Assembly (NCBI GenBank): GCA_963722385.1
Contig: CAVRKK010000002.1
Coordinates: 1,088,001 to 1,152,000 of the forward strand
DNA from: an uncultured bacterium
Lineage (GTDB): Bacteria; Babelota; Babeliae; Babelales; Babelaceae
Reading direction: 5' to 3'
Length of the DNA: 64,000 bases
Shown: one piece after another, positions 1 to 64,000 of the stretch
How positions within the stretch are numbered: position 1 is the stretch's first letter
Layout: each line of letters begins with the position of its first letter
Position numbers and translations under genes: made by a program
Notes under the pieces: model-generated
Told to the model about the DNA's origin: nothing
The model's input: the letters and a program-made list of their open reading frames with translations, nothing else
Database searches by the model: none

Positions 1-30
1 AAGTCACTAACATCAACAGGAAGTTTCTTC
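1..30 (-). pseudogene. 5' end of a paralogue of the AAA-ATPase/PD-(D/E)XK gene at 8077-9642 (runs off the window)
   Basis: Nt 1-20 are identical to 9611-9630. The minus strand reads KKLPVDVSDF, but there is no in-frame start before an upstream TAG. Confidence 0.5.
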
Positions 31-268
31 CTATAGGCATTGAAAACTACTTGCTATCAATCTTAGAACATGTATCAGCTGCAATGCAACCTCAATCAAT
101 TTTGTATATTATTGAATCAATATTTGATTATTGTGATAATGAGAGAGAAATGGCTAGTGCGGATATGCAAATGCTTAAGTACAGTCCCGAACTGGCAATG
201 CATATTGACCAGGAAAAATTTATTACTTCAGAATCTGATCTTGAAATCGAATTAAGAATGGCAACTGT

Positions 269-472
269 TCAAAGGTTCATAAGGGCAACAAGGTCATGTG
301 TCTTCTTAAGTGCTTGGTGTTTATAAACCAAAAAGGCTTTGAATGCCTTTTCTGCGCATTGTTGAGTATGAAACAAAATAGGACCAACAATAACTTCCGA
401 AGATGAAGCAATAATTTTAGCAATCCTTAGGTCTTGCTCAGCAAATTCAAGCCATTCTTTATGCTTTTGCAT
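269..472 (-). pseudogene. HEPN-domain toxin, C-terminally truncated
   Basis: WLEFAEQDL...FHTQQCAEKAFKAFL...KTHDL is the HEPN N-terminal signature. It stops after 67 aa. Confidence 0.75.
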
Positions 473-604
473 AAATACGCTTGCCTTTCCGTTTAATTTT
501 GTAGTGAAGAGTGCTTAAATTTTCGGAATCCTCTTCAAATTCCTCTTTGCTCAGTATAAGCAAATCTTTAGACAAGGGAAGATCCATAAGGGCTTGGTGG
601 CCTT
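459..604 (-). pseudogene. Minimal nucleotidyltransferase (MNT) antitoxin, C-terminal fragment
   Basis: Manual translation gives HQALMDLPLSKDLLILSKEEFEED...IKRKGKRIYAKA*. It overlaps the HEPN start as in MNT-HEPN pairs, and its 5' half is replaced by the toxin locus. Confidence 0.65.
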
Positions 605-615
605 GAAAGAAGCAA

Positions 616-1863
616 ATGAATAAGAATTCATTCTTAACATTTATACTCGCTATAGCTTTTTTGTTTACGTTGCCGCTAAAGCCAGGATTGGATGAGAACC
701 AAGACGACGGTTTTCCTTATTGGACATTAGTGCAGACAGACAAAGGCGATAAGAAACTTTGCTTTTTAAAAATGAGTGATAAGCTGATTTCCCTGGTTGA
801 TGGCAGCTGTGCCCCAGCCGAGGTTATTAAGGCAGAGATATCTGAAGAGATTCGAGATTTATATGCTGTGTATATAGAAGATGAAGTTCTTCTTTGTGGA
901 GGAGCTACACGGTTCTTTGTAATTGAGAAAAACAATTGGGTCAAAGCTATTGATCTGCGCGATGGTGATCATTTAGTCAGTAATAAAGATAATAAGCCAC
1001 AGCAGGTTGTGTGTAAAGGATGCCAAATAACATGCGTAGGGCATCTGCTTTATAGGATGCAGATTGATAACCCTACCCATTGCTACTTTGTTGGTGAAAA
1101 CGCTGTTTTGGTTCATAACTATCTTCCTGCGGTTATTTTTAACGCAACTGTGGCATTTGGTGAAGGTGCTGCCGCAGGAGGCTCTAGTGGTAGCTACTTT
1201 GGTCCTTTAGGTATTAGTGTTGGCGTCATATTTGGTGGCATTCTCGGTCTAGGTATAGGCAAGTGGTGCTCAGATTCAGATCATCGAGCGAGAGAAGATG
1301 AGTATCTTCGAGATTCTGATAAACTCAACTTTGAATCTTTCCAAGCAAAGTATAAAGGTGCCTCGGTTGGTGCAAAACGGTGTAAATATGATGTTAGGCT
1401 AGGCATGGTATGCGATTTGCCGCAGGAAGATAGTTCTACATCCTGGTATGAGAACCCTGAAGCTTCGAGCAAATCAAAGCAGCCGAAAGAAGATTTGAAG
1501 CATCAAGCGAGTGCTGCTACTGGTGGACCTGATGATCCCAAAGATCCTCAAAATAGGCAAAGCCAAAGCACTACAGCAAAGCCGCCGAAGGACGATGGAA
1601 ACGAGAGTATTGAGAGCATTAAAAGAGGTATAAGAAGTTCCGAAAAAAGAATCAAGGAACACGAAGAAAAGCTTGAAAAATATAAGAAGAATCCTGATGC
1701 AGAAGATCATCTGGGAAAACTGAAAAAAGCACGAAATTCTCAAGAAAGACAAAGCATAATTGATACTAAAATAAAGAAAATAGAAACAGAACTTAGAACC
1801 TTCAGAAACAATATAGAGAAAGACAAAATAAGGTTGCGCAAAAGAGGCGTAGAATGGAGCTAA
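616..1863 (+). CDS. Polymorphic toxin A: signal peptide, pretoxin Hint-like domain, Gly-rich hydrophobic helix, alpha-helical C-terminal toxin tip
   Basis: N-terminal hydrophobic leader. Hint start GFPYWTLVQTDKG and end THCYFVGENAVLVHN. GxxxG segment follows. The C-terminus differs from paralogue 4281-5407, and an overlapping downstream gene follows. Confidence 0.8.
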   Translation: MNKNSFLTFILAIAFLFTLPLKPGLDENQDDGFPYWTLVQTDKGDKKLCFLKMSDKLISLVDGSCAPAEVIKAEISEEIRDLYAVYIEDEVLLCGGATRFFVIEKNNWVKAIDLRDGDHLVSNKDNKPQQVVCKGCQITCVGHLLYRMQIDNPTHCYFVGENAVLVHNYLPAVIFNATVAFGEGAAAGGSSGSYFGPLGISVGVIFGGILGLGIGKWCSDSDHRAREDEYLRDSDKLNFESFQAKYKGASVGAKRCKYDVRLGMVCDLPQEDSSTSWYENPEASSKSKQPKEDLKHQASAATGGPDDPKDPQNRQSQSTTAKPPKDDGNESIESIKRGIRSSEKRIKEHEEKLEKYKKNPDAEDHLGKLKKARNSQERQSIIDTKIKKIETELRTFRNNIEKDKIRLRKRGVEWS

Positions 1864-2510
1864 CGGTTCAAGAGCTTAGTCAATCGTTTGATGTGGTAAT
1901 AAGTTATTTTGATAAACAAAACATCAAAGACATTTCCTTCCCGAATGATGATTATTATCCTCAAGTATTACGTGAAGATTTAAACTTTAGTAATCCTAAT
2001 TTCTTAAGATGCCCTCAACGAGTAACAGGCTCCCTCTACGACGATTTGGTAATCTGGAAAAATACTCTGAATGAGGGTGAGGATGCGGTATATGGGGTAA
2101 GTGGAGTGCTTATAAGTAACTTTGGTGGTATTTTAAGAGCTTTCGGTCAAGTATCAGATAAACTTGATAATCCTTCTCCCATTAGAAATGTTGTGCCTCC
2201 GGGGTATCCCAAGGAGCCACCGCCCAAATTAACCATACATGAGCTTCAAAAAATCTTTAACCTCGTAGTAAGGTGGCTTAAAATGCGACATAATTCACCT
2301 GATATTTCTTTTGAAGACCCCCGCTACATTAAGATTGCCCTCAAGGATGAATATTTGGGTATGGAGTGCCCACCTTATACGATAGGCTCTTTAGATGATT
2401 GCATAAAAACCTGGAAAGAAATTTTGAACAATAAGGCTGAACCATCAGCGTTTGCCATTGAGCAGCTTGGTGATCTATTGATTGCTTTTGGTGAAGAAAT
2501 AGATAAATGA
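1854..2510 (+). CDS. Putative immunity protein 1 (two tandem ~100-aa domains)
   Basis: Overlaps the toxin stop. Acidic. Internal repeat LTxxEL...GSLxD...GxxLxAFG. Confidence 0.7.
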   Translation: MELTVQELSQSFDVVISYFDKQNIKDISFPNDDYYPQVLREDLNFSNPNFLRCPQRVTGSLYDDLVIWKNTLNEGEDAVYGVSGVLISNFGGILRAFGQVSDKLDNPSPIRNVVPPGYPKEPPPKLTIHELQKIFNLVVRWLKMRHNSPDISFEDPRYIKIALKDEYLGMECPPYTIGSLDDCIKTWKEILNNKAEPSAFAIEQLGDLLIAFGEEIDK

Positions 2511-3187
2511 AGTTAATTCTTGATGAGCTTGATAAAATATTTAATATAGTGATAAAGAATTTTAATCAACGGGGCATCAAAAAAATCTCTTTTTTTAGTG
2601 AGGATTATTACCCCTTAGTTAAGCGTCAAGATTTAGATTTTCTTGTTGATAAACCTCTATGCTTAAAAAAATATCCATCCTATGGGCTAGGCTCGTTGGA
2701 TTGGAATTTTGAAGTCTGGAAAGGTATGTTGAGTGATAAGGATGCTGTATGGGGAATGTCATCAGGAATCCAGATAGAAGATCTTGGTGGCATTTTGACA
2801 GCTTTTGGTCAAATATCAGATAAACTCAGTAATCCCGATCCTATTAAAAATATTCTACCTGAGGGATATCCCAAGGAAAAGCCACCAGTATTAACCATTT
2901 ATGAGTTGCAAAAAATCTTTGATCTTGTGATTAGGTTTTTAAAAATGGACCATTATTCAGAAATATCTTTTGAAGATCCTCGCTACATTAAGATTGCTCT
3001 CAAAAACGAATATTTAGGCATAGAGTGCCCTCCTTATACTATCGGTTCCTTAAATGATTGCATAAAAACATGGAAAGATATCCTAACTACGCATTCAGCA
3101 CCAACTGCACTTGCTATTGAGCAGCTTGGCGATTTGTTAACAGCTTTTGGTGAAGAAATCGGGCTGTCTCCAATTGGGAAAAGTTGA
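2507..3187 (+). CDS. Putative immunity protein 2 (paralogue)
   Basis: ATGA overlap with the previous gene. Shares ISFEDPRYIKIALK..YLG.ECPPYTIGSL. Confidence 0.7.
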   Translation: MKLILDELDKIFNIVIKNFNQRGIKKISFFSEDYYPLVKRQDLDFLVDKPLCLKKYPSYGLGSLDWNFEVWKGMLSDKDAVWGMSSGIQIEDLGGILTAFGQISDKLSNPDPIKNILPEGYPKEKPPVLTIYELQKIFDLVIRFLKMDHYSEISFEDPRYIKIALKNEYLGIECPPYTIGSLNDCIKTWKDILTTHSAPTALAIEQLGDLLTAFGEEIGLSPIGKS

Positions 3188-3217
3188 CAGAAATCCTGAA
3201 GGCCTATGACAAGCTAA

Positions 3218-3328
3218 CCAAGAAAGTACTTTCCCTTCCCTAGAATTGAAAAACTAATGACAGAAATTAAAAGCCATCGGGCTAGAGCAAAAGAATTTCA
3301 AGATATATTGTTGAAAAGAGGCAAGTAA
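3218..3328 (+). pseudogene. Orphan toxin C-terminal tip fragment
   Basis: RIEKLMTEIKSHRARAKEFQDILLKRGK* aligns with the toxin A end KIKKIETELRTFRNNIEKDKIRLRKRG. Its TAA overlaps the ATG of immunity 3 (TAATG). Confidence 0.55.
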
Positions 3329-3969
3329 TGAAGTTAACGCTTCATGAACTTATCAAGATATTTGAAATAGTAATACAGTATTTCAATCAACAGGGTGTTA
3401 AAAAAATTTCTTTTGTTGCCGAAGATTATTACCCCCAAGTATTACGTAAAGATTTAGACTTCGATAATCCTGATTTCTTAAAATGTCCCCATTTTCTTCT
3501 AGGCTCTTTAGATTGGAACTTTGAGGTCTGGAAAGGCATTTTAAAGGAAAAGGAGGAAGGAGTATATGAAATATCTGGGGGGATTATAGATTATCTTGGG
3601 GGTATTTTAACTGCTTTTGGTCAAGTATCAGATAAACTTGATAATCCTACTTTTATTAAAAATATCCCATTTGAAGGACAACGACCTCAACTAACTCTAG
3701 ATGAGCTACAAAAAATATTCGATTTAACAATTCAAGCGATTAAGCGGTAGTATAATCCCGAGATATCTTTTGAAGATCCTCGCTACATTAAGGTTGCCCT
3801 TAAGGATGAATATATAGACATGGAGTGCCCTCCCTATACCATAGAGTCCTTAGATGACTGTATCAAAGCCTGGAAAGAAATTTTGAGCGGTAAGGCTGAA
3901 CCATCTGCGCTTGCCATCGAACAGCTCGGTGATCTATTGACTGCTTTTGGTGAAGAAATAGAGAGGTAA
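3328..3969 (+). pseudogene. Putative immunity protein 3 with an in-frame TAG
   Basis: TAG at 3748-3750. The same frame continues YNPEISFEDPRYIKVALK...AFGEEIER* to 3969. Confidence 0.75.
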
Positions 3970-4079
3970 ACAACTCCTCTCTAAAGTGGGAAGCTTTATA
4001 GTCAGCTAAAAAAACTGCTACATTCGGACAATCTACAGTGCGCGTTGGAGCATCGGCCGATACTCCAATTCTACGGATG

Positions 4080-4150
4080 TAAGGAAAATAGAAACAAGGT
4101 TTAGAACTTCAGAAACAATATAGAGAAAGACAAGATTAAGATTGTCGCAA
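4080..4150 (+). repeat. Decayed copy of the toxin A 3' end (~1772-1841)
   Basis: gaaaatagaaaca...ttagaac..ttcagaaacaatatagagaaagacaa is shared with 1776-1826. Confidence 0.75.
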
Positions 4151-4280
4151 TTTTTTGATGCTAGAGCAAGTCGAAAAAGCCTTCACATAAAAGATAGATA
4201 TGGTAGTATCATAACTCCCAAAGATTGAAGAGTAGTGTAAGCAAGAGGACTGGACAAAACGCGCATAAAGAAAGAAGTCA

Positions 4281-5407
4281 ATGAATAAGAATTCATTCTT
4301 AACATTTTTTCTCGCTATAGCTTTTTTGTTTACGTTGTCGCTAAAGCCAGGATTGGATGAGAACCAAGACGACGGTTTTCCTTATTGGACACTGGTGCAG
4401 ACGGACAAAGGCGATAAGAAACTTTGCTTTTTAAAAATGAGTGATAAGCTGATCTCCCTGGTTGATGGCAGCTGTGCCCCAGCCGAGGTTATTAAGGCAG
4501 AGATATCTGAAGAGATACGAGATTTATATGCTGTGTATATAGAAGATGAAGTTCTTCTTTGTGGAGGAGCTACACGGTTCTTTGTAATTGAGAAAAACAA
4601 TTGGGTCAAAGCTGTTGATCTGCGCGATGGTGATCATTTAGTAAGCAATAAAGACAATAAGCCACAGCAGGTTGTATGTAGAGGATGCCAAGTAACCTGC
4701 ATAGGCATCTTCTGTATAGGATGCAGATTGATAACCCCACCCGTTGCTACTTTGTTGGTGAAAACGCTGTTTTGGTTCATAACCATCTTCCTGCCGTCAT
4801 TTTTAGCGCGAGTGTGGCATTCGGTGAAGGTGCCGTCGCGGGAGGCTCCAGTGGTAGCTACTTTGGTCCTGTCGGTATTAGTGTTGGTGTCTTATTTGGT
4901 GGCATTCTCGGTATAGGTATAGGTAAGTGGTGCTCAGATTCGGAAGGCCGAGCAAGAGAAGATGAATATTTAAGAGACTTGGATAACCTTGACATCGACT
5001 CCTTCAGAGCTAAGTACAAGGGTAGTGCTGGCTCACGTACTAACAAGCCTGAAAAACGCCCATGCGATCCTTTCAATCCAAGACCTGGGGATGATTGTTA
5101 TTATGTTGATGCACCCTATCACCATTTTAACAGTGTCGGCAATCAGTATGAGGGTAAAAGTAGGGCACCAAGAGATGGGCAGGAGGCTTTATGGAATTCT
5201 GTAAGGGTAAAAGCGAACAAGCCTCGCCGAGTAGGAATCAGCCAGGGAGAGTTTGTTGTTCTTGATTATACTTGTCATGATGGTAATGGAAATTGCCAAT
5301 TCCATGGTCATGTAAGAGAATGGGACGGGCTAGACCAAAATATGAAAAACGCGCTACAGGACAAAGGCTTGGTTAACAAAAGTGGGAAGATACTTAAAAA
5401 ATGGTAA
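4281..5407 (+). pseudogene. Polymorphic toxin B: same N-terminus as A, putative BECR-type RNase tip, 1-nt frameshift
   Basis: Near-identical to toxin A up to AKYKG. GGG is reduced to GG at 4704-4705. The tip reads YH...KSRAP.DGQEAL..S......RRVG...EFVV.D.T...FHGHVR.W. Confidence 0.75.
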
Positions 5408-6102
5408 GCGCGATTTTTCGCTTTAATTTTAATGAGCAACGATTCATCGAGTTTCTTTTTCGATGCACGTTGGATGAAATTTTTAGGTTTCAAGAAGTAA
5501 CTGTTACTTTTAAGGACGTATCTGACGCAAGTTATCTGCTTTATACTAATGATTTCATAATTGATGCTTTGATGGACTTATATAATGGCCTTAAGCGCGC
5601 TGTAGAGCATAACTTAGAGCTTGATACCTCTATTATTCCTAATTCTGAAAAGCACGATATTGGTTATCTATGGAGTATATATTGCCATAAACATTGTACA
5701 GATGACTTTGATCATAAAAACATTGAAAACTCAATTAATAAGGGGCTCACGGGAGAAAATCGTTTGATTTTTACTGGAACAGGTGAAGAGAGAAGATGGG
5801 TTGGGTTGCGTTACCATGTTTGGAGCTCTAATGAAGGCCTATGCGATACATGGCTATATAATAAAAACGGGTCAATTTTCTTAGAGGTCACTCCTTCCTA
5901 CAAATGGCATGCTATTGATCCAAAAGAAGGTGAAGAATTCTTCAGTTATAGTGATTTCATGAAAAATTATAAACCCTATGTTATAGCTCAACTGGACCAA
6001 CAAAATGCAGAGGAGTGGCTTAAACAGATTAACTGCCTTTTCGATATTATTAAGCGCAACGACCCAAAATATATAGGTTGCCCTCAAGAGAGAATGCCAT
6101 AA
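5401..6102 (+). CDS. Putative immunity protein for toxin B
   Basis: Starts inside the toxin B stop region (ATGGTAA). Unrelated to immunity 1-3. Confidence 0.65.
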   Translation: MVSAIFRFNFNEQRFIEFLFRCTLDEIFRFQEVTVTFKDVSDASYLLYTNDFIIDALMDLYNGLKRAVEHNLELDTSIIPNSEKHDIGYLWSIYCHKHCTDDFDHKNIENSINKGLTGENRLIFTGTGEERRWVGLRYHVWSSNEGLCDTWLYNKNGSIFLEVTPSYKWHAIDPKEGEEFFSYSDFMKNYKPYVIAQLDQQNAEEWLKQINCLFDIIKRNDPKYIGCPQERMP

Positions 6103-6120
6103 CATTCGTGCGGGCTAGAC

Positions 6121-6163
6121 CAAAAAAAGCGGCAAGCTGTTTTATAGCTTGCCACTTTTTTTG
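6121..6163. terminator. Bidirectional intrinsic terminator
   Basis: caaaaaaag-c-ggcaagct pairs with agcttgcc-a-ctttttttg. Confidence 0.7.
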
Positions 6164-6374
6164 TTGAAGATTGGCCTATTAGTTAGGAAGTTAGCCAAAT
6201 TTTGGGCTGGACTCATCACATCTCGGTCGGTTGAGCATATTAACAAACGAAGTCTTAGAATGGCTTCCAGACATCAAGAAGCCAGAACAATTGAAAATTG
6301 GAAGCTCGACTTCCATATTTCAAGGTGATATTTAGTTGTTCATTCTAAAGCACTAAACCAATTGCGACAAATTT

Positions 6375-6600
6375 TCAACCTCTCATTTCAAACTTTTGCG
6401 CAAACTCACCCGTTGCAAGTGTTTCCAAACCATATGCAGTTATACCCTTTTCGAGTGGAAAAATCCTGTGGCCTGGATATAGAAGAGCTAAATGGTCAAG
6501 TTTAAGATCCTGTTGTGCGATATACATTGATTTAGTCACTTTTGGATGGTCAGTATATTTAAATTCAAAACCTAATCGCCTTCCTCCCTTAAGTAATAAC
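6375..6600 (-). pseudogene. C-terminal fragment of an AAA_14/DUF4143 ATPase
   Basis: LLLLKGGRRLGFEFKYTDHPKVTKSM...LYPG...FPL is a DUF4143-type tail. The 5' part is missing. Confidence 0.65.
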
Positions 6601-6604
6601 AAAT

Positions 6605-7973
6605 ATTGTGGTAAAGGGTACTGGGCACGATTTTCTTGGTAAGTCCAATGCTGGCCCACATTCACTACTGGTCTGGACGCATCTTATGCGCGACGTTACG
6701 ATATATGAAGCTTTTATTCCTGCCGGGGTGCCGACTTTAAAAATGGGCGTGCCTGCGGTAACTATTCAAGCTGGTGCGCGATGGGCTGACGTTTACCAGA
6801 AGGTGACGGTTGAAGGCCGACGCTATGTACAAGGTGGTGGCTGTACATCGGTAGGAGCTGCGGGAGGCTTTTTGCAGAGAGGCGGGTTTGGCAGTTTTTC
6901 AAGAAAGTACGGTCTTGCTGCAGCTAGTTTGCTTGAGGCAGAAGTTGTTATTGCAAACGGTGAAGTTCTTATTGCTAACGAATATCAGAATGCAGATCTT
7001 TTTTGGGCTCTTAAGGGTGGAGGCGGCGGCACCTTTGGTATTGTTTCCAAAGTTACTTTGCAAACGTATGAGCTGCCAAATTATTTTGGTGCTGTTGAGG
7101 GTACTATTACTGCCCGTACCGATGAAGCATTTGAATCTCTTATTAAATATTTTATAAACTTTTACTGTAAAAGTTTACATAATGAGCACTGGGGCGGCGA
7201 ACAGGTTATGATCAAACCTGATAATTCGCTTTCTCTATGTTTAGTATTTCAGGGATTAAGTAATGAAGAGGCTATAAAAGTTTGGCTGCCTTTTAAGAGC
7301 TGGCTAGAAGAACAGTCAGAGCTTTATACTTTTACTTTGGGTTCGATTGCTGTTCCTGCGCGTAAATTCTGGGACTATGATTATTGGATACAAAATTACC
7401 CCGATTCCATTAAGCTTCACCGGGAGGGAAAAAAGAATATGCTCTACTGGGCGGGAGACCAAAAACTATTTTTAGCCTACTGGTATACCATGAAATCCCG
7501 TTGGATTCCGCTATCATTTTTTTTCGCAAGATGAATCCAAAGCATGTGCAAAAATTTTATTTGAAGCTTCACGTTATTGTGGATTTAGGTTGCAGTTTAA
7601 TAAAGCTTTAGCGGGTGCCGAAACAGAAGCTGTGGAGCGGTCTCGAAATACTTCTATTAATCCAATAGTTTTTGATTCAGCGGCATTAATATTATTTGAA
7701 GAGTATAAAGAAAATATTTCCCCTGTAAAGTACGATGATGAAATAGATATTGAAAAAGCTCTAGAGCAAATTAGGAAGGCTGATGTTGCTTTCAAAATGA
7801 TTACTGATGCCACGCCAAACTCAGGAAGCTATTCGAACGAAGCAGATTATTTTCAAGAGTCGTGGCAGCACAATTTTTGGGGAAAATGCTATCCCCAATT
7901 ACTTAGGATCAAACAAAAATATGACCCAGAAGGGCTTTTTAAATGTCATCATTGTGTCGGAAGCGAAATATAA
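6605..7973 (+). pseudogene. FAD-linked oxidase (BBE-like), 5'-truncated and frameshifted
   Basis: VKGTGHDFLGKS, LFWALKGGGGGTFG and the BBE tail YSNEADY...WG..YP.L..IK.KYDP. Frameshift in the T8 run at 7517-7524. Confidence 0.8.
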
Positions 7974-8076
7974 CATACTTCCATGACCGAAGTCTCAATG
8001 CTTCGCAGATAATATGCTTTCTCGAAATCCATAATCCTGATGTAGAACAACATGATGAGTTGAGATAATCAGAAAT

Positions 8077-9642
8077 TTACATGTTATCTTTTATCGGTTC
8101 GCTGATCCAATCAAGGATAAGCTCTTTGTTTTTGTAGTTGAAAGATATACCAACAAGCGTTAAGGGCTTATTTTGATGAAGATATTTTTCATGGTAACGC
8201 TGATTAATAATTTGCTGGAGTGCTTCTTGCGCAGACTTATTAAATTTGAATTCAAAGATAAAGATTCTTTGAGGCATGGTAATAGCTAAATCAATTCTTC
8301 CCTTACTTGTATGTGTCTCTGGGTGAACCTCCACTCCCAATAATAATGCCATAAAGTGTAGGAGCGAATGATAATAACTTTCGCGTTCAACATGCAAATC
8401 ATAAGGAATGTTAGCAAGTAAACCAGAAATTATAGAGCAAAAAGTATCTAAATCATTGTGGTTTAATGCTTTTTTGATTTGAGAAATTATTCCTTCGACA
8501 GCTGTAACCTGAATATTGGCAAGCATACTAAGCATAAGGTGAGACATGGATAACTGAACTTCTTCATTTGGAAAGCCTAATGTGTAGAGGTTAGTTTGCT
8601 CGTTGTAATCTTTAATAGTTAAGTAACCTGCTTGTTGTAAAAGAATAAGAGGCGGAACCTTGCCTAAATTAAACGAGCCATTGAGCGTATCAAAGTTTAA
8701 TACCTTCTTATCCATTGTGCTTAGTTCTGAAGGATCTTTCTTAAGGAGGTTAACTAAAAAAGAGGGAGTTCCAGAAGTAAACCAATAGTTAGCACGGTCT
8801 TTATTCTTTAAGTAGTACAAAATAGAAAAAGGATTATATACATAGGTAGTTGCTTTTGAAAAACGATACCCATTGTACCAGATCTTTATCTCCCGGTATA
8901 CAGAATCAATCGCGATCTCTTTCTTTTTGGAATATTCTTCGATGTATAATTCGAAGTACATTCTGATTTCTTCTATGGTATATCCTAAAAGTGTGCTACT
9001 TTCTGGCAGAAGAGAAATATCGTTTAAGTTATTCATCCCAGAAAAGATTGATGTTTTAGCAAATTTAGTTACACCTGTTATAAAAATAGCATGGAAGTAT
9101 GCGTCAAGTCCCTTAATAGCATCATAAAAGCCATGCAATATTGCTCGTTGCTGTTCTGCCACAGCTATATTATCTATGTGGTCAAGAAGCGGTTTGTCAT
9201 ATTCATCAACCAAAAGAACGATTTTCCCTTTTTGAGCAAGCTGTGTAATTAAGTTATACGTTTTGTCCTCAAGAAGACCTTCATCAAGCGTGATGCCATA
9301 CGATTTTGCTATTAAACTAAGGCGGTTGCTTAAGCTTATCTCTAAATGCTCTGGCGTTCTATGAGCTATAGTGGAGAAATCTAGGTATATGATAGGATAC
9401 TCTGTCCAAGTATGACAGCCATACTTACCAATCCATAGATCTTCAAAAAGCCTTTTATTTCCTGCAAATATTTGCTTTATGGTGGAGATCAAAAGAGATT
9501 TGCCGAATCGACGCGGCCTTGATAAAAAATAAAGTCTCCCTTTAGCCAAGAGATTATCAATTTGTTCAGTCTTATCAATGTAAAGATAATTTTCAGTGAT
9601 CAGTGTTTCAAAGTCACTAACATCAACAGGGAGCTTTTTCAC
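8077..9642 (-). CDS. AAA-ATPase-like protein with C-terminal PD-(D/E)XK nuclease domain
   Basis: YIDKT, RPRRFGKS, DEYDKP, and GRIDL...IFEFK. Confidence 0.9.
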   Translation of the reverse strand: MKKLPVDVSDFETLITENYLYIDKTEQIDNLLAKGRLYFLSRPRRFGKSLLISTIKQIFAGNKRLFEDLWIGKYGCHTWTEYPIIYLDFSTIAHRTPEHLEISLSNRLSLIAKSYGITLDEGLLEDKTYNLITQLAQKGKIVLLVDEYDKPLLDHIDNIAVAEQQRAILHGFYDAIKGLDAYFHAIFITGVTKFAKTSIFSGMNNLNDISLLPESSTLLGYTIEEIRMYFELYIEEYSKKKEIAIDSVYREIKIWYNGYRFSKATTYVYNPFSILYYLKNKDRANYWFTSGTPSFLVNLLKKDPSELSTMDKKVLNFDTLNGSFNLGKVPPLILLQQAGYLTIKDYNEQTNLYTLGFPNEEVQLSMSHLMLSMLANIQVTAVEGIISQIKKALNHNDLDTFCSIISGLLANIPYDLHVERESYYHSLLHFMALLLGVEVHPETHTSKGRIDLAITMPQRIFIFEFKFNKSAQEALQQIINQRYHEKYLHQNKPLTLVGISFNYKNKELILDWISEPIKDNM

Positions 9643-9697
9643 AAGTGATCCTTCAGGTGGCTATTATTGGGCTATAATTGTGCTTAAAATTCTTCAT

Positions 9698-10462
9698 TTA
9701 TTGCGCCATATTGAGTAAATTTGTTACAATCACTTCTAGCTTTTGCAGAGTTGAATTCTCTTTTTTATCCCAACTACCTTCATAAGGGGGAAAGACAGAT
9801 TCTTTTTCCGGGGAAAAATGCCATGAAATTTGTTCACAAGTAGGTATGTCGAAATAAATTATATGAGTTATAAAATGTATGTCGCTTTTTTGGATTCCGT
9901 ATTTCCAGTCTTGCTCTTTAAAGAGCGACGATAAATTTATAATCAGTTGTTGTTTTTGCTTATAAATTTTCTGTTGATATTTTCCGTATGAGTTTTTGGC
10001 TGATATACTCTTATCTTCAACTTCCAAAGCAAGCCGAACTGCTCGTGCAAGCACATTGGTATCGACCAGCTTGTTAAGCCGCCGCTTGGCCTTGTTAGTA
10101 CCAATACCAGCAAATTTTCTTCGGTGTATTTGCAACTGTCTAATAAGATGTTCATTTTTTTCTTGAACAGCCACAATCCTTTTATGACGATCTTGTTCTT
10201 CATGCTCATAGTATTCAACAAGTTTTTCAAACTCGTTATCTAAGCATGTAAACAGCGGTTCCAAACTTCGGGAGCCATGAATACGTGAGTTATATAAAAT
10301 TTTTACTCTTTCTAAAGATACACCAAGCTGTGATGCTACGCTACGCATCGTCAGAACATTACAAGCATGCCTCAACTGATAGAGCTTAGTTATCATTGAA
10401 ACATCTATATTTTCTTTAAAATCATCAAAACCAGAATATGACGCAGGGCGCAAAAGAGGCAT
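9698..10462 (-). CDS. Hypothetical protein (HTH-like N-terminus, C-terminal YFDIP...QISWH...Y.G.WD domain)
   Basis: 254-aa ORF. The C-terminal motif resembles uncharacterised phage-type proteins. Confidence 0.6.
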   Translation of the reverse strand: MPLLRPASYSGFDDFKENIDVSMITKLYQLRHACNVLTMRSVASQLGVSLERVKILYNSRIHGSRSLEPLFTCLDNEFEKLVEYYEHEEQDRHKRIVAVQEKNEHLIRQLQIHRRKFAGIGTNKAKRRLNKLVDTNVLARAVRLALEVEDKSISAKNSYGKYQQKIYKQKQQLIINLSSLFKEQDWKYGIQKSDIHFITHIIYFDIPTCEQISWHFSPEKESVFPPYEGSWDKKENSTLQKLEVIVTNLLNMAQ

Positions 10463-10951
10463 ACCATTCCATATAAGGATAAAATATACTGCTATTTTAG
10501 CATAAACCGTAACTAAGATCCACGTAGGTATAATAAGCTGATCTGGCTATTGGAGAATCTTAATATTTCCCTATTGCTTTTTTTGTGTCGGTAATGCCCT
10601 TTTTTCCAGAGTGTTTCTCAGTCTTGTTGCTAAACCGCAAAATTTTGAGCATTCTTCCACCGTATATAGGCGTGATGGATTACCGAAGCAATAGAAGGCT
10701 CTATAGCAGAAGAGAAAAGCTTGTCATAATCAGGTTTTCTGCGTCGATGCAAATGCTTCAGGTGGACCGCCCGGCGTTTCATGCTCGCGGCCACCTTATT
10801 TCTTGTACTAGGCGTGACGCGCAAAGCATTATATACCAATTAAATTAAAAGTCAGGCAAAATTTACATATTTTAGCAAAGTCAAACAAATTGCTTATTGT
10901 TCAGCAATGTAGTACAATTTTCTGCATCTACAATTACTCAAAGGGAAAAGC

Positions 10952-11176
10952 ATGGCAGGATATAGCTACAAAGAACTTTTGGATAAAAAGAATCAAGATG
11001 CCATAAGGGAGCGATTACTTATCGTTAACAGAAAAACAGGACTGTCGATTGCCAAAATGGCCGCTCAAATGGATATAAGCCCAACAACATTGCGCTCATT
11101 TCTGGTCGATGAAAAGAAAGCTATATATGCGGTCATATCAAAAATCTTGGGCTTCATAGAACAACACGAAGATTAA
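10952..11176 (+). CDS. Small XRE-like helix-turn-helix protein
   Basis: GLSIAKMAAQMDISPTTLRSF, with upstream AAGGGA RBS. Confidence 0.65.
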   Translation: MAGYSYKELLDKKNQDAIRERLLIVNRKTGLSIAKMAAQMDISPTTLRSFLVDEKKAIYAVISKILGFIEQHED

Positions 11177-11309
11177 TAACTTGTTGATGAGAAAACCTTA
11201 TTTTTTAAACTGCTCGCTGTATTGATTTAACAAGCTTAAAAAAGTTGACGAAGTCATACTTTTTTATAAAAATTGCCTGTATACATAGTACACTTAACCG
11301 AGGACAAAA

Positions 11310-11975
11310 ATGATCACTACGGGATCTTTTGAAAACCCTGAAATAGTAGAAATAGTGCAAACAACTATCTCATTTGAGCCACTTGAGCAAAATTTACCTG
11401 CAGAGGTCGAAGCATTCAAAAATGAGTTTTTTTTAACTCCTGGGACCGATCCAAAAAAAACATATTATACTCTTGAACATCTCGTTGAAAAATATCCTCA
11501 GATCCCCACTTTAAGAAATTGGCGGCAAGTAGCATTTAAAGAAGCAGTCGCTGATGATGATGAACTTGCATTACTTATCTTAGAAGATTACAGAGAATTT
11601 CCCAATTACCTTTTTACACAGGCTGCGTATGCTCAATTATGTTTGAAGAACGGTAGGTGGGAAGAAGTGCCGGCAATTTTTAAAAATAAAATTATTTTAA
11701 ACGATGTTTACCCAGAGAGAAATATTTTTCATGTTACTGAATTCCTGGTTTTTTATTCACTTATGGGACAGTACCACTGTTATGCTAAAAATTTAGAAGT
11801 TGCTCAAAGCTACTTGCAAATAATAAGCGAAATAGACGCAGAACATCCTGCAGTTAATTTGTTATTGTCAACTATTCTGAGATTTTTGCCTGAGGAACTT
11901 TGCCGCAGAATTTTTGCTATGAAAAATAAGAACAAAAGAAAAGCAAAACCTGTGCAGCGAAAACGCCGTAAATAG
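11310..11975 (+). CDS. TPR-like helical protein with basic C-terminal tail
   Basis: FPNYLFTQAAYAQLCL helix pair, tail KNKNKRKAKPVQRKRRK, GAGG RBS. Confidence 0.65.
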   Translation: MITTGSFENPEIVEIVQTTISFEPLEQNLPAEVEAFKNEFFLTPGTDPKKTYYTLEHLVEKYPQIPTLRNWRQVAFKEAVADDDELALLILEDYREFPNYLFTQAAYAQLCLKNGRWEEVPAIFKNKIILNDVYPERNIFHVTEFLVFYSLMGQYHCYAKNLEVAQSYLQIISEIDAEHPAVNLLLSTILRFLPEELCRRIFAMKNKNKRKAKPVQRKRRK

Positions 11976-12155
11976 AGTTTGCATTACAAAAGCGGCTTGG
12001 TATAATTATCGCACATCCAGCGCTTTCTTTGGCAAATCTTCCTTAAAATATCTCAGTGAAGAGCATATGATACAGTTTGTAATCTACCAAAATAGGCAAT
12101 TTAACTTTTAGGCTTTGTTAGAGGGTTTGCTGAGAACCAAATTTTCTTGATTTGC

Positions 12156-12545
12156 TTATCGAGGAGTTTGGCACATGTAGATTACGTTGCCATACAGGTC
12201 CTCGAATGAAGCACCGATACCCCAGGGATGCTCTTGAGGTCCTTCCAAAAACTTTACGCCATGCTTGCTGAGTATTTCGTAATCTTTTCTACAATCGTCG
12301 GTTTCAAGATTAAAGAAGGGCTTTGAGCCGCCTTGTTTGCCCACGACCGCTTTGTCTTCAGGTGTTTCAGCGAGCATAAGGGCAAGCTCAAAATTTTTAT
12401 CGGATGCCAAATTTATGGTGAGCCAGCGCATGCCGCCAAACATTTCGTCAGTATGTACCTTAAACCCCAATTTTTCAGTATAAAAGCGGAGAGCGTCGTC
12501 TTGATTGTTTACTATGACCGTCATGTGGGTAACTTTAGTGAACAT
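12156..12545 (-). CDS. VOC/glyoxalase family protein
   Basis: V.NQDDALRFYTEKLGF and PWG..ASFEDLYGN. Confidence 0.9.
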   Translation of the reverse strand: MFTKVTHMTVIVNNQDDALRFYTEKLGFKVHTDEMFGGMRWLTINLASDKNFELALMLAETPEDKAVVGKQGGSKPFFNLETDDCRKDYEILSKHGVKFLEGPQEHPWGIGASFEDLYGNVIYMCQTPR

Positions 12546-12614
12546 GTTCGCATCCTTGTTATTAAGACTTTTTACTGAAACAAGTCTATCGAATGGGCTG
12601 AAAAATACAAGAAT

Positions 12615-14621
12615 CTATTTTCGGAACCATTGCCTAAAATAGGTCATGAAGCTCATGTTCCCCCAAAGTGAGGCTTCTTGATGAGTAATGTGCGTAATGT
12701 CGACAAGTTCCTTAAGAAAGCGGGATGCTCGCTGATCACTTCTTTGACCGTAGGTCGACCGAAAGCGAGCGTGGGTAATGAGAAGGAAGGATTGTGCGCG
12801 GGTAATGCCAACATAAAAAAGGCGACGCTCTTCTTCGATTGACTCGCTGTTTAAGAGAGCGTGGCCGCTTGGCAAGATTCCTTCTTCGAGGCCAGTTATG
12901 AGGACGGTGTCAAATTCGAGACCTTTCGCTGCATGAAGTGTCATCAGAGAGACGTAGTCTTGATCTTCAAGCCGGGTTGTTTTGTCTTCTTGTAAAAGAG
13001 CAATCTCTTCGAGAAAGCCATGCACGCTGCGCGTGCCTTGTTCCTGGCGTGAACGCGCTGCTTGTAAGAGCTCTTTGACATTGTCCTGGCGTTCAAGAGC
13101 TTCTGCTTTCTCGTAACTTTGTTGCAGGTACGTAAAGTATCCCGTATGTTTAATGATATGCTCTAAAGCACTGCTCGGCAGCGTATCGTCTGGTAATGAC
13201 GTAAAGAGAGCAAGAAACTGCTGTAATGCTTCTCGCTTGGCCGGGTTGATAAGCTCAATCAAAAGCTCACTCACCTCTTTAAAATTTAAAAAAGGATGTT
13301 GCTCCCAGTGAGCCAAAAAGAGCTCTTGAAACTTATCGCCCAATCCTCTATTTGGTGTGTTAATGACCCGCGCCCACGAGACACGGTCAAACGGATTTAC
13401 CAAAAGCCGCAGATAACCCAGCAGGTCTTTTACTTCTTGCCTATTATAAAATTGTATGCCCCCAATGATAAGGTAGGGTATAGAATTTTTAATAAGCGCT
13501 TCTTCAAGTGCGCGCGACTGGTAATGGGATCGATAGAAAGCTGCTATGGTGCGCAAAGAACGCTTTTGTACAATATGATGTTTGCAGAGTTCCGCGAGAG
13601 CTTGCCCTTCTTGCGTGCCTGAAGCACAGGTAATAAGGCGTACCCGATCAGTGCCTTGTTTTTCTGACCATAAATTTTTGGTTTTTCGCTGGCTATTATG
13701 CTTAATAAGTTGATTGGCTGCGTCGAGAATTGGCTGGGCTGAGCGGTAATTTTGATCAAGGGTTAGCGAGTCGGCATAAGGAAAATCGTCCTTAAAGCTT
13801 ATCATGGTACCGGCAACCGCTCCTCGCCAGGAATAAATTGATTGATCTTCATCGCCTACCACGCATAAAGAATCAAGGCTTAAGGTTTTTTTATTGTTCA
13901 GGCTCATTTCTCGGATAAGTGCGTGTTGGACACTATTGGTATCTTGATATTCATCAACAAGAATGTGGCGTATGTGCTCATGATGTTGTTGCTTGATGGA
14001 AGGCTCGGTTTTAAAGAGCTTTAACGTGATCAGCAGCAAGTCGTCAAAATCGTAGCACTGGGATGTCGTTTTCTCTTTTTCATAAAATTGGCAGAGCTCA
14101 CGAATAAGCGGGTCAGGGATTTGTTCGTAATGTATAATGCCGAGAGGGGAACTATTTTTGATTCGCGAAATGGCGCTGCTTACCTGGCGCGGCGTTATGC
14201 GCTTGGTTAAGTTATTTTTGACGAGAATGCTTTTGAGCAGCTTCTCTTGGTCATCATCGTCAAGAATAGTAAAATCTGGAATTTCAAGAAACTTTTTATG
14301 AATTTTTAAGAATTTTACACAATAGGAATGGAAGGTTCCTACAAAGGGAAGGTCGCGAGTAAAGCCTAAGAAATGGAGAACTCTCTCTTTCATTTCTCTT
14401 GCTGCCTTATTGGTAAAGGTGAGGGCAAGGAGTGAGCGGGCAGGTATTGCATGATTGAGCATTAACGATGTAATGCGTGCCGTGATGATACGAGTTTTGC
14501 CCGAGCCAGCACCTGCATGTATCACCATAGCGCCATGAACGCGATCTACGACGCTTCTCTGGTGCTCATTGAGGTTTTCTTTGCAAAAACTATCAAATGC
14601 GCTGCGTAAGTCATCTTGCAT
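12615..14621 (-). CDS. uvrD: UvrD/PcrA ATP-dependent DNA helicase
   Basis: AGAGSGKT, TFTNKAA, VDEYQD, GDEDQSIYSWRGA, TLHAAKGLEF, EERRLFYVGITRA. Start set at MQDDL. Confidence 0.95.
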   Translation of the reverse strand: MQDDLRSAFDSFCKENLNEHQRSVVDRVHGAMVIHAGAGSGKTRIITARITSLMLNHAIPARSLLALTFTNKAAREMKERVLHFLGFTRDLPFVGTFHSYCVKFLKIHKKFLEIPDFTILDDDDQEKLLKSILVKNNLTKRITPRQVSSAISRIKNSSPLGIIHYEQIPDPLIRELCQFYEKEKTTSQCYDFDDLLLITLKLFKTEPSIKQQHHEHIRHILVDEYQDTNSVQHALIREMSLNNKKTLSLDSLCVVGDEDQSIYSWRGAVAGTMISFKDDFPYADSLTLDQNYRSAQPILDAANQLIKHNSQRKTKNLWSEKQGTDRVRLITCASGTQEGQALAELCKHHIVQKRSLRTIAAFYRSHYQSRALEEALIKNSIPYLIIGGIQFYNRQEVKDLLGYLRLLVNPFDRVSWARVINTPNRGLGDKFQELFLAHWEQHPFLNFKEVSELLIELINPAKREALQQFLALFTSLPDDTLPSSALEHIIKHTGYFTYLQQSYEKAEALERQDNVKELLQAARSRQEQGTRSVHGFLEEIALLQEDKTTRLEDQDYVSLMTLHAAKGLEFDTVLITGLEEGILPSGHALLNSESIEEERRLFYVGITRAQSFLLITHARFRSTYGQRSDQRASRFLKELVDITHITHQEASLWGNMSFMTYFRQWFRK

Positions 14622-14785
14622 AAAAAATGATTGCCTAAAAATTGAGTATAACGTGACTAAGTTTACCATATCCTGAAAATGCAACAAGAGCTTATAATTT
14701 TGGCTGAGCTATGTTGAAAATTCCGCGTTGATTTTTTAATTCTATTTGATATGATTGATTTATTGATTATATTTAGGGATTTATT

Positions 14786-15340
14786 GTGAAAAATATTTGC
14801 AAGATCATCATGATTGCTGGTTTGCTCAGCCTAAGTTGTTTAACACAAGGAAGTTCCACCAGATTAAGCGAATTTGCAAAAAATACTTTTAGTTTGCCAT
14901 TCCTAAGCTTTGCTTTCGTGTGGGTATTAGCTGAGCATAAGATGCCGGAATTTATTCATGAAGTAGGTCAAGGAGCACGTGATGCACTTTGGCTTGCAAC
15001 AATTGGACGGTTTGGGCAACGTGAGCAACAGCCTTTTGAAGAAAAGAGTGCCATCAATAAACTGGGTTTTTTGACGGGTGCTGCCACTTCCTTCCATCTT
15101 CTTGCCACTATGCTTGTTGAATTTCGGCTTTTATATATGAAAAATAGTTGGGTTGCTGATTCTATATTTATTTACTGCTGCGTGCTTAAGATACTAGAGG
15201 TCATGGCGTGGTTCGCTAATATTGGTTATCCGCTCGCTATGGTAATAGATTGGATCTATTCTCAAGCTCAAAATGTATTGGGGCATAAGCCAGAATTAGC
15301 ACTGCTGAGTGAAGTTTCGCTCAATCAGACCTTACCATAA
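14786..15340 (+). CDS. Hypothetical membrane protein with signal peptide
   Basis: Hydrophobic N-terminus and 2-3 further hydrophobic segments. Confidence 0.6.
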   Translation: MKNICKIIMIAGLLSLSCLTQGSSTRLSEFAKNTFSLPFLSFAFVWVLAEHKMPEFIHEVGQGARDALWLATIGRFGQREQQPFEEKSAINKLGFLTGAATSFHLLATMLVEFRLLYMKNSWVADSIFIYCCVLKILEVMAWFANIGYPLAMVIDWIYSQAQNVLGHKPELALLSEVSLNQTLP

Positions 15341-15370
15341 GCCCGTATCAGCGAGCATTATTTTCTTTTC

Positions 15371-15400
15371 TTGCAAAATAGAGCCCTTCCTCTTTACCCT
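15371..15400 (+). promoter_or_regulatory. Putative sigma70 promoter of ku
   Basis: TTGCAA-N18-TACCCT. Similar TTG...TACCCT boxes occur upstream of ligD (~22857-22886) and at ~51611-51639. Confidence 0.4.
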
Positions 15401-15436
15401 TAAATGAGTTGGCGCCTGCTAACAAAAGGGGGGAAT

Positions 15437-16237
15437 ATGAAGACGTCGTGGAAGGGATCATTAACGTTTGGTCTGGTAGACATACAAATTGAGCTGTATT
15501 CAGCCATCCAACCCCATTCTATTGGCTTTAAGTTATTGCATGCCAAATGCCATACCCCCATTAGTTACCTTCGATGGTGCTCCCATTGTAAGCAAGAGGT
15601 TGCCTGGGATGAAATTGAGAAGGGTATTCAGCTTAAAGATGGCACCTACTTTATTATAACTCCTGAAAATTTAAAGAAATTACGACCAAGGAAGACTGAA
15701 AATATTGCAATTGTAGAATTTGTCGATGCTCAGGCGGTAGATCCTGTCCTTTATGATAAGCATTATTACGTCATGCCTGCCAAGGCTCCCTATCATGCAT
15801 TTTTTTTGTTTGCGGCGGCGCTTGCTGATGTAAGCAAGATAGCAATAGGGCAATTTGTCATGCGTGACAAGCAGTATGTCTGCGCCATACGGCCGTATAG
15901 AAACATTATGCTTTTAACGATGCTTAATTATGGTTATGAGGTAAAAAAATTAGCCAAGATGGATGAGTTAGAGGCGCCAAAATTAGATACAAAAGAACTC
16001 AAGTTGGCTGAGATGCTTATGAGCAAGCTCTATCATAAGAAGTTTGATATAGAGCAGTATAAAGATACTTTTGCACTTGAGCTCGTAAAGAAGATTACTG
16101 AGCTTAAAAAAGGCGTTGCCATACCTGAAAAAGAAAAAGTAGTGGAAAAGCCGAAGCCGGTTTCGCTTATCAAGGCGCTTGAAGCGAGCTTAAGCCAGCT
16201 TGAAGAACCTAAGGCGAAAAAGTCAGCACGTGCTTGA
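15437..16237 (+). CDS. ku: Ku NHEJ DNA end-binding protein
   Basis: WKGSLTFGLV.I.I.LYSA. Strong RBS before ATG 15437. LIKALEASL tail. Confidence 0.93.
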   Translation: MKTSWKGSLTFGLVDIQIELYSAIQPHSIGFKLLHAKCHTPISYLRWCSHCKQEVAWDEIEKGIQLKDGTYFIITPENLKKLRPRKTENIAIVEFVDAQAVDPVLYDKHYYVMPAKAPYHAFFLFAAALADVSKIAIGQFVMRDKQYVCAIRPYRNIMLLTMLNYGYEVKKLAKMDELEAPKLDTKELKLAEMLMSKLYHKKFDIEQYKDTFALELVKKITELKKGVAIPEKEKVVEKPKPVSLIKALEASLSQLEEPKAKKSARA

Positions 16238-16247
16238 GAATAAGGAG

Positions 16248-16712
16248 ATGATGATGGATATCATGAGCAAAGAGCAAAGAGAAGCCTGCGATGCCTGCAT
16301 GAGGGCCTGTACAAGGTGCCGTGATATCGGTGAAAAAATAATCGGCAGCAATGCCAAGGGGGGAACGCTTGCAAGCGCTGAAGAGTATCTTGATTCCTGT
16401 CATGCCTGTATAGCTGCTTGTACGGCGCATATTAAGCATTTACAGGAGTATATAAAAAAGGCCACCGACCCGCATGAGGCAGCAAAAGCTCAAGAGTGTG
16501 TACAGGCTTGCCAGAAGTGTATCGCTGCGTGCGAAGAGTGTGTTCGCGTAATTGAATCAACTGAGCCAACAATTCCCATTCTTGAATCGGGTTATGGCAA
16601 GTCAGCGGTTCATGCATGCTTTATTGCGCTACAAGCGTGCGAAGCATGTATTAAAACATGCAAAAAGATGCTTGAAGGACAGCCGCCGCTCACCATGCCG
16701 CCCGTATGTTGA
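16248..16712 (+). CDS. Cys-rich four-helix-bundle copper storage-like protein (Csp/DUF326)
   Basis: Repeated CxxCxxxC helices and an AAGGAG RBS. Confidence 0.7.
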   Translation: MMMDIMSKEQREACDACMRACTRCRDIGEKIIGSNAKGGTLASAEEYLDSCHACIAACTAHIKHLQEYIKKATDPHEAAKAQECVQACQKCIAACEECVRVIESTEPTIPILESGYGKSAVHACFIALQACEACIKTCKKMLEGQPPLTMPPVC

Positions 16713-16734
16713 GATAGATAAATTGATATAAAAA

Positions 16735-16762
16735 AAATCAGGGACTATCAAGTCCCTGATTT
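16735..16762. terminator. Intrinsic terminator between convergent genes
   Basis: aaatcagggact-atca-agtccctgattt. Confidence 0.7.
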
Positions 16763-16784
16763 AAGACGCTTTGCCAATGTACTT

Positions 16785-17546
16785 TTAGGTAGGAATCTGT
16801 GCTTGCTCGTGTTCGAGCGCGCCTTCTTTTTCAGTACCGGTCTCTTGTTCGAGAAGTAATTTTATGAAGAAACTAGCAGCATCGTTGAGTTTGGCGGATA
16901 AAGCTTCAGATTGTGCAACATAAGGAGCCTTTGCTTCTTCTGCTTCTTTTTTTGCTTGGTCATAAGGTTTACCAGCATCGATGACTTGCTTTATGAGAGC
17001 ATAATATTTCGCGCTGCCGGCAACGCTCAAACAGTGCCTAGCTTTTGCCAAACGCCCATCTTCCTCGTAAATTTCTGCAAGGGCAGAGGCTCTCTCACCG
17101 GCATTTGTTGCCTTAACATCAATATCTTCGCATTTATTTGGATCGATCTCAAAAATGTTAAGTAATTTGCTGACAAGCTTGCTTATAGTGTAGCGAGCTT
17201 CTACTTTTTGGAAAAGGGCGAGGGTTTTTTCAAGTGCACTACGAATATCTTCTAAGCGGTTTTTAGATTTTTCATCTCCCTTTTCAGCCGCATTTTCGAG
17301 GCATCTGACAGCCTTGCCGAGCCGAGTTAGTTCTAAGTAATGGTTAGCAAGGTCATATTGTGCTTCGGGCTTTTCATGGGCCCAGCCTGCGTCGCATAAA
17401 TTTGGTTGCTGTTTGCTCATTTGCCTGAGATAGGTAATGGCGGTAGCATAGGCAAGAGCATCAATAGAACTATACTTTGTTGGCGCGCTCAAGAGGGAGC
17501 TGGTAAGCCCCGCCAAGCCTAGGATAAGTGCGTTTTTGAGATTCAT
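16785..17546 (-). CDS. Secreted protein with Sel1/TPR-like repeats
   Basis: Signal peptide, AQYDLA.HY.......KA..CL..AA..G, and a second related repeat. Confidence 0.65.
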   Translation of the reverse strand: MNLKNALILGLAGLTSSLLSAPTKYSSIDALAYATAITYLRQMSKQQPNLCDAGWAHEKPEAQYDLANHYLELTRLGKAVRCLENAAEKGDEKSKNRLEDIRSALEKTLALFQKVEARYTISKLVSKLLNIFEIDPNKCEDIDVKATNAGERASALAEIYEEDGRLAKARHCLSVAGSAKYYALIKQVIDAGKPYDQAKKEAEEAKAPYVAQSEALSAKLNDAASFFIKLLLEQETGTEKEGALEHEQAQIPT

Positions 17547-17655
17547 GGTAAACTCCTGATAAAATATGGGTAATAGTAACTCTATGATCTAGTATAAACT
17601 ATATATCCAAAAAAGATCAATATTTTTCAATAGTATTAAAGTTAATTGCTAATAA

Positions 17656-18954
17656 TTAAATAATTATGGTGAGCAATTCGTGCCAGTTAGTAGTAAAGCA
17701 AGCTGATTTTTTGGCCTGGTGCATATTCCAAGGTCTTTTGAAGCCCTCGCTGGCAAATAAGAGTCTATTCCTTCCCCATTTATTATTGACGTTGTCGAGG
17801 GTACTCATAAAATCGTCATATTTTTTTCTTGTATCTTTAAGTGGGACGAATGTGCTCATTTGTAAACAATCCCGCGATACGAAATCTGCTATGATGACGC
17901 CCACTTTTTTATACGTTAAGCCAGGCTTAAAAATCTGCTTGAGGCAGTGGTGAGCAGCATTGACGAGGTCGGGTGTATAATCTGTTGCCAGCGGTAATTG
18001 GCAGTGGGTTGATGCAAAGTAATTTTTAGGATCATGATACTGATTGGTTAAGGCAAATACGGTTATATGCTGGGCAAGTGATTGTTGGGAGCGCAGTTTT
18101 GCTGCAGCGCAGGCAACATAATGAGCGAGTGCCTCTTTGGCATATGATAAGTCAGTTACTTTCTGGCCAAATGACCGTGATACCGTGATTGACTGCTTTG
18201 GCTCAGGGCAATCCTGGAGTGATAGGCATGGTTGTCCTCGTATTTCGAGCAAAGTTTTATGACCAACAATAGTGAGGTGCTTGCGAATCCATTTTTCATC
18301 AGCGTACTTAAAGTCACAGGCGCTCAAAATTTTATTGGTTTGTAATAATTTGGCATAGCGATAGCCGATGCCCCATACATCCCCAATATCAATTGATGAC
18401 AAAATCGTATCAATGGTAGGGTGATCCGTTATATCAAAAGCTCCTTTGTATTGAGGATTTTTCTTAGCGAGCCTATTGGCAATTTTGGCAAGCGTCTTGG
18501 TAGGGCCGATGCCGATAGATACGGGAATGCCGGTATGTTGTTGTACGATTGTTCTAAGAAAGTGTGCATAGCTAAGATAGTAATTATTATCTTTCTGAGA
18601 AATGCCAAGAATGGGGAAATGCGTGGGTGCGAAAAGAAATGCTTCGTCAACCGAATAGATTTCGATATCGGCGGCATGGAGGGCTAATGTTTGCATAACA
18701 CGCTGTGACATGTCACCATAGAGTGCAAAATTTGCCGAGTAAACGAGCACCTTATGCTTTTTCAGGAAGCTTTCCCATTCAAAGGTGGGTGCACCCATGG
18801 GGATACCAAGGGCTTTGGCTTCATTCGAGCGAGCGATGATACAGGCGTCATTGCTGCCAAGCACGATGACCGGCTTGTTGTGGAGCGTCGGGTTAAAAAC
18901 GCGTTCACAGGAGACGTAAAAGTTATTGCAGTCGACGAGGAAAAAGCGCTTCAT
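17656..18954 (-). CDS. umuC: Y-family DNA polymerase V catalytic subunit
   Basis: VDCNNFYVSCERVF, YSVDEAF, PTKTLAK.AN, C-terminal S..FTT.W.EL. Confidence 0.93.
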   Translation of the reverse strand: MKRFFLVDCNNFYVSCERVFNPTLHNKPVIVLGSNDACIIARSNEAKALGIPMGAPTFEWESFLKKHKVLVYSANFALYGDMSQRVMQTLALHAADIEIYSVDEAFLFAPTHFPILGISQKDNNYYLSYAHFLRTIVQQHTGIPVSIGIGPTKTLAKIANRLAKKNPQYKGAFDITDHPTIDTILSSIDIGDVWGIGYRYAKLLQTNKILSACDFKYADEKWIRKHLTIVGHKTLLEIRGQPCLSLQDCPEPKQSITVSRSFGQKVTDLSYAKEALAHYVACAAAKLRSQQSLAQHITVFALTNQYHDPKNYFASTHCQLPLATDYTPDLVNAAHHCLKQIFKPGLTYKKVGVIIADFVSRDCLQMSTFVPLKDTRKKYDDFMSTLDNVNNKWGRNRLLFASEGFKRPWNMHQAKKSACFTTNWHELLTIII

Positions 18955-18960
18955 GGTTGC

Positions 18961-19410
18961 TTATACCTGATGAATAACGTAGGTAACGACTCCCCAGACT
19001 TCAAAGTCCATAGCCTCGGTGATTTCAATAGGCTTGTATTCATCGCTGTCGGGCATGAGGTAGAGTTTGTCTGCTTCGCGTTTGATGCGCTTAACGGTCA
19101 ATTCATCATTAATACGCGCGATGACGATCCTGTTGTTTAAAACTGACAGAGACCGATCAACGACTAATATATCATTTGATAGGATGCCCGCCTTGACCAT
19201 CGAGTCACCCTTAACGCGTATGAAGAAGGTAGAGGTGGGGTGGCTTATGAGCAGCTCATTAAGGTCGAGCGATTTATCGATAAAGTTTTCAGCAGACGAG
19301 GGAAATCCGGCGGCGACGCACCCCTCAAGCAAGGGTATAAGCAATTTTTTTACGTGCTCAGGGTAGGTAAGGAGCTCAATTTCGTCAAAGGTTTGCTTGC
19401 TTTTTGTCAT
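18961..19410 (-). CDS. umuD: DNA polymerase V autoproteolytic subunit
   Basis: AGFPS cleavage site, GDSM serine, TVKR lysine. Confidence 0.93.
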   Translation of the reverse strand: MTKSKQTFDEIELLTYPEHVKKLLIPLLEGCVAAGFPSSAENFIDKSLDLNELLISHPTSTFFIRVKGDSMVKAGILSNDILVVDRSLSVLNNRIVIARINDELTVKRIKREADKLYLMPDSDEYKPIEITEAMDFEVWGVVTYVIHQV

Positions 19411-19628
19411 TTCACCCTTGTTAATTAGTTTTTAATTATAACTTATAAGTAATATATAATTAGTATAAATATTATGTGCTTAAAGTGCAAACTTGCTATT
19501 TTAATTGCCGATTTGAATCGCCTGCCCAGCTGGGGCGACTACGCGTCGAGCGGCAGAAGCCAGCTTCTGCACTTGTTGCTTTTGCTGTTGTTGTTTTACG
19601 GCTTTATTTTTGGCATGTGTGAATGCCA

Positions 19629-19686
19629 TAACCATGCGGGGCGCATGATCATGGCTCTTGCAATTCTCCTAACGGAGAATAGAAAG
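19629..19686 (+). repeat. 58-bp conserved element, copy 1
   Basis: TAACCATGCGGGGCGCA-N14-GCAATTCTCCTAACGGAGAATAGAAAG. Second copy at 22599-22656. Confidence 0.8.
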
Positions 19687-19975
19687 TCGTGCAGTCTTGA
19701 TAGAAAACAGGGAAAACTTTCGATCAGAGACAAGCTAAAATTGGATAAGCTTCTGGCTATATTCATTGGGAAACCTTAAGCCAAAAAAGAGCCCAATCAT
19801 ATGAGGCCAGATCTATGCGGGATTAACGATAGTTACTTCCTAATCAGAGCCTCTGCTCGGGTCTATGCATCAATGTTTCTGCTATTTTGTACAAAAATGT
19901 AATAAGAGTTTATGTTTTGTACAAACTCGAGGATTTAGAACGAGTCATTGGCCGCAAGGTAGCGTATCAACCTAG

Positions 19976-21157
19976 CTATTTAGCAAGCTTATTAATAAGA
20001 TCTTTTGCACTTACAAATGAAATTGTTAGATTTTCGTATCTTCTTTTAAATGAAGTATCAATATTACTTGCAACAACAAAGTTCTCTCCCTGAGGATAAA
20101 GACGACGAAAGGCGGTAAAATTTCTTACGAGATTGCCGGCAAATGCTGGCTTGGTGAGGTCAGAATCATCTAGCAAGCTGCTAAATTTACATTCTATAGC
20201 AGCAAGCGAGCCTGTTGTTCTATAGCGAAAAACAAAATCAATTTCATGCCCACGTTTATCACGCCAATAGTTAATAGCACGTGTTTGTAATTGCCCATGT
20301 ATTTCATTCAAAATACATTGTTCCCACATGAGCCCTAAATCTTCGACGCGTAATTCAGTTCTACCTTTAGCATAGGAAACAAATCCGGTATCAAATCCAT
20401 AGACTTTCGGTGCTAGAACAATCTCATTTGATTTATGGGTAGAATATGGTCTTATCACATGAACTACAAATGTTTCTTCAAGAACATGAAGATAGTTTGA
20501 GATTGTTTGCCTAGTCACCTCACAGAGAACAGCAAATCTTGTTGCTTCAAATATGCCACCACTATATGCCAATAATAATTCTAAAAACTTTTGAAAAGAC
20601 TGCCTTTTTCCAATGCTAAACATGTCTTGAATATCTTTGGCCCAATAAGCATCAATCCACTCTCGAAACTCGGCCTCTGGTAGCTCTTGTTTTACAAAAA
20701 AAGAAGGAAACCCACCAAATAAGAGTCGGTGGCGGAGGTTGTTATCGCCAAAAAGTTTCATCTCTTGGAGTAATAATGGCGTGAGCCAGATTTCTTTTTT
20801 GCGACCCGTTAACGTATCTTTAAATTTTTTGCTTGCACCTAATGTTGACGATCCCGTCGCAATTATTTTTATGCCAGGGTAATGGTCAGCCGCCAATTTT
20901 AAAAGCTCGGAAGGATTATCAAGGCGATGTATTTCATCAAGAACAATTGCTTGACCGATATAACTTTCTAAAAAACTTTCAGGGTCGCCTAATAATTGCC
21001 GTACTCGTGGTCGCTCGCAATCAAAGTATTTAACATCGGGAAGACTTTGACAAAGGCTTGTTTTGCCAATTCGCCGAACCCCCATAAGCCAGATAATATT
21101 TTTTTGTTGCCAGCCATCATATATCATTTTTTGCCAAAAAGGACGTTGTATAAGCAT
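19976..21157 (-). CDS. AAA_14/DUF4143 ATP-binding protein
   Basis: GVRRIGKT, LDEIH, ATGSS, PKVYGFDTG, EIDFV...IECK. Confidence 0.9.
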   Translation of the reverse strand: MLIQRPFWQKMIYDGWQQKNIIWLMGVRRIGKTSLCQSLPDVKYFDCERPRVRQLLGDPESFLESYIGQAIVLDEIHRLDNPSELLKLAADHYPGIKIIATGSSTLGASKKFKDTLTGRKKEIWLTPLLLQEMKLFGDNNLRHRLLFGGFPSFFVKQELPEAEFREWIDAYWAKDIQDMFSIGKRQSFQKFLELLLAYSGGIFEATRFAVLCEVTRQTISNYLHVLEETFVVHVIRPYSTHKSNEIVLAPKVYGFDTGFVSYAKGRTELRVEDLGLMWEQCILNEIHGQLQTRAINYWRDKRGHEIDFVFRYRTTGSLAAIECKFSSLLDDSDLTKPAFAGNLVRNFTAFRRLYPQGENFVVASNIDTSFKRRYENLTISFVSAKDLINKLAK

Positions 21158-21744
21158 TAATGCTCTCCAGAGGAAGGGAAAACCAAATGTTAAGTAGTTT
21201 TAACATATATCCCGCCCAAACGCAAGATGGACTTAACACTTGGTTTTAAACCAAAGCCCTGATGGACTTCAGACTACCTTTAAAACAGCGAAGCCCGCCT
21301 AAATCGCTGGCTCGCCCTTGTGGACCGGTCATACTTCAAACACTCGGCCTCAAAGATTAAGAAAACCTAATATATCTATAGCTTCTTTGTCAGCTTCACT
21401 GCTTTGTGCGAGAACTGGCGAACGTTTCCCAAATTTTGATAGTACAAAATTTTTCATATGGGAAAAAAGTTCGGGCCGGTATCTATCCTAGATAACTTTC
21501 TGACGTTGGAAAACGGTTAAGGAAACTATTTCACCGATTCCACAAGAAAAACTCAGAATTCGGATATAGCTTCCTTATGCCGAGTAAATTATTGCATATA
21601 CCAAATATATTTGGTAGTATAATATAAAATAGGATGCCTGGGCAGATACATAAGAAGGTAATACGAGTATGGAGGCATAAGTGCCGATCAGTGGAAAAGC
21701 AATGTGCAAACTCTTCGAGCGAGTGGGCTATAAAATTGTACCTG

Positions 21745-21868
21745 GCGGAAAAGGGAGCCATGTGAGCTATCCAAACCTAAAGGTTTTGGGCTTCCTGGGC
21801 TGAACCTCCATTGAGTGTTCATAGTATCTCCACAAGCGTCAACTTTCCCTGGCTCCCAGGGTAGATTA
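21745..21868 (-). ncRNA. TnpB-type omegaRNA/reRNA scaffold plus flank-derived guide
   Basis: TACCCTGGGAGCCAGGGAAAGTTGACGCTTGTGGAGAT...CAGGAAGCCC-hairpin-TAGCTCAC matches the tnpB right-end RNA pattern. Confidence 0.65.
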
Positions 21869-21983
21869 CTCACTAATCTAACATACCTTTAACTAAATGC
21901 AAGAGCATCTTAAGCTGCTCCTTGCTTAACTTGTAAGCCCTTTTATCCAGGACCTAAAGGAACCTGGTTTTACGGGCTATTCT
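21762..21983 (-). mobile_element. Non-autonomous IS200/IS605-family element (222 bp)
   Basis: Inserted 3' of TTTAT with no TSD. Subterminal hairpins share a CCTTTAGG core. Right end is ...TAGCTCAC. No transposase. Confidence 0.85.
21875..21902 (-). promoter_or_regulatory. Putative sigma70 promoter inside the MITE, pointing at the omegaRNA
   Basis: TTGCAT-N16-TAGATT with an extended -10 TGn. Confidence 0.5.
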
Positions 21984-22039
21984 ATAAAGCTTAAAAAGAA
22001 GCATTGTGAGACAATTGTTATTCCCAACCATAAGGAGGT

Positions 22040-22206
22040 TTTTTTTCGCTTTCTTCCTCTTCTTCACCCTGCTCCAAGCGAGCTCTTTTGGGCGATTCGC
22101 TTTCTTTCTCTTTCTCGCTCCTTGGTCGTTTGCCTTCCATCCCTATACTATAAGGGGTCTGCAGAAGACCTAAGCATGCTATACTCAGTTAAAAAATTTT
22201 CTTCAT
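22040..22206 (-). pseudogene. 5' remnant of a secreted effector (signal, ME, bipartite NLS-like)
   Basis: With two frameshifts it reads MKKIF..LSIACLGLLQTPYSIG-MEGKRPR.REREKESESPKRARLEQGEEEEE. Confidence 0.55.
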
Positions 22207-22398
22207 GGCTACCTTTATTATGTATTAGCAATTGATGTAAATATTATATAATTCGAAGTATGCATAAGTCAATATTTTCGTAACGTTATAGAAGATTTCA
22301 TTTACCGTAGAATTGATTGCAACACCAAGTATTTTACATCTTGGAAAGATAAATTTTCTCTATAAAATCAAGCTCGGGCTACGGGGACGCTTACGCAG

Positions 22399-22463
22399 CC
22401 GACTTCGCCAAGGCTTCCTACTTCGCTCCTTGAGCTTTGTAGGACAGGTCGCAGGACAGGTCG
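22399..22463. repeat. Nested REP-like palindromic units
   Basis: ccgacTTCGCcaagGCT containing cctacTTCGCTccttgAGCttt-gtagg-ACAGG, with tandem GGACAGGTCG. Confidence 0.55.
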
Positions 22464-22598
22464 AAGGGCCGCCGCCTTGCACCAACACCAATATGCGTAG
22501 TAGCGCATATTGTGTCCGTAGCAGCCTTTGGTAACAAGGGCGTAAAGCGGAGGGATTTGTTACTTACGTGCCTCATCTTCTTTACGTCTATGATGCTT

Positions 22599-22656
22599 TA
22601 ACCATGCGGGGCGCAGGCTTAGAGTTACCGCAATCTTCCTGACGGAAGATAGAAAG
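22599..22656 (+). repeat. 58-bp conserved element, copy 2
   Basis: First 17 nt are identical to copy 1. The last 27 nt have 5 differences. Confidence 0.8.
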
Positions 22657-22938
22657 CGATATTAAATTTTTATCATGGAGCGTAGCCTACATGATAAATG
22701 GCGTAAGTTATCGTACGCTTTTGCGTACGATAACGATAACTACTTACCAAGCCTATAAGCATTAAGTATAACGCTTTGGGATTGCTAAGGGACGATGTCC
22801 CTTAGCCGCTAGCCGCGCAGGCGATTCAGTTTAATTCAATTCAATTTTATTCAATATTGTCTGCAAATTTAAGAATCGCCTACCCTTGAAAGAACTACGG
22901 TAAAAATACTACGCTACCCTGATATTAGAGGGTAAGTA

Positions 22939-23832
22939 ATGAGATTACATGTCATGAACGCCAAGATAGGCGATATTGGCTACCTGGATAAACAGGGTTA
23001 TATTTATGAGCCTAAATTAGATGGCTATCGCGCCCTCTGCTACGTTGACGGCGATCTAACGTTTATGTCGAGAAACGACAAAAATCTTACCGCTGCCTAT
23101 CCTGAACTACTGCACTTTCGCCAGAATATACATGCGCACTCAGCAATCTTGGATGGCGAAATCGTTGCTTATGATCAACAGGGCAACCCCAACTTCGCTT
23201 TGCTCCAGCAAGGCAAACAGGCCTCGTATGTTGTTTTTGATATCTTAATGAAGGATGACGCATCACTTATTTCAAAACCCTTATTAGAACGCAAAGCCAT
23301 TCTATCTTCAACGGTCGTTGACGGTGAAGGTATTGAAAAAATATTTTATACCACCAAAGGACATGCCCTATGGGATGAAATAAAAAAAAGGAAAATAGAA
23401 GGGGTGATGGCTAAGAAAGCCAACGGCTTGTATTACCCCGATAAAAGAATCGATACATGGGTAAAAATTAAACTGGTTAATACGATTGATTGCGTTATTA
23501 TAGGCTACCTGGCTGGCAAAAGAGTAATAGCTTCGCTCGCATTGGGGCTCTATGATGAGGTAGGAAACCTCGTATATATAGGCAATGTTGGCACTGGTTT
23601 TGCTGAACAGATGACAACAGAGCTTGCTAGCATGCTTAAAAATATCACCGTAACCAGTCTTAGCGTAAAGAACGAAGCAGTTCTTCCGAGGAATATTATA
23701 TTAGTCAAACCAGTATTGGTCGCCGAAATCAAATACCTTGAAATGACGCCTTACGGCATGTTGCGAGCATCAGTCTTCTTGAGGCTCAGGAATGACAAAT
23801 TACCCAATGAATGCACCTTTCTCAACCAATAA
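22939..23832 (+). CDS. ligD: ATP-dependent DNA ligase (LigD ligase domain only)
   Basis: YEPKLDGYR, LDGEIV, FDIL, EGVMAK, WVKIK, GNVGTGF, LRLR.DK. No POL or PE domain. Confidence 0.9.
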   Translation: MRLHVMNAKIGDIGYLDKQGYIYEPKLDGYRALCYVDGDLTFMSRNDKNLTAAYPELLHFRQNIHAHSAILDGEIVAYDQQGNPNFALLQQGKQASYVVFDILMKDDASLISKPLLERKAILSSTVVDGEGIEKIFYTTKGHALWDEIKKRKIEGVMAKKANGLYYPDKRIDTWVKIKLVNTIDCVIIGYLAGKRVIASLALGLYDEVGNLVYIGNVGTGFAEQMTTELASMLKNITVTSLSVKNEAVLPRNIILVKPVLVAEIKYLEMTPYGMLRASVFLRLRNDKLPNECTFLNQ

Positions 23833-24107
23833 AGCGGAGTCGCCATGACAAGAATTCCATTACGCCCTCTGCTGAGCTTAGGTTTGCTATTTGCCGGCTG
23901 TTTAAAAGCGAGCGATTCCGGCGAATGGTTCTAGACCTGGCAGACCAGACTACGTTGAATGGGCTAAGCCTATATCTTGCATATTCTTATTCCGCAAGGC
24001 AGAAGATTCCTTCTTTGTCGCACGAGCTCTCTTACTCATGGGTACACCTGGAGTTCCCGGTTTTGAAGAGACAGATCAATACTTGGTAACTGAACGTGAG
24101 CAAGCCC

Positions 24108-24156
24108 TCGAGCAAAATTCAAAAGAGCACATGCTTATTTTTTGAATTTTGCTCGA
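24108..24156. terminator. 17-bp inverted repeat between convergent units
   Basis: tcgagcaaaattcaaaa pairs with ttttgaattttgctcga. Confidence 0.6.
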
Positions 24157-24193
24157 AATCAAGGATGCTTTAGAGGTTCTTAGATACGAATAG

Positions 24194-26482
24194 TTAGAGA
24201 GCATTATTTTCTAATGGTTCATCTCTACCAAAGTTAACGCTACCTCTCTTACGATGCTGCAGGTATTTATAAAATAACCAGGTGCCAACTCCACCTATAA
24301 TGGTTACGAGAACAAGCCCTGCAGGAATACCGACGGTCGTTCCGATGATAAGACCTAAAGGTAGACTGCTGCCATCACCTGTTCCTGAGCCGAGCAGAGG
24401 AAATACTGACACATCATTTGATGCGCTATTAGCCGTTGCAAGCACTATGCCCCCCTCACTTAAACTAAGTGGTGAAAACGCTAGCGCTACATCATTGCTT
24501 GATTGGGCAGGTAAATCATAGGTTGTTCCTTCGCTTAAGACACCATGAGAAAAACTATAAAGCGTAATACTATTAGAATTGCTATTAGCTGTCGCAAGAT
24601 ATGCGCTATCAACTGAAGCAGCAATAAAAACAGGATATACGGTACCTTGAGGTAATGGATACGATTGACCTACCTCAAGTCCATCAGTTGTAAGAGGAAA
24701 GATTGAAATGTCATTTGAGGCGCTGTTTGCTGTAGCTATAAATAATTCATCAGTATTTGGGATAGATAAAAAGACGAGTGAATAAGGTGTGCTCGAATTG
24801 CTTGGTAAAAGCTGGGAAGATATAATACGCGCTGTGCCATTTATGAAAGCAAAGAGCGTTATATCATTGGAATAGGCATTTGCTGTAGCAAGATATGAAC
24901 CATTGGGAGAAAATGCTACTGCTACCGGCTCTTTGGATCCCGTTGGTAGCGCGTAGGAAAGAGCATTTACTAACGTTCCTCCAGCTACTTTAAAGAGAGT
25001 TATATCATCCGACTTGCTATTGGCAAGTGCCAGATAAAGATTATTGGGCGAAAAATTGACTGATACAGGGCTTGTAGAATTTGCTGGCAATGGATACGAT
25101 GCTGCATTTGTTAATTTGCCGCCCCCTAAGGTAAATAAAGTAACATCATTCGACTTGCTGTTAGCTGTCGCTAGATGCTCTATGTCGAATGAAAAGGCAA
25201 TACTTGAGGGAAATGATGACCCAGCAGGCAAAGGAGAAGATGCACCATTGTTAAGCATACTTTCAGAACTTACCGTAAAAAGCGTTACATCACTTGTCCC
25301 ATAGTTTGCTGTTGCAAGATATAACCCATTTCCTGAAAAAACAATTGCCACTGGATCTGTTGAGTTACTTGGTAATGAATATGATGTTGCAGGGCTGGTT
25401 GCGTTTGTAGCACAACCAACTGTAGGTAATATAACAACGGTGTTAGAATTTATATTAACAACAGCTAAATACTGGCCGGAAGGTGAAAATGTTAATGAAT
25501 AGGGATCTTGTGAACCAGATGGTAAACTATAGGAAGTAGCCCCACTGAGGACACCATCTGTTCCCATGTTAAAAATGGTAACATTATTTGAACCGCTATT
25601 AGCTGTGGCTACATAATTACCTAATGGTGAGAACGCTATTGTAGCTCCAGGAGTAGTAGAACCAGCAGGCAAAGGATAAGAAGTGCCATTGCTTAAGATT
25701 CCTCCTGCTTCTACGCTAAATACGGTAACATTATTAGAATTTCCATTATTAGTAACTAGGTAATTACCCGATGGAGAAAATGCTGCAGTACCAGGATACG
25801 TAGAACCAGCAGGCAAAGGATAAGATGCACCTCCACTTAAGGCTCCCTCTGCTCCTACTTGAAAGACGCTTACATCATTTGAGCTATTATTAGCCGTGGC
25901 TAAATATGCTCCGGATGGTGAAAAAGCAACTGAGCCTGTTAAAGAAGAGCCAGCTGGTAAAGAGTAAGTAATGCCATTGCTCAGGGCCCCTCCTGCTCCC
26001 ACACTAAATAGAGTGAGGTTGCTTGAGCTGTTATTAGCGACAGCCACGTAGTCACCTGCTGGAGAAAATGCTACTTTAACTGGGCTAGTACCTGAGGGCA
26101 ATGCATATGAGATACCAGCCGTTAACACTCCGGCTCCTACATTAAATACCGTAACATCATTGGAACCGTCATTCGTGGTAGCGAGATAGAGGCCATTTGG
26201 TGAAAAAGCTAAGCTCTGAGGAACGCTAGAACCGCCAGGCAAAGGGTACGATGTGCCAGCATTTAATACGCCTCGCGCATCTATGGTAAATAAAGTAACA
26301 TCATTTGAATTTTTGTTAGCAGTAGCGATGTAGGTCCCATTTGGCGAAAAAGCCACACTACAAGGACCAGTCGAGCTAGCAGGAATCGTATAGGATGTAC
26401 CAGATAGCAATGAGCATGTTCCTGAAGCTTGTATGTTTGCCACTAGAAATATGAGGCAGAATAAAGCAGTAAGTTTCATCAA
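24194..26482 (-). CDS. Type I membrane beta-propeller protein, 14 blades (lactonase/YVTN-like repeats)
   Basis: Signal peptide, 14 repeats of SY.LP..S..P...AFSP.G.YLATAN, C-terminal TM helix and basic tail. Confidence 0.85.
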   Translation of the reverse strand: MMKLTALFCLIFLVANIQASGTCSLLSGTSYTIPASSTGPCSVAFSPNGTYIATANKNSNDVTLFTIDARGVLNAGTSYPLPGGSSVPQSLAFSPNGLYLATTNDGSNDVTVFNVGAGVLTAGISYALPSGTSPVKVAFSPAGDYVAVANNSSSNLTLFSVGAGGALSNGITYSLPAGSSLTGSVAFSPSGAYLATANNSSNDVSVFQVGAEGALSGGASYPLPAGSTYPGTAAFSPSGNYLVTNNGNSNNVTVFSVEAGGILSNGTSYPLPAGSTTPGATIAFSPLGNYVATANSGSNNVTIFNMGTDGVLSGATSYSLPSGSQDPYSLTFSPSGQYLAVVNINSNTVVILPTVGCATNATSPATSYSLPSNSTDPVAIVFSGNGLYLATANYGTSDVTLFTVSSESMLNNGASSPLPAGSSFPSSIAFSFDIEHLATANSKSNDVTLFTLGGGKLTNAASYPLPANSTSPVSVNFSPNNLYLALANSKSDDITLFKVAGGTLVNALSYALPTGSKEPVAVAFSPNGSYLATANAYSNDITLFAFINGTARIISSQLLPSNSSTPYSLVFLSIPNTDELFIATANSASNDISIFPLTTDGLEVGQSYPLPQGTVYPVFIAASVDSAYLATANSNSNSITLYSFSHGVLSEGTTYDLPAQSSNDVALAFSPLSLSEGGIVLATANSASNDVSVFPLLGSGTGDGSSLPLGLIIGTTVGIPAGLVLVTIIGGVGTWLFYKYLQHRKRGSVNFGRDEPLENNAL

Positions 26483-26526
26483 AATCTCCTTGCAAAAGAG
26501 TTAGCAAATCTTTTATAGATCGTAAT

Positions 26527-26660
26527 TAAAGTGACCCCCGTTATCAAGACACATCTCGCACCACAATGATAATGTCGTCATGAGACCACAATAGAGAGGT
26601 TAAAGTGACTCCCATTGTCAAGACAAAAATTAGCTTGTATTTGAGAAAGCCTTTGTCCTC
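26527..26660. mobile_element. Two IS3-family-like terminal repeat remnants
   Basis: taaagtgac(c/t)ccc(g/a)tt(a/g)tcaagaca occurs at 26527 and 26601. It resembles IS3/IS150 ends. Confidence 0.45.
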
Positions 26661-26809
26661 CATTTATGTTGATGATATCAGCTTTATTTAATTGGTTAGC
26701 AAATAATTTTGAGCATCCACTATTCCTAAAGTATGTTTCATCGGGTGTTTTATAACCAAGTGACTGATGAAATCTTTTTTTATTTTTTCATTACTATCCT
26801 TTCGGAAAG

Positions 26810-29755
26810 CTATAAATTAAATGACTGTAGTGTCAATACGGCTGGTTGACCTGATGAGCAAGAGCCAAAATAAGCATGCTGTCTTCGTAAGATAGAACCG
26901 GATATTTGAGTGTTAATACGCAAGGGTCTGTTATTTACTCTTTCAACAAGGTTATCAACAAGCCAAGCACCACAGTCAACATCACCTGATTGTTGGTCGG
27001 TATGCAAAACAGTAAAGTCTATGTTTACATCAGCGAGACCAGCCGCATCATAAACCATTTTTGCTACAGCCCACTGCTGTTTGTCTTGTAAATCAGTTAG
27101 TTGCTTAATGGTAAAGTCTGCAGCCGGCGACATTAGAGAATCAATGTATTCTACCTGGTAGTGTGAGTCTTGGATATGGTGAATTACTAGGCCCACCCAA
27201 TGGTTACCCGGCATAGTAATATCATACTGATCAATGACTTCATCTGTTAGATTAACAGGGATAACGCTAGGAACGCCAGATGTAAATGCTTCCTGTAATC
27301 GATTCCTAAAATCATTTTGGGCGCTATTGCTAAGCTGACCTTGTATAAAGGGATGAGCTGCGCTCAGTATTCTTGCTTGAAAATCATCATTGTCAGAGCG
27401 TAGATAATTATGCAAAAGAGCGTTAATCTCAGTTTCTTGGTAAAAGTGGTCTTGATTCATTAATTGCGGTAAAATGCGTTGCTGCTCAGAACAAGCTATG
27501 CTGGCATCTAAATATTGGTTGGTAACGCTTTTTATCACTTCAAGTAATATCTGTTGTCGAGTTCTATCTTTACTTATTACTAAGGCTTCTTGTTGTTCGC
27601 TAAGCCCTAGCTTATCTGCAAAATCTGATAACGAGGTCTCAGTTAATTTTGACAGCATATCCTTAATCGAATCCCAAATCTTTCTATTAACAAGTTGAAA
27701 TCCCGGAATTTCAGTAGAACTCTTCTCGGGTATTCCAAAGTTTTGTCTTATATTTCTTAAAACATGGACCATATTGCGCAAATCAACATGGATATCGCTT
27801 CTTGTAAAAATCCTTCCCGTATCAGCTTCAAAGCTTAATAAGCCATCCCTATTAATATATACTAAAATTCCTCCGCTTTGCCTTGCTTCTTCTTTAGCTA
27901 TCTCAATTAATAAAACTTCATGATATGAAGCTAGCCATTCAGAAAGCAGTTCAATGATCAAATCTCTTAAGGTTGACTCAGGCTTAGAGTTTATGATAAA
28001 GTACTTGAAAGAATTATAGAGTACTTCATTGAGTCCATATTTTATAGTGTTAATTGATCTCTTTTCTTGATAGGTTCCCTTAAAAGAAGGATATTTAGCA
28101 ACATGTTGGTATACTATATTTTGAGCAGGTATAAAACTTAAAAAAGTGGTTTCTTTTTCGGGAGCTATATCATCTTTTATAACAACTCGTGCTTGCTTGT
28201 CTAATTGTGATATTTTATTAGGCTTATCATGCAAAAGTATTTCATCTAGCGTATGAAGCGAAATATATACTTTACCAGCATGGCTATATTCGATTAAACC
28301 ATCATTATTATAACGGGGGTAAAAGGGATGCTCATAGTAGTTTTTTAGTCCATACGTGTACTTAAGCGTATGATAAGGCCTATCGCCTGTAGCGATAGCA
28401 GGATTATGTGCACTAGGAAGCATTTTTGCCCAATAATCAGGATATCTGATTCTGAGTTCTTGTATCTTTCTTAAATGATCATCGATACCATTGCTAAACC
28501 TATTTTGCAAGCAATCAGAAATACTATTGAATAAATATGGTTGTGTAAAGCTGTAATCAACACACGGTCCTGAATTCTCAAGCTGTCTAAATAATTTTTT
28601 GAGTCTTGTTGCTTCTGCTAGCAGGTGGTCTCGTAAATCGGGGCGTAGCGTAAAATCATTTTTAGCATTAAGTTCTGTGTATATACAGTAATGTAAGGTT
28701 TTAAGTACCATTTCACAGTATTGGTAACAATTTTCTTCCTGCATTTGCCTATGGTATCTTCGTGCATCAGCGCTCCAACGGTCGAGCATATAGTTAATAC
28801 CTCGATATTGAGCAACTAAGAATTTTGTTTTTATGTTGTTTAATTCATTCTGAGTGATCTGCCTACGTTCTCGCAGTATTTGGTTAATGCGTTTAAGATC
28901 TTCTTGAGCTTCTTTGGTTATCTCTTGAGCAAGACTTGCTCGCTGTTGCCTATCCTTAATAACTGTTAATTCTTTTAAAGGTTTACAGCCTTTTTTTCCT
29001 TTTGCTTTCTTCAGGCCCTGTAATATTCCAATAACATAATCATCAGAAATTTCTCTTGCTTCATGCCTTAGTCTTAGGTTGTTCAATCTTCCTTGTAAGC
29101 CCGCATTTACGCCTTTCTTATTCCCTACAGATTTTGCAGGCGATGATCCCTTTGTTGCTCTTACAGTTCTTAGCCAAAAGGAAGTGGTTTGATAATCAGA
29201 TTGAGCTTTTAGCCGGCTTGCTTTTTTGTTCTGCTCATTGTTGTAAGCTAATTCATCCTCACTGTCTGAGTCATCGGAAAGTTCGTCACCATAATACCTT
29301 CCAATTCTTGCAACCTCCGCCTTGAAAAATTGACGTAGTTCATTATCACTCTTATTATTAAAGTCTGGGCGTATCAAGTTAATTGCTTGTCTTATGGTAT
29401 TTAGATTGTTTAAGGATATTTGAGTTTGTGTTTGCGTATGTTCATCCACCTTGCCTAATTCATCATCACGTATAAATTTTTTATGCCTTGTTAGCTTGTA
29501 GAGGTATTTATCGATCAGTTTGACGAGTAGTTGATTGTCACCTTCGATAAGTTCTTGACGATAGTTTATTGTATGATCACCAATAATAAGTTGCTCAATG
29601 CCCGCTTGTACGACTTGCTCTTCTTTTTTTATAGAAAAAATTCCCTGATGATCGCGGTAGAGATATGACTTCGAAAGTTCCATTGATAAACTTTTTAGGC
29701 TTGCCAAAAATAGAATAGATAAAAGTGCTATAGTTACTAGCTTTCGATTTAACAT
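26810..29755 (-). CDS. Secreted effector: putative ADP-ribosyltransferase domain plus Ulp1/CE-clan cysteine protease
   Basis: Signal plus ME. ART-like YRG / IATGD / EKE motifs. Protease motifs NHW, YIDSL, QQ...DCG. Confidence 0.75.
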   Translation of the reverse strand: MLNRKLVTIALLSILFLASLKSLSMELSKSYLYRDHQGIFSIKKEEQVVQAGIEQLIIGDHTINYRQELIEGDNQLLVKLIDKYLYKLTRHKKFIRDDELGKVDEHTQTQTQISLNNLNTIRQAINLIRPDFNNKSDNELRQFFKAEVARIGRYYGDELSDDSDSEDELAYNNEQNKKASRLKAQSDYQTTSFWLRTVRATKGSSPAKSVGNKKGVNAGLQGRLNNLRLRHEAREISDDYVIGILQGLKKAKGKKGCKPLKELTVIKDRQQRASLAQEITKEAQEDLKRINQILRERRQITQNELNNIKTKFLVAQYRGINYMLDRWSADARRYHRQMQEENCYQYCEMVLKTLHYCIYTELNAKNDFTLRPDLRDHLLAEATRLKKLFRQLENSGPCVDYSFTQPYLFNSISDCLQNRFSNGIDDHLRKIQELRIRYPDYWAKMLPSAHNPAIATGDRPYHTLKYTYGLKNYYEHPFYPRYNNDGLIEYSHAGKVYISLHTLDEILLHDKPNKISQLDKQARVVIKDDIAPEKETTFLSFIPAQNIVYQHVAKYPSFKGTYQEKRSINTIKYGLNEVLYNSFKYFIINSKPESTLRDLIIELLSEWLASYHEVLLIEIAKEEARQSGGILVYINRDGLLSFEADTGRIFTRSDIHVDLRNMVHVLRNIRQNFGIPEKSSTEIPGFQLVNRKIWDSIKDMLSKLTETSLSDFADKLGLSEQQEALVISKDRTRQQILLEVIKSVTNQYLDASIACSEQQRILPQLMNQDHFYQETEINALLHNYLRSDNDDFQARILSAAHPFIQGQLSNSAQNDFRNRLQEAFTSGVPSVIPVNLTDEVIDQYDITMPGNHWVGLVIHHIQDSHYQVEYIDSLMSPAADFTIKQLTDLQDKQQWAVAKMVYDAAGLADVNIDFTVLHTDQQSGDVDCGAWLVDNLVERVNNRPLRINTQISGSILRRQHAYFGSCSSGQPAVLTLQSFNL

Positions 29756-30186
29756 GGCAACTCCTCAGGTATCATACATCGTTATGCCAAGTAAGGCTAA
29801 CAAATTACGAATTTTAATCAAATTTATCATAGGCCTATACGCCTAGGCAGAGCCTCATTTTAGTGAGTTGTGATTTAAAAATAAGCGTATTTGTGCTGCC
29901 ATCTCTCTTTGACTATGAGGCTCAGCGCGATGAGCGCGGCGACCATATCGCTTGGCCTCTGTTCTGCCGCTTACGTAAGCCAGATCGTTTGTGGTGCTCT
30001 ACATGCATTGCCTGTAGGGCAATGGGATATGTGCTTTGTGCTCGGCTATTCGAAGGTACAAGCGCTGCGTTTGGTGATTTTGCCGAAGTAATACGCGATA
30101 CGCTTCCTGCATTTACGAATGAACTCGATCAGCTGCTTAAAACGACTGCCGTTATCTCGTCGATAGGCCTGCCATGCTTGTGTTAA

Positions 30187-30418
30187 ATGAGCCCACATCG
30201 GCACTGATCCTGAAAATACCGCCGTTATCGTGGCCCTGTTGGAGCGGTTGGCCAAGCAGGGTGTCGGTATTGTTGTTTCAAGCCAGGATATGAATTTTGT
30301 TCAGCGAATCATTGATAAAGTTTGTTTAGTAGAACAAGGCGAAATTATTGCAGAATTCGATAAAAGGCAGGATGAAATGATCGCGACAAGCGCGATTGCA
30401 CTATTTTTGAGTAAGTAA
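30187..30418 (+). pseudogene. ABC transporter ATPase C-terminal remnant
   Basis: EPTSAL/DPE across a frameshift, then IVVSSQDMNFVQRIIDKV..VEQGEI. Confidence 0.7.
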
Positions 30419-30517
30419 TTTATTTGCGGTAGGGTACTCACGCCGAATTCTGTCAAGTCTTGTAAAAGGGCTCCATGTTTTGCCACGCTGAAATGAATCT
30501 TTTAATTCGAGGGGGAT

Positions 30518-31495
30518 ATGAGTATGGCTGCCAATAACCAAAGATCTTTGCTGAATCCGATCGCTCAAAAATTTATTGATAAGCTTGCTGCGCAAGGCGG
30601 CAAGCCGCTCTACGAGCTTTCGGTTGCTGATGCTCGCCAAGTTTTGGAATCGTTGCAGGCACCATTACCTGTGCAGGTTCCTGCTGATATCGAGGACATT
30701 ACGATTCCTGGTGGCCCCAAAAGGCAGGTTTCTCTCCGTATTGTTCGGCCGCAAGAGCGAAAGGATCGCTTGCCAGTCATTATGTATTTTCACGGCGGTG
30801 GCTGGATATTGGGGAGCAAGCAAACGCATGATCGCCTTATAAGGCTTATTGCTCAGAAGGTCGGTGCGGCAGTTGTTTTTGTTAATTTTAGCCGTTCCCC
30901 TGAAGAGAAATATCCTGTTGCCATTGAAGAAGCGTATGCAGCAACCACGTATATCGCCGAACATGGAGCTGAACATAATCTTGAGGGATCTCAGCTGGCA
31001 GTTGCTGGCGATAGCGTGGGCGGCAACATGGCAACCGTTATGGCGATTATGGCAAAGCAGCATAGCGGACCTCGTATAGCTTATCAGGTGCTGTTTTACC
31101 CGGTGACTGATGCCAATTTTACGACCGGCTCATATGTTCAATATGCGCAAGGCCCTTGGTTGACAAAGGCGGCAATGGAATGGTTTTGGGATGCCTATGC
31201 TCCCGATCAGGCAACCAGAGAGAAGATCACCGTGAGTCCCTTGCGTGCATCGCTTCAAGAGCTTACGGGCCTCCCGCCAGCGCTGGTAATTACTGATGAA
31301 TGTGATGTTCTCCGTGATGAGGGTGAAGCTTACGCTCATAAGCTTGCAAAGGCTGGTGTTGAGGTTACCGCGGTTCGTTGCCTGGGAATCTGCCATGATT
31401 TTGTTATGCTCAATGCCTTGAGTGAAACGCCAGCAGCAAAGACCGCATTAGAATTAGCGTACTGGAAGCTCCGGCAAGCGCTCGGCAAAAAATAG
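30518..31495 (+). CDS. HSL-family alpha/beta hydrolase (esterase/lipase)
   Basis: HGGGW, GDSVGG, DVLRDEG, HDF. Confidence 0.92.
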   Translation: MSMAANNQRSLLNPIAQKFIDKLAAQGGKPLYELSVADARQVLESLQAPLPVQVPADIEDITIPGGPKRQVSLRIVRPQERKDRLPVIMYFHGGGWILGSKQTHDRLIRLIAQKVGAAVVFVNFSRSPEEKYPVAIEEAYAATTYIAEHGAEHNLEGSQLAVAGDSVGGNMATVMAIMAKQHSGPRIAYQVLFYPVTDANFTTGSYVQYAQGPWLTKAAMEWFWDAYAPDQATREKITVSPLRASLQELTGLPPALVITDECDVLRDEGEAYAHKLAKAGVEVTAVRCLGICHDFVMLNALSETPAAKTALELAYWKLRQALGKK

Positions 31496-31660
31496 ACCGA
31501 AAACTTTTCCAGCTTCGCGCCTTTTTATAAAAATACTATAAGGTAAGCTACCGTCTCATAGTACCCATATCTTTAAGCTATTAATATTGCGATTAGCCAA
31601 TTATTATAGTATATTATACAATAAATCATTAATAAATACGGTCTTAAATGAGGGCGCGCT

Positions 31661-32053
31661 ATGAAAACGCATCAAGGCCTACTTCTTGTGATGATATCTC
31701 TTTTTTTTGGCATGTATAGTATGGAAAATCCTCATAAACGAGAACGAGGGCAAGAAATAGAAACTTCGAAACAACCGCAATTAAAAAAGAAAAAAATATT
31801 TAGCTCAGAAGAAATAAAAAAAGCAACCGAAGCGCTTATTCAAGCAATAAAAGATAATGATATTGAAAAGGCACAGCAAGCTCTTGATCAAGGTGCAAAT
31901 AAAAATGCTATTTATTCAGGAGCCTTCGTGAACGAAGGCATGTACCCGGGGTCTCTCATGCTCCTCGCAATGAAAATGTTTAACCAGTTTCTTGCTAAAG
32001 CTTATTATTGTGGGACGTTTTCTTCTATTTCGCACGTAACTTTATTGCCGTGA
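31661..32053 (+). pseudogene. Secreted ankyrin effector with bipartite NLS-like motif, truncated
   Basis: Signal, ME, KRERGQEIETSKQPQLKKKK and one ankyrin repeat. It then runs into the opposite-strand gene. Confidence 0.6.
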
Positions 32054-32289
32054 CGTACATATTTGCCTTTTAATGAACCAATAGAACAATTCCACCCCTC
32101 ATGAACACACCAATGGTCCTCGGAACAGATACCACTTATATAAATAAATGGACAGACAGCCCCTTTTGTTTTTGCACAATAAAATGACTGGCATTTGTCG
32201 CCTGGGCGAGGACAGCTATTGTATGGCTGGGCAATACTGATTCCTGCTGTTAATAAAAAAGTAGCGGTAAGTAATAAAAATTGATGCAT
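32005..32289 (-). CDS. Small secreted 8-Cys protein
   Basis: AGGAG RBS, signal peptide, 8 Cys. Paralogue of the next gene. Confidence 0.75.
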   Translation of the reverse strand: MHQFLLLTATFLLTAGISIAQPYNSCPRPGDKCQSFYCAKTKGAVCPFIYISGICSEDHWCVHEGWNCSIGSLKGKYVRHGNKVTCEIEENVPQ

Positions 32290-32315
32290 AGCATACTCCT
32301 TAACAATTACGCTCG

Positions 32316-32612
32316 TTACTTTTGATCGCCAGGAACGCATGTGACAACATTATCAATAAGTTCATAATGTCCCTCGGGGGCAAGACCCGTCAAAGGATTC
32401 ACGCTGCAGGCGCTGCCAAGAGCAACACAGTAGTGGTCTGCGTTGCAGTAACCACGTACTACAACAGTTTGAGGACATATTTCGCGCTCACAGGGCAAAT
32501 TTGTAAAGCATGGAGCATTTGGCGTTGTGCATGTTTGTGGGTGAACGATCACAGAAAGTGCCTGCATAGAAAAAACACAAGCAAGAATAAATACGGCAAG
32601 ATAGCGTTTCAT
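32316..32612 (-). CDS. Small secreted 8-Cys protein
   Basis: AGGAG RBS, signal peptide, shared CP...G.C..DH.CV..G..CS...G.Y...VTC. Confidence 0.75.
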   Translation of the reverse strand: MKRYLAVFILACVFSMQALSVIVHPQTCTTPNAPCFTNLPCEREICPQTVVVRGYCNADHYCVALGSACSVNPLTGLAPEGHYELIDNVVTCVPGDQK

Positions 32613-32772
32613 AGCTAAGTCTCCTTTTTTGGTAAAGCTTAGTAATCTAAGCGACACAGGCTCTGTTGATTGCTTATTGTGCGCTTATAATATTAATATA
32701 TAAATAATGCTTTATAATAGTCAATAATTTTATGAATGTATATTGAGTTCTCGTTAAGATATCAAGCGAGCA

Positions 32773-33804
32773 TTAAGTTGCAGATCCGATAATAGCGGCG
32801 AGAATTTCCTCAGGTAGTAACCCGCCTTGTTCACTCTGGTAGTGTGCTAAAGTAAGTTTTTCGCGTCTTCTCTGGGATGCCTGGAGGATTCTCGTGGCAA
32901 TTTCTTGGTAATTCTTTTTTTGTTCGGCGCTGAGTGAGCGGCTTTTAAGTAATCCTTTGAGGTAAGCACGTGCCTCGCTAAGGTCTATATTGATATTAAA
33001 TTGTAAGTCGCGATCGAGAATTTCTTTAACGATCGGTAGATGGCCTTGTGCGCCAGCGCAAGCCAATGAATGACTGAGCGCTTCTGCCCAATCCGGCTTA
33101 TTTTGAGCAACATCAAGAATCATGGTGACTATCTTATTATTGCCGAGTAAAGCTGCTCGTTCTAAAGCCTCGTGTAAATCTTGATCAGAGGCCAACTCGG
33201 CCTTAATAATGATATCAACGGTATGAGTAAGCCCGTATGCTGCTGCCAACATTAAAGCCTGCTTAATCTCTCTAAATGTTGCCATTTCAAAAAGACTTAT
33301 TGCTTGTTGTTCATCGTGGGCAATGATTGCTTGATGTAAAGGTGACGGAAAGATATCAGCTATAATTCGCTTAAATTGAGGATCATTTCTATTAAAGTGA
33401 GCACCGTGCTCGACAAAGTAGCGGATTATATCCTGTTTTATACGATATTGCTCTGATGGTTCCTTTGTCTCATTCAGAGCCTTGAGGGCCCACATGATGG
33501 GTTGATAATGCCCCGTGCAGCCAAAGGGGGCATTGATGTCGGCGCCATGCCTAACAAGCCACTTCAAGAGAGGCAGGTGCTTATTATAGGCGGCCACATG
33601 AAGAGGTTTCATGCGGGAAGAGTTAGGTTCATTGAGATCGATGCCTTGATTAAATAATTTTTCTACAGTCTCGATTTCACCACGCCCGATCGCTGCGTCG
33701 AGTTGCAGAGCAGTTGGGGGAGCCTCCATGCTATATAACGCTGGAAAGCCTAACGAAAGCACAATTATAAGTAATGCATATAGCGGCGATCTTTTTGTTA
33801 TCAT
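32773..33804 (-). CDS. Secreted ankyrin-repeat protein with C-terminal F-box-like motif
   Basis: Signal plus ME, PLHVAA..GADIN, ends LLPEEILAAII. Confidence 0.8.
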   Translation of the reverse strand: MITKRSPLYALLIIVLSLGFPALYSMEAPPTALQLDAAIGRGEIETVEKLFNQGIDLNEPNSSRMKPLHVAAYNKHLPLLKWLVRHGADINAPFGCTGHYQPIMWALKALNETKEPSEQYRIKQDIIRYFVEHGAHFNRNDPQFKRIIADIFPSPLHQAIIAHDEQQAISLFEMATFREIKQALMLAAAYGLTHTVDIIIKAELASDQDLHEALERAALLGNNKIVTMILDVAQNKPDWAEALSHSLACAGAQGHLPIVKEILDRDLQFNINIDLSEARAYLKGLLKSRSLSAEQKKNYQEIATRILQASQRRREKLTLAHYQSEQGGLLPEEILAAIIGSAT

Positions 33805-33819
33805 TTTTAATCCTATTTA

Positions 33820-34980
33820 TTAACCTTTATAACCTTTAGAAGGCGCCCGTAAAAAGCTTAATATGAAATATATTAATTCAAGTGGCAATTGAGGCAGTGC
33901 CATTTGAGGCGTTGCAACTCTTGAAGCTTTTCTCACTTCTATGGCGTCAAGTAAAAGGTTACGCAGCGCCGTATACTGTTTGACTTCTGAAGCGGTTAGT
34001 GGTGAGTTCGATGCTAACGTTTGATGCATACGCAACAGATTAGTAATATACTCGCCTAAGGGCGTAAGGTCAAGGCTTAATCCTTGCGTAAAAGCTGTAT
34101 TAAGGATAAACGTTACCAATGGAATATTGCGCCTAATCCCGCTAATATAAAGCGCTTTGCTTAAGGCTTCCTCCCATTCAGCTTCTTGGAGAGTGCCGAT
34201 TGGCCTATTATTTACAATAAATTCATAAATGGAAGCGATGATAAATTGATTATCTGAGTAAGCGCCGCCGATGAGGGCTGCTTGTAAAGAAGCATCATCT
34301 ATTGCCATAGGAAATTTATCCAAGATATCTCTAACCAGAAATTCTTGATTTTGTTGAGCAGCTAACTGTAATGCATCGTTAATAAGGGCTTGTTCAGAAG
34401 GAGAAAGCTCATGGGCTTGGAGCAAACCTAGCAGGTGTTCGATATCCTGTTCATGACGTAACGCAATAGCAAGGAGTAATGGTTCGCTAAAGATTTTGTT
34501 TATTTTCGGGGCATCTTCTTCAGTTGGTTGAGCTCCGCGCTCGATAAGGTGCCTCATAAAATCAGGTGATTCTGTTGAACAAAGGGGATGTATCCCAAAA
34601 AAGTTAGTACTATTAACATTGGCTCCATATTCGATAAGCAATTTTGCAACGTCAAACTGGTTGTTCTTGAGTGCATAATGCAAAGGGGTTTCGCCCAAAT
34701 TGTCCACCGCATTTACCGACGCACCATGTTCGATAAGCCACCGTACCATGGGAAGATGGCCACCAGCTGCCGCATGATGGATTGCCTGTGCCTCGTCTCG
34801 CTCTTGCGTATTAATCTGAGCACCGGCATTAAGAGCATGGTCAGCAGCTACGATGTCGCCGTTTTTGGCTGCCTCAAGGAGCTCTTGGTTGGGTATGGTA
34901 GGCGCGGGTGCCTCCATGCCATGAAGGCTTGCCGCTGCTTGAATAATTAAAATTAGAAATATATTTCTGAAATTCACCAT
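33820..34980 (-). CDS. Secreted ankyrin-repeat protein with C-terminal F-box (PRANC-like) motif
   Basis: Signal plus ME, GETPLHYA..GANVN, ends LPQLPLELIYFILSFL. Confidence 0.85.
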   Translation of the reverse strand: MVNFRNIFLILIIQAAASLHGMEAPAPTIPNQELLEAAKNGDIVAADHALNAGAQINTQERDEAQAIHHAAAGGHLPMVRWLIEHGASVNAVDNLGETPLHYALKNNQFDVAKLLIEYGANVNSTNFFGIHPLCSTESPDFMRHLIERGAQPTEEDAPKINKIFSEPLLLAIALRHEQDIEHLLGLLQAHELSPSEQALINDALQLAAQQNQEFLVRDILDKFPMAIDDASLQAALIGGAYSDNQFIIASIYEFIVNNRPIGTLQEAEWEEALSKALYISGIRRNIPLVTFILNTAFTQGLSLDLTPLGEYITNLLRMHQTLASNSPLTASEVKQYTALRNLLLDAIEVRKASRVATPQMALPQLPLELIYFILSFLRAPSKGYKG

Positions 34981-35288
34981 ATTCTCCTTTTCAGAGTAAG
35001 TTTTTCAAATCTACAAACTCGTATTTATTGTAATAATACCATTTGTAAAAACAACCAGTCAAGTAAAAAATTAATTGTCAATTCTAAAAATTATTGGCAG
35101 AGTAGCACGAAATACTGAGCAATTAAGCGGTTTCACGCCAAGCAGCGTTATCGAAGTATTGATACCAAGCAAGAATATGCTTTTTTTGGGCTTATCTGTT
35201 GGTGCCAAAAATTTTGTTGTGCTTGGACTTCTGTAAAAACCGGTGTATTTTATAAAGTATCTTAATATTTTTTAGTAGGGAGAGGCGA

Positions 35289-36740
35289 ATGGCGCTTTGG
35301 TCAAATATACAGGCAGTCGTCTTGGCAGCTGGAAGATCGGCCCGTTTTAAAACAGAGCAAAGCAAGCTTAGTTTTTCGATATGTGGCCAGGAGATGGTCT
35401 TATATCCTACCAAGCTTTTGCAAAAGCTTGATATACCGATCACTTTTACCGTTGGGTATCAAAAAGAGGTCGTACAAGGCATCATCAAGAATAGCGGCAT
35501 TGAAGCTAATTATGCTGAGCAGCTTGAGCAGAAAGGAACAGGACATGCCCTTTTGTGCTCACGTCCTTTTTGGTACGCTGACCATATTTTGGTGATGCAT
35601 GGGGACACTCCCTTGGTCGCGCAGGATATTCTTGAGGATTTAATTAATAAACATCTTGCCAATCAGGCTACGTTGAGCTTTGTAACTGCTCATAATAGCG
35701 ACCCAGAGCTTATAGGCTACGGGCGCATTATTCGCGATAACGGAGGAATCAAGGTCCAGGAGCATTTTGATCATCAACGCGATGTGAGGCAGCAGTGCTG
35801 CATTAATGCTGGCATTTACCTGATCAAGCGCTCATTCTTAGAAGCAAGCATTCATCTGATCGGCCCTTATCCTCAATCGGGAGAGATGAATGCGCATGAG
35901 CTGATCCGCATAGCAAGCGCTCAGGGCTTAAAAGTTGAGACAGTTCAAGCGCCATTTGATTATATTCGTGGTGTTAAGACGCTTAAAGAGCTCTGGACAG
36001 TTGAGCATATCAAGCGGGCAGAGCTCATTACCTATTGGATGTCGCAAGGTGTTCGATTTGCCGCGGCGCAAAATGTTCATCTTGATCACGATGTTATTAT
36101 TGGCCCTGATACCTCGATCGGGTCGGGAGTTATTTTGCTTAAGGGTACGCGGATCGGATCCCATTGCGTGATTGATGCGTTTTCTTATATTAGCAATAGT
36201 GTTATTCAAGACTATGCTGCGGTCTTGAGCCACTCGGTCATTTATGACTCGATTGTGCAGCAACAGGCAAAAATTGGACCATTTGCCCATTTGCGCAAAG
36301 AGAGCACGATCGGTTTGAGCGCAACAATTGGCAATTTTGTTGAGGTGAGCGCAAGCAGTGTTGGCCCTTATTCGAAGGCAAAGCATTTAGCCTATCTTGG
36401 CAATGCGCAAGTCGGCGCAAATGTCAGAATTGGCGCGGGAACGGTTACCTGTAGCGACGATGGCTTTACCAAGCATACCACGGTGATAGGTGATGGCGCA
36501 TGCATTGGTGGCAATAGTTCGCTGGTGGCGCCGCTTTCCATTGGGCGTGAGGCGTTCACGGTGTCTGGTTCGACATTGACCGAGTCAGTACCTGATTATA
36601 CCTGTGGTAGTGCACGTTCACCCCAGGTCAATAAAGAAAACTACGGCTATGCGCGACGACTGCCATGCCTGTCTGAACGGAAAGGACATCAGTGTATTTC
36701 GTTACAATGCGCTCCTGTACCGGTTCCTGAAGTTATATGA
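35289..36740 (+). CDS. glmU: GlmU-like bifunctional uridyl-/acetyltransferase (divergent)
   Basis: LAAG..R, GTGHA, GD.P, GYGRI, hexapeptide repeats, GNFVE, HL.YLG. Confidence 0.85.
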   Translation: MALWSNIQAVVLAAGRSARFKTEQSKLSFSICGQEMVLYPTKLLQKLDIPITFTVGYQKEVVQGIIKNSGIEANYAEQLEQKGTGHALLCSRPFWYADHILVMHGDTPLVAQDILEDLINKHLANQATLSFVTAHNSDPELIGYGRIIRDNGGIKVQEHFDHQRDVRQQCCINAGIYLIKRSFLEASIHLIGPYPQSGEMNAHELIRIASAQGLKVETVQAPFDYIRGVKTLKELWTVEHIKRAELITYWMSQGVRFAAAQNVHLDHDVIIGPDTSIGSGVILLKGTRIGSHCVIDAFSYISNSVIQDYAAVLSHSVIYDSIVQQQAKIGPFAHLRKESTIGLSATIGNFVEVSASSVGPYSKAKHLAYLGNAQVGANVRIGAGTVTCSDDGFTKHTTVIGDGACIGGNSSLVAPLSIGREAFTVSGSTLTESVPDYTCGSARSPQVNKENYGYARRLPCLSERKGHQCISLQCAPVPVPEVI

Positions 36741-37984
36741 TTCGCTTTATTCACACGGCCGATATTCATTTTGGCGTAGAAAATTATGGGCGGACGGATG
36801 CTAAGACGGGTATTCATACACGGTTACTCGATTTTTATAACGCACTTGATTTCTGTGTTGAGCGCGCAATTAGCGAAAATGTCGACTTTTTTTTGTTTGC
36901 TGGCGATGCGTATAAAACGGCGCATCCAAGTCCAACGCAGCAAAGGCTTTTATGCGCCTGCTTCCTCAAGCTTTTTAAAGCGGGCATTCCGCTCGTTATT
37001 GTTGTTGGCAACCATGATAACCCATTGAGCTTTGGCAAGGCGCACGCCCTTGAGCTTTTTGGTCAAATTCCTCTTGAGGGCTTTCATGTTGTATCAAAGC
37101 CGACCTCGTTCACGCTTGCCACCAAGAGCGGGCCTGTACAACTGGTTGGAATTCCGTGGCCGTCACGTACGACACTTGCGCTCAATACCACCCATATGCA
37201 ATCTTCTACCAGCGACGTTTCCTCATACATAAGCGCTGCGGTAGCTGAGATTATCCAAGCATATGCGCGGGAGCTTGACCCATCAACGCCGGCTGTCTTG
37301 ACTGGCCACCTGACGGTAAGTTCGGGAATTTTTTCGGGCTCAGAAAAGCGCGCGATTTTTGGCAATGACCCCGTGTTTCTCCCCTCGCAATTAGCATATG
37401 AACCCTTTGATTATGTTGCGCTTGGACATCTTCACCGGCATCAGAATCTTAATGAGCAGGGGCAAATACCGCTTGTCTACGCTGGCTCGATCGAGCGGGT
37501 AGACTTTGGCGAGCGAAAAGAGGAAAAAGGGTGCTGCCTTGTTACGATTCATGATAAAAAGAAAACAACCTACGAATTTATCAGGACACCTACGCGCCGA
37601 TTCTTGCAAATCGACGCCTATTTGGAAGGTGCTGAAAGCCAGACAGACCAAATTCTTGCCCAGCTTGCCGAGCATGAGCTCGAAGATACCGTGGTGAAAA
37701 TCGTCTATCATGTACAGGCCGGGAAAAAGGATCGCGTTGATACAGCTGCACTACAACGAGCATGTATGGGTGCGCACTACCTAGCTGGCATAATTCCTGT
37801 GCGTATCCCCGAGGCGCGAGACCGACGCGTACAACTTCAGGTTACAATGGACCTTGCACAATTACTTGATGCTTATTTCCAGCTCAAGCCGGAATGGCGC
37901 GACAAGCGCTCCTCGCTTATTGAAAAAGCCCGCGCTCTTGAGGTTGAGCTTGAGCAAGAGATTGCCGATAAGAGCGCTCTTTAG
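36737..37984 (+). CDS. sbcD: SbcD/Mre11-type exonuclease
   Basis: HTADIHFG, AGD, GNHD, DYVALGHLH. Confidence 0.92.
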   Translation: MIRFIHTADIHFGVENYGRTDAKTGIHTRLLDFYNALDFCVERAISENVDFFLFAGDAYKTAHPSPTQQRLLCACFLKLFKAGIPLVIVVGNHDNPLSFGKAHALELFGQIPLEGFHVVSKPTSFTLATKSGPVQLVGIPWPSRTTLALNTTHMQSSTSDVSSYISAAVAEIIQAYARELDPSTPAVLTGHLTVSSGIFSGSEKRAIFGNDPVFLPSQLAYEPFDYVALGHLHRHQNLNEQGQIPLVYAGSIERVDFGERKEEKGCCLVTIHDKKKTTYEFIRTPTRRFLQIDAYLEGAESQTDQILAQLAEHELEDTVVKIVYHVQAGKKDRVDTAALQRACMGAHYLAGIIPVRIPEARDRRVQLQVTMDLAQLLDAYFQLKPEWRDKRSSLIEKARALEVELEQEIADKSAL

Positions 37985-38055
37985 CGAATGTAAAGAGGTT
38001 TGTTTCATTAAAATAGATATGGTAGATTGTTAAAGATACTTCAAGGAGAATTTCT

Positions 38056-39849
38056 ATGTTTTACCCCCTATCCTCTTTCTGTTTTATGGTAACGGTAGCG
38101 GCATCGTTAGTTGTTGCTATGGAAGAATCGGAAAATTCAGCGATATCGCAAGTTCGCGAGAATCCTGGAAGCGAACTTTCTAGAGAGCTTGAAGAAATAA
38201 TACAACAATGTAGAACGACAGCAAGCTGCCTGAGATTATTTTCTGGAGAAGATACTATAATTAATGACAACGCTCGATTTAACGAGATGCCTCACAACGC
38301 TTCTTCTAGCATAACAAATTATGCAAGCCAGGCTGAGCTTTTTCAAGCGGTGAATCCTTTGGGTCAAGGAGATGTTGAGCGTGCTCGACGAGCAATTGAA
38401 CACGGTGCTTCTGTGAATGTACGCGATAGTAATACGCAACGGACTCCATTACAAAAGGCTGTTCAAACAGGGAATATTGAATTGGTTAAGTTTCTCCTTG
38501 AGCAAGGGTCGGATGTTCATGCCTTTGAAAGAGAGAATCCATCCTTTACTCATGGTTTTCCCATGTCGGTAAACTCGCTCTATTATGCGCTCTTTCCTTG
38601 CTATCAATCACGTACTCATCAGCATTTTGCTATAGCGCAAATGCTTCTTGATCGGGGGTTGAATATACATATTTTGGCCCCGGATGGATCCCCTCTTTTC
38701 TACAAGGCTTTGCAAATGGGCGATCAGAGCCTCGTTGAATGGTTTCTTGAACAAGGTGTGCTGCTTGATTATGCCTATGATGGTGTACATACACCTGTAG
38801 AATATGCCTGCTTGTGTAATCAATGGGATTTAGCTCGATTTCTTATTGAAAAATATCCTTGTAGTGTTGATGGTAGAATGGAAGCAAAGGAGAGCCAAGA
38901 GGAAAGAGAGGAATATTATACGCCGCTTTATTATGCGACAGATGCTCAAAATCACGAGTTTGTTTGCTGGGTTTTAGCAAGAGGAGCTACAATTGATCGT
39001 GAGGTAACTCAACTTCCTATTACCGTACCTCTCCTTAAAGTATTTGTAGAATATGGTATACCTCTAGAAAATATGCTTGAGATAGCATTTCTTGGTGTGC
39101 TTGATTATGAAGCACTAGGGTTATATGATGAAAGAGACGTAGCAGAATCAGCTTTATGGCTTCTCATACATGGGGCTCGTGTTGCTCATCAAGAACTAGT
39201 ATGCTTTATGAATGCTAAAGATGACATAAGAAAGGGCAAAAAAATTAAAGATAGATTGCCCGACTATGTCTGGTTAATTATCCAAGGCCACCCTGATGAT
39301 GCTCTAGCTCAAATTAAAAAGGTGCTTGAGGAAGCTAAACCCCTTAATGAAACATTGCTAGCCTTTTTGGGTAATGCTGCTACGGCAGCTTCTGCGCGAG
39401 GGTATCTACCCTTGGTCCAAGATATGCTTGATAATCTTCAAGAATTTTTAACAGAGTCACTTTTAAAAGATATGTTTATAGGTGCCGTACTTGGTAACTG
39501 CAGCAATAGTATTGAGTTTATTGTAAAGTCTCTGCCTATGCAGGTGCCTATGGTATCTAACTGCCTGGCGCAAGCACTTGCCATAGCTGCTGCACAAAGG
39601 AAAGTGGAACTTGTTATTTCTATTCTAGCGCTTATAAAAGAGTACAATCTTATTGTACCACTTGAGCCGATTAGTGCATTTATTGAGGCTTTATCTCATA
39701 AAGAGGAAAGATATCTATCCGCTCTTCTCAGTAGAGAGGATAAGTCTGAGTTTAGTGAAGGCCGTGAGTACATGGTGCAAGCATATCGGACGGCCAAAAC
39801 TCATTTAGCAACTATACATGATCTTCTTAGAGAGAGTGGATCTAAGTAG
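38056..39849 (+). CDS. Secreted ankyrin-repeat protein
   Basis: AAGGAG RBS, signal plus ME, several TPL..A repeats. Confidence 0.85.
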   Translation: MFYPLSSFCFMVTVAASLVVAMEESENSAISQVRENPGSELSRELEEIIQQCRTTASCLRLFSGEDTIINDNARFNEMPHNASSSITNYASQAELFQAVNPLGQGDVERARRAIEHGASVNVRDSNTQRTPLQKAVQTGNIELVKFLLEQGSDVHAFERENPSFTHGFPMSVNSLYYALFPCYQSRTHQHFAIAQMLLDRGLNIHILAPDGSPLFYKALQMGDQSLVEWFLEQGVLLDYAYDGVHTPVEYACLCNQWDLARFLIEKYPCSVDGRMEAKESQEEREEYYTPLYYATDAQNHEFVCWVLARGATIDREVTQLPITVPLLKVFVEYGIPLENMLEIAFLGVLDYEALGLYDERDVAESALWLLIHGARVAHQELVCFMNAKDDIRKGKKIKDRLPDYVWLIIQGHPDDALAQIKKVLEEAKPLNETLLAFLGNAATAASARGYLPLVQDMLDNLQEFLTESLLKDMFIGAVLGNCSNSIEFIVKSLPMQVPMVSNCLAQALAIAAAQRKVELVISILALIKEYNLIVPLEPISAFIEALSHKEERYLSALLSREDKSEFSEGREYMVQAYRTAKTHLATIHDLLRESGSK

Positions 39850-40187
39850 ATGAACCCTTTGATTATGTTGCGCTTGGGCATCTTCACCGGCATCAGAATT
39901 TTAATGAGCAGGGGCAAATCCCGCTTGTCTACGCTGGCTCGATCGAGCGGGCAGACTTTGGCGAGCGAAAAGAGGAAAAAGGGTGCTGTTTTGTTACGAT
40001 TCATGATAAAAAGAAAACAACCTACGAATTTATCAGGGCGCCTACGCGTCGCTTTCTGCAAATCGACGCCTATTTGGAAGGTGCTGAAAGCCAGACAGAT
40101 CAAATTCTTTCCCAGCTTGCTGAGCATGAGCTCGAAGATACCGTGGTGAAAATCGTCTATCATGTACTGGAAAAAGGATCGCGTTGA
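39850..40187 (+). pseudogene. Duplicated internal segment of sbcD (copy of 37398-37740)
   Basis: Near-identical nucleotide sequence with scattered substitutions. Begins immediately after the ankyrin gene stop. Confidence 0.9.
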
Positions 40188-40291
40188 CGCCGTGTATCTT
40201 GAGGGGGCGAGCCTGTTAAAGGGCTTGATTTTTTAGTATGACCATGTTAGCTTTCCGACTCAGAAGAGAGTTATCATTTAGGAGAAAAAGT

Positions 40292-40850
40292 ATGACAGTT
40301 ATTAAGCGCTTATGATGGAAATACTCTTGCCGCTGGTACCCGCAATTTAATTCGATCATATCTATTAATAATAACGGAGGAGCTACTCAGATTTATACAA
40401 GATCCGGCTCAATCTGGGCATATCAAGCCACGTTAACTCAAGCAAATAATTCAGGTCAAGAAGGTTATTCCGTAGCTTTAACAAAGGATGGCAATACTTT
40501 GGCAGCCGGTGCCCTTTTTTCATAAATGGAGCTATTCAGATGTATACTAATACAGACAATAGCTGGCAATACAGCGGTACGCTCACTCGAAACTCTACAG
40601 GATCTGGGGAAGGGTGGTCAGTAGCATTACCTGTTAATGGTACTATTGTAGTAGCAGGCGCACCCTTTTTGTATGGTGAAACAGGAGGGATACAGGTGTA
40701 CGTTAAATCAGGTGAAAGTTGGAAATATCTGACTACATTAACGCAAGGAATACAAGGCGACAATGAAGGGGGTTGTCGCATTATCTGCCAATGATACTAC
40801 GCTAGGGTAAGCTCTAATGGCAATGGCACTCTAGTTTATGTCGCAAAGTA
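40292..40850 (+). pseudogene. FG-GAP-like repeat protein remnant
   Basis: Broken repeats such as EGYSVALTKDGNTLAAGA and EGWSVAL...IVVAGAP...GIQVY. Confidence 0.6.
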
Positions 40851-40924
40851 GCCTATACAAGAGCGCATAAGCATTACAAAAACAATAGAAGCGATTAATA
40901 TATCTTCTAGCGCTTATTGGCAAA

Positions 40925-41419
40925 CTATTCTAATGCGCCCTTTGCTACCGCTTCTTGAGGAGTTATAGAGAACTTATCTTTAAAATTATCAGCCAGCTGG
41001 GCTTTAGCCTTTTGTTGTGCTGATGTTTGAGTTGGTAAAGTATCCCAAACCCATGCGAGAACATATGCTGATTGACACGGTGGCATTGCCATCTGTTGGC
41101 AATTGACTTGGGGTAAATCTGATAAAATTGCTGTCGACCTTGAAATTACCAAATTTTCAGATGGGTAGGCGTTATAATGCTCCCTGAAAAGCTGTTTTAT
41201 TTGTTGCTTTCTTTCTGTGTTCGGTAAAAGCTCAAAGCAAAAAGATACGTCTTGGGATGGCATAGTTTTGTATACCATTGCCTTTTCCACAAAATCAAAT
41301 TTATTTGGCGCTCTGAAAAATGCTTGCGTGTTATTGAGCGTGATTTGATTCTCATATGATATGGCGTAACACTTGGCTACGAATAAAGTTAAGCTCATCA
41401 TATAAATCCATCGAGCCAT
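40925..41419 (-). CDS. Hypothetical secreted protein
   Basis: AAGGAG RBS and a signal peptide ending CYA. Confidence 0.7.
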   Translation of the reverse strand: MARWIYMMSLTLFVAKCYAISYENQITLNNTQAFFRAPNKFDFVEKAMVYKTMPSQDVSFCFELLPNTERKQQIKQLFREHYNAYPSENLVISRSTAILSDLPQVNCQQMAMPPCQSAYVLAWVWDTLPTQTSAQQKAKAQLADNFKDKFSITPQEAVAKGALE

Positions 41420-41632
41420 GGTATCTCCTTGTATTAGTTTCTATTTTTCTTATTTATTTCGTCTTATATTGTAATATTATATTAGTAAGATTCTATAAAA
41501 AATTACAAGAGTAATTAAAAGCGATTGCTGATTTCTTTGCCCGAGCACTTACTAAAGGTTTCCTTGAAATGAGGAAAGATTTTCGATAATCTATCATTAT
41601 TCCAAGGAAAGAATAAGGGAGAGGCTATCAAA

Positions 41633-42895
41633 ATGAGCCCAGAAATGATGATTCAAATTTTGCTTGGGGAATTTTACGATAGGTTACGCCTCCTAAGTGA
41701 CCTTGTTGTTCGAGATATTGAGTTGCCCGTTGCTCCAGGTAAAATTAAAGTAATTATCGGTATGAGGCGGAGCGGAAAAACTTATTTTGTCTTCCAGCAA
41801 ATTTTGAAACTTATAGCTGAAGGTGTAGATCGAAATTGCATCTTGTATATTAACTTTGAAGATGATCGGTTGATGCCTTTAGATCAAGAAAAGTTGGCAC
41901 GCCTCGTTGATGCATTTTATGAACTCTATCCTGAAAATCACGAAAAAAAATGTTATTTATTTTTTGATGAGATCCAAAATGTAGATAATTGGCCTCTGGT
42001 TATTCGTCGCTTGAGTGACAGTAAAAATTTAGAGATCTATTTGACGGGATCCTCTGCCAAACTCTTGAGTAAAGAAATTGCAACAAGCCTGCGTGGTAGG
42101 TCGTTAGCTATAGAAATGTGGCCGTATAATTTTAGCGAATTTATGCGGGCAAAGAAAATGAGCATTGAGCGAGATTTGCATGATAAAAAAACGCAAGATA
42201 AATTGAAGCAAGCTTTTTATCAGTATTTATCGAGCGGCGGCTTTCCCGAGCTTATTTGGTTTGACGTTAACGCCCGAAGGCAAACTTTGCAAGAATACAT
42301 CGATGTGACGATTTATCGGGACATCGTTGAAAGGTATGCTGTTAAGCATCCAGCTACCATTAAGTATATGCTTTTGTCCATGATTCATAATATTAGCCGA
42401 CCATTTACGCTTAATAAATTTTATAATGACGTGAGAAGTCAGGGTCACCATGTCGGGAAGGACATTCTTTACGAATATGCGAGCTACATAGAAGACGCCT
42501 ATGTTGCTTTTTTGGTACCTATCTATGATTCGTCTCTTCGAAAAGTTCAAGTAAATCCGAAAAAAATCTATGCTATAGACCCTGGTTTAGTAAGATCGGT
42601 CACGCTCGACTATGATGGTGATTTAGGAAGACTGTTTGAAAATGTTGTTTATTTAGATCTTAGAAGACGGCGCGCTACAGCGAACTATTATCTAACTGCT
42701 GAACGCTATGAAGTAGACTTCGTAGCCCAGGCTCCTGATGGCCGTAAAAAGCTGTTGCAAATCGCATGGGACGTAGATAATCAGCTTACTTTTGATCGAG
42801 AACGCAGAGCTTTAGATGCCGGGATGAAAGAGCTGAAAATTGATGGAGAGATGGTAACGTTAGATTCATATCTTTATAAGGGTGTATTTAACTGA
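41633..42895 (+). CDS. AAA_14/DUF4143 ATP-binding protein
   Basis: GMRRSGKT, FDEIQ, TGSSA, KKIY.ID.G, EVDF. Confidence 0.9.
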   Translation: MSPEMMIQILLGEFYDRLRLLSDLVVRDIELPVAPGKIKVIIGMRRSGKTYFVFQQILKLIAEGVDRNCILYINFEDDRLMPLDQEKLARLVDAFYELYPENHEKKCYLFFDEIQNVDNWPLVIRRLSDSKNLEIYLTGSSAKLLSKEIATSLRGRSLAIEMWPYNFSEFMRAKKMSIERDLHDKKTQDKLKQAFYQYLSSGGFPELIWFDVNARRQTLQEYIDVTIYRDIVERYAVKHPATIKYMLLSMIHNISRPFTLNKFYNDVRSQGHHVGKDILYEYASYIEDAYVAFLVPIYDSSLRKVQVNPKKIYAIDPGLVRSVTLDYDGDLGRLFENVVYLDLRRRRATANYYLTAERYEVDFVAQAPDGRKKLLQIAWDVDNQLTFDRERRALDAGMKELKIDGEMVTLDSYLYKGVFN

Positions 42896-43022
42896 AAAAT
42901 TATATCGAGGAGTTACATGAGGGCCGTGCTTGGTTTTGCAAGGTCCCGTCTTTGCAAGAAACGATAAATAGTTTATTCTTAAGGTTATAGCAAAATAACG
43001 GCTATTTTTTACGTAATTTTTT

Positions 43023-43114
43023 GGAGAGATGGCTGAGTGGTCGAAGGCGGCTGCCTCGAAAGCAGTTATCCTGAGAAATCGGGATCGTGGGTTCGAATCC
43101 CACTCTCTCCTCCA
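43023..43114 (+). tRNA. tRNA-Ser(CGA)
   Basis: GGAGAGA/TCTCTCC acceptor stem, anticodon loop CTCGAAA, long variable arm, GGTTCGAATCC, encoded CCA. Confidence 0.95.
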
Positions 43115-43131
43115 TATTCAGGATTGCTTTT

Positions 43132-44448
43132 ATGGTTAACGCGCGGATTCTCATTTTTCTTCTTATCAGCGGGATCTCGTGCTCCATCGTTGGTATGACG
43201 TTTGATAATCGTTTTTTCCCACTGCTTGATAAACCTATCTTGCGGCACGATGATGTTCATTTTTTCTTTAGAGCTCAACCCTTTATTATGTTTGCGGATG
43301 AAGCTTCTTTACGAGATGAAGAAGACCGGGAGGGAGCGGGTCTTTTTGATGGCGAGGGCAAATTCTTCCAACATCACCTTGATAGTGCATTAGGGGAGCT
43401 TAAAAAATCGTCGAAGGAGCCTTTGCGGCCGGACTTGGCAGCGGAACTCCAGCGTGCGACCTGGTCATTTCCTGGGAGGCTTGATGCTGCTGGTGTAGCA
43501 TTGCGCTGGTATTATCGGCTCAATCCAAATTGGGAGATTGGTGGTTCCTGGCTTTTTATAGGCGCACGGTCCCGGATTGACCGGATATTGCGTGAGGGTG
43601 AGCTTCTTTTGACCGATGGTGACAGGCGTGATCTTGAAGCATCACATGAGCTATCAATGCTGCTCAATAAAACCAAATCAGCACTGTGGTCTAAGGTTGG
43701 CATCGGCGATCTTGACCTCTATGTGCGGCTCGGGATGCTCAAGCACTATTTCCTGCGCTTTAAAACATTTGACGCAGGTATTAAGCTTGGTGTTATAGCT
43801 CCTCTTGCCGAACGTCGTGACATTTTTAATGCCGCATCGCTGCCTTTTGGAGGGAATGGGCACTGGGGCTTCTATGCCGATGCTGCCGTCCATACTGAGC
43901 TCAAAGACGACCTTTTTGCAGGACTCAATGTGCGGTTTATTCAGCGGTTACCACGTACGCAAACGATACGAATTCCCCTTCGTTCTGATAGCACAAAATC
44001 TGCGCAACCAGATCTGGACAAAAATGAAAAAGATACTATTGTGATTCCTCAAGGTGTTCCTTTAAACTTTAGTCCAGCAATAGGATTAGCTCAGGTTATA
44101 CCTGGCTTTACCTTTGTGTTTGCGCCCTATGTAGGGCTTGGAGGAATACGCGATGGTTTTGGAGCACAGTTGCAATATACCCTTATCATGCATACTCATG
44201 ATAGTATACATGATAGGAGGCATCAGCCTGCTGCTCCTCTTGACGTTGAATTTTTTAAGTACCGATCAGAATGGGCGAGAGAATATATAACATTTAGTAT
44301 CTTGTATGATTTTGCTCAAAATAAGGAGTATCGCGGCAGAGCACCGCTTTTATCGCTGGATGTTGACTTTCCTGTAGGATTTTTAGCAAGCAAGCAGTCG
44401 TTTAAAACCGTTGGAATCTCATTACGAATCGAGTCTGACTTATGGTAA
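43132..44448 (+). CDS. Secreted, probable outer-membrane beta-barrel protein
   Basis: Signal peptide from MVNARIL, amphipathic beta-strand pattern, C-terminal aromatic residue. Overlaps the mreB start. Confidence 0.6.
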   Translation: MVNARILIFLLISGISCSIVGMTFDNRFFPLLDKPILRHDDVHFFFRAQPFIMFADEASLRDEEDREGAGLFDGEGKFFQHHLDSALGELKKSSKEPLRPDLAAELQRATWSFPGRLDAAGVALRWYYRLNPNWEIGGSWLFIGARSRIDRILREGELLLTDGDRRDLEASHELSMLLNKTKSALWSKVGIGDLDLYVRLGMLKHYFLRFKTFDAGIKLGVIAPLAERRDIFNAASLPFGGNGHWGFYADAAVHTELKDDLFAGLNVRFIQRLPRTQTIRIPLRSDSTKSAQPDLDKNEKDTIVIPQGVPLNFSPAIGLAQVIPGFTFVFAPYVGLGGIRDGFGAQLQYTLIMHTHDSIHDRRHQPAAPLDVEFFKYRSEWAREYITFSILYDFAQNKEYRGRAPLLSLDVDFPVGFLASKQSFKTVGISLRIESDLW

Positions 44449-45491
44449 AGCTTTTAGCGCGGCGTGTATTTAATTTTTTCTCTAATGATCTTGCTATAGA
44501 TTTAGGAACAGCAAATACGATTGTGTACGTTCCCAATAAGGGTATTGTGCTGAATGAGCCGTCAGTCGTTGCTGTTAAAGCGCACACGAACCATGTTTTA
44601 GCAGCAGGGCGTCGTGCGAAGGAGATGCTTGGCAAGACCCCTGATAGCATTGTCGCCTGTCGTCCCATGCGCGAAGGTGTTATTGCTAATTTTGAACTTG
44701 TTGAAAGTATGATCCGCTACTTTATTAAAGAAGTAAATGGTAATCGGCGCACGCTTGCCAAGCCACGCATGGTTATTGGTGTGCCTTCAGGAATTACGCA
44801 AGTTGAGCGGCGTGCAGTCGAAGACTCAGCGCGTAATGCTGGTGCTGGCGAAGTACATATCATTTCGGAGCCGCTTGCTGCAGCAATTGGGGCAGGGCTT
44901 CCTGTTCATGAGCCAACGGGTAGCATGATCGTTGATATTGGCGGTGGAACGACCGAAGTGGCCGTTATTACGCTCAAAAACATGGTATTTTGCCGATCAG
45001 TACGCGTTGGCGGTGATGAGATGGATCGGGCTATCGTTAATTACGTGAAGCGTAAGTACAATCTTTTAATCGGCGAGCGCACTGCTGAGATGATCAAAAT
45101 AAGCATTGGTACAGTGATGCCTGGTGATCAGCATGAAAGTATCGAGGTAAAAGGACGGGATCTGATGGCGGGCATACCGAAAATTATTCGATTAAGCAGC
45201 CCTGAGGTCCATGAAGCGCTGCTGGAAACGGTTTCGAGCATTATTGAGGGTGTGCGTGTCGCACTTGAAAATACCCCGCCTGAGTTATCATCTGATCTTG
45301 TTGATAAAGGTATTGTTATGGCTGGTGGTGGATCGCTGCTGCGTGGGCTGGACAAGCTTATTTCACATGAGACGAGCCTGCCGGTGCATATTGCTGATAA
45401 TCCGCTCTTATGTGTGGTGAATGGTGCCGGGCGTGTGCTCGAAAACTTGGATTTCTTCCAAGAGGCTTTGCTTTCTTATGGACCGCGCTAA
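44442..45491 (+). CDS. mreB: Rod shape-determining protein MreB
   Basis: IDLGTANT, EPSVVA, DIGGGTTE, LLIGERTAE, GGG.LL. Confidence 0.97.
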   Translation: MVKLLARRVFNFFSNDLAIDLGTANTIVYVPNKGIVLNEPSVVAVKAHTNHVLAAGRRAKEMLGKTPDSIVACRPMREGVIANFELVESMIRYFIKEVNGNRRTLAKPRMVIGVPSGITQVERRAVEDSARNAGAGEVHIISEPLAAAIGAGLPVHEPTGSMIVDIGGGTTEVAVITLKNMVFCRSVRVGGDEMDRAIVNYVKRKYNLLIGERTAEMIKISIGTVMPGDQHESIEVKGRDLMAGIPKIIRLSSPEVHEALLETVSSIIEGVRVALENTPPELSSDLVDKGIVMAGGGSLLRGLDKLISHETSLPVHIADNPLLCVVNGAGRVLENLDFFQEALLSYGPR

Positions 45492-46287
45492 AGCGAGCCG
45501 GCATAGGCATGGTGAGGCCCACGGCATACGTTTAAAGAAGCAGTACGGGCAGCACTTTCTACGCGATCAATTGGTTGTTGACGATATGCTCGTGGCCGTT
45601 AACCTCAATGAAAACACCAACGTTTTTGAGATCGGGCCCGGCGATGGCTTTTTGACGAGGTCGATATTGGCCAAGCCCGTCAAAACTTTGTGGGTTTTTG
45701 AGATTGATCCTGATTGGGCTGCGTATATAGGTAAGGAATATGCCGATTGCCGCTTGACCGTTTTTTCTCAGGACATTCTCGCCTTTGATTTTAAGCAGTT
45801 TGAGAGCTTAAGCCCGTGGGTTCTTTTGGCCAATCTCCCTTATCAAATTACGTTTCCGCTACTTAAGCGTTTAAAAGAGCACCGTGCTCTTTTACGTGAG
45901 GGAGTGATTATGGTACAAGAGGAGGTCGCGCAAAAAATTGTAGCAGAGCCCGGTGACAGCACGGTGCAATCCATTTTCTTTTCTTATTATTTTACGTGGA
46001 AGCTGTTGCGTAAGGTACCGCCTACGGCATTTTACCCGCCCCCTCAAATATATTCACGCTTGCTCTACTTTAAGCCAAAGACTAATCTGGCTCCTATTCC
46101 TGACGAAGAGCGCTTTTGGCGCTTTGTTAAAATATGCTTTGCCCAGCGCCGGCGTACGCTCAAGAATAATCTAGCATCAACCCATTATCCATTACAGGCT
46201 ATACCCCAAGAGTGGGCTCGCGCACGAGCCCAAGAGCTTTCGCTTGCAGACTTTTTGAACCTGTGGAATATCCTCAGGAAGTATTAG
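45478..46287 (+). CDS. rsmA: 16S rRNA dimethyltransferase RsmA/KsgA
   Basis: KK..GQHFL, EIGPG.G, ANLPYQI, F.QRR.TL.NNL. Confidence 0.95.
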   Translation: MDRAKASRHRHGEAHGIRLKKQYGQHFLRDQLVVDDMLVAVNLNENTNVFEIGPGDGFLTRSILAKPVKTLWVFEIDPDWAAYIGKEYADCRLTVFSQDILAFDFKQFESLSPWVLLANLPYQITFPLLKRLKEHRALLREGVIMVQEEVAQKIVAEPGDSTVQSIFFSYYFTWKLLRKVPPTAFYPPPQIYSRLLYFKPKTNLAPIPDEERFWRFVKICFAQRRRTLKNNLASTHYPLQAIPQEWARARAQELSLADFLNLWNILRKY

Positions 46288-46406
46288 CAACTGACATACT
46301 TTTATCTCCAATTGAACAAACTATTGCAAATATAAAATTAAAAATGTTATATATTATAATTGAAGATTTATTATTGAAACAAATGTTAATGTTAAGGAGA
46401 AATAGC

Positions 46407-46856
46407 ATGAAGAAAACTAATGTTTTAACCTATCTTTTAATTTCTTTAAGCATATTCTTTCTATCGGATGCTCAAGAGTGTGCGGTACAAAGTGGCCAGA
46501 CAACGGCAATTCAGGTGCGAGGTCAGGTACAGCCACAGATCAGCTGCACTGATTCAACCATGATTTTAACACCCCCTGATGGATGCTGTCCACCTGATAA
46601 GCCACTCTATGATGCTACCAATCGTGTATGCTGCTCCAAAGAAAATTTTAATGAGGACACTAAACAGTGCTGTGGTGGATGTGGGCACTATAATGCTGCA
46701 GAAAAAACATGTTGTTCTAACGCATATAATCCTACAACCAAGCAGTGTTGCCCTTCAAAGTATCCTACATTTGATCCCAGCAATCATAAATGCTGTGGAA
46801 AAGTCTCAAAACGTCTTCCTGGTGGCATGACAGCGCTGGTACGTGTATGTGTGTAG
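46407..46856 (+). CDS. Secreted di-cysteine (galaxin-like) repeat protein
   Basis: AAGGAG RBS, signal peptide, five (Y/F)(D/N)xxxxxCC repeats. Confidence 0.75.
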   Translation: MKKTNVLTYLLISLSIFFLSDAQECAVQSGQTTAIQVRGQVQPQISCTDSTMILTPPDGCCPPDKPLYDATNRVCCSKENFNEDTKQCCGGCGHYNAAEKTCCSNAYNPTTKQCCPSKYPTFDPSNHKCCGKVSKRLPGGMTALVRVCV

Positions 46857-47085
46857 GTACTTAATGCATCATGAAGCATGTGTTACCAAAGTCGCTAAAA
46901 ACGCTACTTGTCCCACGAATTAGTTACAACCAGTTTGGGCTTGGCGAATATAAAGTAAGCTTATCCCAGTATTTGAGTCGTAATCAAATCAGGACCAATT
47001 AGGAGCCGTTACTGAGATGCTTGGCTTTAGCTAATTAAAACAAGCAAAGTATCCACAGATAATACCAGTGAGATTAGAAAAGCTT

Positions 47086-47129
47086 CCCCAAGGAATGAGT
47101 AAAACAGCTGTTTTACTCATTCCTTGGGG
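47086..47129. repeat. Perfect 44-bp palindrome
   Basis: ccccaaggaatgagtaaaacag|ctgttttactcattccttgggg. Confidence 0.95.
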
Positions 47130-47205
47130 TCATAATATTATCTTAATGTAAAAGGTTGCGAATGGCGAAACTCGGAAACGTTATGCAAAAAGGATCATTG
47201 AGGTT

Positions 47206-48315
47206 TCAGGTTGACATAAAGATATTTCCGAATTCCTTGCTCAGTGAGAGACGAACTAGGCGTGATAATGCGATAACGGTTCGTGGCTCGCCATACGCGT
47301 AGGCATTCTTGCCCTCAGAATCGACGAGGGTAGCATCGGCGCCTCTTTCTACTAAAGCTTCTATGAACGGAATGTTATTGTCAGCTGCGGCCATCATGAG
47401 TGCTGTTCTGCCTCCGATATTGGTCCTGTTAACGTCGATCCGACTATCTGCTAAGAGAGCCGTAAGTATATTTGCGCGATGGTGACTAACGGCATAGTGA
47501 AGTGCGGTATTGTTACGAGCATCGGGAGCATTAATATCGAATGGATGACCATGAGCCTTCATATATTTTAGTAAGGCTTGCAAGAGCTCGGCATCATCAG
47601 CTTCTGCAGCGATTATGTGCAGAAGTCGCGAGGCATAGCTCGTTAACATTTCTTCAAGCGAATTCGAGTCTCTTGAGCAATTCTTTTCTTGCAGGAGAGC
47701 ACGTAGGAGCTTAATAATTATACGTCGTGCAGTGGGTTTATTATCATCGTCAACCGCGTCAAGAATGTAAAAGGCAAATGCGAGCGGCGTCTTGCCTTCA
47801 AGCTTTGTAGTTATGTAAGCCCCTGCAGCAAGGAACATATCAAGGAGATCCTCATTCTGCTTTTCGATTGCCTTAAATAGTGAGTGGGTGTCTTCATAAC
47901 GATTATAGAGTTGGCCCCGTGTAGATAAAATCAGCTGTATAATAGACACGTCGCATCCCGATATAACCGCCCAATGCAAAGGAGTTTTACCACATTTATC
48001 CCCTTGGCGAGCTAAGTTTGGCAGGTAGGCGAAAATTTCTTGTAGGAATTCAAGCGCCCGTAATTCTATATGATCCCTTAAAAATTGTTGCTGCTGCTCA
48101 AGGGATCGCCCTTCAAGATTAGATCTTACCATAAATTGGATAAAATTTTTCCGCTTTATGGCCTGTTCAGCTACGCTCTCCGGCGCTAAAGGCTTGTTTG
48201 CTCCTGAAATTGATTCTACTTCTTCATTCTCTTCGTCATGTTCCATTGGCCGCGCATGATAGGCGAGCCCAAGACTAGCCAGTAAACATGCCAAGAAAAA
48301 TATTTTTTTGCTCAT
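47206..48315 (-). CDS. Secreted ankyrin-repeat protein
   Basis: Signal plus ME, GKTPLHWA, NTALHYA, GRTALMMAA. Confidence 0.88.
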   Translation of the reverse strand: MSKKIFFLACLLASLGLAYHARPMEHDEENEEVESISGANKPLAPESVAEQAIKRKNFIQFMVRSNLEGRSLEQQQQFLRDHIELRALEFLQEIFAYLPNLARQGDKCGKTPLHWAVISGCDVSIIQLILSTRGQLYNRYEDTHSLFKAIEKQNEDLLDMFLAAGAYITTKLEGKTPLAFAFYILDAVDDDNKPTARRIIIKLLRALLQEKNCSRDSNSLEEMLTSYASRLLHIIAAEADDAELLQALLKYMKAHGHPFDINAPDARNNTALHYAVSHHRANILTALLADSRIDVNRTNIGGRTALMMAAADNNIPFIEALVERGADATLVDSEGKNAYAYGEPRTVIALSRLVRLSLSKEFGNIFMST

Positions 48316-48446
48316 TGGTCACCCTCTAAATAAAATATTCTATTATTTACTCTACCAAAATTAAATTCAATGAGCAAATTTTATTGATTGAGTGGCAAGC
48401 GGATTGCTTGATCAATTGAGATCAAGCGTCTCGTACTTGAGCACGC

Positions 48447-48500
48447 GAGCCTACCTGCGGTGAAACTCGCAAAAGCTGAGAAATGTAGCTTCTTTGGGGT
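48447..48500 (+). other. Possible degenerate group II intron domain V
   Basis: GAGC-CTACCT-GCG-GTGAAACT-CGCA...TGTAGCTTC-TTTGGGG, compared with the D5 consensus GAGCCGTATGCGGTGAAAGTCGCACGTACGGTTC. Confidence 0.3.
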
Positions 48501-48602
48501 AGCCCGTAAGCAGAAGTAGAATTTATCAATTTATAATAAATATTTACTTTAAACTTATTGATTTAGTACTATTTTATTATAGTTTGCATAAGCGGAGGGT
48601 CT

Positions 48603-49595
48603 ATGACATCATATAAATATAAAGTACTCATAGCGCTTTATAGCCTGCTGTTCTTTTTTCGTGGAGTTTCTAGCCTGGATGTCTGGATTTTGCCTGATGA
48701 GAATATACGCTATAATGCAACGTGCTTTTTAACGAGTCACAATGCCTTTGCTAATTTTAATGAAGGCTGGGGCCGCTATATGATGCAGACCTGGAGTATT
48801 GAGGAGCAGCTTGACCATGGAGTCCGTGGGCTTATGCTGGACGTATTTAATGCTGATGGGTCAATTGTGATGTGTCATGGTGGCTGTGGTCCTCTACAAA
48901 CGGTGCAAAAAGGGGTAAGAAAGTCGATTTATTCGTTATTTGAAAAGCATGAATATAAAAGGTTTTCAGAGACGCTTAAAGTTGTGAAAGAGTGGGTAGA
49001 GAGGCACCCAGCTGAGATAGTTACCATTTTTCTTGAAAACAGGGTTGACATCCAAAAGCTCAATGATGAAATTAAGTCAGTTGAGGGACTTGCGCCTTTT
49101 GTGTTAACCTTACGTGAATGGGACCCGGCTGATTATCAAGGTTCTTGGCCACGGCTTGCTTGGATGAGAAATACAAATAAGCGGATTGTTATTTTTAATG
49201 AGGATAAGACGGGTTCAGGCCTAAAAATGTACGGCGAACCGGTGCTGAAAAAATATCTGTTTTATTACGGCTGGCACTATATCATCGAATCACAATATGG
49301 GACGGTTGACCCAGATAAAGCATGCGTTGAGAGGACCGATTCTCAAGAATATAGGAATATTCGACGCACGATCTATGTGCTGAATTTTTTTAGAACATTG
49401 GCAGGCCCTCTGGCTCAGAGTGTTACTGATAACTCATATGAAATGCTTAAGAAGACGGTGCAACTTTGCCAATCGCGCAATTTGGCTCATGGCAAGACAC
49501 CTAATTTTATAGCACTTGATTTTGTAGAAGAAGGGAACGCTATAAAACTCATAAACGAGCTTAATGAACGAAAGAAAATAGAGGGGAAGGCATGA
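48603..49595 (+). CDS. Secreted PI-PLC X-domain-like phosphodiesterase
   Basis: SHNAF, QL..GVRGLMLD, CHG, P.EIVTIFLE, PNFIALDF. Confidence 0.85.
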   Translation: MTSYKYKVLIALYSLLFFFRGVSSLDVWILPDENIRYNATCFLTSHNAFANFNEGWGRYMMQTWSIEEQLDHGVRGLMLDVFNADGSIVMCHGGCGPLQTVQKGVRKSIYSLFEKHEYKRFSETLKVVKEWVERHPAEIVTIFLENRVDIQKLNDEIKSVEGLAPFVLTLREWDPADYQGSWPRLAWMRNTNKRIVIFNEDKTGSGLKMYGEPVLKKYLFYYGWHYIIESQYGTVDPDKACVERTDSQEYRNIRRTIYVLNFFRTLAGPLAQSVTDNSYEMLKKTVQLCQSRNLAHGKTPNFIALDFVEEGNAIKLINELNERKKIEGKA

Positions 49596-50557
49596 TGAAA
49601 AAGCGTCTGATTTTTTCTATAGCAATGCTTAATTGCTTATATGCGCTTGGCCAGAATCTGCAGCGAGATGGTACCGGAAGAACGCTTCTACATCATGCCG
49701 TTGGTCTTAGCAAGGAAGACGTAGATGAAGCCATTAGAAAGGGATTTTCGGTCCATGATCAAGATATGAGCGGCAATACTCCTTTGCACCTAGCGGTAGC
49801 CTATGGCAAACTACCGATTATCAGAGCGCTTCTACAGAAGGGTGCTTTGGTAAATGCTTGCAATAAATTTCAGGATACACCGTTACATATAGCGGCTTTT
49901 CACGGTACAAGTTCTGTAATAAAAACACTTCTCGATGCAGGAGCACGGGTGAATGCTCGCAATAGTCATAAGAGCTCCCCTTTACATGAAGCAGCGCGGT
50001 TTGGCAACGTTGGTGCGGTTAAAGTCCTGCTTGATCATGGCGCCTTAGTCAATGAACTGGATGAGCATGGTCGTACGCCATTACACCTTGCTGCTGGCCA
50101 AGGCAGCGGTGCTAACGTTTTACTTCTTATAAATCATAAAGCGGCAATTGATGTGCGGGATAGTAAGGGGAAAACACCGCTTATGTATGCTCTTGCCTCA
50201 AATAATCTAAAAATAGCTGAAGACCTTATCCGCACCTATCATGCTCAGGGTGCTTGCCAGGATAATCAAGGTCATGGTGCTCTTCATTGGGCGGCTTATA
50301 GAAGCGCATTGCCTATCGTGAAAGCTCTGGGCGAACAAGGGGTGTCAATGGATATTGCCGATTGGCAAGGTCTGACGCCGCTCCACTGGGCAGCACGGTA
50401 TTCGTCAGCCCCTGTTATCAGGTTATTGGTTGCTTATGGTGCTACCTGTCATGCAAAAGATAAAAATGGCTATACCCCCCATGATCATGCGGTTCAGTAT
50501 GATAGGCCCTATGAAATTAGGCAGCTTTTTAATCAGTGCTCAAAAATAGAAGGGTGA
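49592..50557 (+). CDS. Secreted canonical ankyrin-repeat protein
   Basis: Signal peptide and about 8 G.TPLH.A repeats. ATGA overlap with the PLC gene. Confidence 0.92.
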   Translation: MMKKRLIFSIAMLNCLYALGQNLQRDGTGRTLLHHAVGLSKEDVDEAIRKGFSVHDQDMSGNTPLHLAVAYGKLPIIRALLQKGALVNACNKFQDTPLHIAAFHGTSSVIKTLLDAGARVNARNSHKSSPLHEAARFGNVGAVKVLLDHGALVNELDEHGRTPLHLAAGQGSGANVLLLINHKAAIDVRDSKGKTPLMYALASNNLKIAEDLIRTYHAQGACQDNQGHGALHWAAYRSALPIVKALGEQGVSMDIADWQGLTPLHWAARYSSAPVIRLLVAYGATCHAKDKNGYTPHDHAVQYDRPYEIRQLFNQCSKIEG

Positions 50558-50567
50558 GGCGGATAGT

Positions 50568-51239
50568 ATGCAATTTTTTAATCGATTGCGTGAAACGTTT
50601 ATTCTTAGCTGGACGTTTTGTCGTGTTCCGGCGAATATTATTTACGGCGTATGGCGAGTGCTTAAGCTGCCTCAACCATGTGTAAGCATTTTTGGCGGTA
50701 CGCATGTTGAGCGAGAGAGCCCTTATGCCGCTCAAGCGCATCGAATTGCGGCGATGCTTGTCAAAAATAATATTTCGATACTAACCGGGGGAGGCCCTGG
50801 CATCATGGAAGCGGCCAATTGCGGTGCTGCAGAAGGCCAAGCAAATGGCGAGTCATACACGATGGGCATTACGGTCAAGGGGTTTAAGGGTGAGCCTGCC
50901 AATATGTGTACCAAAGGTTCATTGCTTGTGCTTCGGTACTTTTTTGCACGAAAATGGCTGTTGATCAATTACTCCATCGGGTTTGTTATATTTCCTGGAG
51001 GGGTCGGTACCCTTGATGAGCTCTTTGAACTTTTGACGCTTATTGTCACAAAGCAGCGGCCTCCGGTGCCTATTATATTATTTGGCACAGAATTTTGGAA
51101 GCCGGTTATGGATGTGCTTGATCGAATAGGGGAGCTAAAACTCATTAATCCCGTCACTTTCTCCCTGATCACGCTGACGGATAATGCTGATGAGGTCGTG
51201 GATATTTTAAAATACTATTGTCTCAAGTGTAATATTTAG
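50568..51239 (+). CDS. LOG family nucleotide phosphoribohydrolase
   Basis: TGGGPGIMEAAN, FFARK, PGGVGTLDE. Confidence 0.9.
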   Translation: MQFFNRLRETFILSWTFCRVPANIIYGVWRVLKLPQPCVSIFGGTHVERESPYAAQAHRIAAMLVKNNISILTGGGPGIMEAANCGAAEGQANGESYTMGITVKGFKGEPANMCTKGSLLVLRYFFARKWLLINYSIGFVIFPGGVGTLDELFELLTLIVTKQRPPVPIILFGTEFWKPVMDVLDRIGELKLINPVTFSLITLTDNADEVVDILKYYCLKCNI

Positions 51240-51300
51240 AAACGCTATGTTTAATCCTGTTACCAAGCAGTGTTGTCCTCGAGGCCAAACATTCAACACC
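51240..51300 (+). pseudogene. Remnant of a galaxin-like repeat paralogue
   Basis: FNPVTKQCCP matches YNPTTKQCCP of 46407-46856, also at nucleotide level (accaagcagtgttg). Confidence 0.5.
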
Positions 51301-51815
51301 TACGCGGTGGGCGGCAGGAATGTTTTCGCAAACACTCCTGCACCTCGTGCGCCAGGAGCTCTTGGACCCTACGCTCCGAACTCCCTTGCTCGCATATCAA
51401 AGATATGCTACGCGCAGTCAGACAGGCGGAGCTACTTATGACTTTTTTCTATAGCGTACCCAATCGGGCTTGCTATAACCTCGTTTTACATTGTTTTGCT
51501 TAAAAGAACAGAAAATCAGGGTTACCAAAATTACGTCTGAGTAGTTCAAGACACTCTTCTTTTCGTTGCTATACAAGCCGATATTTGCAAGTATTATTAT
51601 AAAAAATTATTTGCAAAAAAGCTTATTGGGCGGTACCCTATCATTTGCAATCCAAGCCTTATTGATAAAAATGATTTTGCAGTTGTCAAAACATTAGGTC
51701 TGAATATTTAATATATTAGGTTGAGAAAAATTTCTTTTTTGCCGCGACGTAGCAGGCTATGAGCTTTAAATAGGTTGAACTCACGCTTCTCAAACAAATA
51801 ACAAATGCTAATCCT

Positions 51816-52871
51816 TTGATGGTAGACATGCTATTACCGGAGTGGGAACCGGCGGTCATGCATCTTCTTAAGAGGGGTAATTTTAGCGAAAATGAGCTTT
51901 TGGAAGCATTTCTCCTTATGGTTGGCCTCGATAAACGCTCGCTTATTACATTTGTATTACAAAACGAAATTAATCATTTTGCGCCTGTAATTATTATAAG
52001 AGCTTTGGAAGTAGCTGCAGCAACGGGTAATTTGGAGGTGTTTGAGCAACTATTCAATGCATATTGGTGGCCAGCCTTGGAACCAGAAGCTTATAAAGTT
52101 TTTGCGAAAGGTTTAGAACAGGCGTTATATTGGGCAATGCTCAGCAAGGACCATAGGATAGTAAATTTTATTATGTTGAATAGCCTAACGAATAAGCTTG
52201 TTTGTTGGGGGTCGTTTAATAGGGTTTTGCAGGGGGCAGCAATTGCTGGTGATGTTGAAACGTTTAAGGTATTTTATGGCGTGCTAGAAACACGGTTAAG
52301 CTCTGATATGCCCGCGGTAATGTCTATGTTAGAAAATGCGCTTTATTGGGCGATTCAAGCGAGCAATATCGACGTAGCATATTTTATTATACAAGTTGCT
52401 CACAGGGTGCCGATCTTGTTAAAAAGAGTGCTCAAGGTAGCAGCTTTTGAGCAGAATATCATGCTTTTTAAGCAACTATACGAGCTTGCTTTACATCGAG
52501 CGCGTACTGAAAACAATTATGAATCCGAATTTTTATCGATATTAGAAGATGTTTTATATGACGCAGCGATGAGATTAAATAGCGATATTATTAATTTTGT
52601 AATCGAGCATAGTTTTTACCATGGTGAAGCTATAAATCTTTCGCTTGTACGAGTGACTGAGCTCATTACCCGCAGGGTAAATGAAAGTGTGGGATCGGCA
52701 GAAGGATGGTTGTGTGGACAAATACTTGCGCGTCTTGCTGATGCAGCGAGCCAACAAGACGCTGCTTATAGGTCTTATCGCATGCAGCAGCATATGGTAG
52801 CATCGGCCGAAGCACAAGCCTTGTTAATGGGAGCTTTCTTTTATACTTATGGGAGCACGGTACGTAAGTAA
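51816..52871 (+). CDS. Degenerate ankyrin-like helical repeat protein (possibly 5'-truncated)
   Basis: Repeated L..AA..G / LE.ALYWA units like the C-halves of 32773, 33820 and 38056. No signal peptide. Confidence 0.7.
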   Translation: MMVDMLLPEWEPAVMHLLKRGNFSENELLEAFLLMVGLDKRSLITFVLQNEINHFAPVIIIRALEVAAATGNLEVFEQLFNAYWWPALEPEAYKVFAKGLEQALYWAMLSKDHRIVNFIMLNSLTNKLVCWGSFNRVLQGAAIAGDVETFKVFYGVLETRLSSDMPAVMSMLENALYWAIQASNIDVAYFIIQVAHRVPILLKRVLKVAAFEQNIMLFKQLYELALHRARTENNYESEFLSILEDVLYDAAMRLNSDIINFVIEHSFYHGEAINLSLVRVTELITRRVNESVGSAEGWLCGQILARLADAASQQDAAYRSYRMQQHMVASAEAQALLMGAFFYTYGSTVRK

Positions 52872-52961
52872 TAGCGCTGCAACTTTGCTTTGTTGTTCAA
52901 TTGCTCGTTTCTTTTCTTCTTTGTCGAACTCGCGTAAGTAGGAGCAGTACATCTTACTGTT

Positions 52962-54305
52962 TTAGAAAAGGGAAAGTAGTTCGTAGACGTTTTGAAATGT
53001 GCGAATAGTACATGAAGTATGTTCGATTTTCTGATTTTTGGCAACGAAGATTTGCTCTATGCCAAATTTTTCAGCTTCGTTAATGTGAAGGTTGATAGCA
53101 TTTATCGGCTTGACATGGCCAATGAGGCTTATTTCGCCTAGTGCCAGTGTTTTACGTGGGAGTGGTTGCTGAAAAAAGCTTGAAAGCAGGGCGAGGACGA
53201 TGGCAAGGTCTGCTGAGCTTTCTCGAAGTTTGAAGCCGCCGCTAATTTTGAAGAATATATCGTGGGCACTCATCTTGATTTGTAAGTGTTTTTCCACAAT
53301 GGCCGCCAGAAGGGTAATCTGGGTAGCATCCATGCCCGAGATGACTCGTTGGGGCATGCCATATTTTGAAGCGATCACGAGAGCTTGCAGCTCAAGCAAA
53401 AGTGGCCGGGTTCCTTCCAGTGAGCTTGTTAGCACTGACCCGGGGCTATCTGATATTTCTTCCAAGAGTTGCTGATTAATGTTGGGTACTTCGCGTAAGC
53501 CATCCTCGCGCATCTCAAAAAAGCCGAGCTCGTTGACGGTTCCAAATCTATTTTTTACCGAGCGCAGGACGCGTGTTTGCCAGCGGTCTTCGCCTTGGAG
53601 GTAAAAGACCGCATCAACCATGTGCTCGAGCGTCTTTGGTCCCGCCATGAGGCCTTCTTTTGTGATATGGCCACTCAGCAGCACGGCAATCGTTTTTTCT
53701 TTAGCAAGGCGCATGAGCTTAAAAGCGGCCTCTTTCAGCTGGCCAATGCTCCCCGGAAGTGTCTGGGCTTGCGACAGATAGCAATTCTGAATTGAATCAA
53801 TGATAACGAGGTCAGGTTTTTGTTGTTCGGCAGTCGCAATAATGTCTTCTAAATGAGCGTTATCAGAAAATAATAAGGGGCTCTGAAGGCAGCCGAGGCG
53901 GCGTGCTCGCACTTTGACTTGTTCTAAAGATTCTTCCGTGGAGAAATAGAGGAGCTTGTATTGTTGTGCAAGTTCATGAGCTATACGAAGTAATAGGGTC
54001 GATTTGCCGATTCCGGGGTCCCCGGTTAATATAGTAAATGAGCCCGGCAAGATACCGCCGCCGGTAATGCGATCCCATTCCTTAATGCCAGAGGTCATGC
54101 GGATTAGGTTTTGCTCGGCTAAGTGAGCGAGTTGTGTCAGTTCGAGCACGCGGGCATGCGATTTCGGTGCTGGCGTTCGTTCCTGGTTTTCAGCGAATGT
54201 ATTCCACTCTTTGCAGGTAGGGCAACAGCCGAGCCATTTAATGGCAGTATAACCGCATGATACGCATAAAAATGACTGTTTGTTTTTGTGGTGTGCTTTG
54301 AGCAT
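52962..54305 (-). CDS. radA: DNA repair protein RadA/Sms
   Basis: C4 zinc finger, GDPGIGKST, IDSIQ, KNRFG, Lon-like C-terminus. Confidence 0.96.
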   Translation of the reverse strand: MLKAHHKNKQSFLCVSCGYTAIKWLGCCPTCKEWNTFAENQERTPAPKSHARVLELTQLAHLAEQNLIRMTSGIKEWDRITGGGILPGSFTILTGDPGIGKSTLLLRIAHELAQQYKLLYFSTEESLEQVKVRARRLGCLQSPLLFSDNAHLEDIIATAEQQKPDLVIIDSIQNCYLSQAQTLPGSIGQLKEAAFKLMRLAKEKTIAVLLSGHITKEGLMAGPKTLEHMVDAVFYLQGEDRWQTRVLRSVKNRFGTVNELGFFEMREDGLREVPNINQQLLEEISDSPGSVLTSSLEGTRPLLLELQALVIASKYGMPQRVISGMDATQITLLAAIVEKHLQIKMSAHDIFFKISGGFKLRESSADLAIVLALLSSFFQQPLPRKTLALGEISLIGHVKPINAINLHINEAEKFGIEQIFVAKNQKIEHTSCTIRTFQNVYELLSLF

Positions 54306-54536
54306 GCTTCTACCAATAAATTATGCTATCTTACTATAGCATAATGCTGCATAACTTCAATGAAGCGACTGTGCGCGAAAAATCTTCACGAGACCCACTT
54401 AAGAAAACCTTTAAAAAAGCCCCCAAAAGAAAATCAACACGCCAACAAAGAAATAATAACCAGATGTTATTAAAGACTTCTTTAATAACAGGTAATACTA
54501 ATAAGGAACGGGTTCCCTATAAATATATGCAATGTA

Positions 54537-57500
54537 TTACAAATCTTCCGCCGGTCCAAAATTAACACTGCCGAGGGTAGCTCGCTGCTTATGTAGATAT
54601 TTGTACCATATAAAAGCCGCCAATCCAGCAATGGTGAGGAGAGCAGCGCCTCCAAAAACGCCTCCTATTAAAGTCGTTGGAAGGATAATGTTTAAATTAT
54701 TGCTGCTAAATCCATCACCTCCATTAGATCCACCATCACCACCATAATTATTGCCTCCCCCAACAAGCACCGCAACTGATACGTCATTTGAAAAAGCATT
54801 GGCAGTAGCAAGATGTGAACCACTTGGTGCAAAAGTTATAGCAACGCAATGTGTTGAATTGGAAGGTAAATTATAAGATATACTGGCGTTAAATGTACCT
54901 CCATTTACGGTAAAGACCGTAAAACTGTTGGAGTCGCTGTTGGCAGTCGCAATAAACTCACCATTTGGTGAAGAAGCAATTGACTGAGGAGTGAGAGCAC
55001 CTGGAGGTAACAGGTACGATTGCCCACCGCTCAAGGTGCCTGCTTGAAAATTGAATGTCGTCACATCGTTAGAGCCACTATTGGCGCTCACAAGAAGTAA
55101 CGTGCTATTGCCGTTAACGGGCAAAAATAAGAGAGACCGTGGCCCATTCGACCCTACTGGTAATGCAGTTGAAGGGGCAAAACTTAAAGATCCAGTTATA
55201 AACTGAGCAACTGCGATGTCATTTGAACCGTAGTCCGCTATAGCAAGATAAGCACCATCAGGTGTAAACGCTAATGCCGCCGGTTCAACAGATCCTGAAG
55301 GCAAAGGATAGGCAAGGCCGCCGCTGAGACTCCCAGCAACTACGTTAAACACAACAACGTCATTTGAGCCACGATTTGCCACAGCCAAATAAAGATCATT
55401 AGGCGAGAACGCTACCGCTGCAGGACTAGATGAGCCAAGGGGTAATGAGTAGGAGATAGGCCCCGTTAATTGTCCGCCTGTCAGTTGAAATATCGTCACA
55501 TCATCTGAGTTATCATTGCCTGTAGCAACATAAGGGCTGTGAGCAGAGAAGGCTATTGAAGTCGGATGCGAAGACGTTACCAAATTGTAAGGCAATGGGA
55601 AAGATTTTTTGGTGCCTAACGTGAGCGTTGTTGCGCTACTTGCATTGACGTTAAAAAGTGCTACATCGCTCGAGCCATAGTTGGCTGTTGCAAGGTATAA
55701 GTGATCCGGTGAAAAAGCTATTGCGTTCGGTGCACGCGAACTAGTTGGCAATTGAGGTAATGGGTAAGAAATGCCCGCATTAAGCACTCCCCCTGTAACG
55801 GTAAATATGCTTATGCTTGATGAGCCGGTATTAGCCGTTGCAAGATAGGAGCTATTAGGTGAAAATGCTACCGATTCGGGAAAAATGGAACTCATCGGCA
55901 GTGGGTATAGCGTTCCGCCACTTAACACTCCGCCTGCAGCTGCGCTAAAGACTGCTACATTACCGGACAAGGCATTCGCTGTGGCCAAATATGAGCCATC
56001 TGGTGAAATTGCTACTGATTCAGGTTCCGTAGCACCAGAGGGTAAGGAATACGTTGTGCCCGCATTCAAAACTCCCCCTGAGAAGGTAAATGTGGTCACC
56101 GTAGCTGACTCGGCGCCCGCAAGAGCAATATAAGATCCATCTGGTGCGAAAGCCATTGAAAATGGTTGTGTAGCAGCAGCAGGTATTGGATAGAGAGTGC
56201 CACCACTCAATGCTCCTCCTGCTCCAACATTAAATATTACTATGTCAAATGCCGCGGCAACAGCAAGATATAAGCCATCTGGTGAAAATGCCAGAGCTTG
56301 AGGACCCACAGCAGTAACAGAATATGAGGTACCAGCGTTTAAGACCCCTCCTGAGCCCACAGTAAATACTGTTATGTCATTCGAAATAGCACTATTAGCA
56401 GTAACAAGATAAGAGCCATCTGGTGAAAATGCTAGTGCATTAGGCTGTATAGAACCGGTAGGCAAAGAATACGCGGCACTTCCCGTCAAAGTTCCGCTCG
56501 ATCCTACATTCCATATCGTTACGCTATTAGCATATTGATTGACCGCTGCAAGATATAAGCTATTAGGCGAAAATAGTGCTCTGCCGGGCCGTACGAAACT
56601 AGAGAATATTGAATATGAGGTACCACCTGTCAAAACGCCCCCCGCTTCGACATCAAACACGGTGAGATCATCCGAAGCATTAGCCGTAACAAGATATGAG
56701 CCATTTGGCGAAAATAGTACCAGCTGAGGAAAAGTAGATCCGGTAGACAAAGCATAAGATACTGCTCCACTGAGCACGCCGCCTAATACGCTAAAGATCG
56801 TTACATTTTTTGAAGTGTAATTAGCGGTAGCCAGATAGGCCCCATCTGCTGTAAATGCAACAGATGCTATACTAGTCGAACCGGCTGGCAAAGCATACGA
56901 TGTACCACCGCTCAAAGCTCCGCCAGCACCTACGCTAAATACGGTTACATCACTTGAGATGTTTCCAGTAACAAGAAATGAGCCGCTAGGCTCATAGGCC
57001 ACTGAGCGTGGAAAGCTTGAACCAGCAGGTAAAGCATATGAGGTACCTCCACTCAAAACACCTCCCGCCCCAACACTAAATATGGATACATCGCTAGAAT
57101 TATTATTAGCTAAGGCAAGATATGAACTATCTGGTGAAAATGCCACAGAGTATGGGAATGTTGAGCCGGCAGGAAGCACATACGAAGTACCGCTGTTTAG
57201 AATTCCTCCCGCTTCAACGGTAAATATGGTCACATTACTTGAAGCATAATTTGCCGTAGCAATGTATAAACCATTAGGTGAAAATGCTATAGATTGTGGA
57301 AAGACTGAACCTATGGGCAAAGAATATGAGGTTCCCTTGCTCAGCACACCCGTTTCTACAGCAAATATGGTCACGTCATCTGACCCATTAGCAATGGCAA
57401 GAAGTGAGCCATCTGGAGAAAAGGCCATCGCTTTAGGAAAATAAGAAGTAGAAGGTAAAGGGTACGTTGTACCCCCACTTAAGGTACCTCCCGATCCAAC

Positions 57501-57845
57501 AGCAAACACGGTCACGCTCGCTGCCTCAACAAAACCGTAATTAGCCGTCACAAGATATGAGCCATCTGGTGAAAAAGCGGCTCCATAAGGTGGTATGCGC
57601 CCTGCAGGGTCAAGATATGAGGTGCCTCGAGTTAGTATTCCTGCTGTACTATCAAATATTGACACGTCATATGCATTAGCAGTAGCAAGATATAAGCCAT
57701 TAGGCGCATAGGCTACCGAAGTAGGCCATTTGGAGACACCGGGCAAAGGATAGCTGACTTCGTTAAGAGCTTCAAGAGATAAGCTGACAACAAGCAAGAT
57801 GTTTAAAAATAAAATGTACTTTCTATTACTCTTTTTAGAAGCCAT
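54537..57845 (-). CDS. Type I membrane beta-propeller protein, 21 blades
   Basis: Signal peptide, 21 repeats, Gly-rich stalk, TM helix, tail YKYL...GSVNFG. Paralogue of 24194-26482. Confidence 0.85.
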   Translation of the reverse strand: MASKKSNRKYILFLNILLVVSLSLEALNEVSYPLPGVSKWPTSVAYAPNGLYLATANAYDVSIFDSTAGILTRGTSYLDPAGRIPPYGAAFSPDGSYLVTANYGFVEAASVTVFAVGSGGTLSGGTTYPLPSTSYFPKAMAFSPDGSLLAIANGSDDVTIFAVETGVLSKGTSYSLPIGSVFPQSIAFSPNGLYIATANYASSNVTIFTVEAGGILNSGTSYVLPAGSTFPYSVAFSPDSSYLALANNNSSDVSIFSVGAGGVLSGGTSYALPAGSSFPRSVAYEPSGSFLVTGNISSDVTVFSVGAGGALSGGTSYALPAGSTSIASVAFTADGAYLATANYTSKNVTIFSVLGGVLSGAVSYALSTGSTFPQLVLFSPNGSYLVTANASDDLTVFDVEAGGVLTGGTSYSIFSSFVRPGRALFSPNSLYLAAVNQYANSVTIWNVGSSGTLTGSAAYSLPTGSIQPNALAFSPDGSYLVTANSAISNDITVFTVGSGGVLNAGTSYSVTAVGPQALAFSPDGLYLAVAAAFDIVIFNVGAGGALSGGTLYPIPAAATQPFSMAFAPDGSYIALAGAESATVTTFTFSGGVLNAGTTYSLPSGATEPESVAISPDGSYLATANALSGNVAVFSAAAGGVLSGGTLYPLPMSSIFPESVAFSPNSSYLATANTGSSSISIFTVTGGVLNAGISYPLPQLPTSSRAPNAIAFSPDHLYLATANYGSSDVALFNVNASSATTLTLGTKKSFPLPYNLVTSSHPTSIAFSAHSPYVATGNDNSDDVTIFQLTGGQLTGPISYSLPLGSSSPAAVAFSPNDLYLAVANRGSNDVVVFNVVAGSLSGGLAYPLPSGSVEPAALAFTPDGAYLAIADYGSNDIAVAQFITGSLSFAPSTALPVGSNGPRSLLFLPVNGNSTLLLVSANSGSNDVTTFNFQAGTLSGGQSYLLPPGALTPQSIASSPNGEFIATANSDSNSFTVFTVNGGTFNASISYNLPSNSTHCVAITFAPSGSHLATANAFSNDVSVAVLVGGGNNYGGDGGSNGGDGFSSNNLNIILPTTLIGGVFGGAALLTIAGLAAFIWYKYLHKQRATLGSVNFGPAEDL

Positions 57846-58049
57846 AGCGCTCCTCCAGTAGATGCCAAAATTATGATGCTGCTTGAGTATAGCATAAATT
57901 TATGCTCCGTCCAGATATCTTAACAAACAAGAAGCCCTTGACCATAGGGCCACCTCACTTAAATTTGTTTGAAAATCAGGTCCAAAGTGCTAGATTGCCA
58001 ACCGGCAATTTTTCGAAACTCATACGCTCAGAAACCAATGGGGCCGTTA

Positions 58050-58175
58050 TTTTGAGCAGATTGAGAGCCAAGCGTTTGATGGCGGTTACGTTTTGAGTTG
58101 CATTGCCTTTGCGGATTCTTGACTGATCATCACTAAAGCAAACATCAAGAGTCCAATGCATAGAATTCTCATTTT
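58050..58175 (-). mobile_element. ISAs1-family transposase C-terminal remnant
   Basis: ENSMHWTLDVCFSDDQSRIRKGNA..N...KRLALNLL. Confidence 0.75.
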
Positions 58176-60251
58176 TAAATGAGGTTGCCCTGCTCTGCAC
58201 GTTCTTTTTTAAGGTTATAACCTATTTCTTGGAGCCAATCTTTATCAATATCCTGCCAAGCCAAAATAATTGGTTGACCCCTTTTGGATCTTAAATAATT
58301 ATAATTAAAAAGCGAATTCATTTGATCAGATTCATTGTTTGGAGATTTTTTAAGCTTGTTTAGGTAATATTTAGCGAAGTACAAAAGACGTTCTTGCTGA
58401 GTTAATGGGTCGGGATTTTCTTCGTCCCATTTTTTCTTGAGTTCTTTTTTCCATGTGTCGTATGCAGCATATGTTCGGAGTTTCTGCATAACATCAGAAT
58501 ATTTCTTAAGCGATTTTTCTTGCTTGTGTTCTCTATACAATTTTTCTATCGCGGCGCTTTCTGAACTGTTCCAAGCAGGAGTGAAGAGCGTGGCGTAGCT
58601 GGTTGCTTGCTCCCCTGATAAACAAACACCACGCTTTTCCCATTCTTCGAGCTCATGATTTACATTGTAGCCATGAGATGCAAGGAACCCTATCATGTAT
58701 ACCGCTCGTTCTACTTGAGAAGGGTGCAGATCAGCGGTACCTTGAGTAACAAGATAAGATTCACTTCCTTTATCAAGAGCGTAATGTTCTATGGTTGTTA
58801 AAATTGAACTTATGTTTTTTAATTTCAAAAGTGTTCTAAGGCCGAAAAGGTCTGCTCGTTGCTCCTTTGCCCGTCCCCACATTACGAGATTTTTTGATTG
58901 AGGATCTTCAGGGGGGACCCAAAGGATACTATATTGCTTGAGTACTTCTTGGGCTTCTGTACGTGATAAAGCTTCGGCCAGCTCTTTGCCAGCCTTAGTG
59001 TTATATAAAGAAGGTATGGTCGATAAGCCTAATGCAAAATAATTTTTTGTATTATCGAGGTCAGCTTTAAAATTTGGCTCATTAATAAGCTCTATCGGAT
59101 CTTGTTCCTTCGAGATGATTGATTTTGCCATTTCTGTATCATGATGAACAATATGCCCTAATTCATGATACAAAGTAAAAAGGCGGGTATCCAAATCGGG
59201 AGTTTGACACAGAGCAATATAGCCTCTTGAGCCAACCTGGGCAGCTTGTCCTCCCTTTTCGTGGCCATATCCTGCGGCTATTACGTGCTCCTTAAGCTTA
59301 AGCAGGCGAGCGCCTTCAAGCACGAGTTCTTTTTGCGCTTCGGTCGGTGGCTGCCAATCGTGCTTTTCGATAACCGAAAAAAATTCCATTTCTGGTAGAA
59401 TCTGACTCAGCCATAGAGTATCTATTTCATCGAGCGATTGGGCTAAGGGTAAGCTCAAAAGCTCTCTTAAAAAATTATACGGAAACAGCGCTCGATTAGG
59501 ATTAGACGCAAGATCGGGCTCGCTGATAGCACGGGTTGCTTCATCACCAAGGTCAGCTAATTTCTCGGGTAACAAAATGTCGGTGTCCCATTCTACTTGC
59601 TTTGTTTCTCTCCACATATCATAATCTTTTAGCTGTTGATTCTAGCCAGCTCTTGTCAATATTTTGCACAGCTGAGGCAAGCGGTAAATGAAGCATCTCT
59701 CTTAAATAATTATAGTTAAACAATGCGTCAATTTTGTCAGATTCGTCTTCAGTTTTCTTCGAACTCCTCTAAATAATAATGAGCGAAATGCAAAAGGGTT
59801 GCCTGTTGAGCGAGTGGTTTCTTGTCTCTTGCTTGCCAATCTTCATTCAATTCATCTTTCCAGATACGATAGTCTTCTTTCTGAAGCCAGTCTTCATCAA
59901 TATGTTGCCAAGACGAAGCGAGCGGTAAATGGAGCATCTCTCTTAAATAATTATAATTAAAAAGCGCTTCTTTTTGATCATAGGAGCTGTCTGGGTTTTC
60001 ACTGAGCTCACCTAAGTAGTAATAAACCGCTGAAAGAAGGTCAGCTTGGTGGATTAGGGGATCTAACTCAAGCTTTTTCGATTCAATTTCTTGTTTTTGT
60101 TTCCAGGCTCTATATTCTTTGTTTTCATCTAGCTCCTGCTGAGTTGGAGAGCTGTTGCCGGCATATACTGGTTATTTTCTTGTCCTTTAGTTTGTAGAAC
60201 AAAAAGTAGTATGGAAGAGCATAAAACTGCTAATTTTCTTCTATTCTTCAT
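58175..60251 (-). pseudogene. Secreted M48-like zinc metallopeptidase with three repeats of about 80 aa, frameshifted in its 5' part
   Basis: HELGH...E.RAD...HP...ER in the 480-aa ORF. Repeat WK.EL...PL.QQ..LL...YYL...LFNYNYLR...WQ.ID.DWLQ occurs twice upstream and once at the C-terminus. Signal-peptide ATG at 60251. Confidence 0.7.
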
Positions 60252-60352
60252 GGCGAAACCACTAATATTGCAAATAAGCTTATTTTTATTAACAATATCA
60301 CATGCTTGTGTAATTGTGCAATAAATTTATAGGCTTTGCCAAAATATCTTGG

Positions 60353-60395
60353 TCCCACAAGTGAACTCGTGGGCTTTCTCGCTTAATCATCGTAA
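60353..60395 (-). mobile_element. Possible isolated IS200/IS605 left end
   Basis: On the minus strand, TTAC is followed about 17 nt later by the hairpin cccacgag-ttca-cttgtggg. Confidence 0.35.
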
Positions 60396-60792
60396 GGCAA
60401 AACAATTTATGATTGGTTTCAGAAAGCTTGTTAAATTGGACGTTTTTAGAGAAGCATGGAAGTTAAGCACTGACAGGTATGACAAAACTGCGGGCGGGTT
60501 TATCTTTAGGCCATCAAATAGCCACTAGTTGCCATAAAAAATCTCCACTAGGAGGAGATAAAATAGGGCAAGCCCCGTTGATAGGAAAAAACTTGGATCT
60601 AAAATGATGAGCTCCGCAGTATTTTTACTCGTTACGAAAGAAACTCTCATTGCCAAGCTTGCTTCAGTCAGACTTCCAGATCATTATTCTTAAAAAAATT
60701 AGTTTCCAGACAGGCTCTTATTCTAAAGAGAGAAAAACAACAGATTAAAAAAATCAATAGATTTTGTTGAGGGTAATATTGATCTAAGTCAA

Positions 60793-61104
60793 TTAATTTT
60801 TTCTATGGACTTGCGGATTATAAATTCCTTTTTCCACGATTTCAAGAAGCCGCAATGCAGATTGGCTCGGAGCTCGTTGACCTGATTCCCACGATTGCAC
60901 AGTCTTAATGCTAACGTTAAGAACCTTAGCAAAAAGCCCTTGCGAATATCGATTTTTTTCTCTTATTTTTTTTATTTCTTTAGCTTTATATTGAGCAGGT
61001 GGTTCTGGAATTTCTATAAATTCTGACCGAAGGTCCAACTTGCCTTGATCGTGTGCAATTGCTTCTTCGAATCCTAGTTTTAAAGCTTTAAATAACTTAC
61101 CCAT
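60793..61104 (-). CDS. higA: HigA-type HTH antitoxin
   Basis: IREK..YSQ..FA..LNVS.KTVQSWESG.R.P. Confidence 0.85.
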   Translation of the reverse strand: MGKLFKALKLGFEEAIAHDQGKLDLRSEFIEIPEPPAQYKAKEIKKIREKNRYSQGLFAKVLNVSIKTVQSWESGQRAPSQSALRLLEIVEKGIYNPQVHRKN

Positions 61105-61450
61105 ATGATGAACCCCTTTTAAAATAGTTTGCTAAGTCCCTAAGAACTTTCTTTTCTTCCTCTGTTATATTTTCTTGCTCATTTTTGCCAAATATGTAAA
61201 ATAGATATATTCGTTCTTTTGCCTGAAGGTAAAAATAACAAACTCTAAATCCTCCTCGCTTTCCTTTAGAAGCAGACTTTAATCGAACTTTCCGAACGCC
61301 GCTAGTGCCAGGAATTACATCACCAATTTCGGGGTTTTTGGCTAGTTCTTCCGTAAATTCATCATAATCTTCGTGCAAGAGCTGCCTCTTTTTTAGAAGA
61401 TCATCTCGAATTTTGCAAAAATAGGTGGTTGGCAAGATCTCTCTATTCAT
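61097..61450 (-). CDS. higB: HigB2/RelE-family toxin
   Basis: L..NPE.GDVIPGT.GVRKVR...KGKRGG.RV.Y...KNEQEN. The toxin gene lies upstream of the antitoxin. Confidence 0.88.
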   Translation of the reverse strand: MNREILPTTYFCKIRDDLLKKRQLLHEDYDEFTEELAKNPEIGDVIPGTSGVRKVRLKSASKGKRGGFRVCYFYLQAKERIYLFYIFGKNEQENITEEEKKVLRDLANYFKRGSSYG

Positions 61451-61526
61451 GCCATTACTATACTACAGAGTGGCATACATTGTCAATTGTCAATAACTCA
61501 ATGGAGATTAGTTAAGGTCTATTTTT

Positions 61527-61673
61527 ATGAGATCAGTTAAACAAGATATTGTCAATTCGAAGAGCTGCCTAAAATGCTTCGAGCAGATTAAAGCTGATAT
61601 TCAGAAAGCCCAATTGAAAGCTGCCACAGCAGAAATCGAAGAAAGCCTTGCCAAAACAAGCCGAGCAAAATAA
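61527..61673 (+). pseudogene. YhcG/DUF1016-like remnant with large internal deletion
   Basis: QIKADIQKAQLKAA (N-terminal signature) is fused directly to TAEIEESL (C-terminal-like). Confidence 0.5.
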
Positions 61674-61705
61674 TCGTCAAAAATAATTTTGTATAACACA
61701 TATAC

Positions 61706-62782
61706 TTAAATGAGCGAATGAATGAGCGTGCGATACTTATCGGCCGTCTGCTCAATGGTAAATGTGTTCATAACTGTTTCCCGCGCGTGTTTTTTTAGGT
61801 AATCGCGAAGGCTGCCTTCGCACAGCATCGTTACCATTGCGTGGGTAAGAGCTCCTCGGTCATCAGGGGGAATCACCAGGCCATTGTTTTTATGCGCAAC
61901 AACTTCGTGCTGATCGTGACTCGTAACGATGACCGGCAGCTCAAAAAAGAGCGCCTCTAAAAGGGCAAGAGAAATACCTTCATAGCGTGAAGGCTGAACG
62001 AAGCAATCAAATTGAGCGTAATAGGGCAGAGCCTTTTGTCCGGTAATAAACGTTACCTTGTCGGCAATCATAAGCGCTTGGGCACGTAGTCGAAGATACT
62101 GCTCTTGATGGCCATCACCAACAAGCATCAAGCGCACGTTGCTCTGTTGCTTGGCTAAGTCGGCAAAACTCTCAAGCAAGAGCGCATAGTTTTTTACCGG
62201 TACCAAGCGACCCACCGACCCAAAAATAAATTCCCCGTGCTTTTTGACACCCCTTTTGTCGTGTGCTATTAAAGCATGCGTATCGATACCATTATAGATC
62301 GTCGTTATGCGTGATGGACGTATGCGTCGGCGCTGTATCAGTGATTGCGCTACCTGATTACCAACGGCTACGTAGCGCGTTGGGCTGAATGGTACGCACC
62401 GCTCAATAAAAGTACGTAATGCTCCTTCATGCTCAACTAATGCGTGTACGGCGCTTATAACCGGAATTTTGGTGAAAAAGCATAAGGCGTAACCCAAGAT
62501 ATTAGCTGCCCATAACGAGGTGAAAATACAGCAAGGGTCGAGCTGCTTGATCTCTCTGAAAAGGCGATACAAGGCAAGGCCATCATAAGGGCAGAAAAGC
62601 CCGCCAATAGGATATGTTTTAATAGCTACTCTTTCTAGTTCTTGCCGCAGTGGGCCATCGTGGATGTAAAAGACGTGATGCTCAAATTCAACAAGGCTTT
62701 TGGTTAGGGCAACTAATAAGTTTTCAGCACCGCCGCGCTTTAGGCTTGATATAATATGAACAAGAGGCTTAGGCTTCATCAC
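61706..62782 (-). CDS. GT4 glycosyltransferase
   Basis: GGAE, IYNGID, VGRL.PVKN, EGISLALLEA. Confidence 0.92.
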   Translation of the reverse strand: MMKPKPLVHIISSLKRGGAENLLVALTKSLVEFEHHVFYIHDGPLRQELERVAIKTYPIGGLFCPYDGLALYRLFREIKQLDPCCIFTSLWAANILGYALCFFTKIPVISAVHALVEHEGALRTFIERCVPFSPTRYVAVGNQVAQSLIQRRRIRPSRITTIYNGIDTHALIAHDKRGVKKHGEFIFGSVGRLVPVKNYALLLESFADLAKQQSNVRLMLVGDGHQEQYLRLRAQALMIADKVTFITGQKALPYYAQFDCFVQPSRYEGISLALLEALFFELPVIVTSHDQHEVVAHKNNGLVIPPDDRGALTHAMVTMLCEGSLRDYLKKHARETVMNTFTIEQTADKYRTLIHSLI

Positions 62783-64000
62783 GTTGTTCGTCGCTCTTAA
62801 GAATTTTTTTATCGACTTTGCCGGTTGCAGTTATAGGAAGGGCGTCCCGTATGATGAACTCCCGCGGTATTTCATAGGTTGCCAGGTGATCTTCGCATAT
62901 TTTTCTCAGCTCTTCCTCAAGGTGCTCAAAAGGCTTTCGCGCCGCGATATAGGCTATGGGTACCTCTTCTGAATCACGCAAGCGGCCAATGACGGCTGCA
63001 GCAAGAACTTGCGGGTGTGCCATAAGTACGTTTTCAAGTTCCTGCGGGTAAACCTTAACCCCCTTTGTCTTGATGAGTTCTTTTTCACGACCAGAGAGCA
63101 CAAGCTTTCCTGTTCGCGTTACTAATGCTAAGTCTCCCGTATTTAACCAACCATCTACCAAGACCGAATTTGTCATATCAGGTGCGTTATAATAGCCAAG
63201 CATGATATTTTCTCCCTTGACCCAGAGAGTGCCGATGGTACCGGTGGGTAAGAGCATATTATTTTCATCCCGTATTTGGTATTCGATCCCGATAAGTGGC
63301 TCGCCTACGGTATCGGGAGGCCTGATCCTATCATCAAGCTCTATGGAAATGAAAGGAGCGGTTTCCGTAAGCCCGTAACCATTGCAGATCTTACGACGAT
63401 AAATAAGTTCAAAATGCATGCGTATCTTGTCGGGAAGCAAGTCGCCACCTGAAATGAAGTACCTGACATGGTTAAAGCGAACTGTTTTCATGAGGGCAAA
63501 AAGGCCATATAGTTGGGGGATCCCCAAAATAACCGTTGGTTCATAGGCAAGGGCTTGGATGAGAGACCGGCGCTCAATTTTGGGAACAACGATTGAGGTG
63601 ATGCCAAACATGGTGGAAAACCAGATACAGATATTTTGCGTATAGCTGTGAAAAAGTGGCAGGGCGGCCAACAACCTATCGCCCCGCTTGGCCATCATGC
63701 GCGCTGATCCTTGAATACAGTTAATAATTATGTTGTGAGAGCTGAGCATTACGCCCTTCGGCGTGCCTGTTGTTCCCGATGTATATAAGATAGTGCACAG
63801 AGCATCAGCGCTGCGCGAAACGAGCTTAACATCAGGAACATCAGCATGTTGTTGAATGGTATCAAGGTTTGATTCGGTAAAAAAGGCGGGAATAGTGTGC
63901 TCATATTCGGCGACCTTGTGCGCCAGCTCGCGAGAAACAATAAGCCCCTGCGGGCGCGCATTGGCAATAATGAGAGCGAGTTCTTTTGGGTGGAGCAAGG
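62769..64000 (-). CDS. Long-chain acyl-CoA ligase (AMP-binding), 5' end outside the window
   Basis: YTSGTTGTPKG, GYGLTE, TGDL, TGKVDK. Confidence 0.9.
   Translation of the reverse strand, partial: LLHPKELALIIANARPQGLIVSRELAHKVAEYEHTIPAFFTESNLDTIQQHADVPDVKLVSRSADALCTILYTSGTTGTPKGVMLSSHNIIINCIQGSARMMAKRGDRLLAALPLFHSYTQNICIWFSTMFGITSIVVPKIERRSLIQALAYEPTVILGIPQLYGLFALMKTVRFNHVRYFISGGDLLPDKIRMHFELIYRRKICNGYGLTETAPFISIELDDRIRPPDTVGEPLIGIEYQIRDENNMLLPTGTIGTLWVKGENIMLGYYNAPDMTNSVLVDGWLNTGDLALVTRTGKLVLSGREKELIKTKGVKVYPQELENVLMAHPQVLAAAVIGRLRDSEEVPIAYIAARKPFEHLEEELRKICEDHLATYEIPREFIIRDALPITATGKVDKKILKSDEQRDEA

Follow-up and report, generated by a model that had tools for sequence, protein, structure and literature searches.

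The source genome, which is 93% complete, groups with Ca. Babelota (Dependentiae), a lineage of parasites that live inside protist cells. In the 64,000-nucleotide stretch analyzed (the window, within which all positions are given), the locus contains two toxin genes with a common front end, their partner genes, and two decayed remnants, all on the forward strand. Toxin gene 1 (616 to 1863), identified by its open reading frame (ORF), Pfam, and homologues, is intact and encodes a 415-amino-acid protein composed of a signal peptide, a Hint domain, a hydrophobic segment, a linker, and a helical tip. The signal-peptide-like N terminus, placed by a heuristic for the h-region, spans approximately aa 1 to 25 (616 to 690, boundary approximate). 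It is followed by a Hint domain of the BIL/PT-HINT type (aa 32 to 168; 709 to 1119), assigned from its fold and catalytic columns, which starts with Gly instead of Cys, lacks the block-B His, and ends in His-Asn. Next comes a Gly/Ala-rich, marginally hydrophobic segment (aa 169 to 218; 1120 to 1269), delimited by composition and hydrophobicity and without a Pfam match, that would form the new N terminus if the predicted cleavage occurs. The end of the region shared with the second toxin gene (1270 to 1359, up to the motif AKYKG at aa 248) was defined by alignment and holds the point at which the sequences switch, 80 aa past the Hint. Tip 1 (1585 to 1860) is a helical hairpin of no known family, for which Pfam, PDB sequences, and a fold search gave no match.

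Immunity gene 1a (1854 to 2510; 218 aa, two repeats of a domain of ~100 aa) overlaps toxin gene 1 by 10 nt. As the preliminary description had stated, additional immunity paralogues are present, and these form a tandem array. Paralogue 1b (2507 to 3187; 226 aa) is 61% identical to 1a, and paralogue 1c (3328 to 3969), recognized by alignment, carries an in-frame TAG at 3748 to 3750 that is bridged by a contig of run X1. The orphan tip fragments that had also been claimed are merely short decayed remnants, and the window contained no intact orphan tip cassette. One of them (3172 to 3328) resembles, in two reading frames, the C-terminal half of a toxin of the tip-1 type (weak profile match, E value of 0.022 genome-wide), and its stop overlaps the next start; the other (4080 to 4150, repeat D19) derives from the 3' end of tip 1 and has decayed (86% identity over 72 nt with indels). 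Toxin gene 2 (4281 to 5407), defined by ORFs and alignment, is frameshifted near 4704 inside the Hint and split into ORFs at 4281 to 4916 and 4685 to 5407. Its tip 2 (5159 to 5386) is homologous to the C-terminal toxin of CdiA in PDB entry 5T87 (phmmer E value of 4.5e-13). Immunity gene 2 (5401 to 6102; 233 aa) is intact, overlaps toxin gene 2 by 7 nt, and belongs to a family found behind tip-2-class toxins elsewhere (E value of 7e-25 and 29% identity, across 226 aa, with the gene that follows a tip of this class at locus L093). The locus ends with an intrinsic-terminator-like hairpin (6131 to 6163; 10-pair stem and T run), and such sites were no more common than in shuffled sequences (5 versus 4.3).

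Between the ribosome-binding site and the AKYKG codons, a stretch of 755 nt, the two toxin genes are 91% identical in nucleotide sequence. Protein identity is 135/140 for aa 1 to 140 and 87/103 for aa 146 to 248, and it drops to 31/167 past AKYKG. The observations that near-identical front ends are followed by unrelated C termini, and that an overlapping, unrelated gene lies 3' of each toxin, were thus accurate. The description of two toxin genes holds for copy 1; copy 2 is not a single ORF, a point that had been overlooked. Relative to copy 1, it has a one-base gap near 4704, and the same gap occurs in contigs with copy-2 alleles from two short-read runs of one study, so that the frameshift is not just a long-read slip. 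In addition, the copy-2 Hint has Arg at the position of the block-F His. Copy 1 is the live gene, and copy 2 is broken, with its immunity gene retained.

A profile of the front end matched 109 of the 261 genomes of the phylum at an E value of 1e-5, and in 79 of these the match reached 1e-25 or lower. When 10 of the 30 weaker-scoring genomes were inspected by eye, 9 had the same layout, and Cys1 was seen in no N terminus. The architecture is that of the locus: signal peptide, Hint, Gly/Ala-rich hydrophobic segment, linker, and variable tip, followed by the cognate gene. The tip or a plausible immunity gene is missing in some members (L016, L019, L030, and tandem members in genome G167). No conserved upstream partner was found, as 63 upstream same-strand ORF pieces fell into 55 clusters, the largest of which had 3 pieces.

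The 102 members with a tail formed 26 tip clusters, and in 92 of them a same-strand gene lay within -50 to +55 nt of the toxin. Toxin-family matches were obtained for 24 of 70 scanned tips, namely, Ntox21 (9), Ntox37 (6), colicin E3-like (4), Ntox35 (3), Ntox17 (1), and EndoU (1), and 44 of the 70 had no match to any Pfam family. CdiI-family matches were found for 7 of 46 downstream genes. All 388 pairs that share an immunity class also share a tip class, as compared to a mean of 52 and a maximum of 93 in shuffles that ignore kinship. The homologue collection that the preliminary description had proposed thus revealed both tip variation and tip-linked downstream genes. These data, together with the known antibacterial toxin and immunity families and the intracellular lineage, support the initial reading as a polymorphic toxin-immunity system. 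Four pairs of front ends that are 90 to 96% identical, two of them across genomes, carry different tips and partners, which indicates that tip and immunity genes are exchanged by recombination past the hydrophobic segment; when 101 front ends were placed on a tree, with 28 classes, at least 55 tip changes were required. An unrelated protein with a PT-TG domain (P0153) also ends in tip 1, and the tip-2 class is carried by 12 further family members. The immunity-1 family lies behind 4 of 4 tip-1 toxins and has 9 matches in the source genome. The complex of tip 1 with immunity protein 1a was predicted with a score of 0.94, as compared to 0.57 for the best control; of 157 solved complexes, 116 attained the mark used for predicted complexes, as did 2 of 215 mismatched pairs. 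Different runs shared at least 86% of the contacts, with a partner pLDDT of at least 85. Immunity protein 1a is thus, on linkage and modeling, the predicted cognate of tip 1.

The Hint domain postulated in the preliminary description is real. The PT-HINT match in toxin 1 (E value of 3e-5) is under the curated Pfam cut-off, and the AlphaFold model matched BIL and intein structures with an E value of 4e-8 and TM scores of 0.80 to 0.88, depending on target length. We analyzed 110 complete Hints from 61 genomes, selected on their scores with a profile that had itself been made from members of this kind. Position 1 was Gly in 105, Ser in 3, Ala in 2, and Cys in none, and the block-B His was present in only 8, as compared to 82 of 82 Cys1 controls. 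The block-F His was found in 102, and the terminal His-Asn in all 110, at a mean identity of ~30%. The residue after the Hint (+1) was Ser/Thr in 5 and never Cys, and the column taken as F:4 was mixed, with Asp (19) and Ala (18) as the most common residues. Among the unselected internal Hints from the same search, 72 of 74 had Cys1. Close pairs of family Hints are under purifying selection (dN/dS of 0.06 to 0.47 in 15 of 15).

With the roles of the block-B, block-F, and terminal residues taken from PMC4031507, these patterns suggest a Hint that has been rebuilt for one C-terminal cut, apparently freeing a membrane-entering segment. The combination of a Hint at the predicted mature N terminus, loss of both residues for N-terminal cleavage, and retention of the terminal His-Asn is new here. 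Inteins of classes 2 and 3 likewise lack the N-terminal nucleophile, but they require Cys+1 together with the block-B His (class 2) or the F:4 Cys (class 3) and still splice (PMC4031507); in the Babelota Hints, +1 is never Cys and the block-B His is mostly gone. In some inteins, cleavage at the C terminus is coupled to the steps that precede it, and class 2 inteins cleave less at that end once the block-B His is lost (PMC4031507); the family Hints might therefore be slow or dead. The family could then be secreted polymorphic toxins in which an inactive Hint has turned into a lineage-specific binding or anchoring domain, comparable to MafB-N or the Amoebophilus prodomains, and lineage-specific N-terminal domains behind a signal peptide have indeed been proposed as anchors (PMC3482391, section 37). 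The absence of two classic catalytic residues agrees with this view. Nevertheless, the losses concern step 1, whereas the block-F His and the invariant His-Asn that were kept serve Asn cyclization, so that we consider an inactive Hint improbable.

In 100 of the 110 members, a heuristic placed a hydrophobic h-region no more than 40 aa from the Hint, and a lipobox-like motif, also by heuristic, was found in 3. A hydrophobic segment follows the Hint in 99 of the 110 members, as compared to 5 of 74 unselected internal Hints. In copy 1, it has 50 residues, of which 38% are Gly or Ala and 2 are charged, and its AlphaFold pLDDT is below 50. The label "glycine zipper" given to it previously found no support in Pfam, where 0 of 5 Gly/Ala-rich segments had a match at an E value of 0.01. 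On a translocon scale, the segments scored a median of +3.1, and 1 of 110 was below zero; the best helices of 23 polytopic proteins of the source genome scored -1.9. The distance from His-Asn to the C terminus has a median of 196 aa in proteins with a median of 366 aa, and no receptor-binding domain is evident.

Lys and Arg outnumber Asp and Glu past the segment in 62 of the 110 members, whereas an acidic excess was seen in 17, a pattern also compatible with an anchor in the producer's own membrane. Such an arrangement would make the system a membrane-tethered toxin-antitoxin or suicide module, in which the segment is a stop-transfer anchor that leaves the Hint on the periplasmic side and the tip in the cytoplasm of the producer, restrained by its partner until a signal arrives. 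Signal peptide, domain, hydrophobic segment, basic residues, and cytoplasmic enzyme would follow one another as in type I membrane proteins, and no chaperone or export gene is linked to the system. However, on the above scale, the segments are poor translocon substrates, and the tips and partners are those of exported toxins of the CdiA/Rhs type, with tip swapping and spare immunity genes that fit attack from outside. We therefore regard a tethered module as improbable too.

Consistent with the preliminary description, Pfam and NCBIfam gave no match to Rhs, CdiA (TPS, filamentous hemagglutinin), LXG/WXG, PAAR, or MafB regions. The source genome encodes two secretins; the T6SS sheath (VipB) and VirB4 were not found in this 93% complete genome, in searches with positive controls, and in the ShlB/CdiB search, no control gave a match. 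Protists are the only hosts from which Babelota are known (PMC12172432), one isolate multiplies wrapped in a host mitochondrion and sheds vesicles (PMC6561590), and Sec/T2SS is the proposed route for host effectors (PMC4378268). This context, along with the members that lack immunity genes, would fit tips aimed at the protist host, above all at the bacterial-type ribosomes and tRNAs of its mitochondria, with immunity as mere self-protection. A host target would, however, not favor the hoarding of immunity genes, and tip exchange, orphan immunity paralogues, and an immunity gene that stays intact next to a broken toxin are typical of conflict among bacteria able to receive the toxin. A host target is thus unlikely, although slightly less so than the two alternatives above.

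Taken together, we favor, with a probability of about 0.62, a polymorphic toxin system without a stalk that occurs across the phylum Ca. Babelota and is aimed at other bacteria, either kin or co-infecting microbes in the same protist. The toxins would be exported by Sec, and the Hint may act as a self-removing cap. The precursor would be exported by Sec, and removal of the signal peptide would place the Hint at the mature N terminus. There would be nothing upstream to cut, which would explain the loss of Cys1 and the block-B His; the remaining Asn-cyclization machinery would cleave after Asn168. This cut would discard the Hint, which until then may cap the Gly/Ala-rich segment, a segment that by its computed hydrophobicity would be too weak for the producer's translocon to hold. 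The type II secretion system or outer membrane vesicles might conceivably provide the exit. The freed segment would insert into the target membrane and bring the tip to the cytoplasm, where the tip, to judge from the families present, would mostly act as an RNase against rRNA or tRNA. The cytoplasmic product of the linked downstream gene is predicted to bind and neutralize its own tip. A Sec substrate would have two outer membranes to cross, which counts against this mechanism.

In a bolder and rather doubtful version, the family would be a distinct delivery class, in which a single-cut Hint serves as both cap and protease. A minimal Sec substrate would cross the membranes of the producer, arm itself afterwards inside the protist as a free membrane-entering toxin, and reach co-infecting bacteria or the bacterial-type ribosomes of host mitochondria without a stalk, an injection device, or a receptor-binding domain. 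If so, members lacking a tip would use this device to deliver a pore-forming peptide alone.

Babelota are widespread intracellular parasites with tiny genomes, about four in ten of which carry the family, often in several copies, and interbacterial toxins were not mentioned in the genome and ecology papers on Babelota that we searched. Competition inside protists becomes testable, with the weapons named. The family also supplies a collection of toxin tips that match no known family, with a partner gene for each. The findings are relevant to intein chemistry and to self-cleaving tags as well, because a natural line of Hints seems here to have been remodeled for cutting at its C-terminal end alone, both residues of step 1 having changed jointly.

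In the preliminary description, the architecture was not assigned to any described class. Sec-exported, unstalked Hint toxins are already a listed category (PMC3482391), so that the Babelota system is a variant of it rather than outside all classes; the Hint without the N-terminal-cleavage residues is new, and the family of signal peptide, Hint, segment, and tip was not found in the literature searched. MafB of Neisseria, Microscilla-N, and Amoebophilus APD1/APD2 (PMC3482391) share the signal peptide, a lineage-restricted front, a variable toxin, an immunity gene, and an unstalked length of ~400 aa. Some MafB proteins carry a Hint (PMC4524018), which lies between DUF1020 and the toxin, whereas here the Hint itself is the front domain: it directly follows the signal peptide, with no Pfam match to DUF1020 (MafB-N) at an E value of 1. 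A MafA-like upstream gene is absent, and lipobox-like motifs are rare, as noted above.

The PT-HINT/BIL domains of CdiA, Rhs, and T7SS toxins (PF07591) have in common with the family the fold, the profile, the terminal His-Asn, and the proposed release of what follows. PT-HINT has been described as always located between pre-toxin domains and the nuclease (PMC3113570) and as placed just before the toxin (PMC3482391). In contrast, the Babelota Hint comes first, without Cys1 and the block-B His, and the toxin does not directly follow it but is separated from it by the conserved segment and the linker. The rickettsial CRCT/CRCA modules are likewise interbacterial toxin/antidote pairs of obligate intracellular bacteria and include a 5T87-type tip; they are C-terminal modules at recombination hotspots and have no signal peptide-Hint front end in the parts of PMC9111745 consulted, where the term "signal peptide" has 0 occurrences.

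The S8-PTS, which comprise BetaH toxins of Gram-positive bacteria (PMC9424270, PMC13556192), resemble the Babelota family, as read here, in the signal peptide, the proteolytically removed cap, the freed membrane-targeting helix, the swappable RNase tip, and immunity. They differ in that a separate subtilase gene, a BetaH domain, and a cationic amphipathic helix are present and the producers are monoderm, whereas in the Babelota family a single Hint would serve in cis as both cap and protease and would free an uncharged, Gly-rich segment, in a diderm intracellular parasite. The front end of the family is a Hint rather than a BetaH domain, and no gene that could supply an S8 peptidase is conserved upstream. 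The tip families ColE3, Ntox21, Ntox35, and Ntox33 are common to both systems.

Two toxin genes with near-identical front ends lie in the locus. Over the 755 nt that reach from the ribosome-binding site to the codons of AKYKG, these front ends, each comprising a signal peptide, a Hint domain and a hydrophobic segment, have 91% nucleotide identity; they then pass, as the preliminary description had stated, into unrelated C-termini (31 of 167 residues matching). Copy 1 (tox1; 616-1863) is intact and encodes 415 aa. Downstream of it lie three paralogous genes (immunity 1a to 1c; 1854-2510, 2507-3187 and 3328-3969), the third of which has an in-frame stop. Copy 2 (4281-5407) has its front end, but a one-base gap near 4704, overlooked in the preliminary description, places it in two frames, whereas the gene downstream of it (5401-6102) is intact. 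The same gap recurs in contigs with copy-2 alleles from two runs of one study, and copy 2 is therefore broken in the DNA. The elements initially called orphan tips proved on sequence comparison to be two short decayed remnants. An assembly duplication was rejected, given the many synonymous differences between the copies and the presence of both allele sets in run contigs. In one contig of run X2 (record 9; window 500-1452), the copy-1 flank and tip are joined to alleles of copy 2, one-base gap included, reflecting either gene conversion or recombination in the population or collapsed repeats. An Rfam scan of the window gave no match in the locus and one tRNA elsewhere, and promoter-like sites were at chance level (16 versus 14.5 expected). 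The locus lies among decaying genes, since it is directly followed by an FAD-linked oxidase gene (6608-7973; Pfam FAD_binding_4) spread over two frames or more and preceded by a HEPN fragment (269-472, minus strand). Outside the window, the source genome contains four further front ends or pieces, one of them intact with a partner gene. One paralogue (L002, G000:C2:480349-480834) has lost the Hint as well as the hydrophobic segment, its signal peptide running straight into the linker and a shortened tip 1, and has no immunity gene behind it.

The phylum of the source genome was taken as Ca. Babelota. Of its 261 genomes, 109 matched a profile built from 23 front ends at E 1e-5, and 79 did so at 1e-25 or better. 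There were 298 matches, and those with the best scores were followed to their loci, giving 118 distinct ORFs, of which 110 (61 genomes, 11 families) have a complete Hint. Because this selection favours high scores, 10 of the 30 weaker-scoring genomes were also inspected; nine showed the same layout and the remaining one a fragment only. A word-indexed protein search with the window protein retrieved two relatives outside the window, and scans of viral and metagenome contigs, sensitive to close relatives only, retrieved none. Among the best 150 proteins from a search of 1.84 billion representatives, 105 had a Hint starting with Gly. The range outside the Babelota was judged on one other small-genome phylum (301 genomes) and on plasmids. 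The former gave 20 matches in 19 genomes, restricted to the Hint and in no case covering the hydrophobic segment, with Cys1 in 11 of 11 Hints read; the latter gave eight matching records, again for the Hint part only.

Structure comparison of the model assigned the Hint to the fold of BIL domains and mini-inteins. It starts a median of 26 residues into the ORF, and a hydrophobic h-region immediately precedes it in 100 of the 110 members. Position 1 was occupied by Gly (105), Ser (3) or Ala (2) and never by Cys, whereas 72 of 74 internal Hints from the same search had Cys1. In the block-B His column (block names were assigned by us from the alignment), Gln was found in 98 and His in 8 members, whereas all 82 Cys1 controls have His there. 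Both the block-F His (102/110) and the terminal His-Asn (110/110) are retained. According to PMC4031507, the N-terminal step is driven by Cys1 and the block-B Thr/His, while Asn, the penultimate His and the block-F His drive C-terminal cleavage. Read against these roles, both residues of the first reaction are replaced and those of the last are kept. The +1 residue is non-nucleophilic (Ser/Thr in 5 and Cys in none of 110), so that splicing by classes 1-3 is excluded. A mobile intein was likewise rejected, there being neither a host gene nor a +1 nucleophile. Hint dN/dS values of 0.06-0.47 in 15 of 15 pairs indicate purifying selection. Against a single cut, PMC4031507 describes that some inteins couple C-terminal cleavage to the steps before it, and that mutation of the block-B His lowers it in class 2 inteins; weighing this against the kept residues, we consider a Hint devoid of cutting activity quite unlikely. 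Tox1 has Thr at the block-B position and the block-F His, and copy 2 has Arg at the block-F position. Four unrelated proteins (P0005, P0017, P0030 and P0046), several with signal peptides, carry 4-5 tandem Cys1 Hints separated by short linkers.

The His-Asn is followed by a hydrophobic 19-mer in 99 of 110 members versus 5 of 74 controls, with a median Gly+Ala content of 30%. On a translocon scale used without position weights, the segment scored a median of +3.1 (1 of 110 below zero) and is thus a poor stop-transfer signal; the best helices of 23 polytopic proteins scored -1.9 and single windows of 73 other ORFs +1.8. This score is compatible with a segment that passes through Sec and inserts elsewhere afterwards. 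After the segment, basic residues outnumber acidic ones more often than the reverse (62 versus 17 of 110 members), which fits an anchor in the producer as well as insertion in a target. A membrane-tethered self-toxin appears rather improbable. A lipoprotein toxin was rejected, as a lipobox occurs in only 3 of 110 members. No conserved partner, chaperone or export gene was found upstream of family genes. The source genome encodes two secretins, VipB and VirB4 were not found in it, and the T2SS is the secretion system that PMC4776705 and PMC4378268 report for the phylum. Three tip-less members (L016:1396-2082, L019:1441-2085 and L030:1396-2073) consist of a signal peptide, Hint and a Gly/Ala-rich hydrophobic tail of 60-75 aa, with small hydrophobic ORFs after two of them; by sequence, they look like Hint-released bacteriocin-type peptides.

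As foreseen in the preliminary description, tips vary across homologues. Tails of 40 aa or more were present in 102 of 107 complete ORFs and formed 26 single-linkage clusters, some of them lumped and one a frameshift artefact. Toxin families (Ntox21, Ntox37, colicin E3-like, Ntox35, Ntox17 and EndoU) were recognized in 24 of 70 scanned tips and other families in 2, whereas 44 had no family match; two of eight representatives added barnase-like ribonuclease and Ntox33 tips. 16S rRNA is the target cut by colicin E3 and the E. cloacae CdiA toxin, according to PMC9086364; PMC3482391 equates Ntox21 with the latter toxin and terms it a tRNase. A same-strand gene lies within -50 to +55 nt of 92 of the 102 tailed members (a raw count), and 46 such downstream genes included CdiI families (7), DUF6980 (4) and TPR (4). 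Every cultured member of Ca. Babelota infects protists, as stated in PMC12172432. Aiming of the tips at the host or its mitochondrion seems unlikely. One source-genome member (L003, G000:C1:67304-68278) has its front end intact; its tail is of low complexity and contains Cys, and no partner gene lies beside it. It is possibly a non-toxin or a host-directed member. In another genome (G167; L168, L180 and L182), front-end genes form tandem arrays in which the next gene encodes another secreted protein and not a small immunity protein.

Tips and partners change together. With kinship uncontrolled, the same partner class was accompanied by the same tip class in 388 of 388 pairs (mean of 52 in shuffles), and nine close pairs that differ in tip, chosen by hand, differed in partner as well. 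Four pairs of front ends that are 90-96% identical, two of them spanning genomes, bear different tips. On a tree of 101 front ends, from which one frameshifted row had been removed, the 28 classes require no fewer than 55 tip changes.

Tip 2 resembles the CdiA toxin of PDB 5T87 (E 4.5e-13), which we take to be an RNase, and the copy-2 partner belongs to the same family as genes that follow 5T87-type tips elsewhere. Tip 1 was modeled as a confident helical hairpin (pLDDT 90). It had no Pfam or PDB sequence match, a fold search gave nothing at E 0.001, and its atlas hits were all below 0.9 and unnamed. A word-indexed protein search with tip 1 alone also gave nothing; an alignment-based search located it as the C-terminus of an unrelated PT-TG protein (P0153). 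Four tip-1 motifs were missing from nine supplements of PMC13483458, which may give accessions rather than sequences. Immunity 1 had no Pfam, NCBIfam or atlas match. The predicted complex of tip 1 with immunity 1a scored 0.94 (best control, 0.57), a mark that 116 of the 157 solved pairs and 2 of the 215 mismatched ones attained; contact agreement was 86% or more and partner pLDDT 85 or more. This model supports binding of tip 1 to immunity 1a. Immunity 1 (1854-2510) is a tandem duplicate of an ~100-aa domain that occurs singly at L010:2742-3035 and L117:1658-1939, once as an orphan after an unrelated toxin pair; the family has matches in 13 of 261 genomes.

From the observed architecture, residue pattern, tip families, linkage and exchange, we infer cleavage, capping, route, entry and target as follows. 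The protein would be exported by Sec and lose its signal peptide; the Hint would cleave itself after the terminal Asn and be discarded as a cap; exit would be via the T2SS or vesicles; and the freed segment would enter a bacterial membrane and carry the tip to the cytoplasm. The cognate partner would guard the producer and its kin, and tip/partner pairs would be swapped by recombination behind the segment. We assign this course, from Sec export through self-cleavage to entry into bacteria, a probability of roughly 0.6.

All sequence-testable features of polymorphic toxin systems were found in the Babelota family, which belongs to none of MafB (as described in PMC4524018), CdiA, Rhs, LXG and PAAR. 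The architecture was initially not recognized as a described class; at the level of category it does belong to one, as PMC3482391 lists unstalked toxins that leave by Sec/T2SS and have lineage-specific front ends. The variant itself is apparently undescribed. Known toxin Hints sit directly before the toxin domain in the accounts of PMC3113570 and PMC4725963, whereas here the Hint comes first. Closest in working principle is S8-PTS, in which removal of a capping domain frees a helix that targets membranes and precedes an RNase; there, however, a separate peptidase removes the cap (as described in PMC13556192 and PMC9424270). Searches of the open-access literature listed no report linking Babelota names to polymorphic toxins or Hints; subscription papers, the original BIL papers and supplements may contain an earlier mention. 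In the available text, "toxin" does not occur in PMC4776705, PMC6561590 and PMC12172432 and refers only to toxin-antitoxin pairs in PMC4378268, and the searched text and supplements of PMC13483458 do not cover the Babelota system. Taken together, these data indicate a real, phylum-wide and apparently undescribed polymorphic toxin variant with a putative single-cut Hint. Interbacterial modules with a 5T87 tip are described for Rickettsia in PMC9111745, and defence by toxins inside amoebae is raised, not shown, in PMC6520448.

The source genome (1.6 Mb) contains many ankyrin and beta-propeller genes. Ku, an NHEJ-type ATP-dependent ligase domain and UmuC are encoded close by each other at 15404-23832, which is unusual repair gear in a reduced intracellular genome. 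Two long minus-strand ORFs (24194-26482 and 54537-57845) consist of beta-propeller repeats of ~47 aa and are the source of most repeat families in the window.

Follow-up and report, generated by a model that had tools for sequence, protein, structure and literature searches.

The portions of Meers et al. (bioRxiv 10.1101/2023.03.14.532601) drawn on here report that PATEs often encode omegaRNAs, which are acted on in trans by the TnpB of other elements. TnpB also works with an omegaRNA in trans in E. coli, according to the legend of Fig. S10 of a second preprint (bioRxiv 10.1101/2023.11.20.567912). Processed scaffolds of 79-466 nt are listed in the relevant section of PMC10278001 (106 nt for AmaTnpB), and an ISDra2 scaffold shortened so that stem 1 comes first is described as active in that of PMC10097598. 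PATEs with omegaRNAs used in trans are already known, and the mini-element described here is a compact and clean example of them.

The window (the whole stretch of 64,000 nucleotides analysed) lies on contig C2 of genome G000, a 1.6-Mb assembly in 2 contigs that is 93% complete. It carries a protein-free IS605-group mini-element of exactly 222 bp at 21762-21983 on the minus strand, within a hicA gene. The mini-element is a non-autonomous member of the IS200/IS605 family (a PATE), with subterminal hairpins at both ends and without terminal inverted repeats. Its parts and its immediate surroundings are the following:

21762..21983, minus strand: whole mini-element (PATE/MITE), no protein gene; delimited by copies and empty-site homologs
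21984..21988, minus strand: target motif TTTAT (core TTAT) in host DNA; from comparison of left ends
21936..21983, minus strand: left end with subterminal hairpin, of a type shared with full-length elements L023, L025 and L028
21899..21925, minus strand: second hairpin, overlapping the -35 box; from folding
21875..21902, minus strand: predicted sigma-70-type promoter TTGCAT-16-TAGATT with TG extension (-35-like TTGCAT at 21902-21897, then 16 nt, TAGATT at 21880-21875); from a genome-trained model
21762..21864, minus strand: omegaRNA scaffold of 103 nt, holding stem 1, stem 2, stem 3, the right-end hairpin and a pseudoknot; from homology to the last tnpB codons and right end
21769..21791, minus strand: right-end hairpin whose loop, UUUA, spans -20 to -17; the TCAC end comes next
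21742..21761, minus strand: flank, the would-be guide, antisense to hicA codons 21-27
21681..21761, plus strand: 5' part of hicA, 27 codons (PF07927, E 0.0015, below cut-off)
21984..22037, plus strand: middle part of hicA, 18 codons, cut at 22037; from comparison with the paralog C2:242703-242906
21592..21620, plus strand: predicted hicA promoter TTGCAT-17-TAGTAT, overlapping a palindrome (score 13.6)

The original prediction of a 222-bp, protein-free element with IS605-type ends holds: all of the parts it named were found where it had placed them, and the hairpins and ends are common to full-length tnpB elements. Folding of the whole element alone was not significant (z -1.5), and one pair of the right-end hairpin is broken in the window copy. 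The second hairpin folds better on the top strand of the element in 4/4 copies and may possibly act as an insulator or terminator.

Full-length counterparts of the mini-element were identified in metagenomes, where an exact 23-base scan recovered nine loci: five with a full tnpB, one with a tnpB that runs off the contig, one protein-free, and two in which the 23-base motif lies at a contig end. The full-length elements (L023, L025, L028, L029 and L031) have the left-end hairpin, the TTAT flank and the TCAC end of the mini-element. They encode a protein of ordinary TnpB type (NF040570, 344.6 bits; NF038281, 414 bits against a cut-off of 425). The last 103 nt of the mini-element match the 3' ends of these elements, and the homology to tnpB begins a few codons past the last RuvC motif, at the first bases of the scaffold, and runs to the end. 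Judged from these alignments, the mini-element is a left end joined by a short spacer to the 3' end of tnpB and the right end. L023, the pair L025/L029 and the pair L028/L031 also share with it the scaffold and the location of a predicted promoter past the left end, which in their case precedes the gene; unlike the mini-element, they carry a small ORF plus tnpB, and their promoter sequence is different. The small ORF is leaderless and overlaps the tnpB start (L025:990-1172, L028:200-375, L023:1300-1430); it perhaps encodes a DNA-binding regulator.

No direct parent with the exact promoter sequence was found among the relatives searched. DNA searches gave matches in 2/61 genomes, the second of which was hicA, and in 3/261 genomes, namely G000, the related genome G066 and one 23-bp piece. 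Protein searches gave TnpB matches in 18/41 and 3/4 genomes; among the loci taken from part of these, only a remnant in G000 (L085) and, weakly, L051 (E 0.084) matched the element profile. A search with the RNA model gave matches in 4/151 genomes, among them L134, which has a full tnpB and the same terminal hairpin with a different stem 1.

The original prediction had also named a TnpB-type RNA scaffold, which is borne out by the homology to the 3' end of tnpB, by covariation and by an ISDra2-like layout. An RNA model built from 7 sequences gave 14 matches in 21 loci. In the alignment of these matches, which leans to nested stems, 91.3% of cells were paired and 25 of 31 pairs showed two-sided change; 0 of 500 shuffles reached as high a pairing, and slid controls gave 26-45%. 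The pseudoknot, which is not in the model, has 89% of cells paired and two-sided change in 2/4 pairs. The compensatory changes sit well inside the scaffold. Stem 1 and the pseudoknot with the 3' end are present, the loop of stem 1 pairing with bases -3 to -6. UUUA occupies -20 to -17 in the terminal hairpin, which lies within 10 nt of the guide. The proposed scan with omegaRNA models gave no relevant match: Rfam yielded two irrelevant snoRNA matches, far below the gathering score, in 21400-22400 of the window, and 0 matches in 7 loci. This is weak evidence, because scaffolds are reported to be very diverse in the part of PMC10278001 that treats them.

Several other protein-free sequences were seen in the course of these searches. 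L135:1501-1595 (plus strand, G176) and L133:1501-1599 (plus strand, G055) are orphan omegaRNA-like pieces without tnpB, with compensatory changes in stem 1 and the pseudoknot. L135 has a promoter-like motif (score 11.2) 5 nt ahead of the scaffold; the ORF upstream of the L133 piece we take to be ribosomal protein L35-like. Other protein-free elements with the same ends are L027:2400-2854 (minus strand), L094/L120 (the same element, in a viral contig) and L036:2117-2640 (plus strand). Their order is left end, hairpin, promoter-like motif (score 15.0 in L027), about 150 nt of conserved, structured-looking sequence and omegaRNA. The ~150-nt sequence had no Rfam match, and one of 37 matches of the L027-type motif in viral contigs is this element. 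L027-type elements are possibly more novel than the 222-bp mini-element.

A plain consensus promoter scan returned 0 sites in the mini-element. A second model, seeded with TTG + TAnnnT and derived from 190 divergent upstream regions in G000 (upper quartile 11.7), scored the motif of the window copy at 12.4 and those of three other copies at 12.0, 11.7 and 9.7. Scores as high arose in 0, 0, 2 and 4 of 100 shuffles, respectively, and 0.4% of 3000 random positions reached at least 9.7. The motif thus recurs 8-10 nt upstream of the scaffold in 4/6 copies; the other two fail, one with 2.1 (15-nt spacer) and one with 0.3 (-35 box deleted). Among the four copies 11/14 promoter columns are invariant against 0/14 in the spacer, a partly circular count in that the columns were picked by the motif, and one that covers only two subfamilies. 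The promoter named in the original prediction is supported as a promoter-like, fixed-place motif under the genome-trained model, against a blank consensus scan and the loss of parts in two of six copies.

In the full-length elements the promoter between the left end and the first gene scores 10.6-13.5, and the ATG lies 6-7 nt downstream of the -10 box. Applying this spacing to the mini-element places the predicted transcription start at ~21867, that is, near 21867-21868 and 3-7 nt ahead of stem 1. The -10 box may alternatively derive from the last codons of tnpB, with a spacing that differs by 3-5 nt from that in the parents. Whether the promoter had been kept or gained was left undecided in the original prediction; its position fits the former, and the predicted promoter was probably kept from the tnpB promoter of the parent. 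The argument is one of position and not of sequence, because no parent with this exact promoter was found. In G000, pieces resembling the promoter and second hairpin, with the scaffold absent or disrupted, occur at C1:178627-178672 and C2:231784-231889; they are possibly decayed copies or the source of the promoter.

An nhmmer profile built from four copies gave 26 matches in G000 at E<=10; five are near-full (E 4e-70 to 2e-37) and include all four copies used to build the profile:

C2:1109762-987, C2:206210-430 and C2:1263710-929: near-full copies, the first being that of the window
C1:279923-280105: near-full copy without right-end hairpin
C2:427981-428165: near-full copy with damaged left end

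Several fragments accompany them. Copies are 73-91% identical in pairwise comparison and occupy unrelated sites. One further copy, 94% identical over 199 aligned bases, is present in G066, which belongs to the same family and another genus; there a 23-nt deletion takes out the -35 box. The search for other copies proposed with the original prediction was thus positive, with E-values far from chance. In sequencing run X1 a right end occurs with a flank that is absent from G000. Because the copies are dispersed, and given the G066 copy and the X1 flank, we infer that the family has probably moved repeatedly and recently. A pattern scan across genome contigs gave five matches, three of which were rejected as chance matches in coding DNA, and the left-end pattern had 0 matches in viral contigs.

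The insertion itself can be read from relatives. A degenerate empty-site pattern matched 6/261 genomes, and all six sites are an uninterrupted hicA followed by hicB. No bases are repeated at the insertion point in these genes, and the boundaries of the element and the absence of a target duplication, as originally proposed, are fixed by the continuity of hicA at the site. The contigs of 4 of the 9 sequencing runs showed no joint across the mini-element, no contig spanning the stretch and no empty allele. The predicted TTTAT motif was confirmed in its TTAT part, which forms the constant left flank, and not in its fifth base, which is T, A, C or G over 16 left ends; for 13 of these 16 the search pattern already contained TTAT. 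TTAT is the TAM of ISDge10, and TTTAT is given as that of GstTnpB2 in the relevant section of Meers et al. (bioRxiv 10.1101/2023.03.14.532601). By analogy, the motif beside the mini-element may also serve as a TAM.

The insertion brings a stop into the hicA frame at 21801-21803. With the element removed, the frame matches the paralog C2:242703-242906 over 45 codons, up to 22037, where unrelated DNA takes over; the final ~22 codons are missing, as is hicB. Left of 22037 the sequence differs in a contig of run X2, so this loss is a deletion separate from the insertion. The claim that excision restores the hicA frame is therefore half right: the two halves are in frame, but HicA homology ends after 45 codons, and on the sequence at hand excision would give no whole toxin. 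An origin of this deletion as a scar of TnpB-induced repair was considered and rejected, as it lies 53 bp away and on the motif side; the edits made by ISDge10 are found at 13-23 bp from the TAM and reportedly on its guide side. Several other features flank the locus. A charged, low-complexity ORF fragment (22018-22160, minus strand) meets the truncated hicA tail-to-tail at 22037. A second dispersed repeat of ~230-370 bp at 22460-22850, with long matches at ~25 places in the genome (77-89% identity), is probably another miniature element. An ATP-dependent DNA ligase (PF01068, PF04679) lies at 22939-23832 (plus strand), and a presumably umuDC-like pair at 17656-19410 (minus strand).

Mobility and guide function would both require partners in trans. 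G000 has seven matches to the TnpB C-terminal family, including two intact 328-aa frames with all three RuvC motifs. The elements with intact TnpB have a TTTAC flank (3/3 left ends seen), a TTCAG end and another scaffold; the RNA model did not match the one such element searched, and the resident TnpB is 29% identical over 119 aa to the parent family. The parent family itself was found in G000 only as remnants: C2:993774-993985 has the right end of the mini-element and 42 codons of tnpB, 63% identical over 41 aa to L023. At C2:586600-587120 a related left end is joined to a disrupted start of tnpB. The latter lies in a nested region (C2:585930-587120, L002) that also contains the last codons of a tnpA-like frame, and a copy of the 328-aa TnpB element that has suffered a deletion sits inside the disrupted tnpB start. 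No intact cognate tnpB was found in G000 at 93% completeness. The tnpA/tnpB genes with the same ends sought by the original prediction thus exist as metagenome tnpB elements and a remnant and not as an intact tnpB in G000, and its working trans-acting partner was not substantiated. Two open tnpA frames are present (NF033573, 146.6 bits, for the one scanned); the resident tnpA elements have hairpins similar but not identical to those of the mini-element, and other end motifs. Cross-mobilisation by a resident TnpA is plausible by analogy, because one TnpA excised several families in the G. stearothermophilus experiments described in part of Meers et al. (bioRxiv 10.1101/2023.03.14.532601).

The mini-element is likely to be a mini-transposon that arose by internal deletion of tnpB, kept its ends, predicted promoter and scaffold, and carries a guide that is idle in G000 without a cognate TnpB. 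The deletion would have spared both ends, the predicted promoter and the entire omegaRNA scaffold, and would have brought the promoter of the parent up to the scaffold. Firing 3-7 nt before stem 1, this promoter would yield an RNA of ~106 nt plus flank that needs no 5' processing. TnpA made elsewhere would move the element by peel-and-paste, and a cognate TnpB, if supplied, would be armed against the element's own empty site. While such a TnpB existed, the excised site could have been cut and the copy restored, the retention route set out in part of Meers et al. (bioRxiv 10.1101/2023.03.14.532601). The purpose would be self-retention and not control of hicA, whose role as insertion site would be incidental; with the decay of the cognate tnpB the guide would have fallen idle. 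A purely idle element leaves unexplained why promoter and scaffold are conserved without an intact cognate TnpB, unless the loss was recent.

A passive remnant, in which the scaffold persists through its overlap with the right end and through youth while the promoter motif is silent and makes no RNA, is an unlikely alternative. It would account for the damaged promoter in 2/6 copies, the broken hairpin pair of the window copy, the several fragments and the blank consensus scan. Against it stand the compensatory changes well inside the scaffold and, less strongly than it looks, the contrast of 11/14 invariant promoter columns with 0/14 spacer columns in four copies 73-91% alike. About as unlikely is a processing-free guide cassette, a speculative reading in which selection would hold the promoter so that the RNA starts at stem 1. 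The cassette would outlive its tnpB, cross genera and serve as a lasting store of guides, or as a decoy, by which an incoming cognate TnpB is hijacked and, in this copy, aimed at incoming hicAB. Such a cassette would be the natural counterpart of the engineered trimmed omegaRNA.

That the guide acts in trans now, with a resident or unassembled TnpB cutting empty sites or incoming hicA alleles, is decidedly improbable. The two intact TnpB frames, the incomplete assembly and the use by TnpB of an omegaRNA given in trans, as in the cited part of bioRxiv 10.1101/2023.11.20.567912, speak for it, but the resident TnpBs follow TTTAC and differ in scaffold and sequence. The original prediction that intact hicA would be cut was not upheld: the intact paralog has TCAT in place of TTAT, and G000 has no other site with TTAT and a 12-nt guide match (<=1 mismatch). 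One-base changes of the TAM abolished cutting by GstTnpB2 in the assays covered by the consulted section of Meers et al. (bioRxiv 10.1101/2023.03.14.532601). The hicA sites of the six relatives keep TTTAT, with 2, 3, 3, 3, 4 and 4 mismatches in 16 guide bases. The G006 allele, with 2 mismatches in the first 16, is the most favourable to this reading, the other five arguing against it; to judge from these counts, an incoming hicA allele would offer no more than a partial target. The least probable reading, by a very low estimate, is a host-useful mobile promoter or antisense RNA that silences hicA or drives an AAA/DUF4143 gene 600 bp downstream. The geometry is indeed antisense, as originally proposed, with the guide flank opposite hicA codons 21-27, the AAA/DUF4143 ORF (19976-21157) is on the same, minus strand, and no terminator-like site was seen on that strand at 21550-21760. 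However, the insertion already puts a stop into this hicA, which is also truncated, and other copies flank unrelated genes. Antisense action on hicA has nothing to regulate, because with or without the element the gene is incomplete and lacks hicB.

None of these results points to control of a toxin-antitoxin gene. The mini-element provides a naturally minimal scaffold, of 103 nt, for a family of TTAT-type TnpBs with full-length members identified, and a simple test case for whether the promoter of a PATE produces guides that need no processing. If cassettes of this kind do hijack incoming TnpBs, they would be parasites of guide-RNA systems that act without a resident nuclease.

Neither the mini-element family nor a PATE promoter at the scaffold start was found in the literature searched, which was mainly open-access main text. 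The H. hydrogeniformans PATE-like element of ~271 nt described in part of PMC7290912 resembles the mini-element in its left-end hairpin, the last 58 nt of tnpB and the whole right end; it differs as a single copy with only 28 nt of left end, and the word 'promoter' is absent from the main text of that paper. The PATE-like elements of G. stearothermophilus in the cited portions of Meers et al. (bioRxiv 10.1101/2023.03.14.532601), which discuss no internal promoter at the scaffold start, likewise have both ends, an omegaRNA and no protein gene, need TnpA and TnpB in trans, and use TTTAT as do ISGst2 and TnpB2. The G. stearothermophilus genome holds intact cognate TnpBs, whereas that of the mini-element holds only remnants. 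From the ISDra2 omegaRNA, as presented in the relevant part of PMC10097598, the mini-element differs in scaffold length (103 nt vs 116), in motif (TTAT vs TTGAT) and in having no tnpB in cis. It shares with ISDra2 a 5' stem whose loop pairs with -3 to -6 (here GAGC with GCUC), a central stem with hairpin, and a terminal hairpin with UUUA at -20 to -17.
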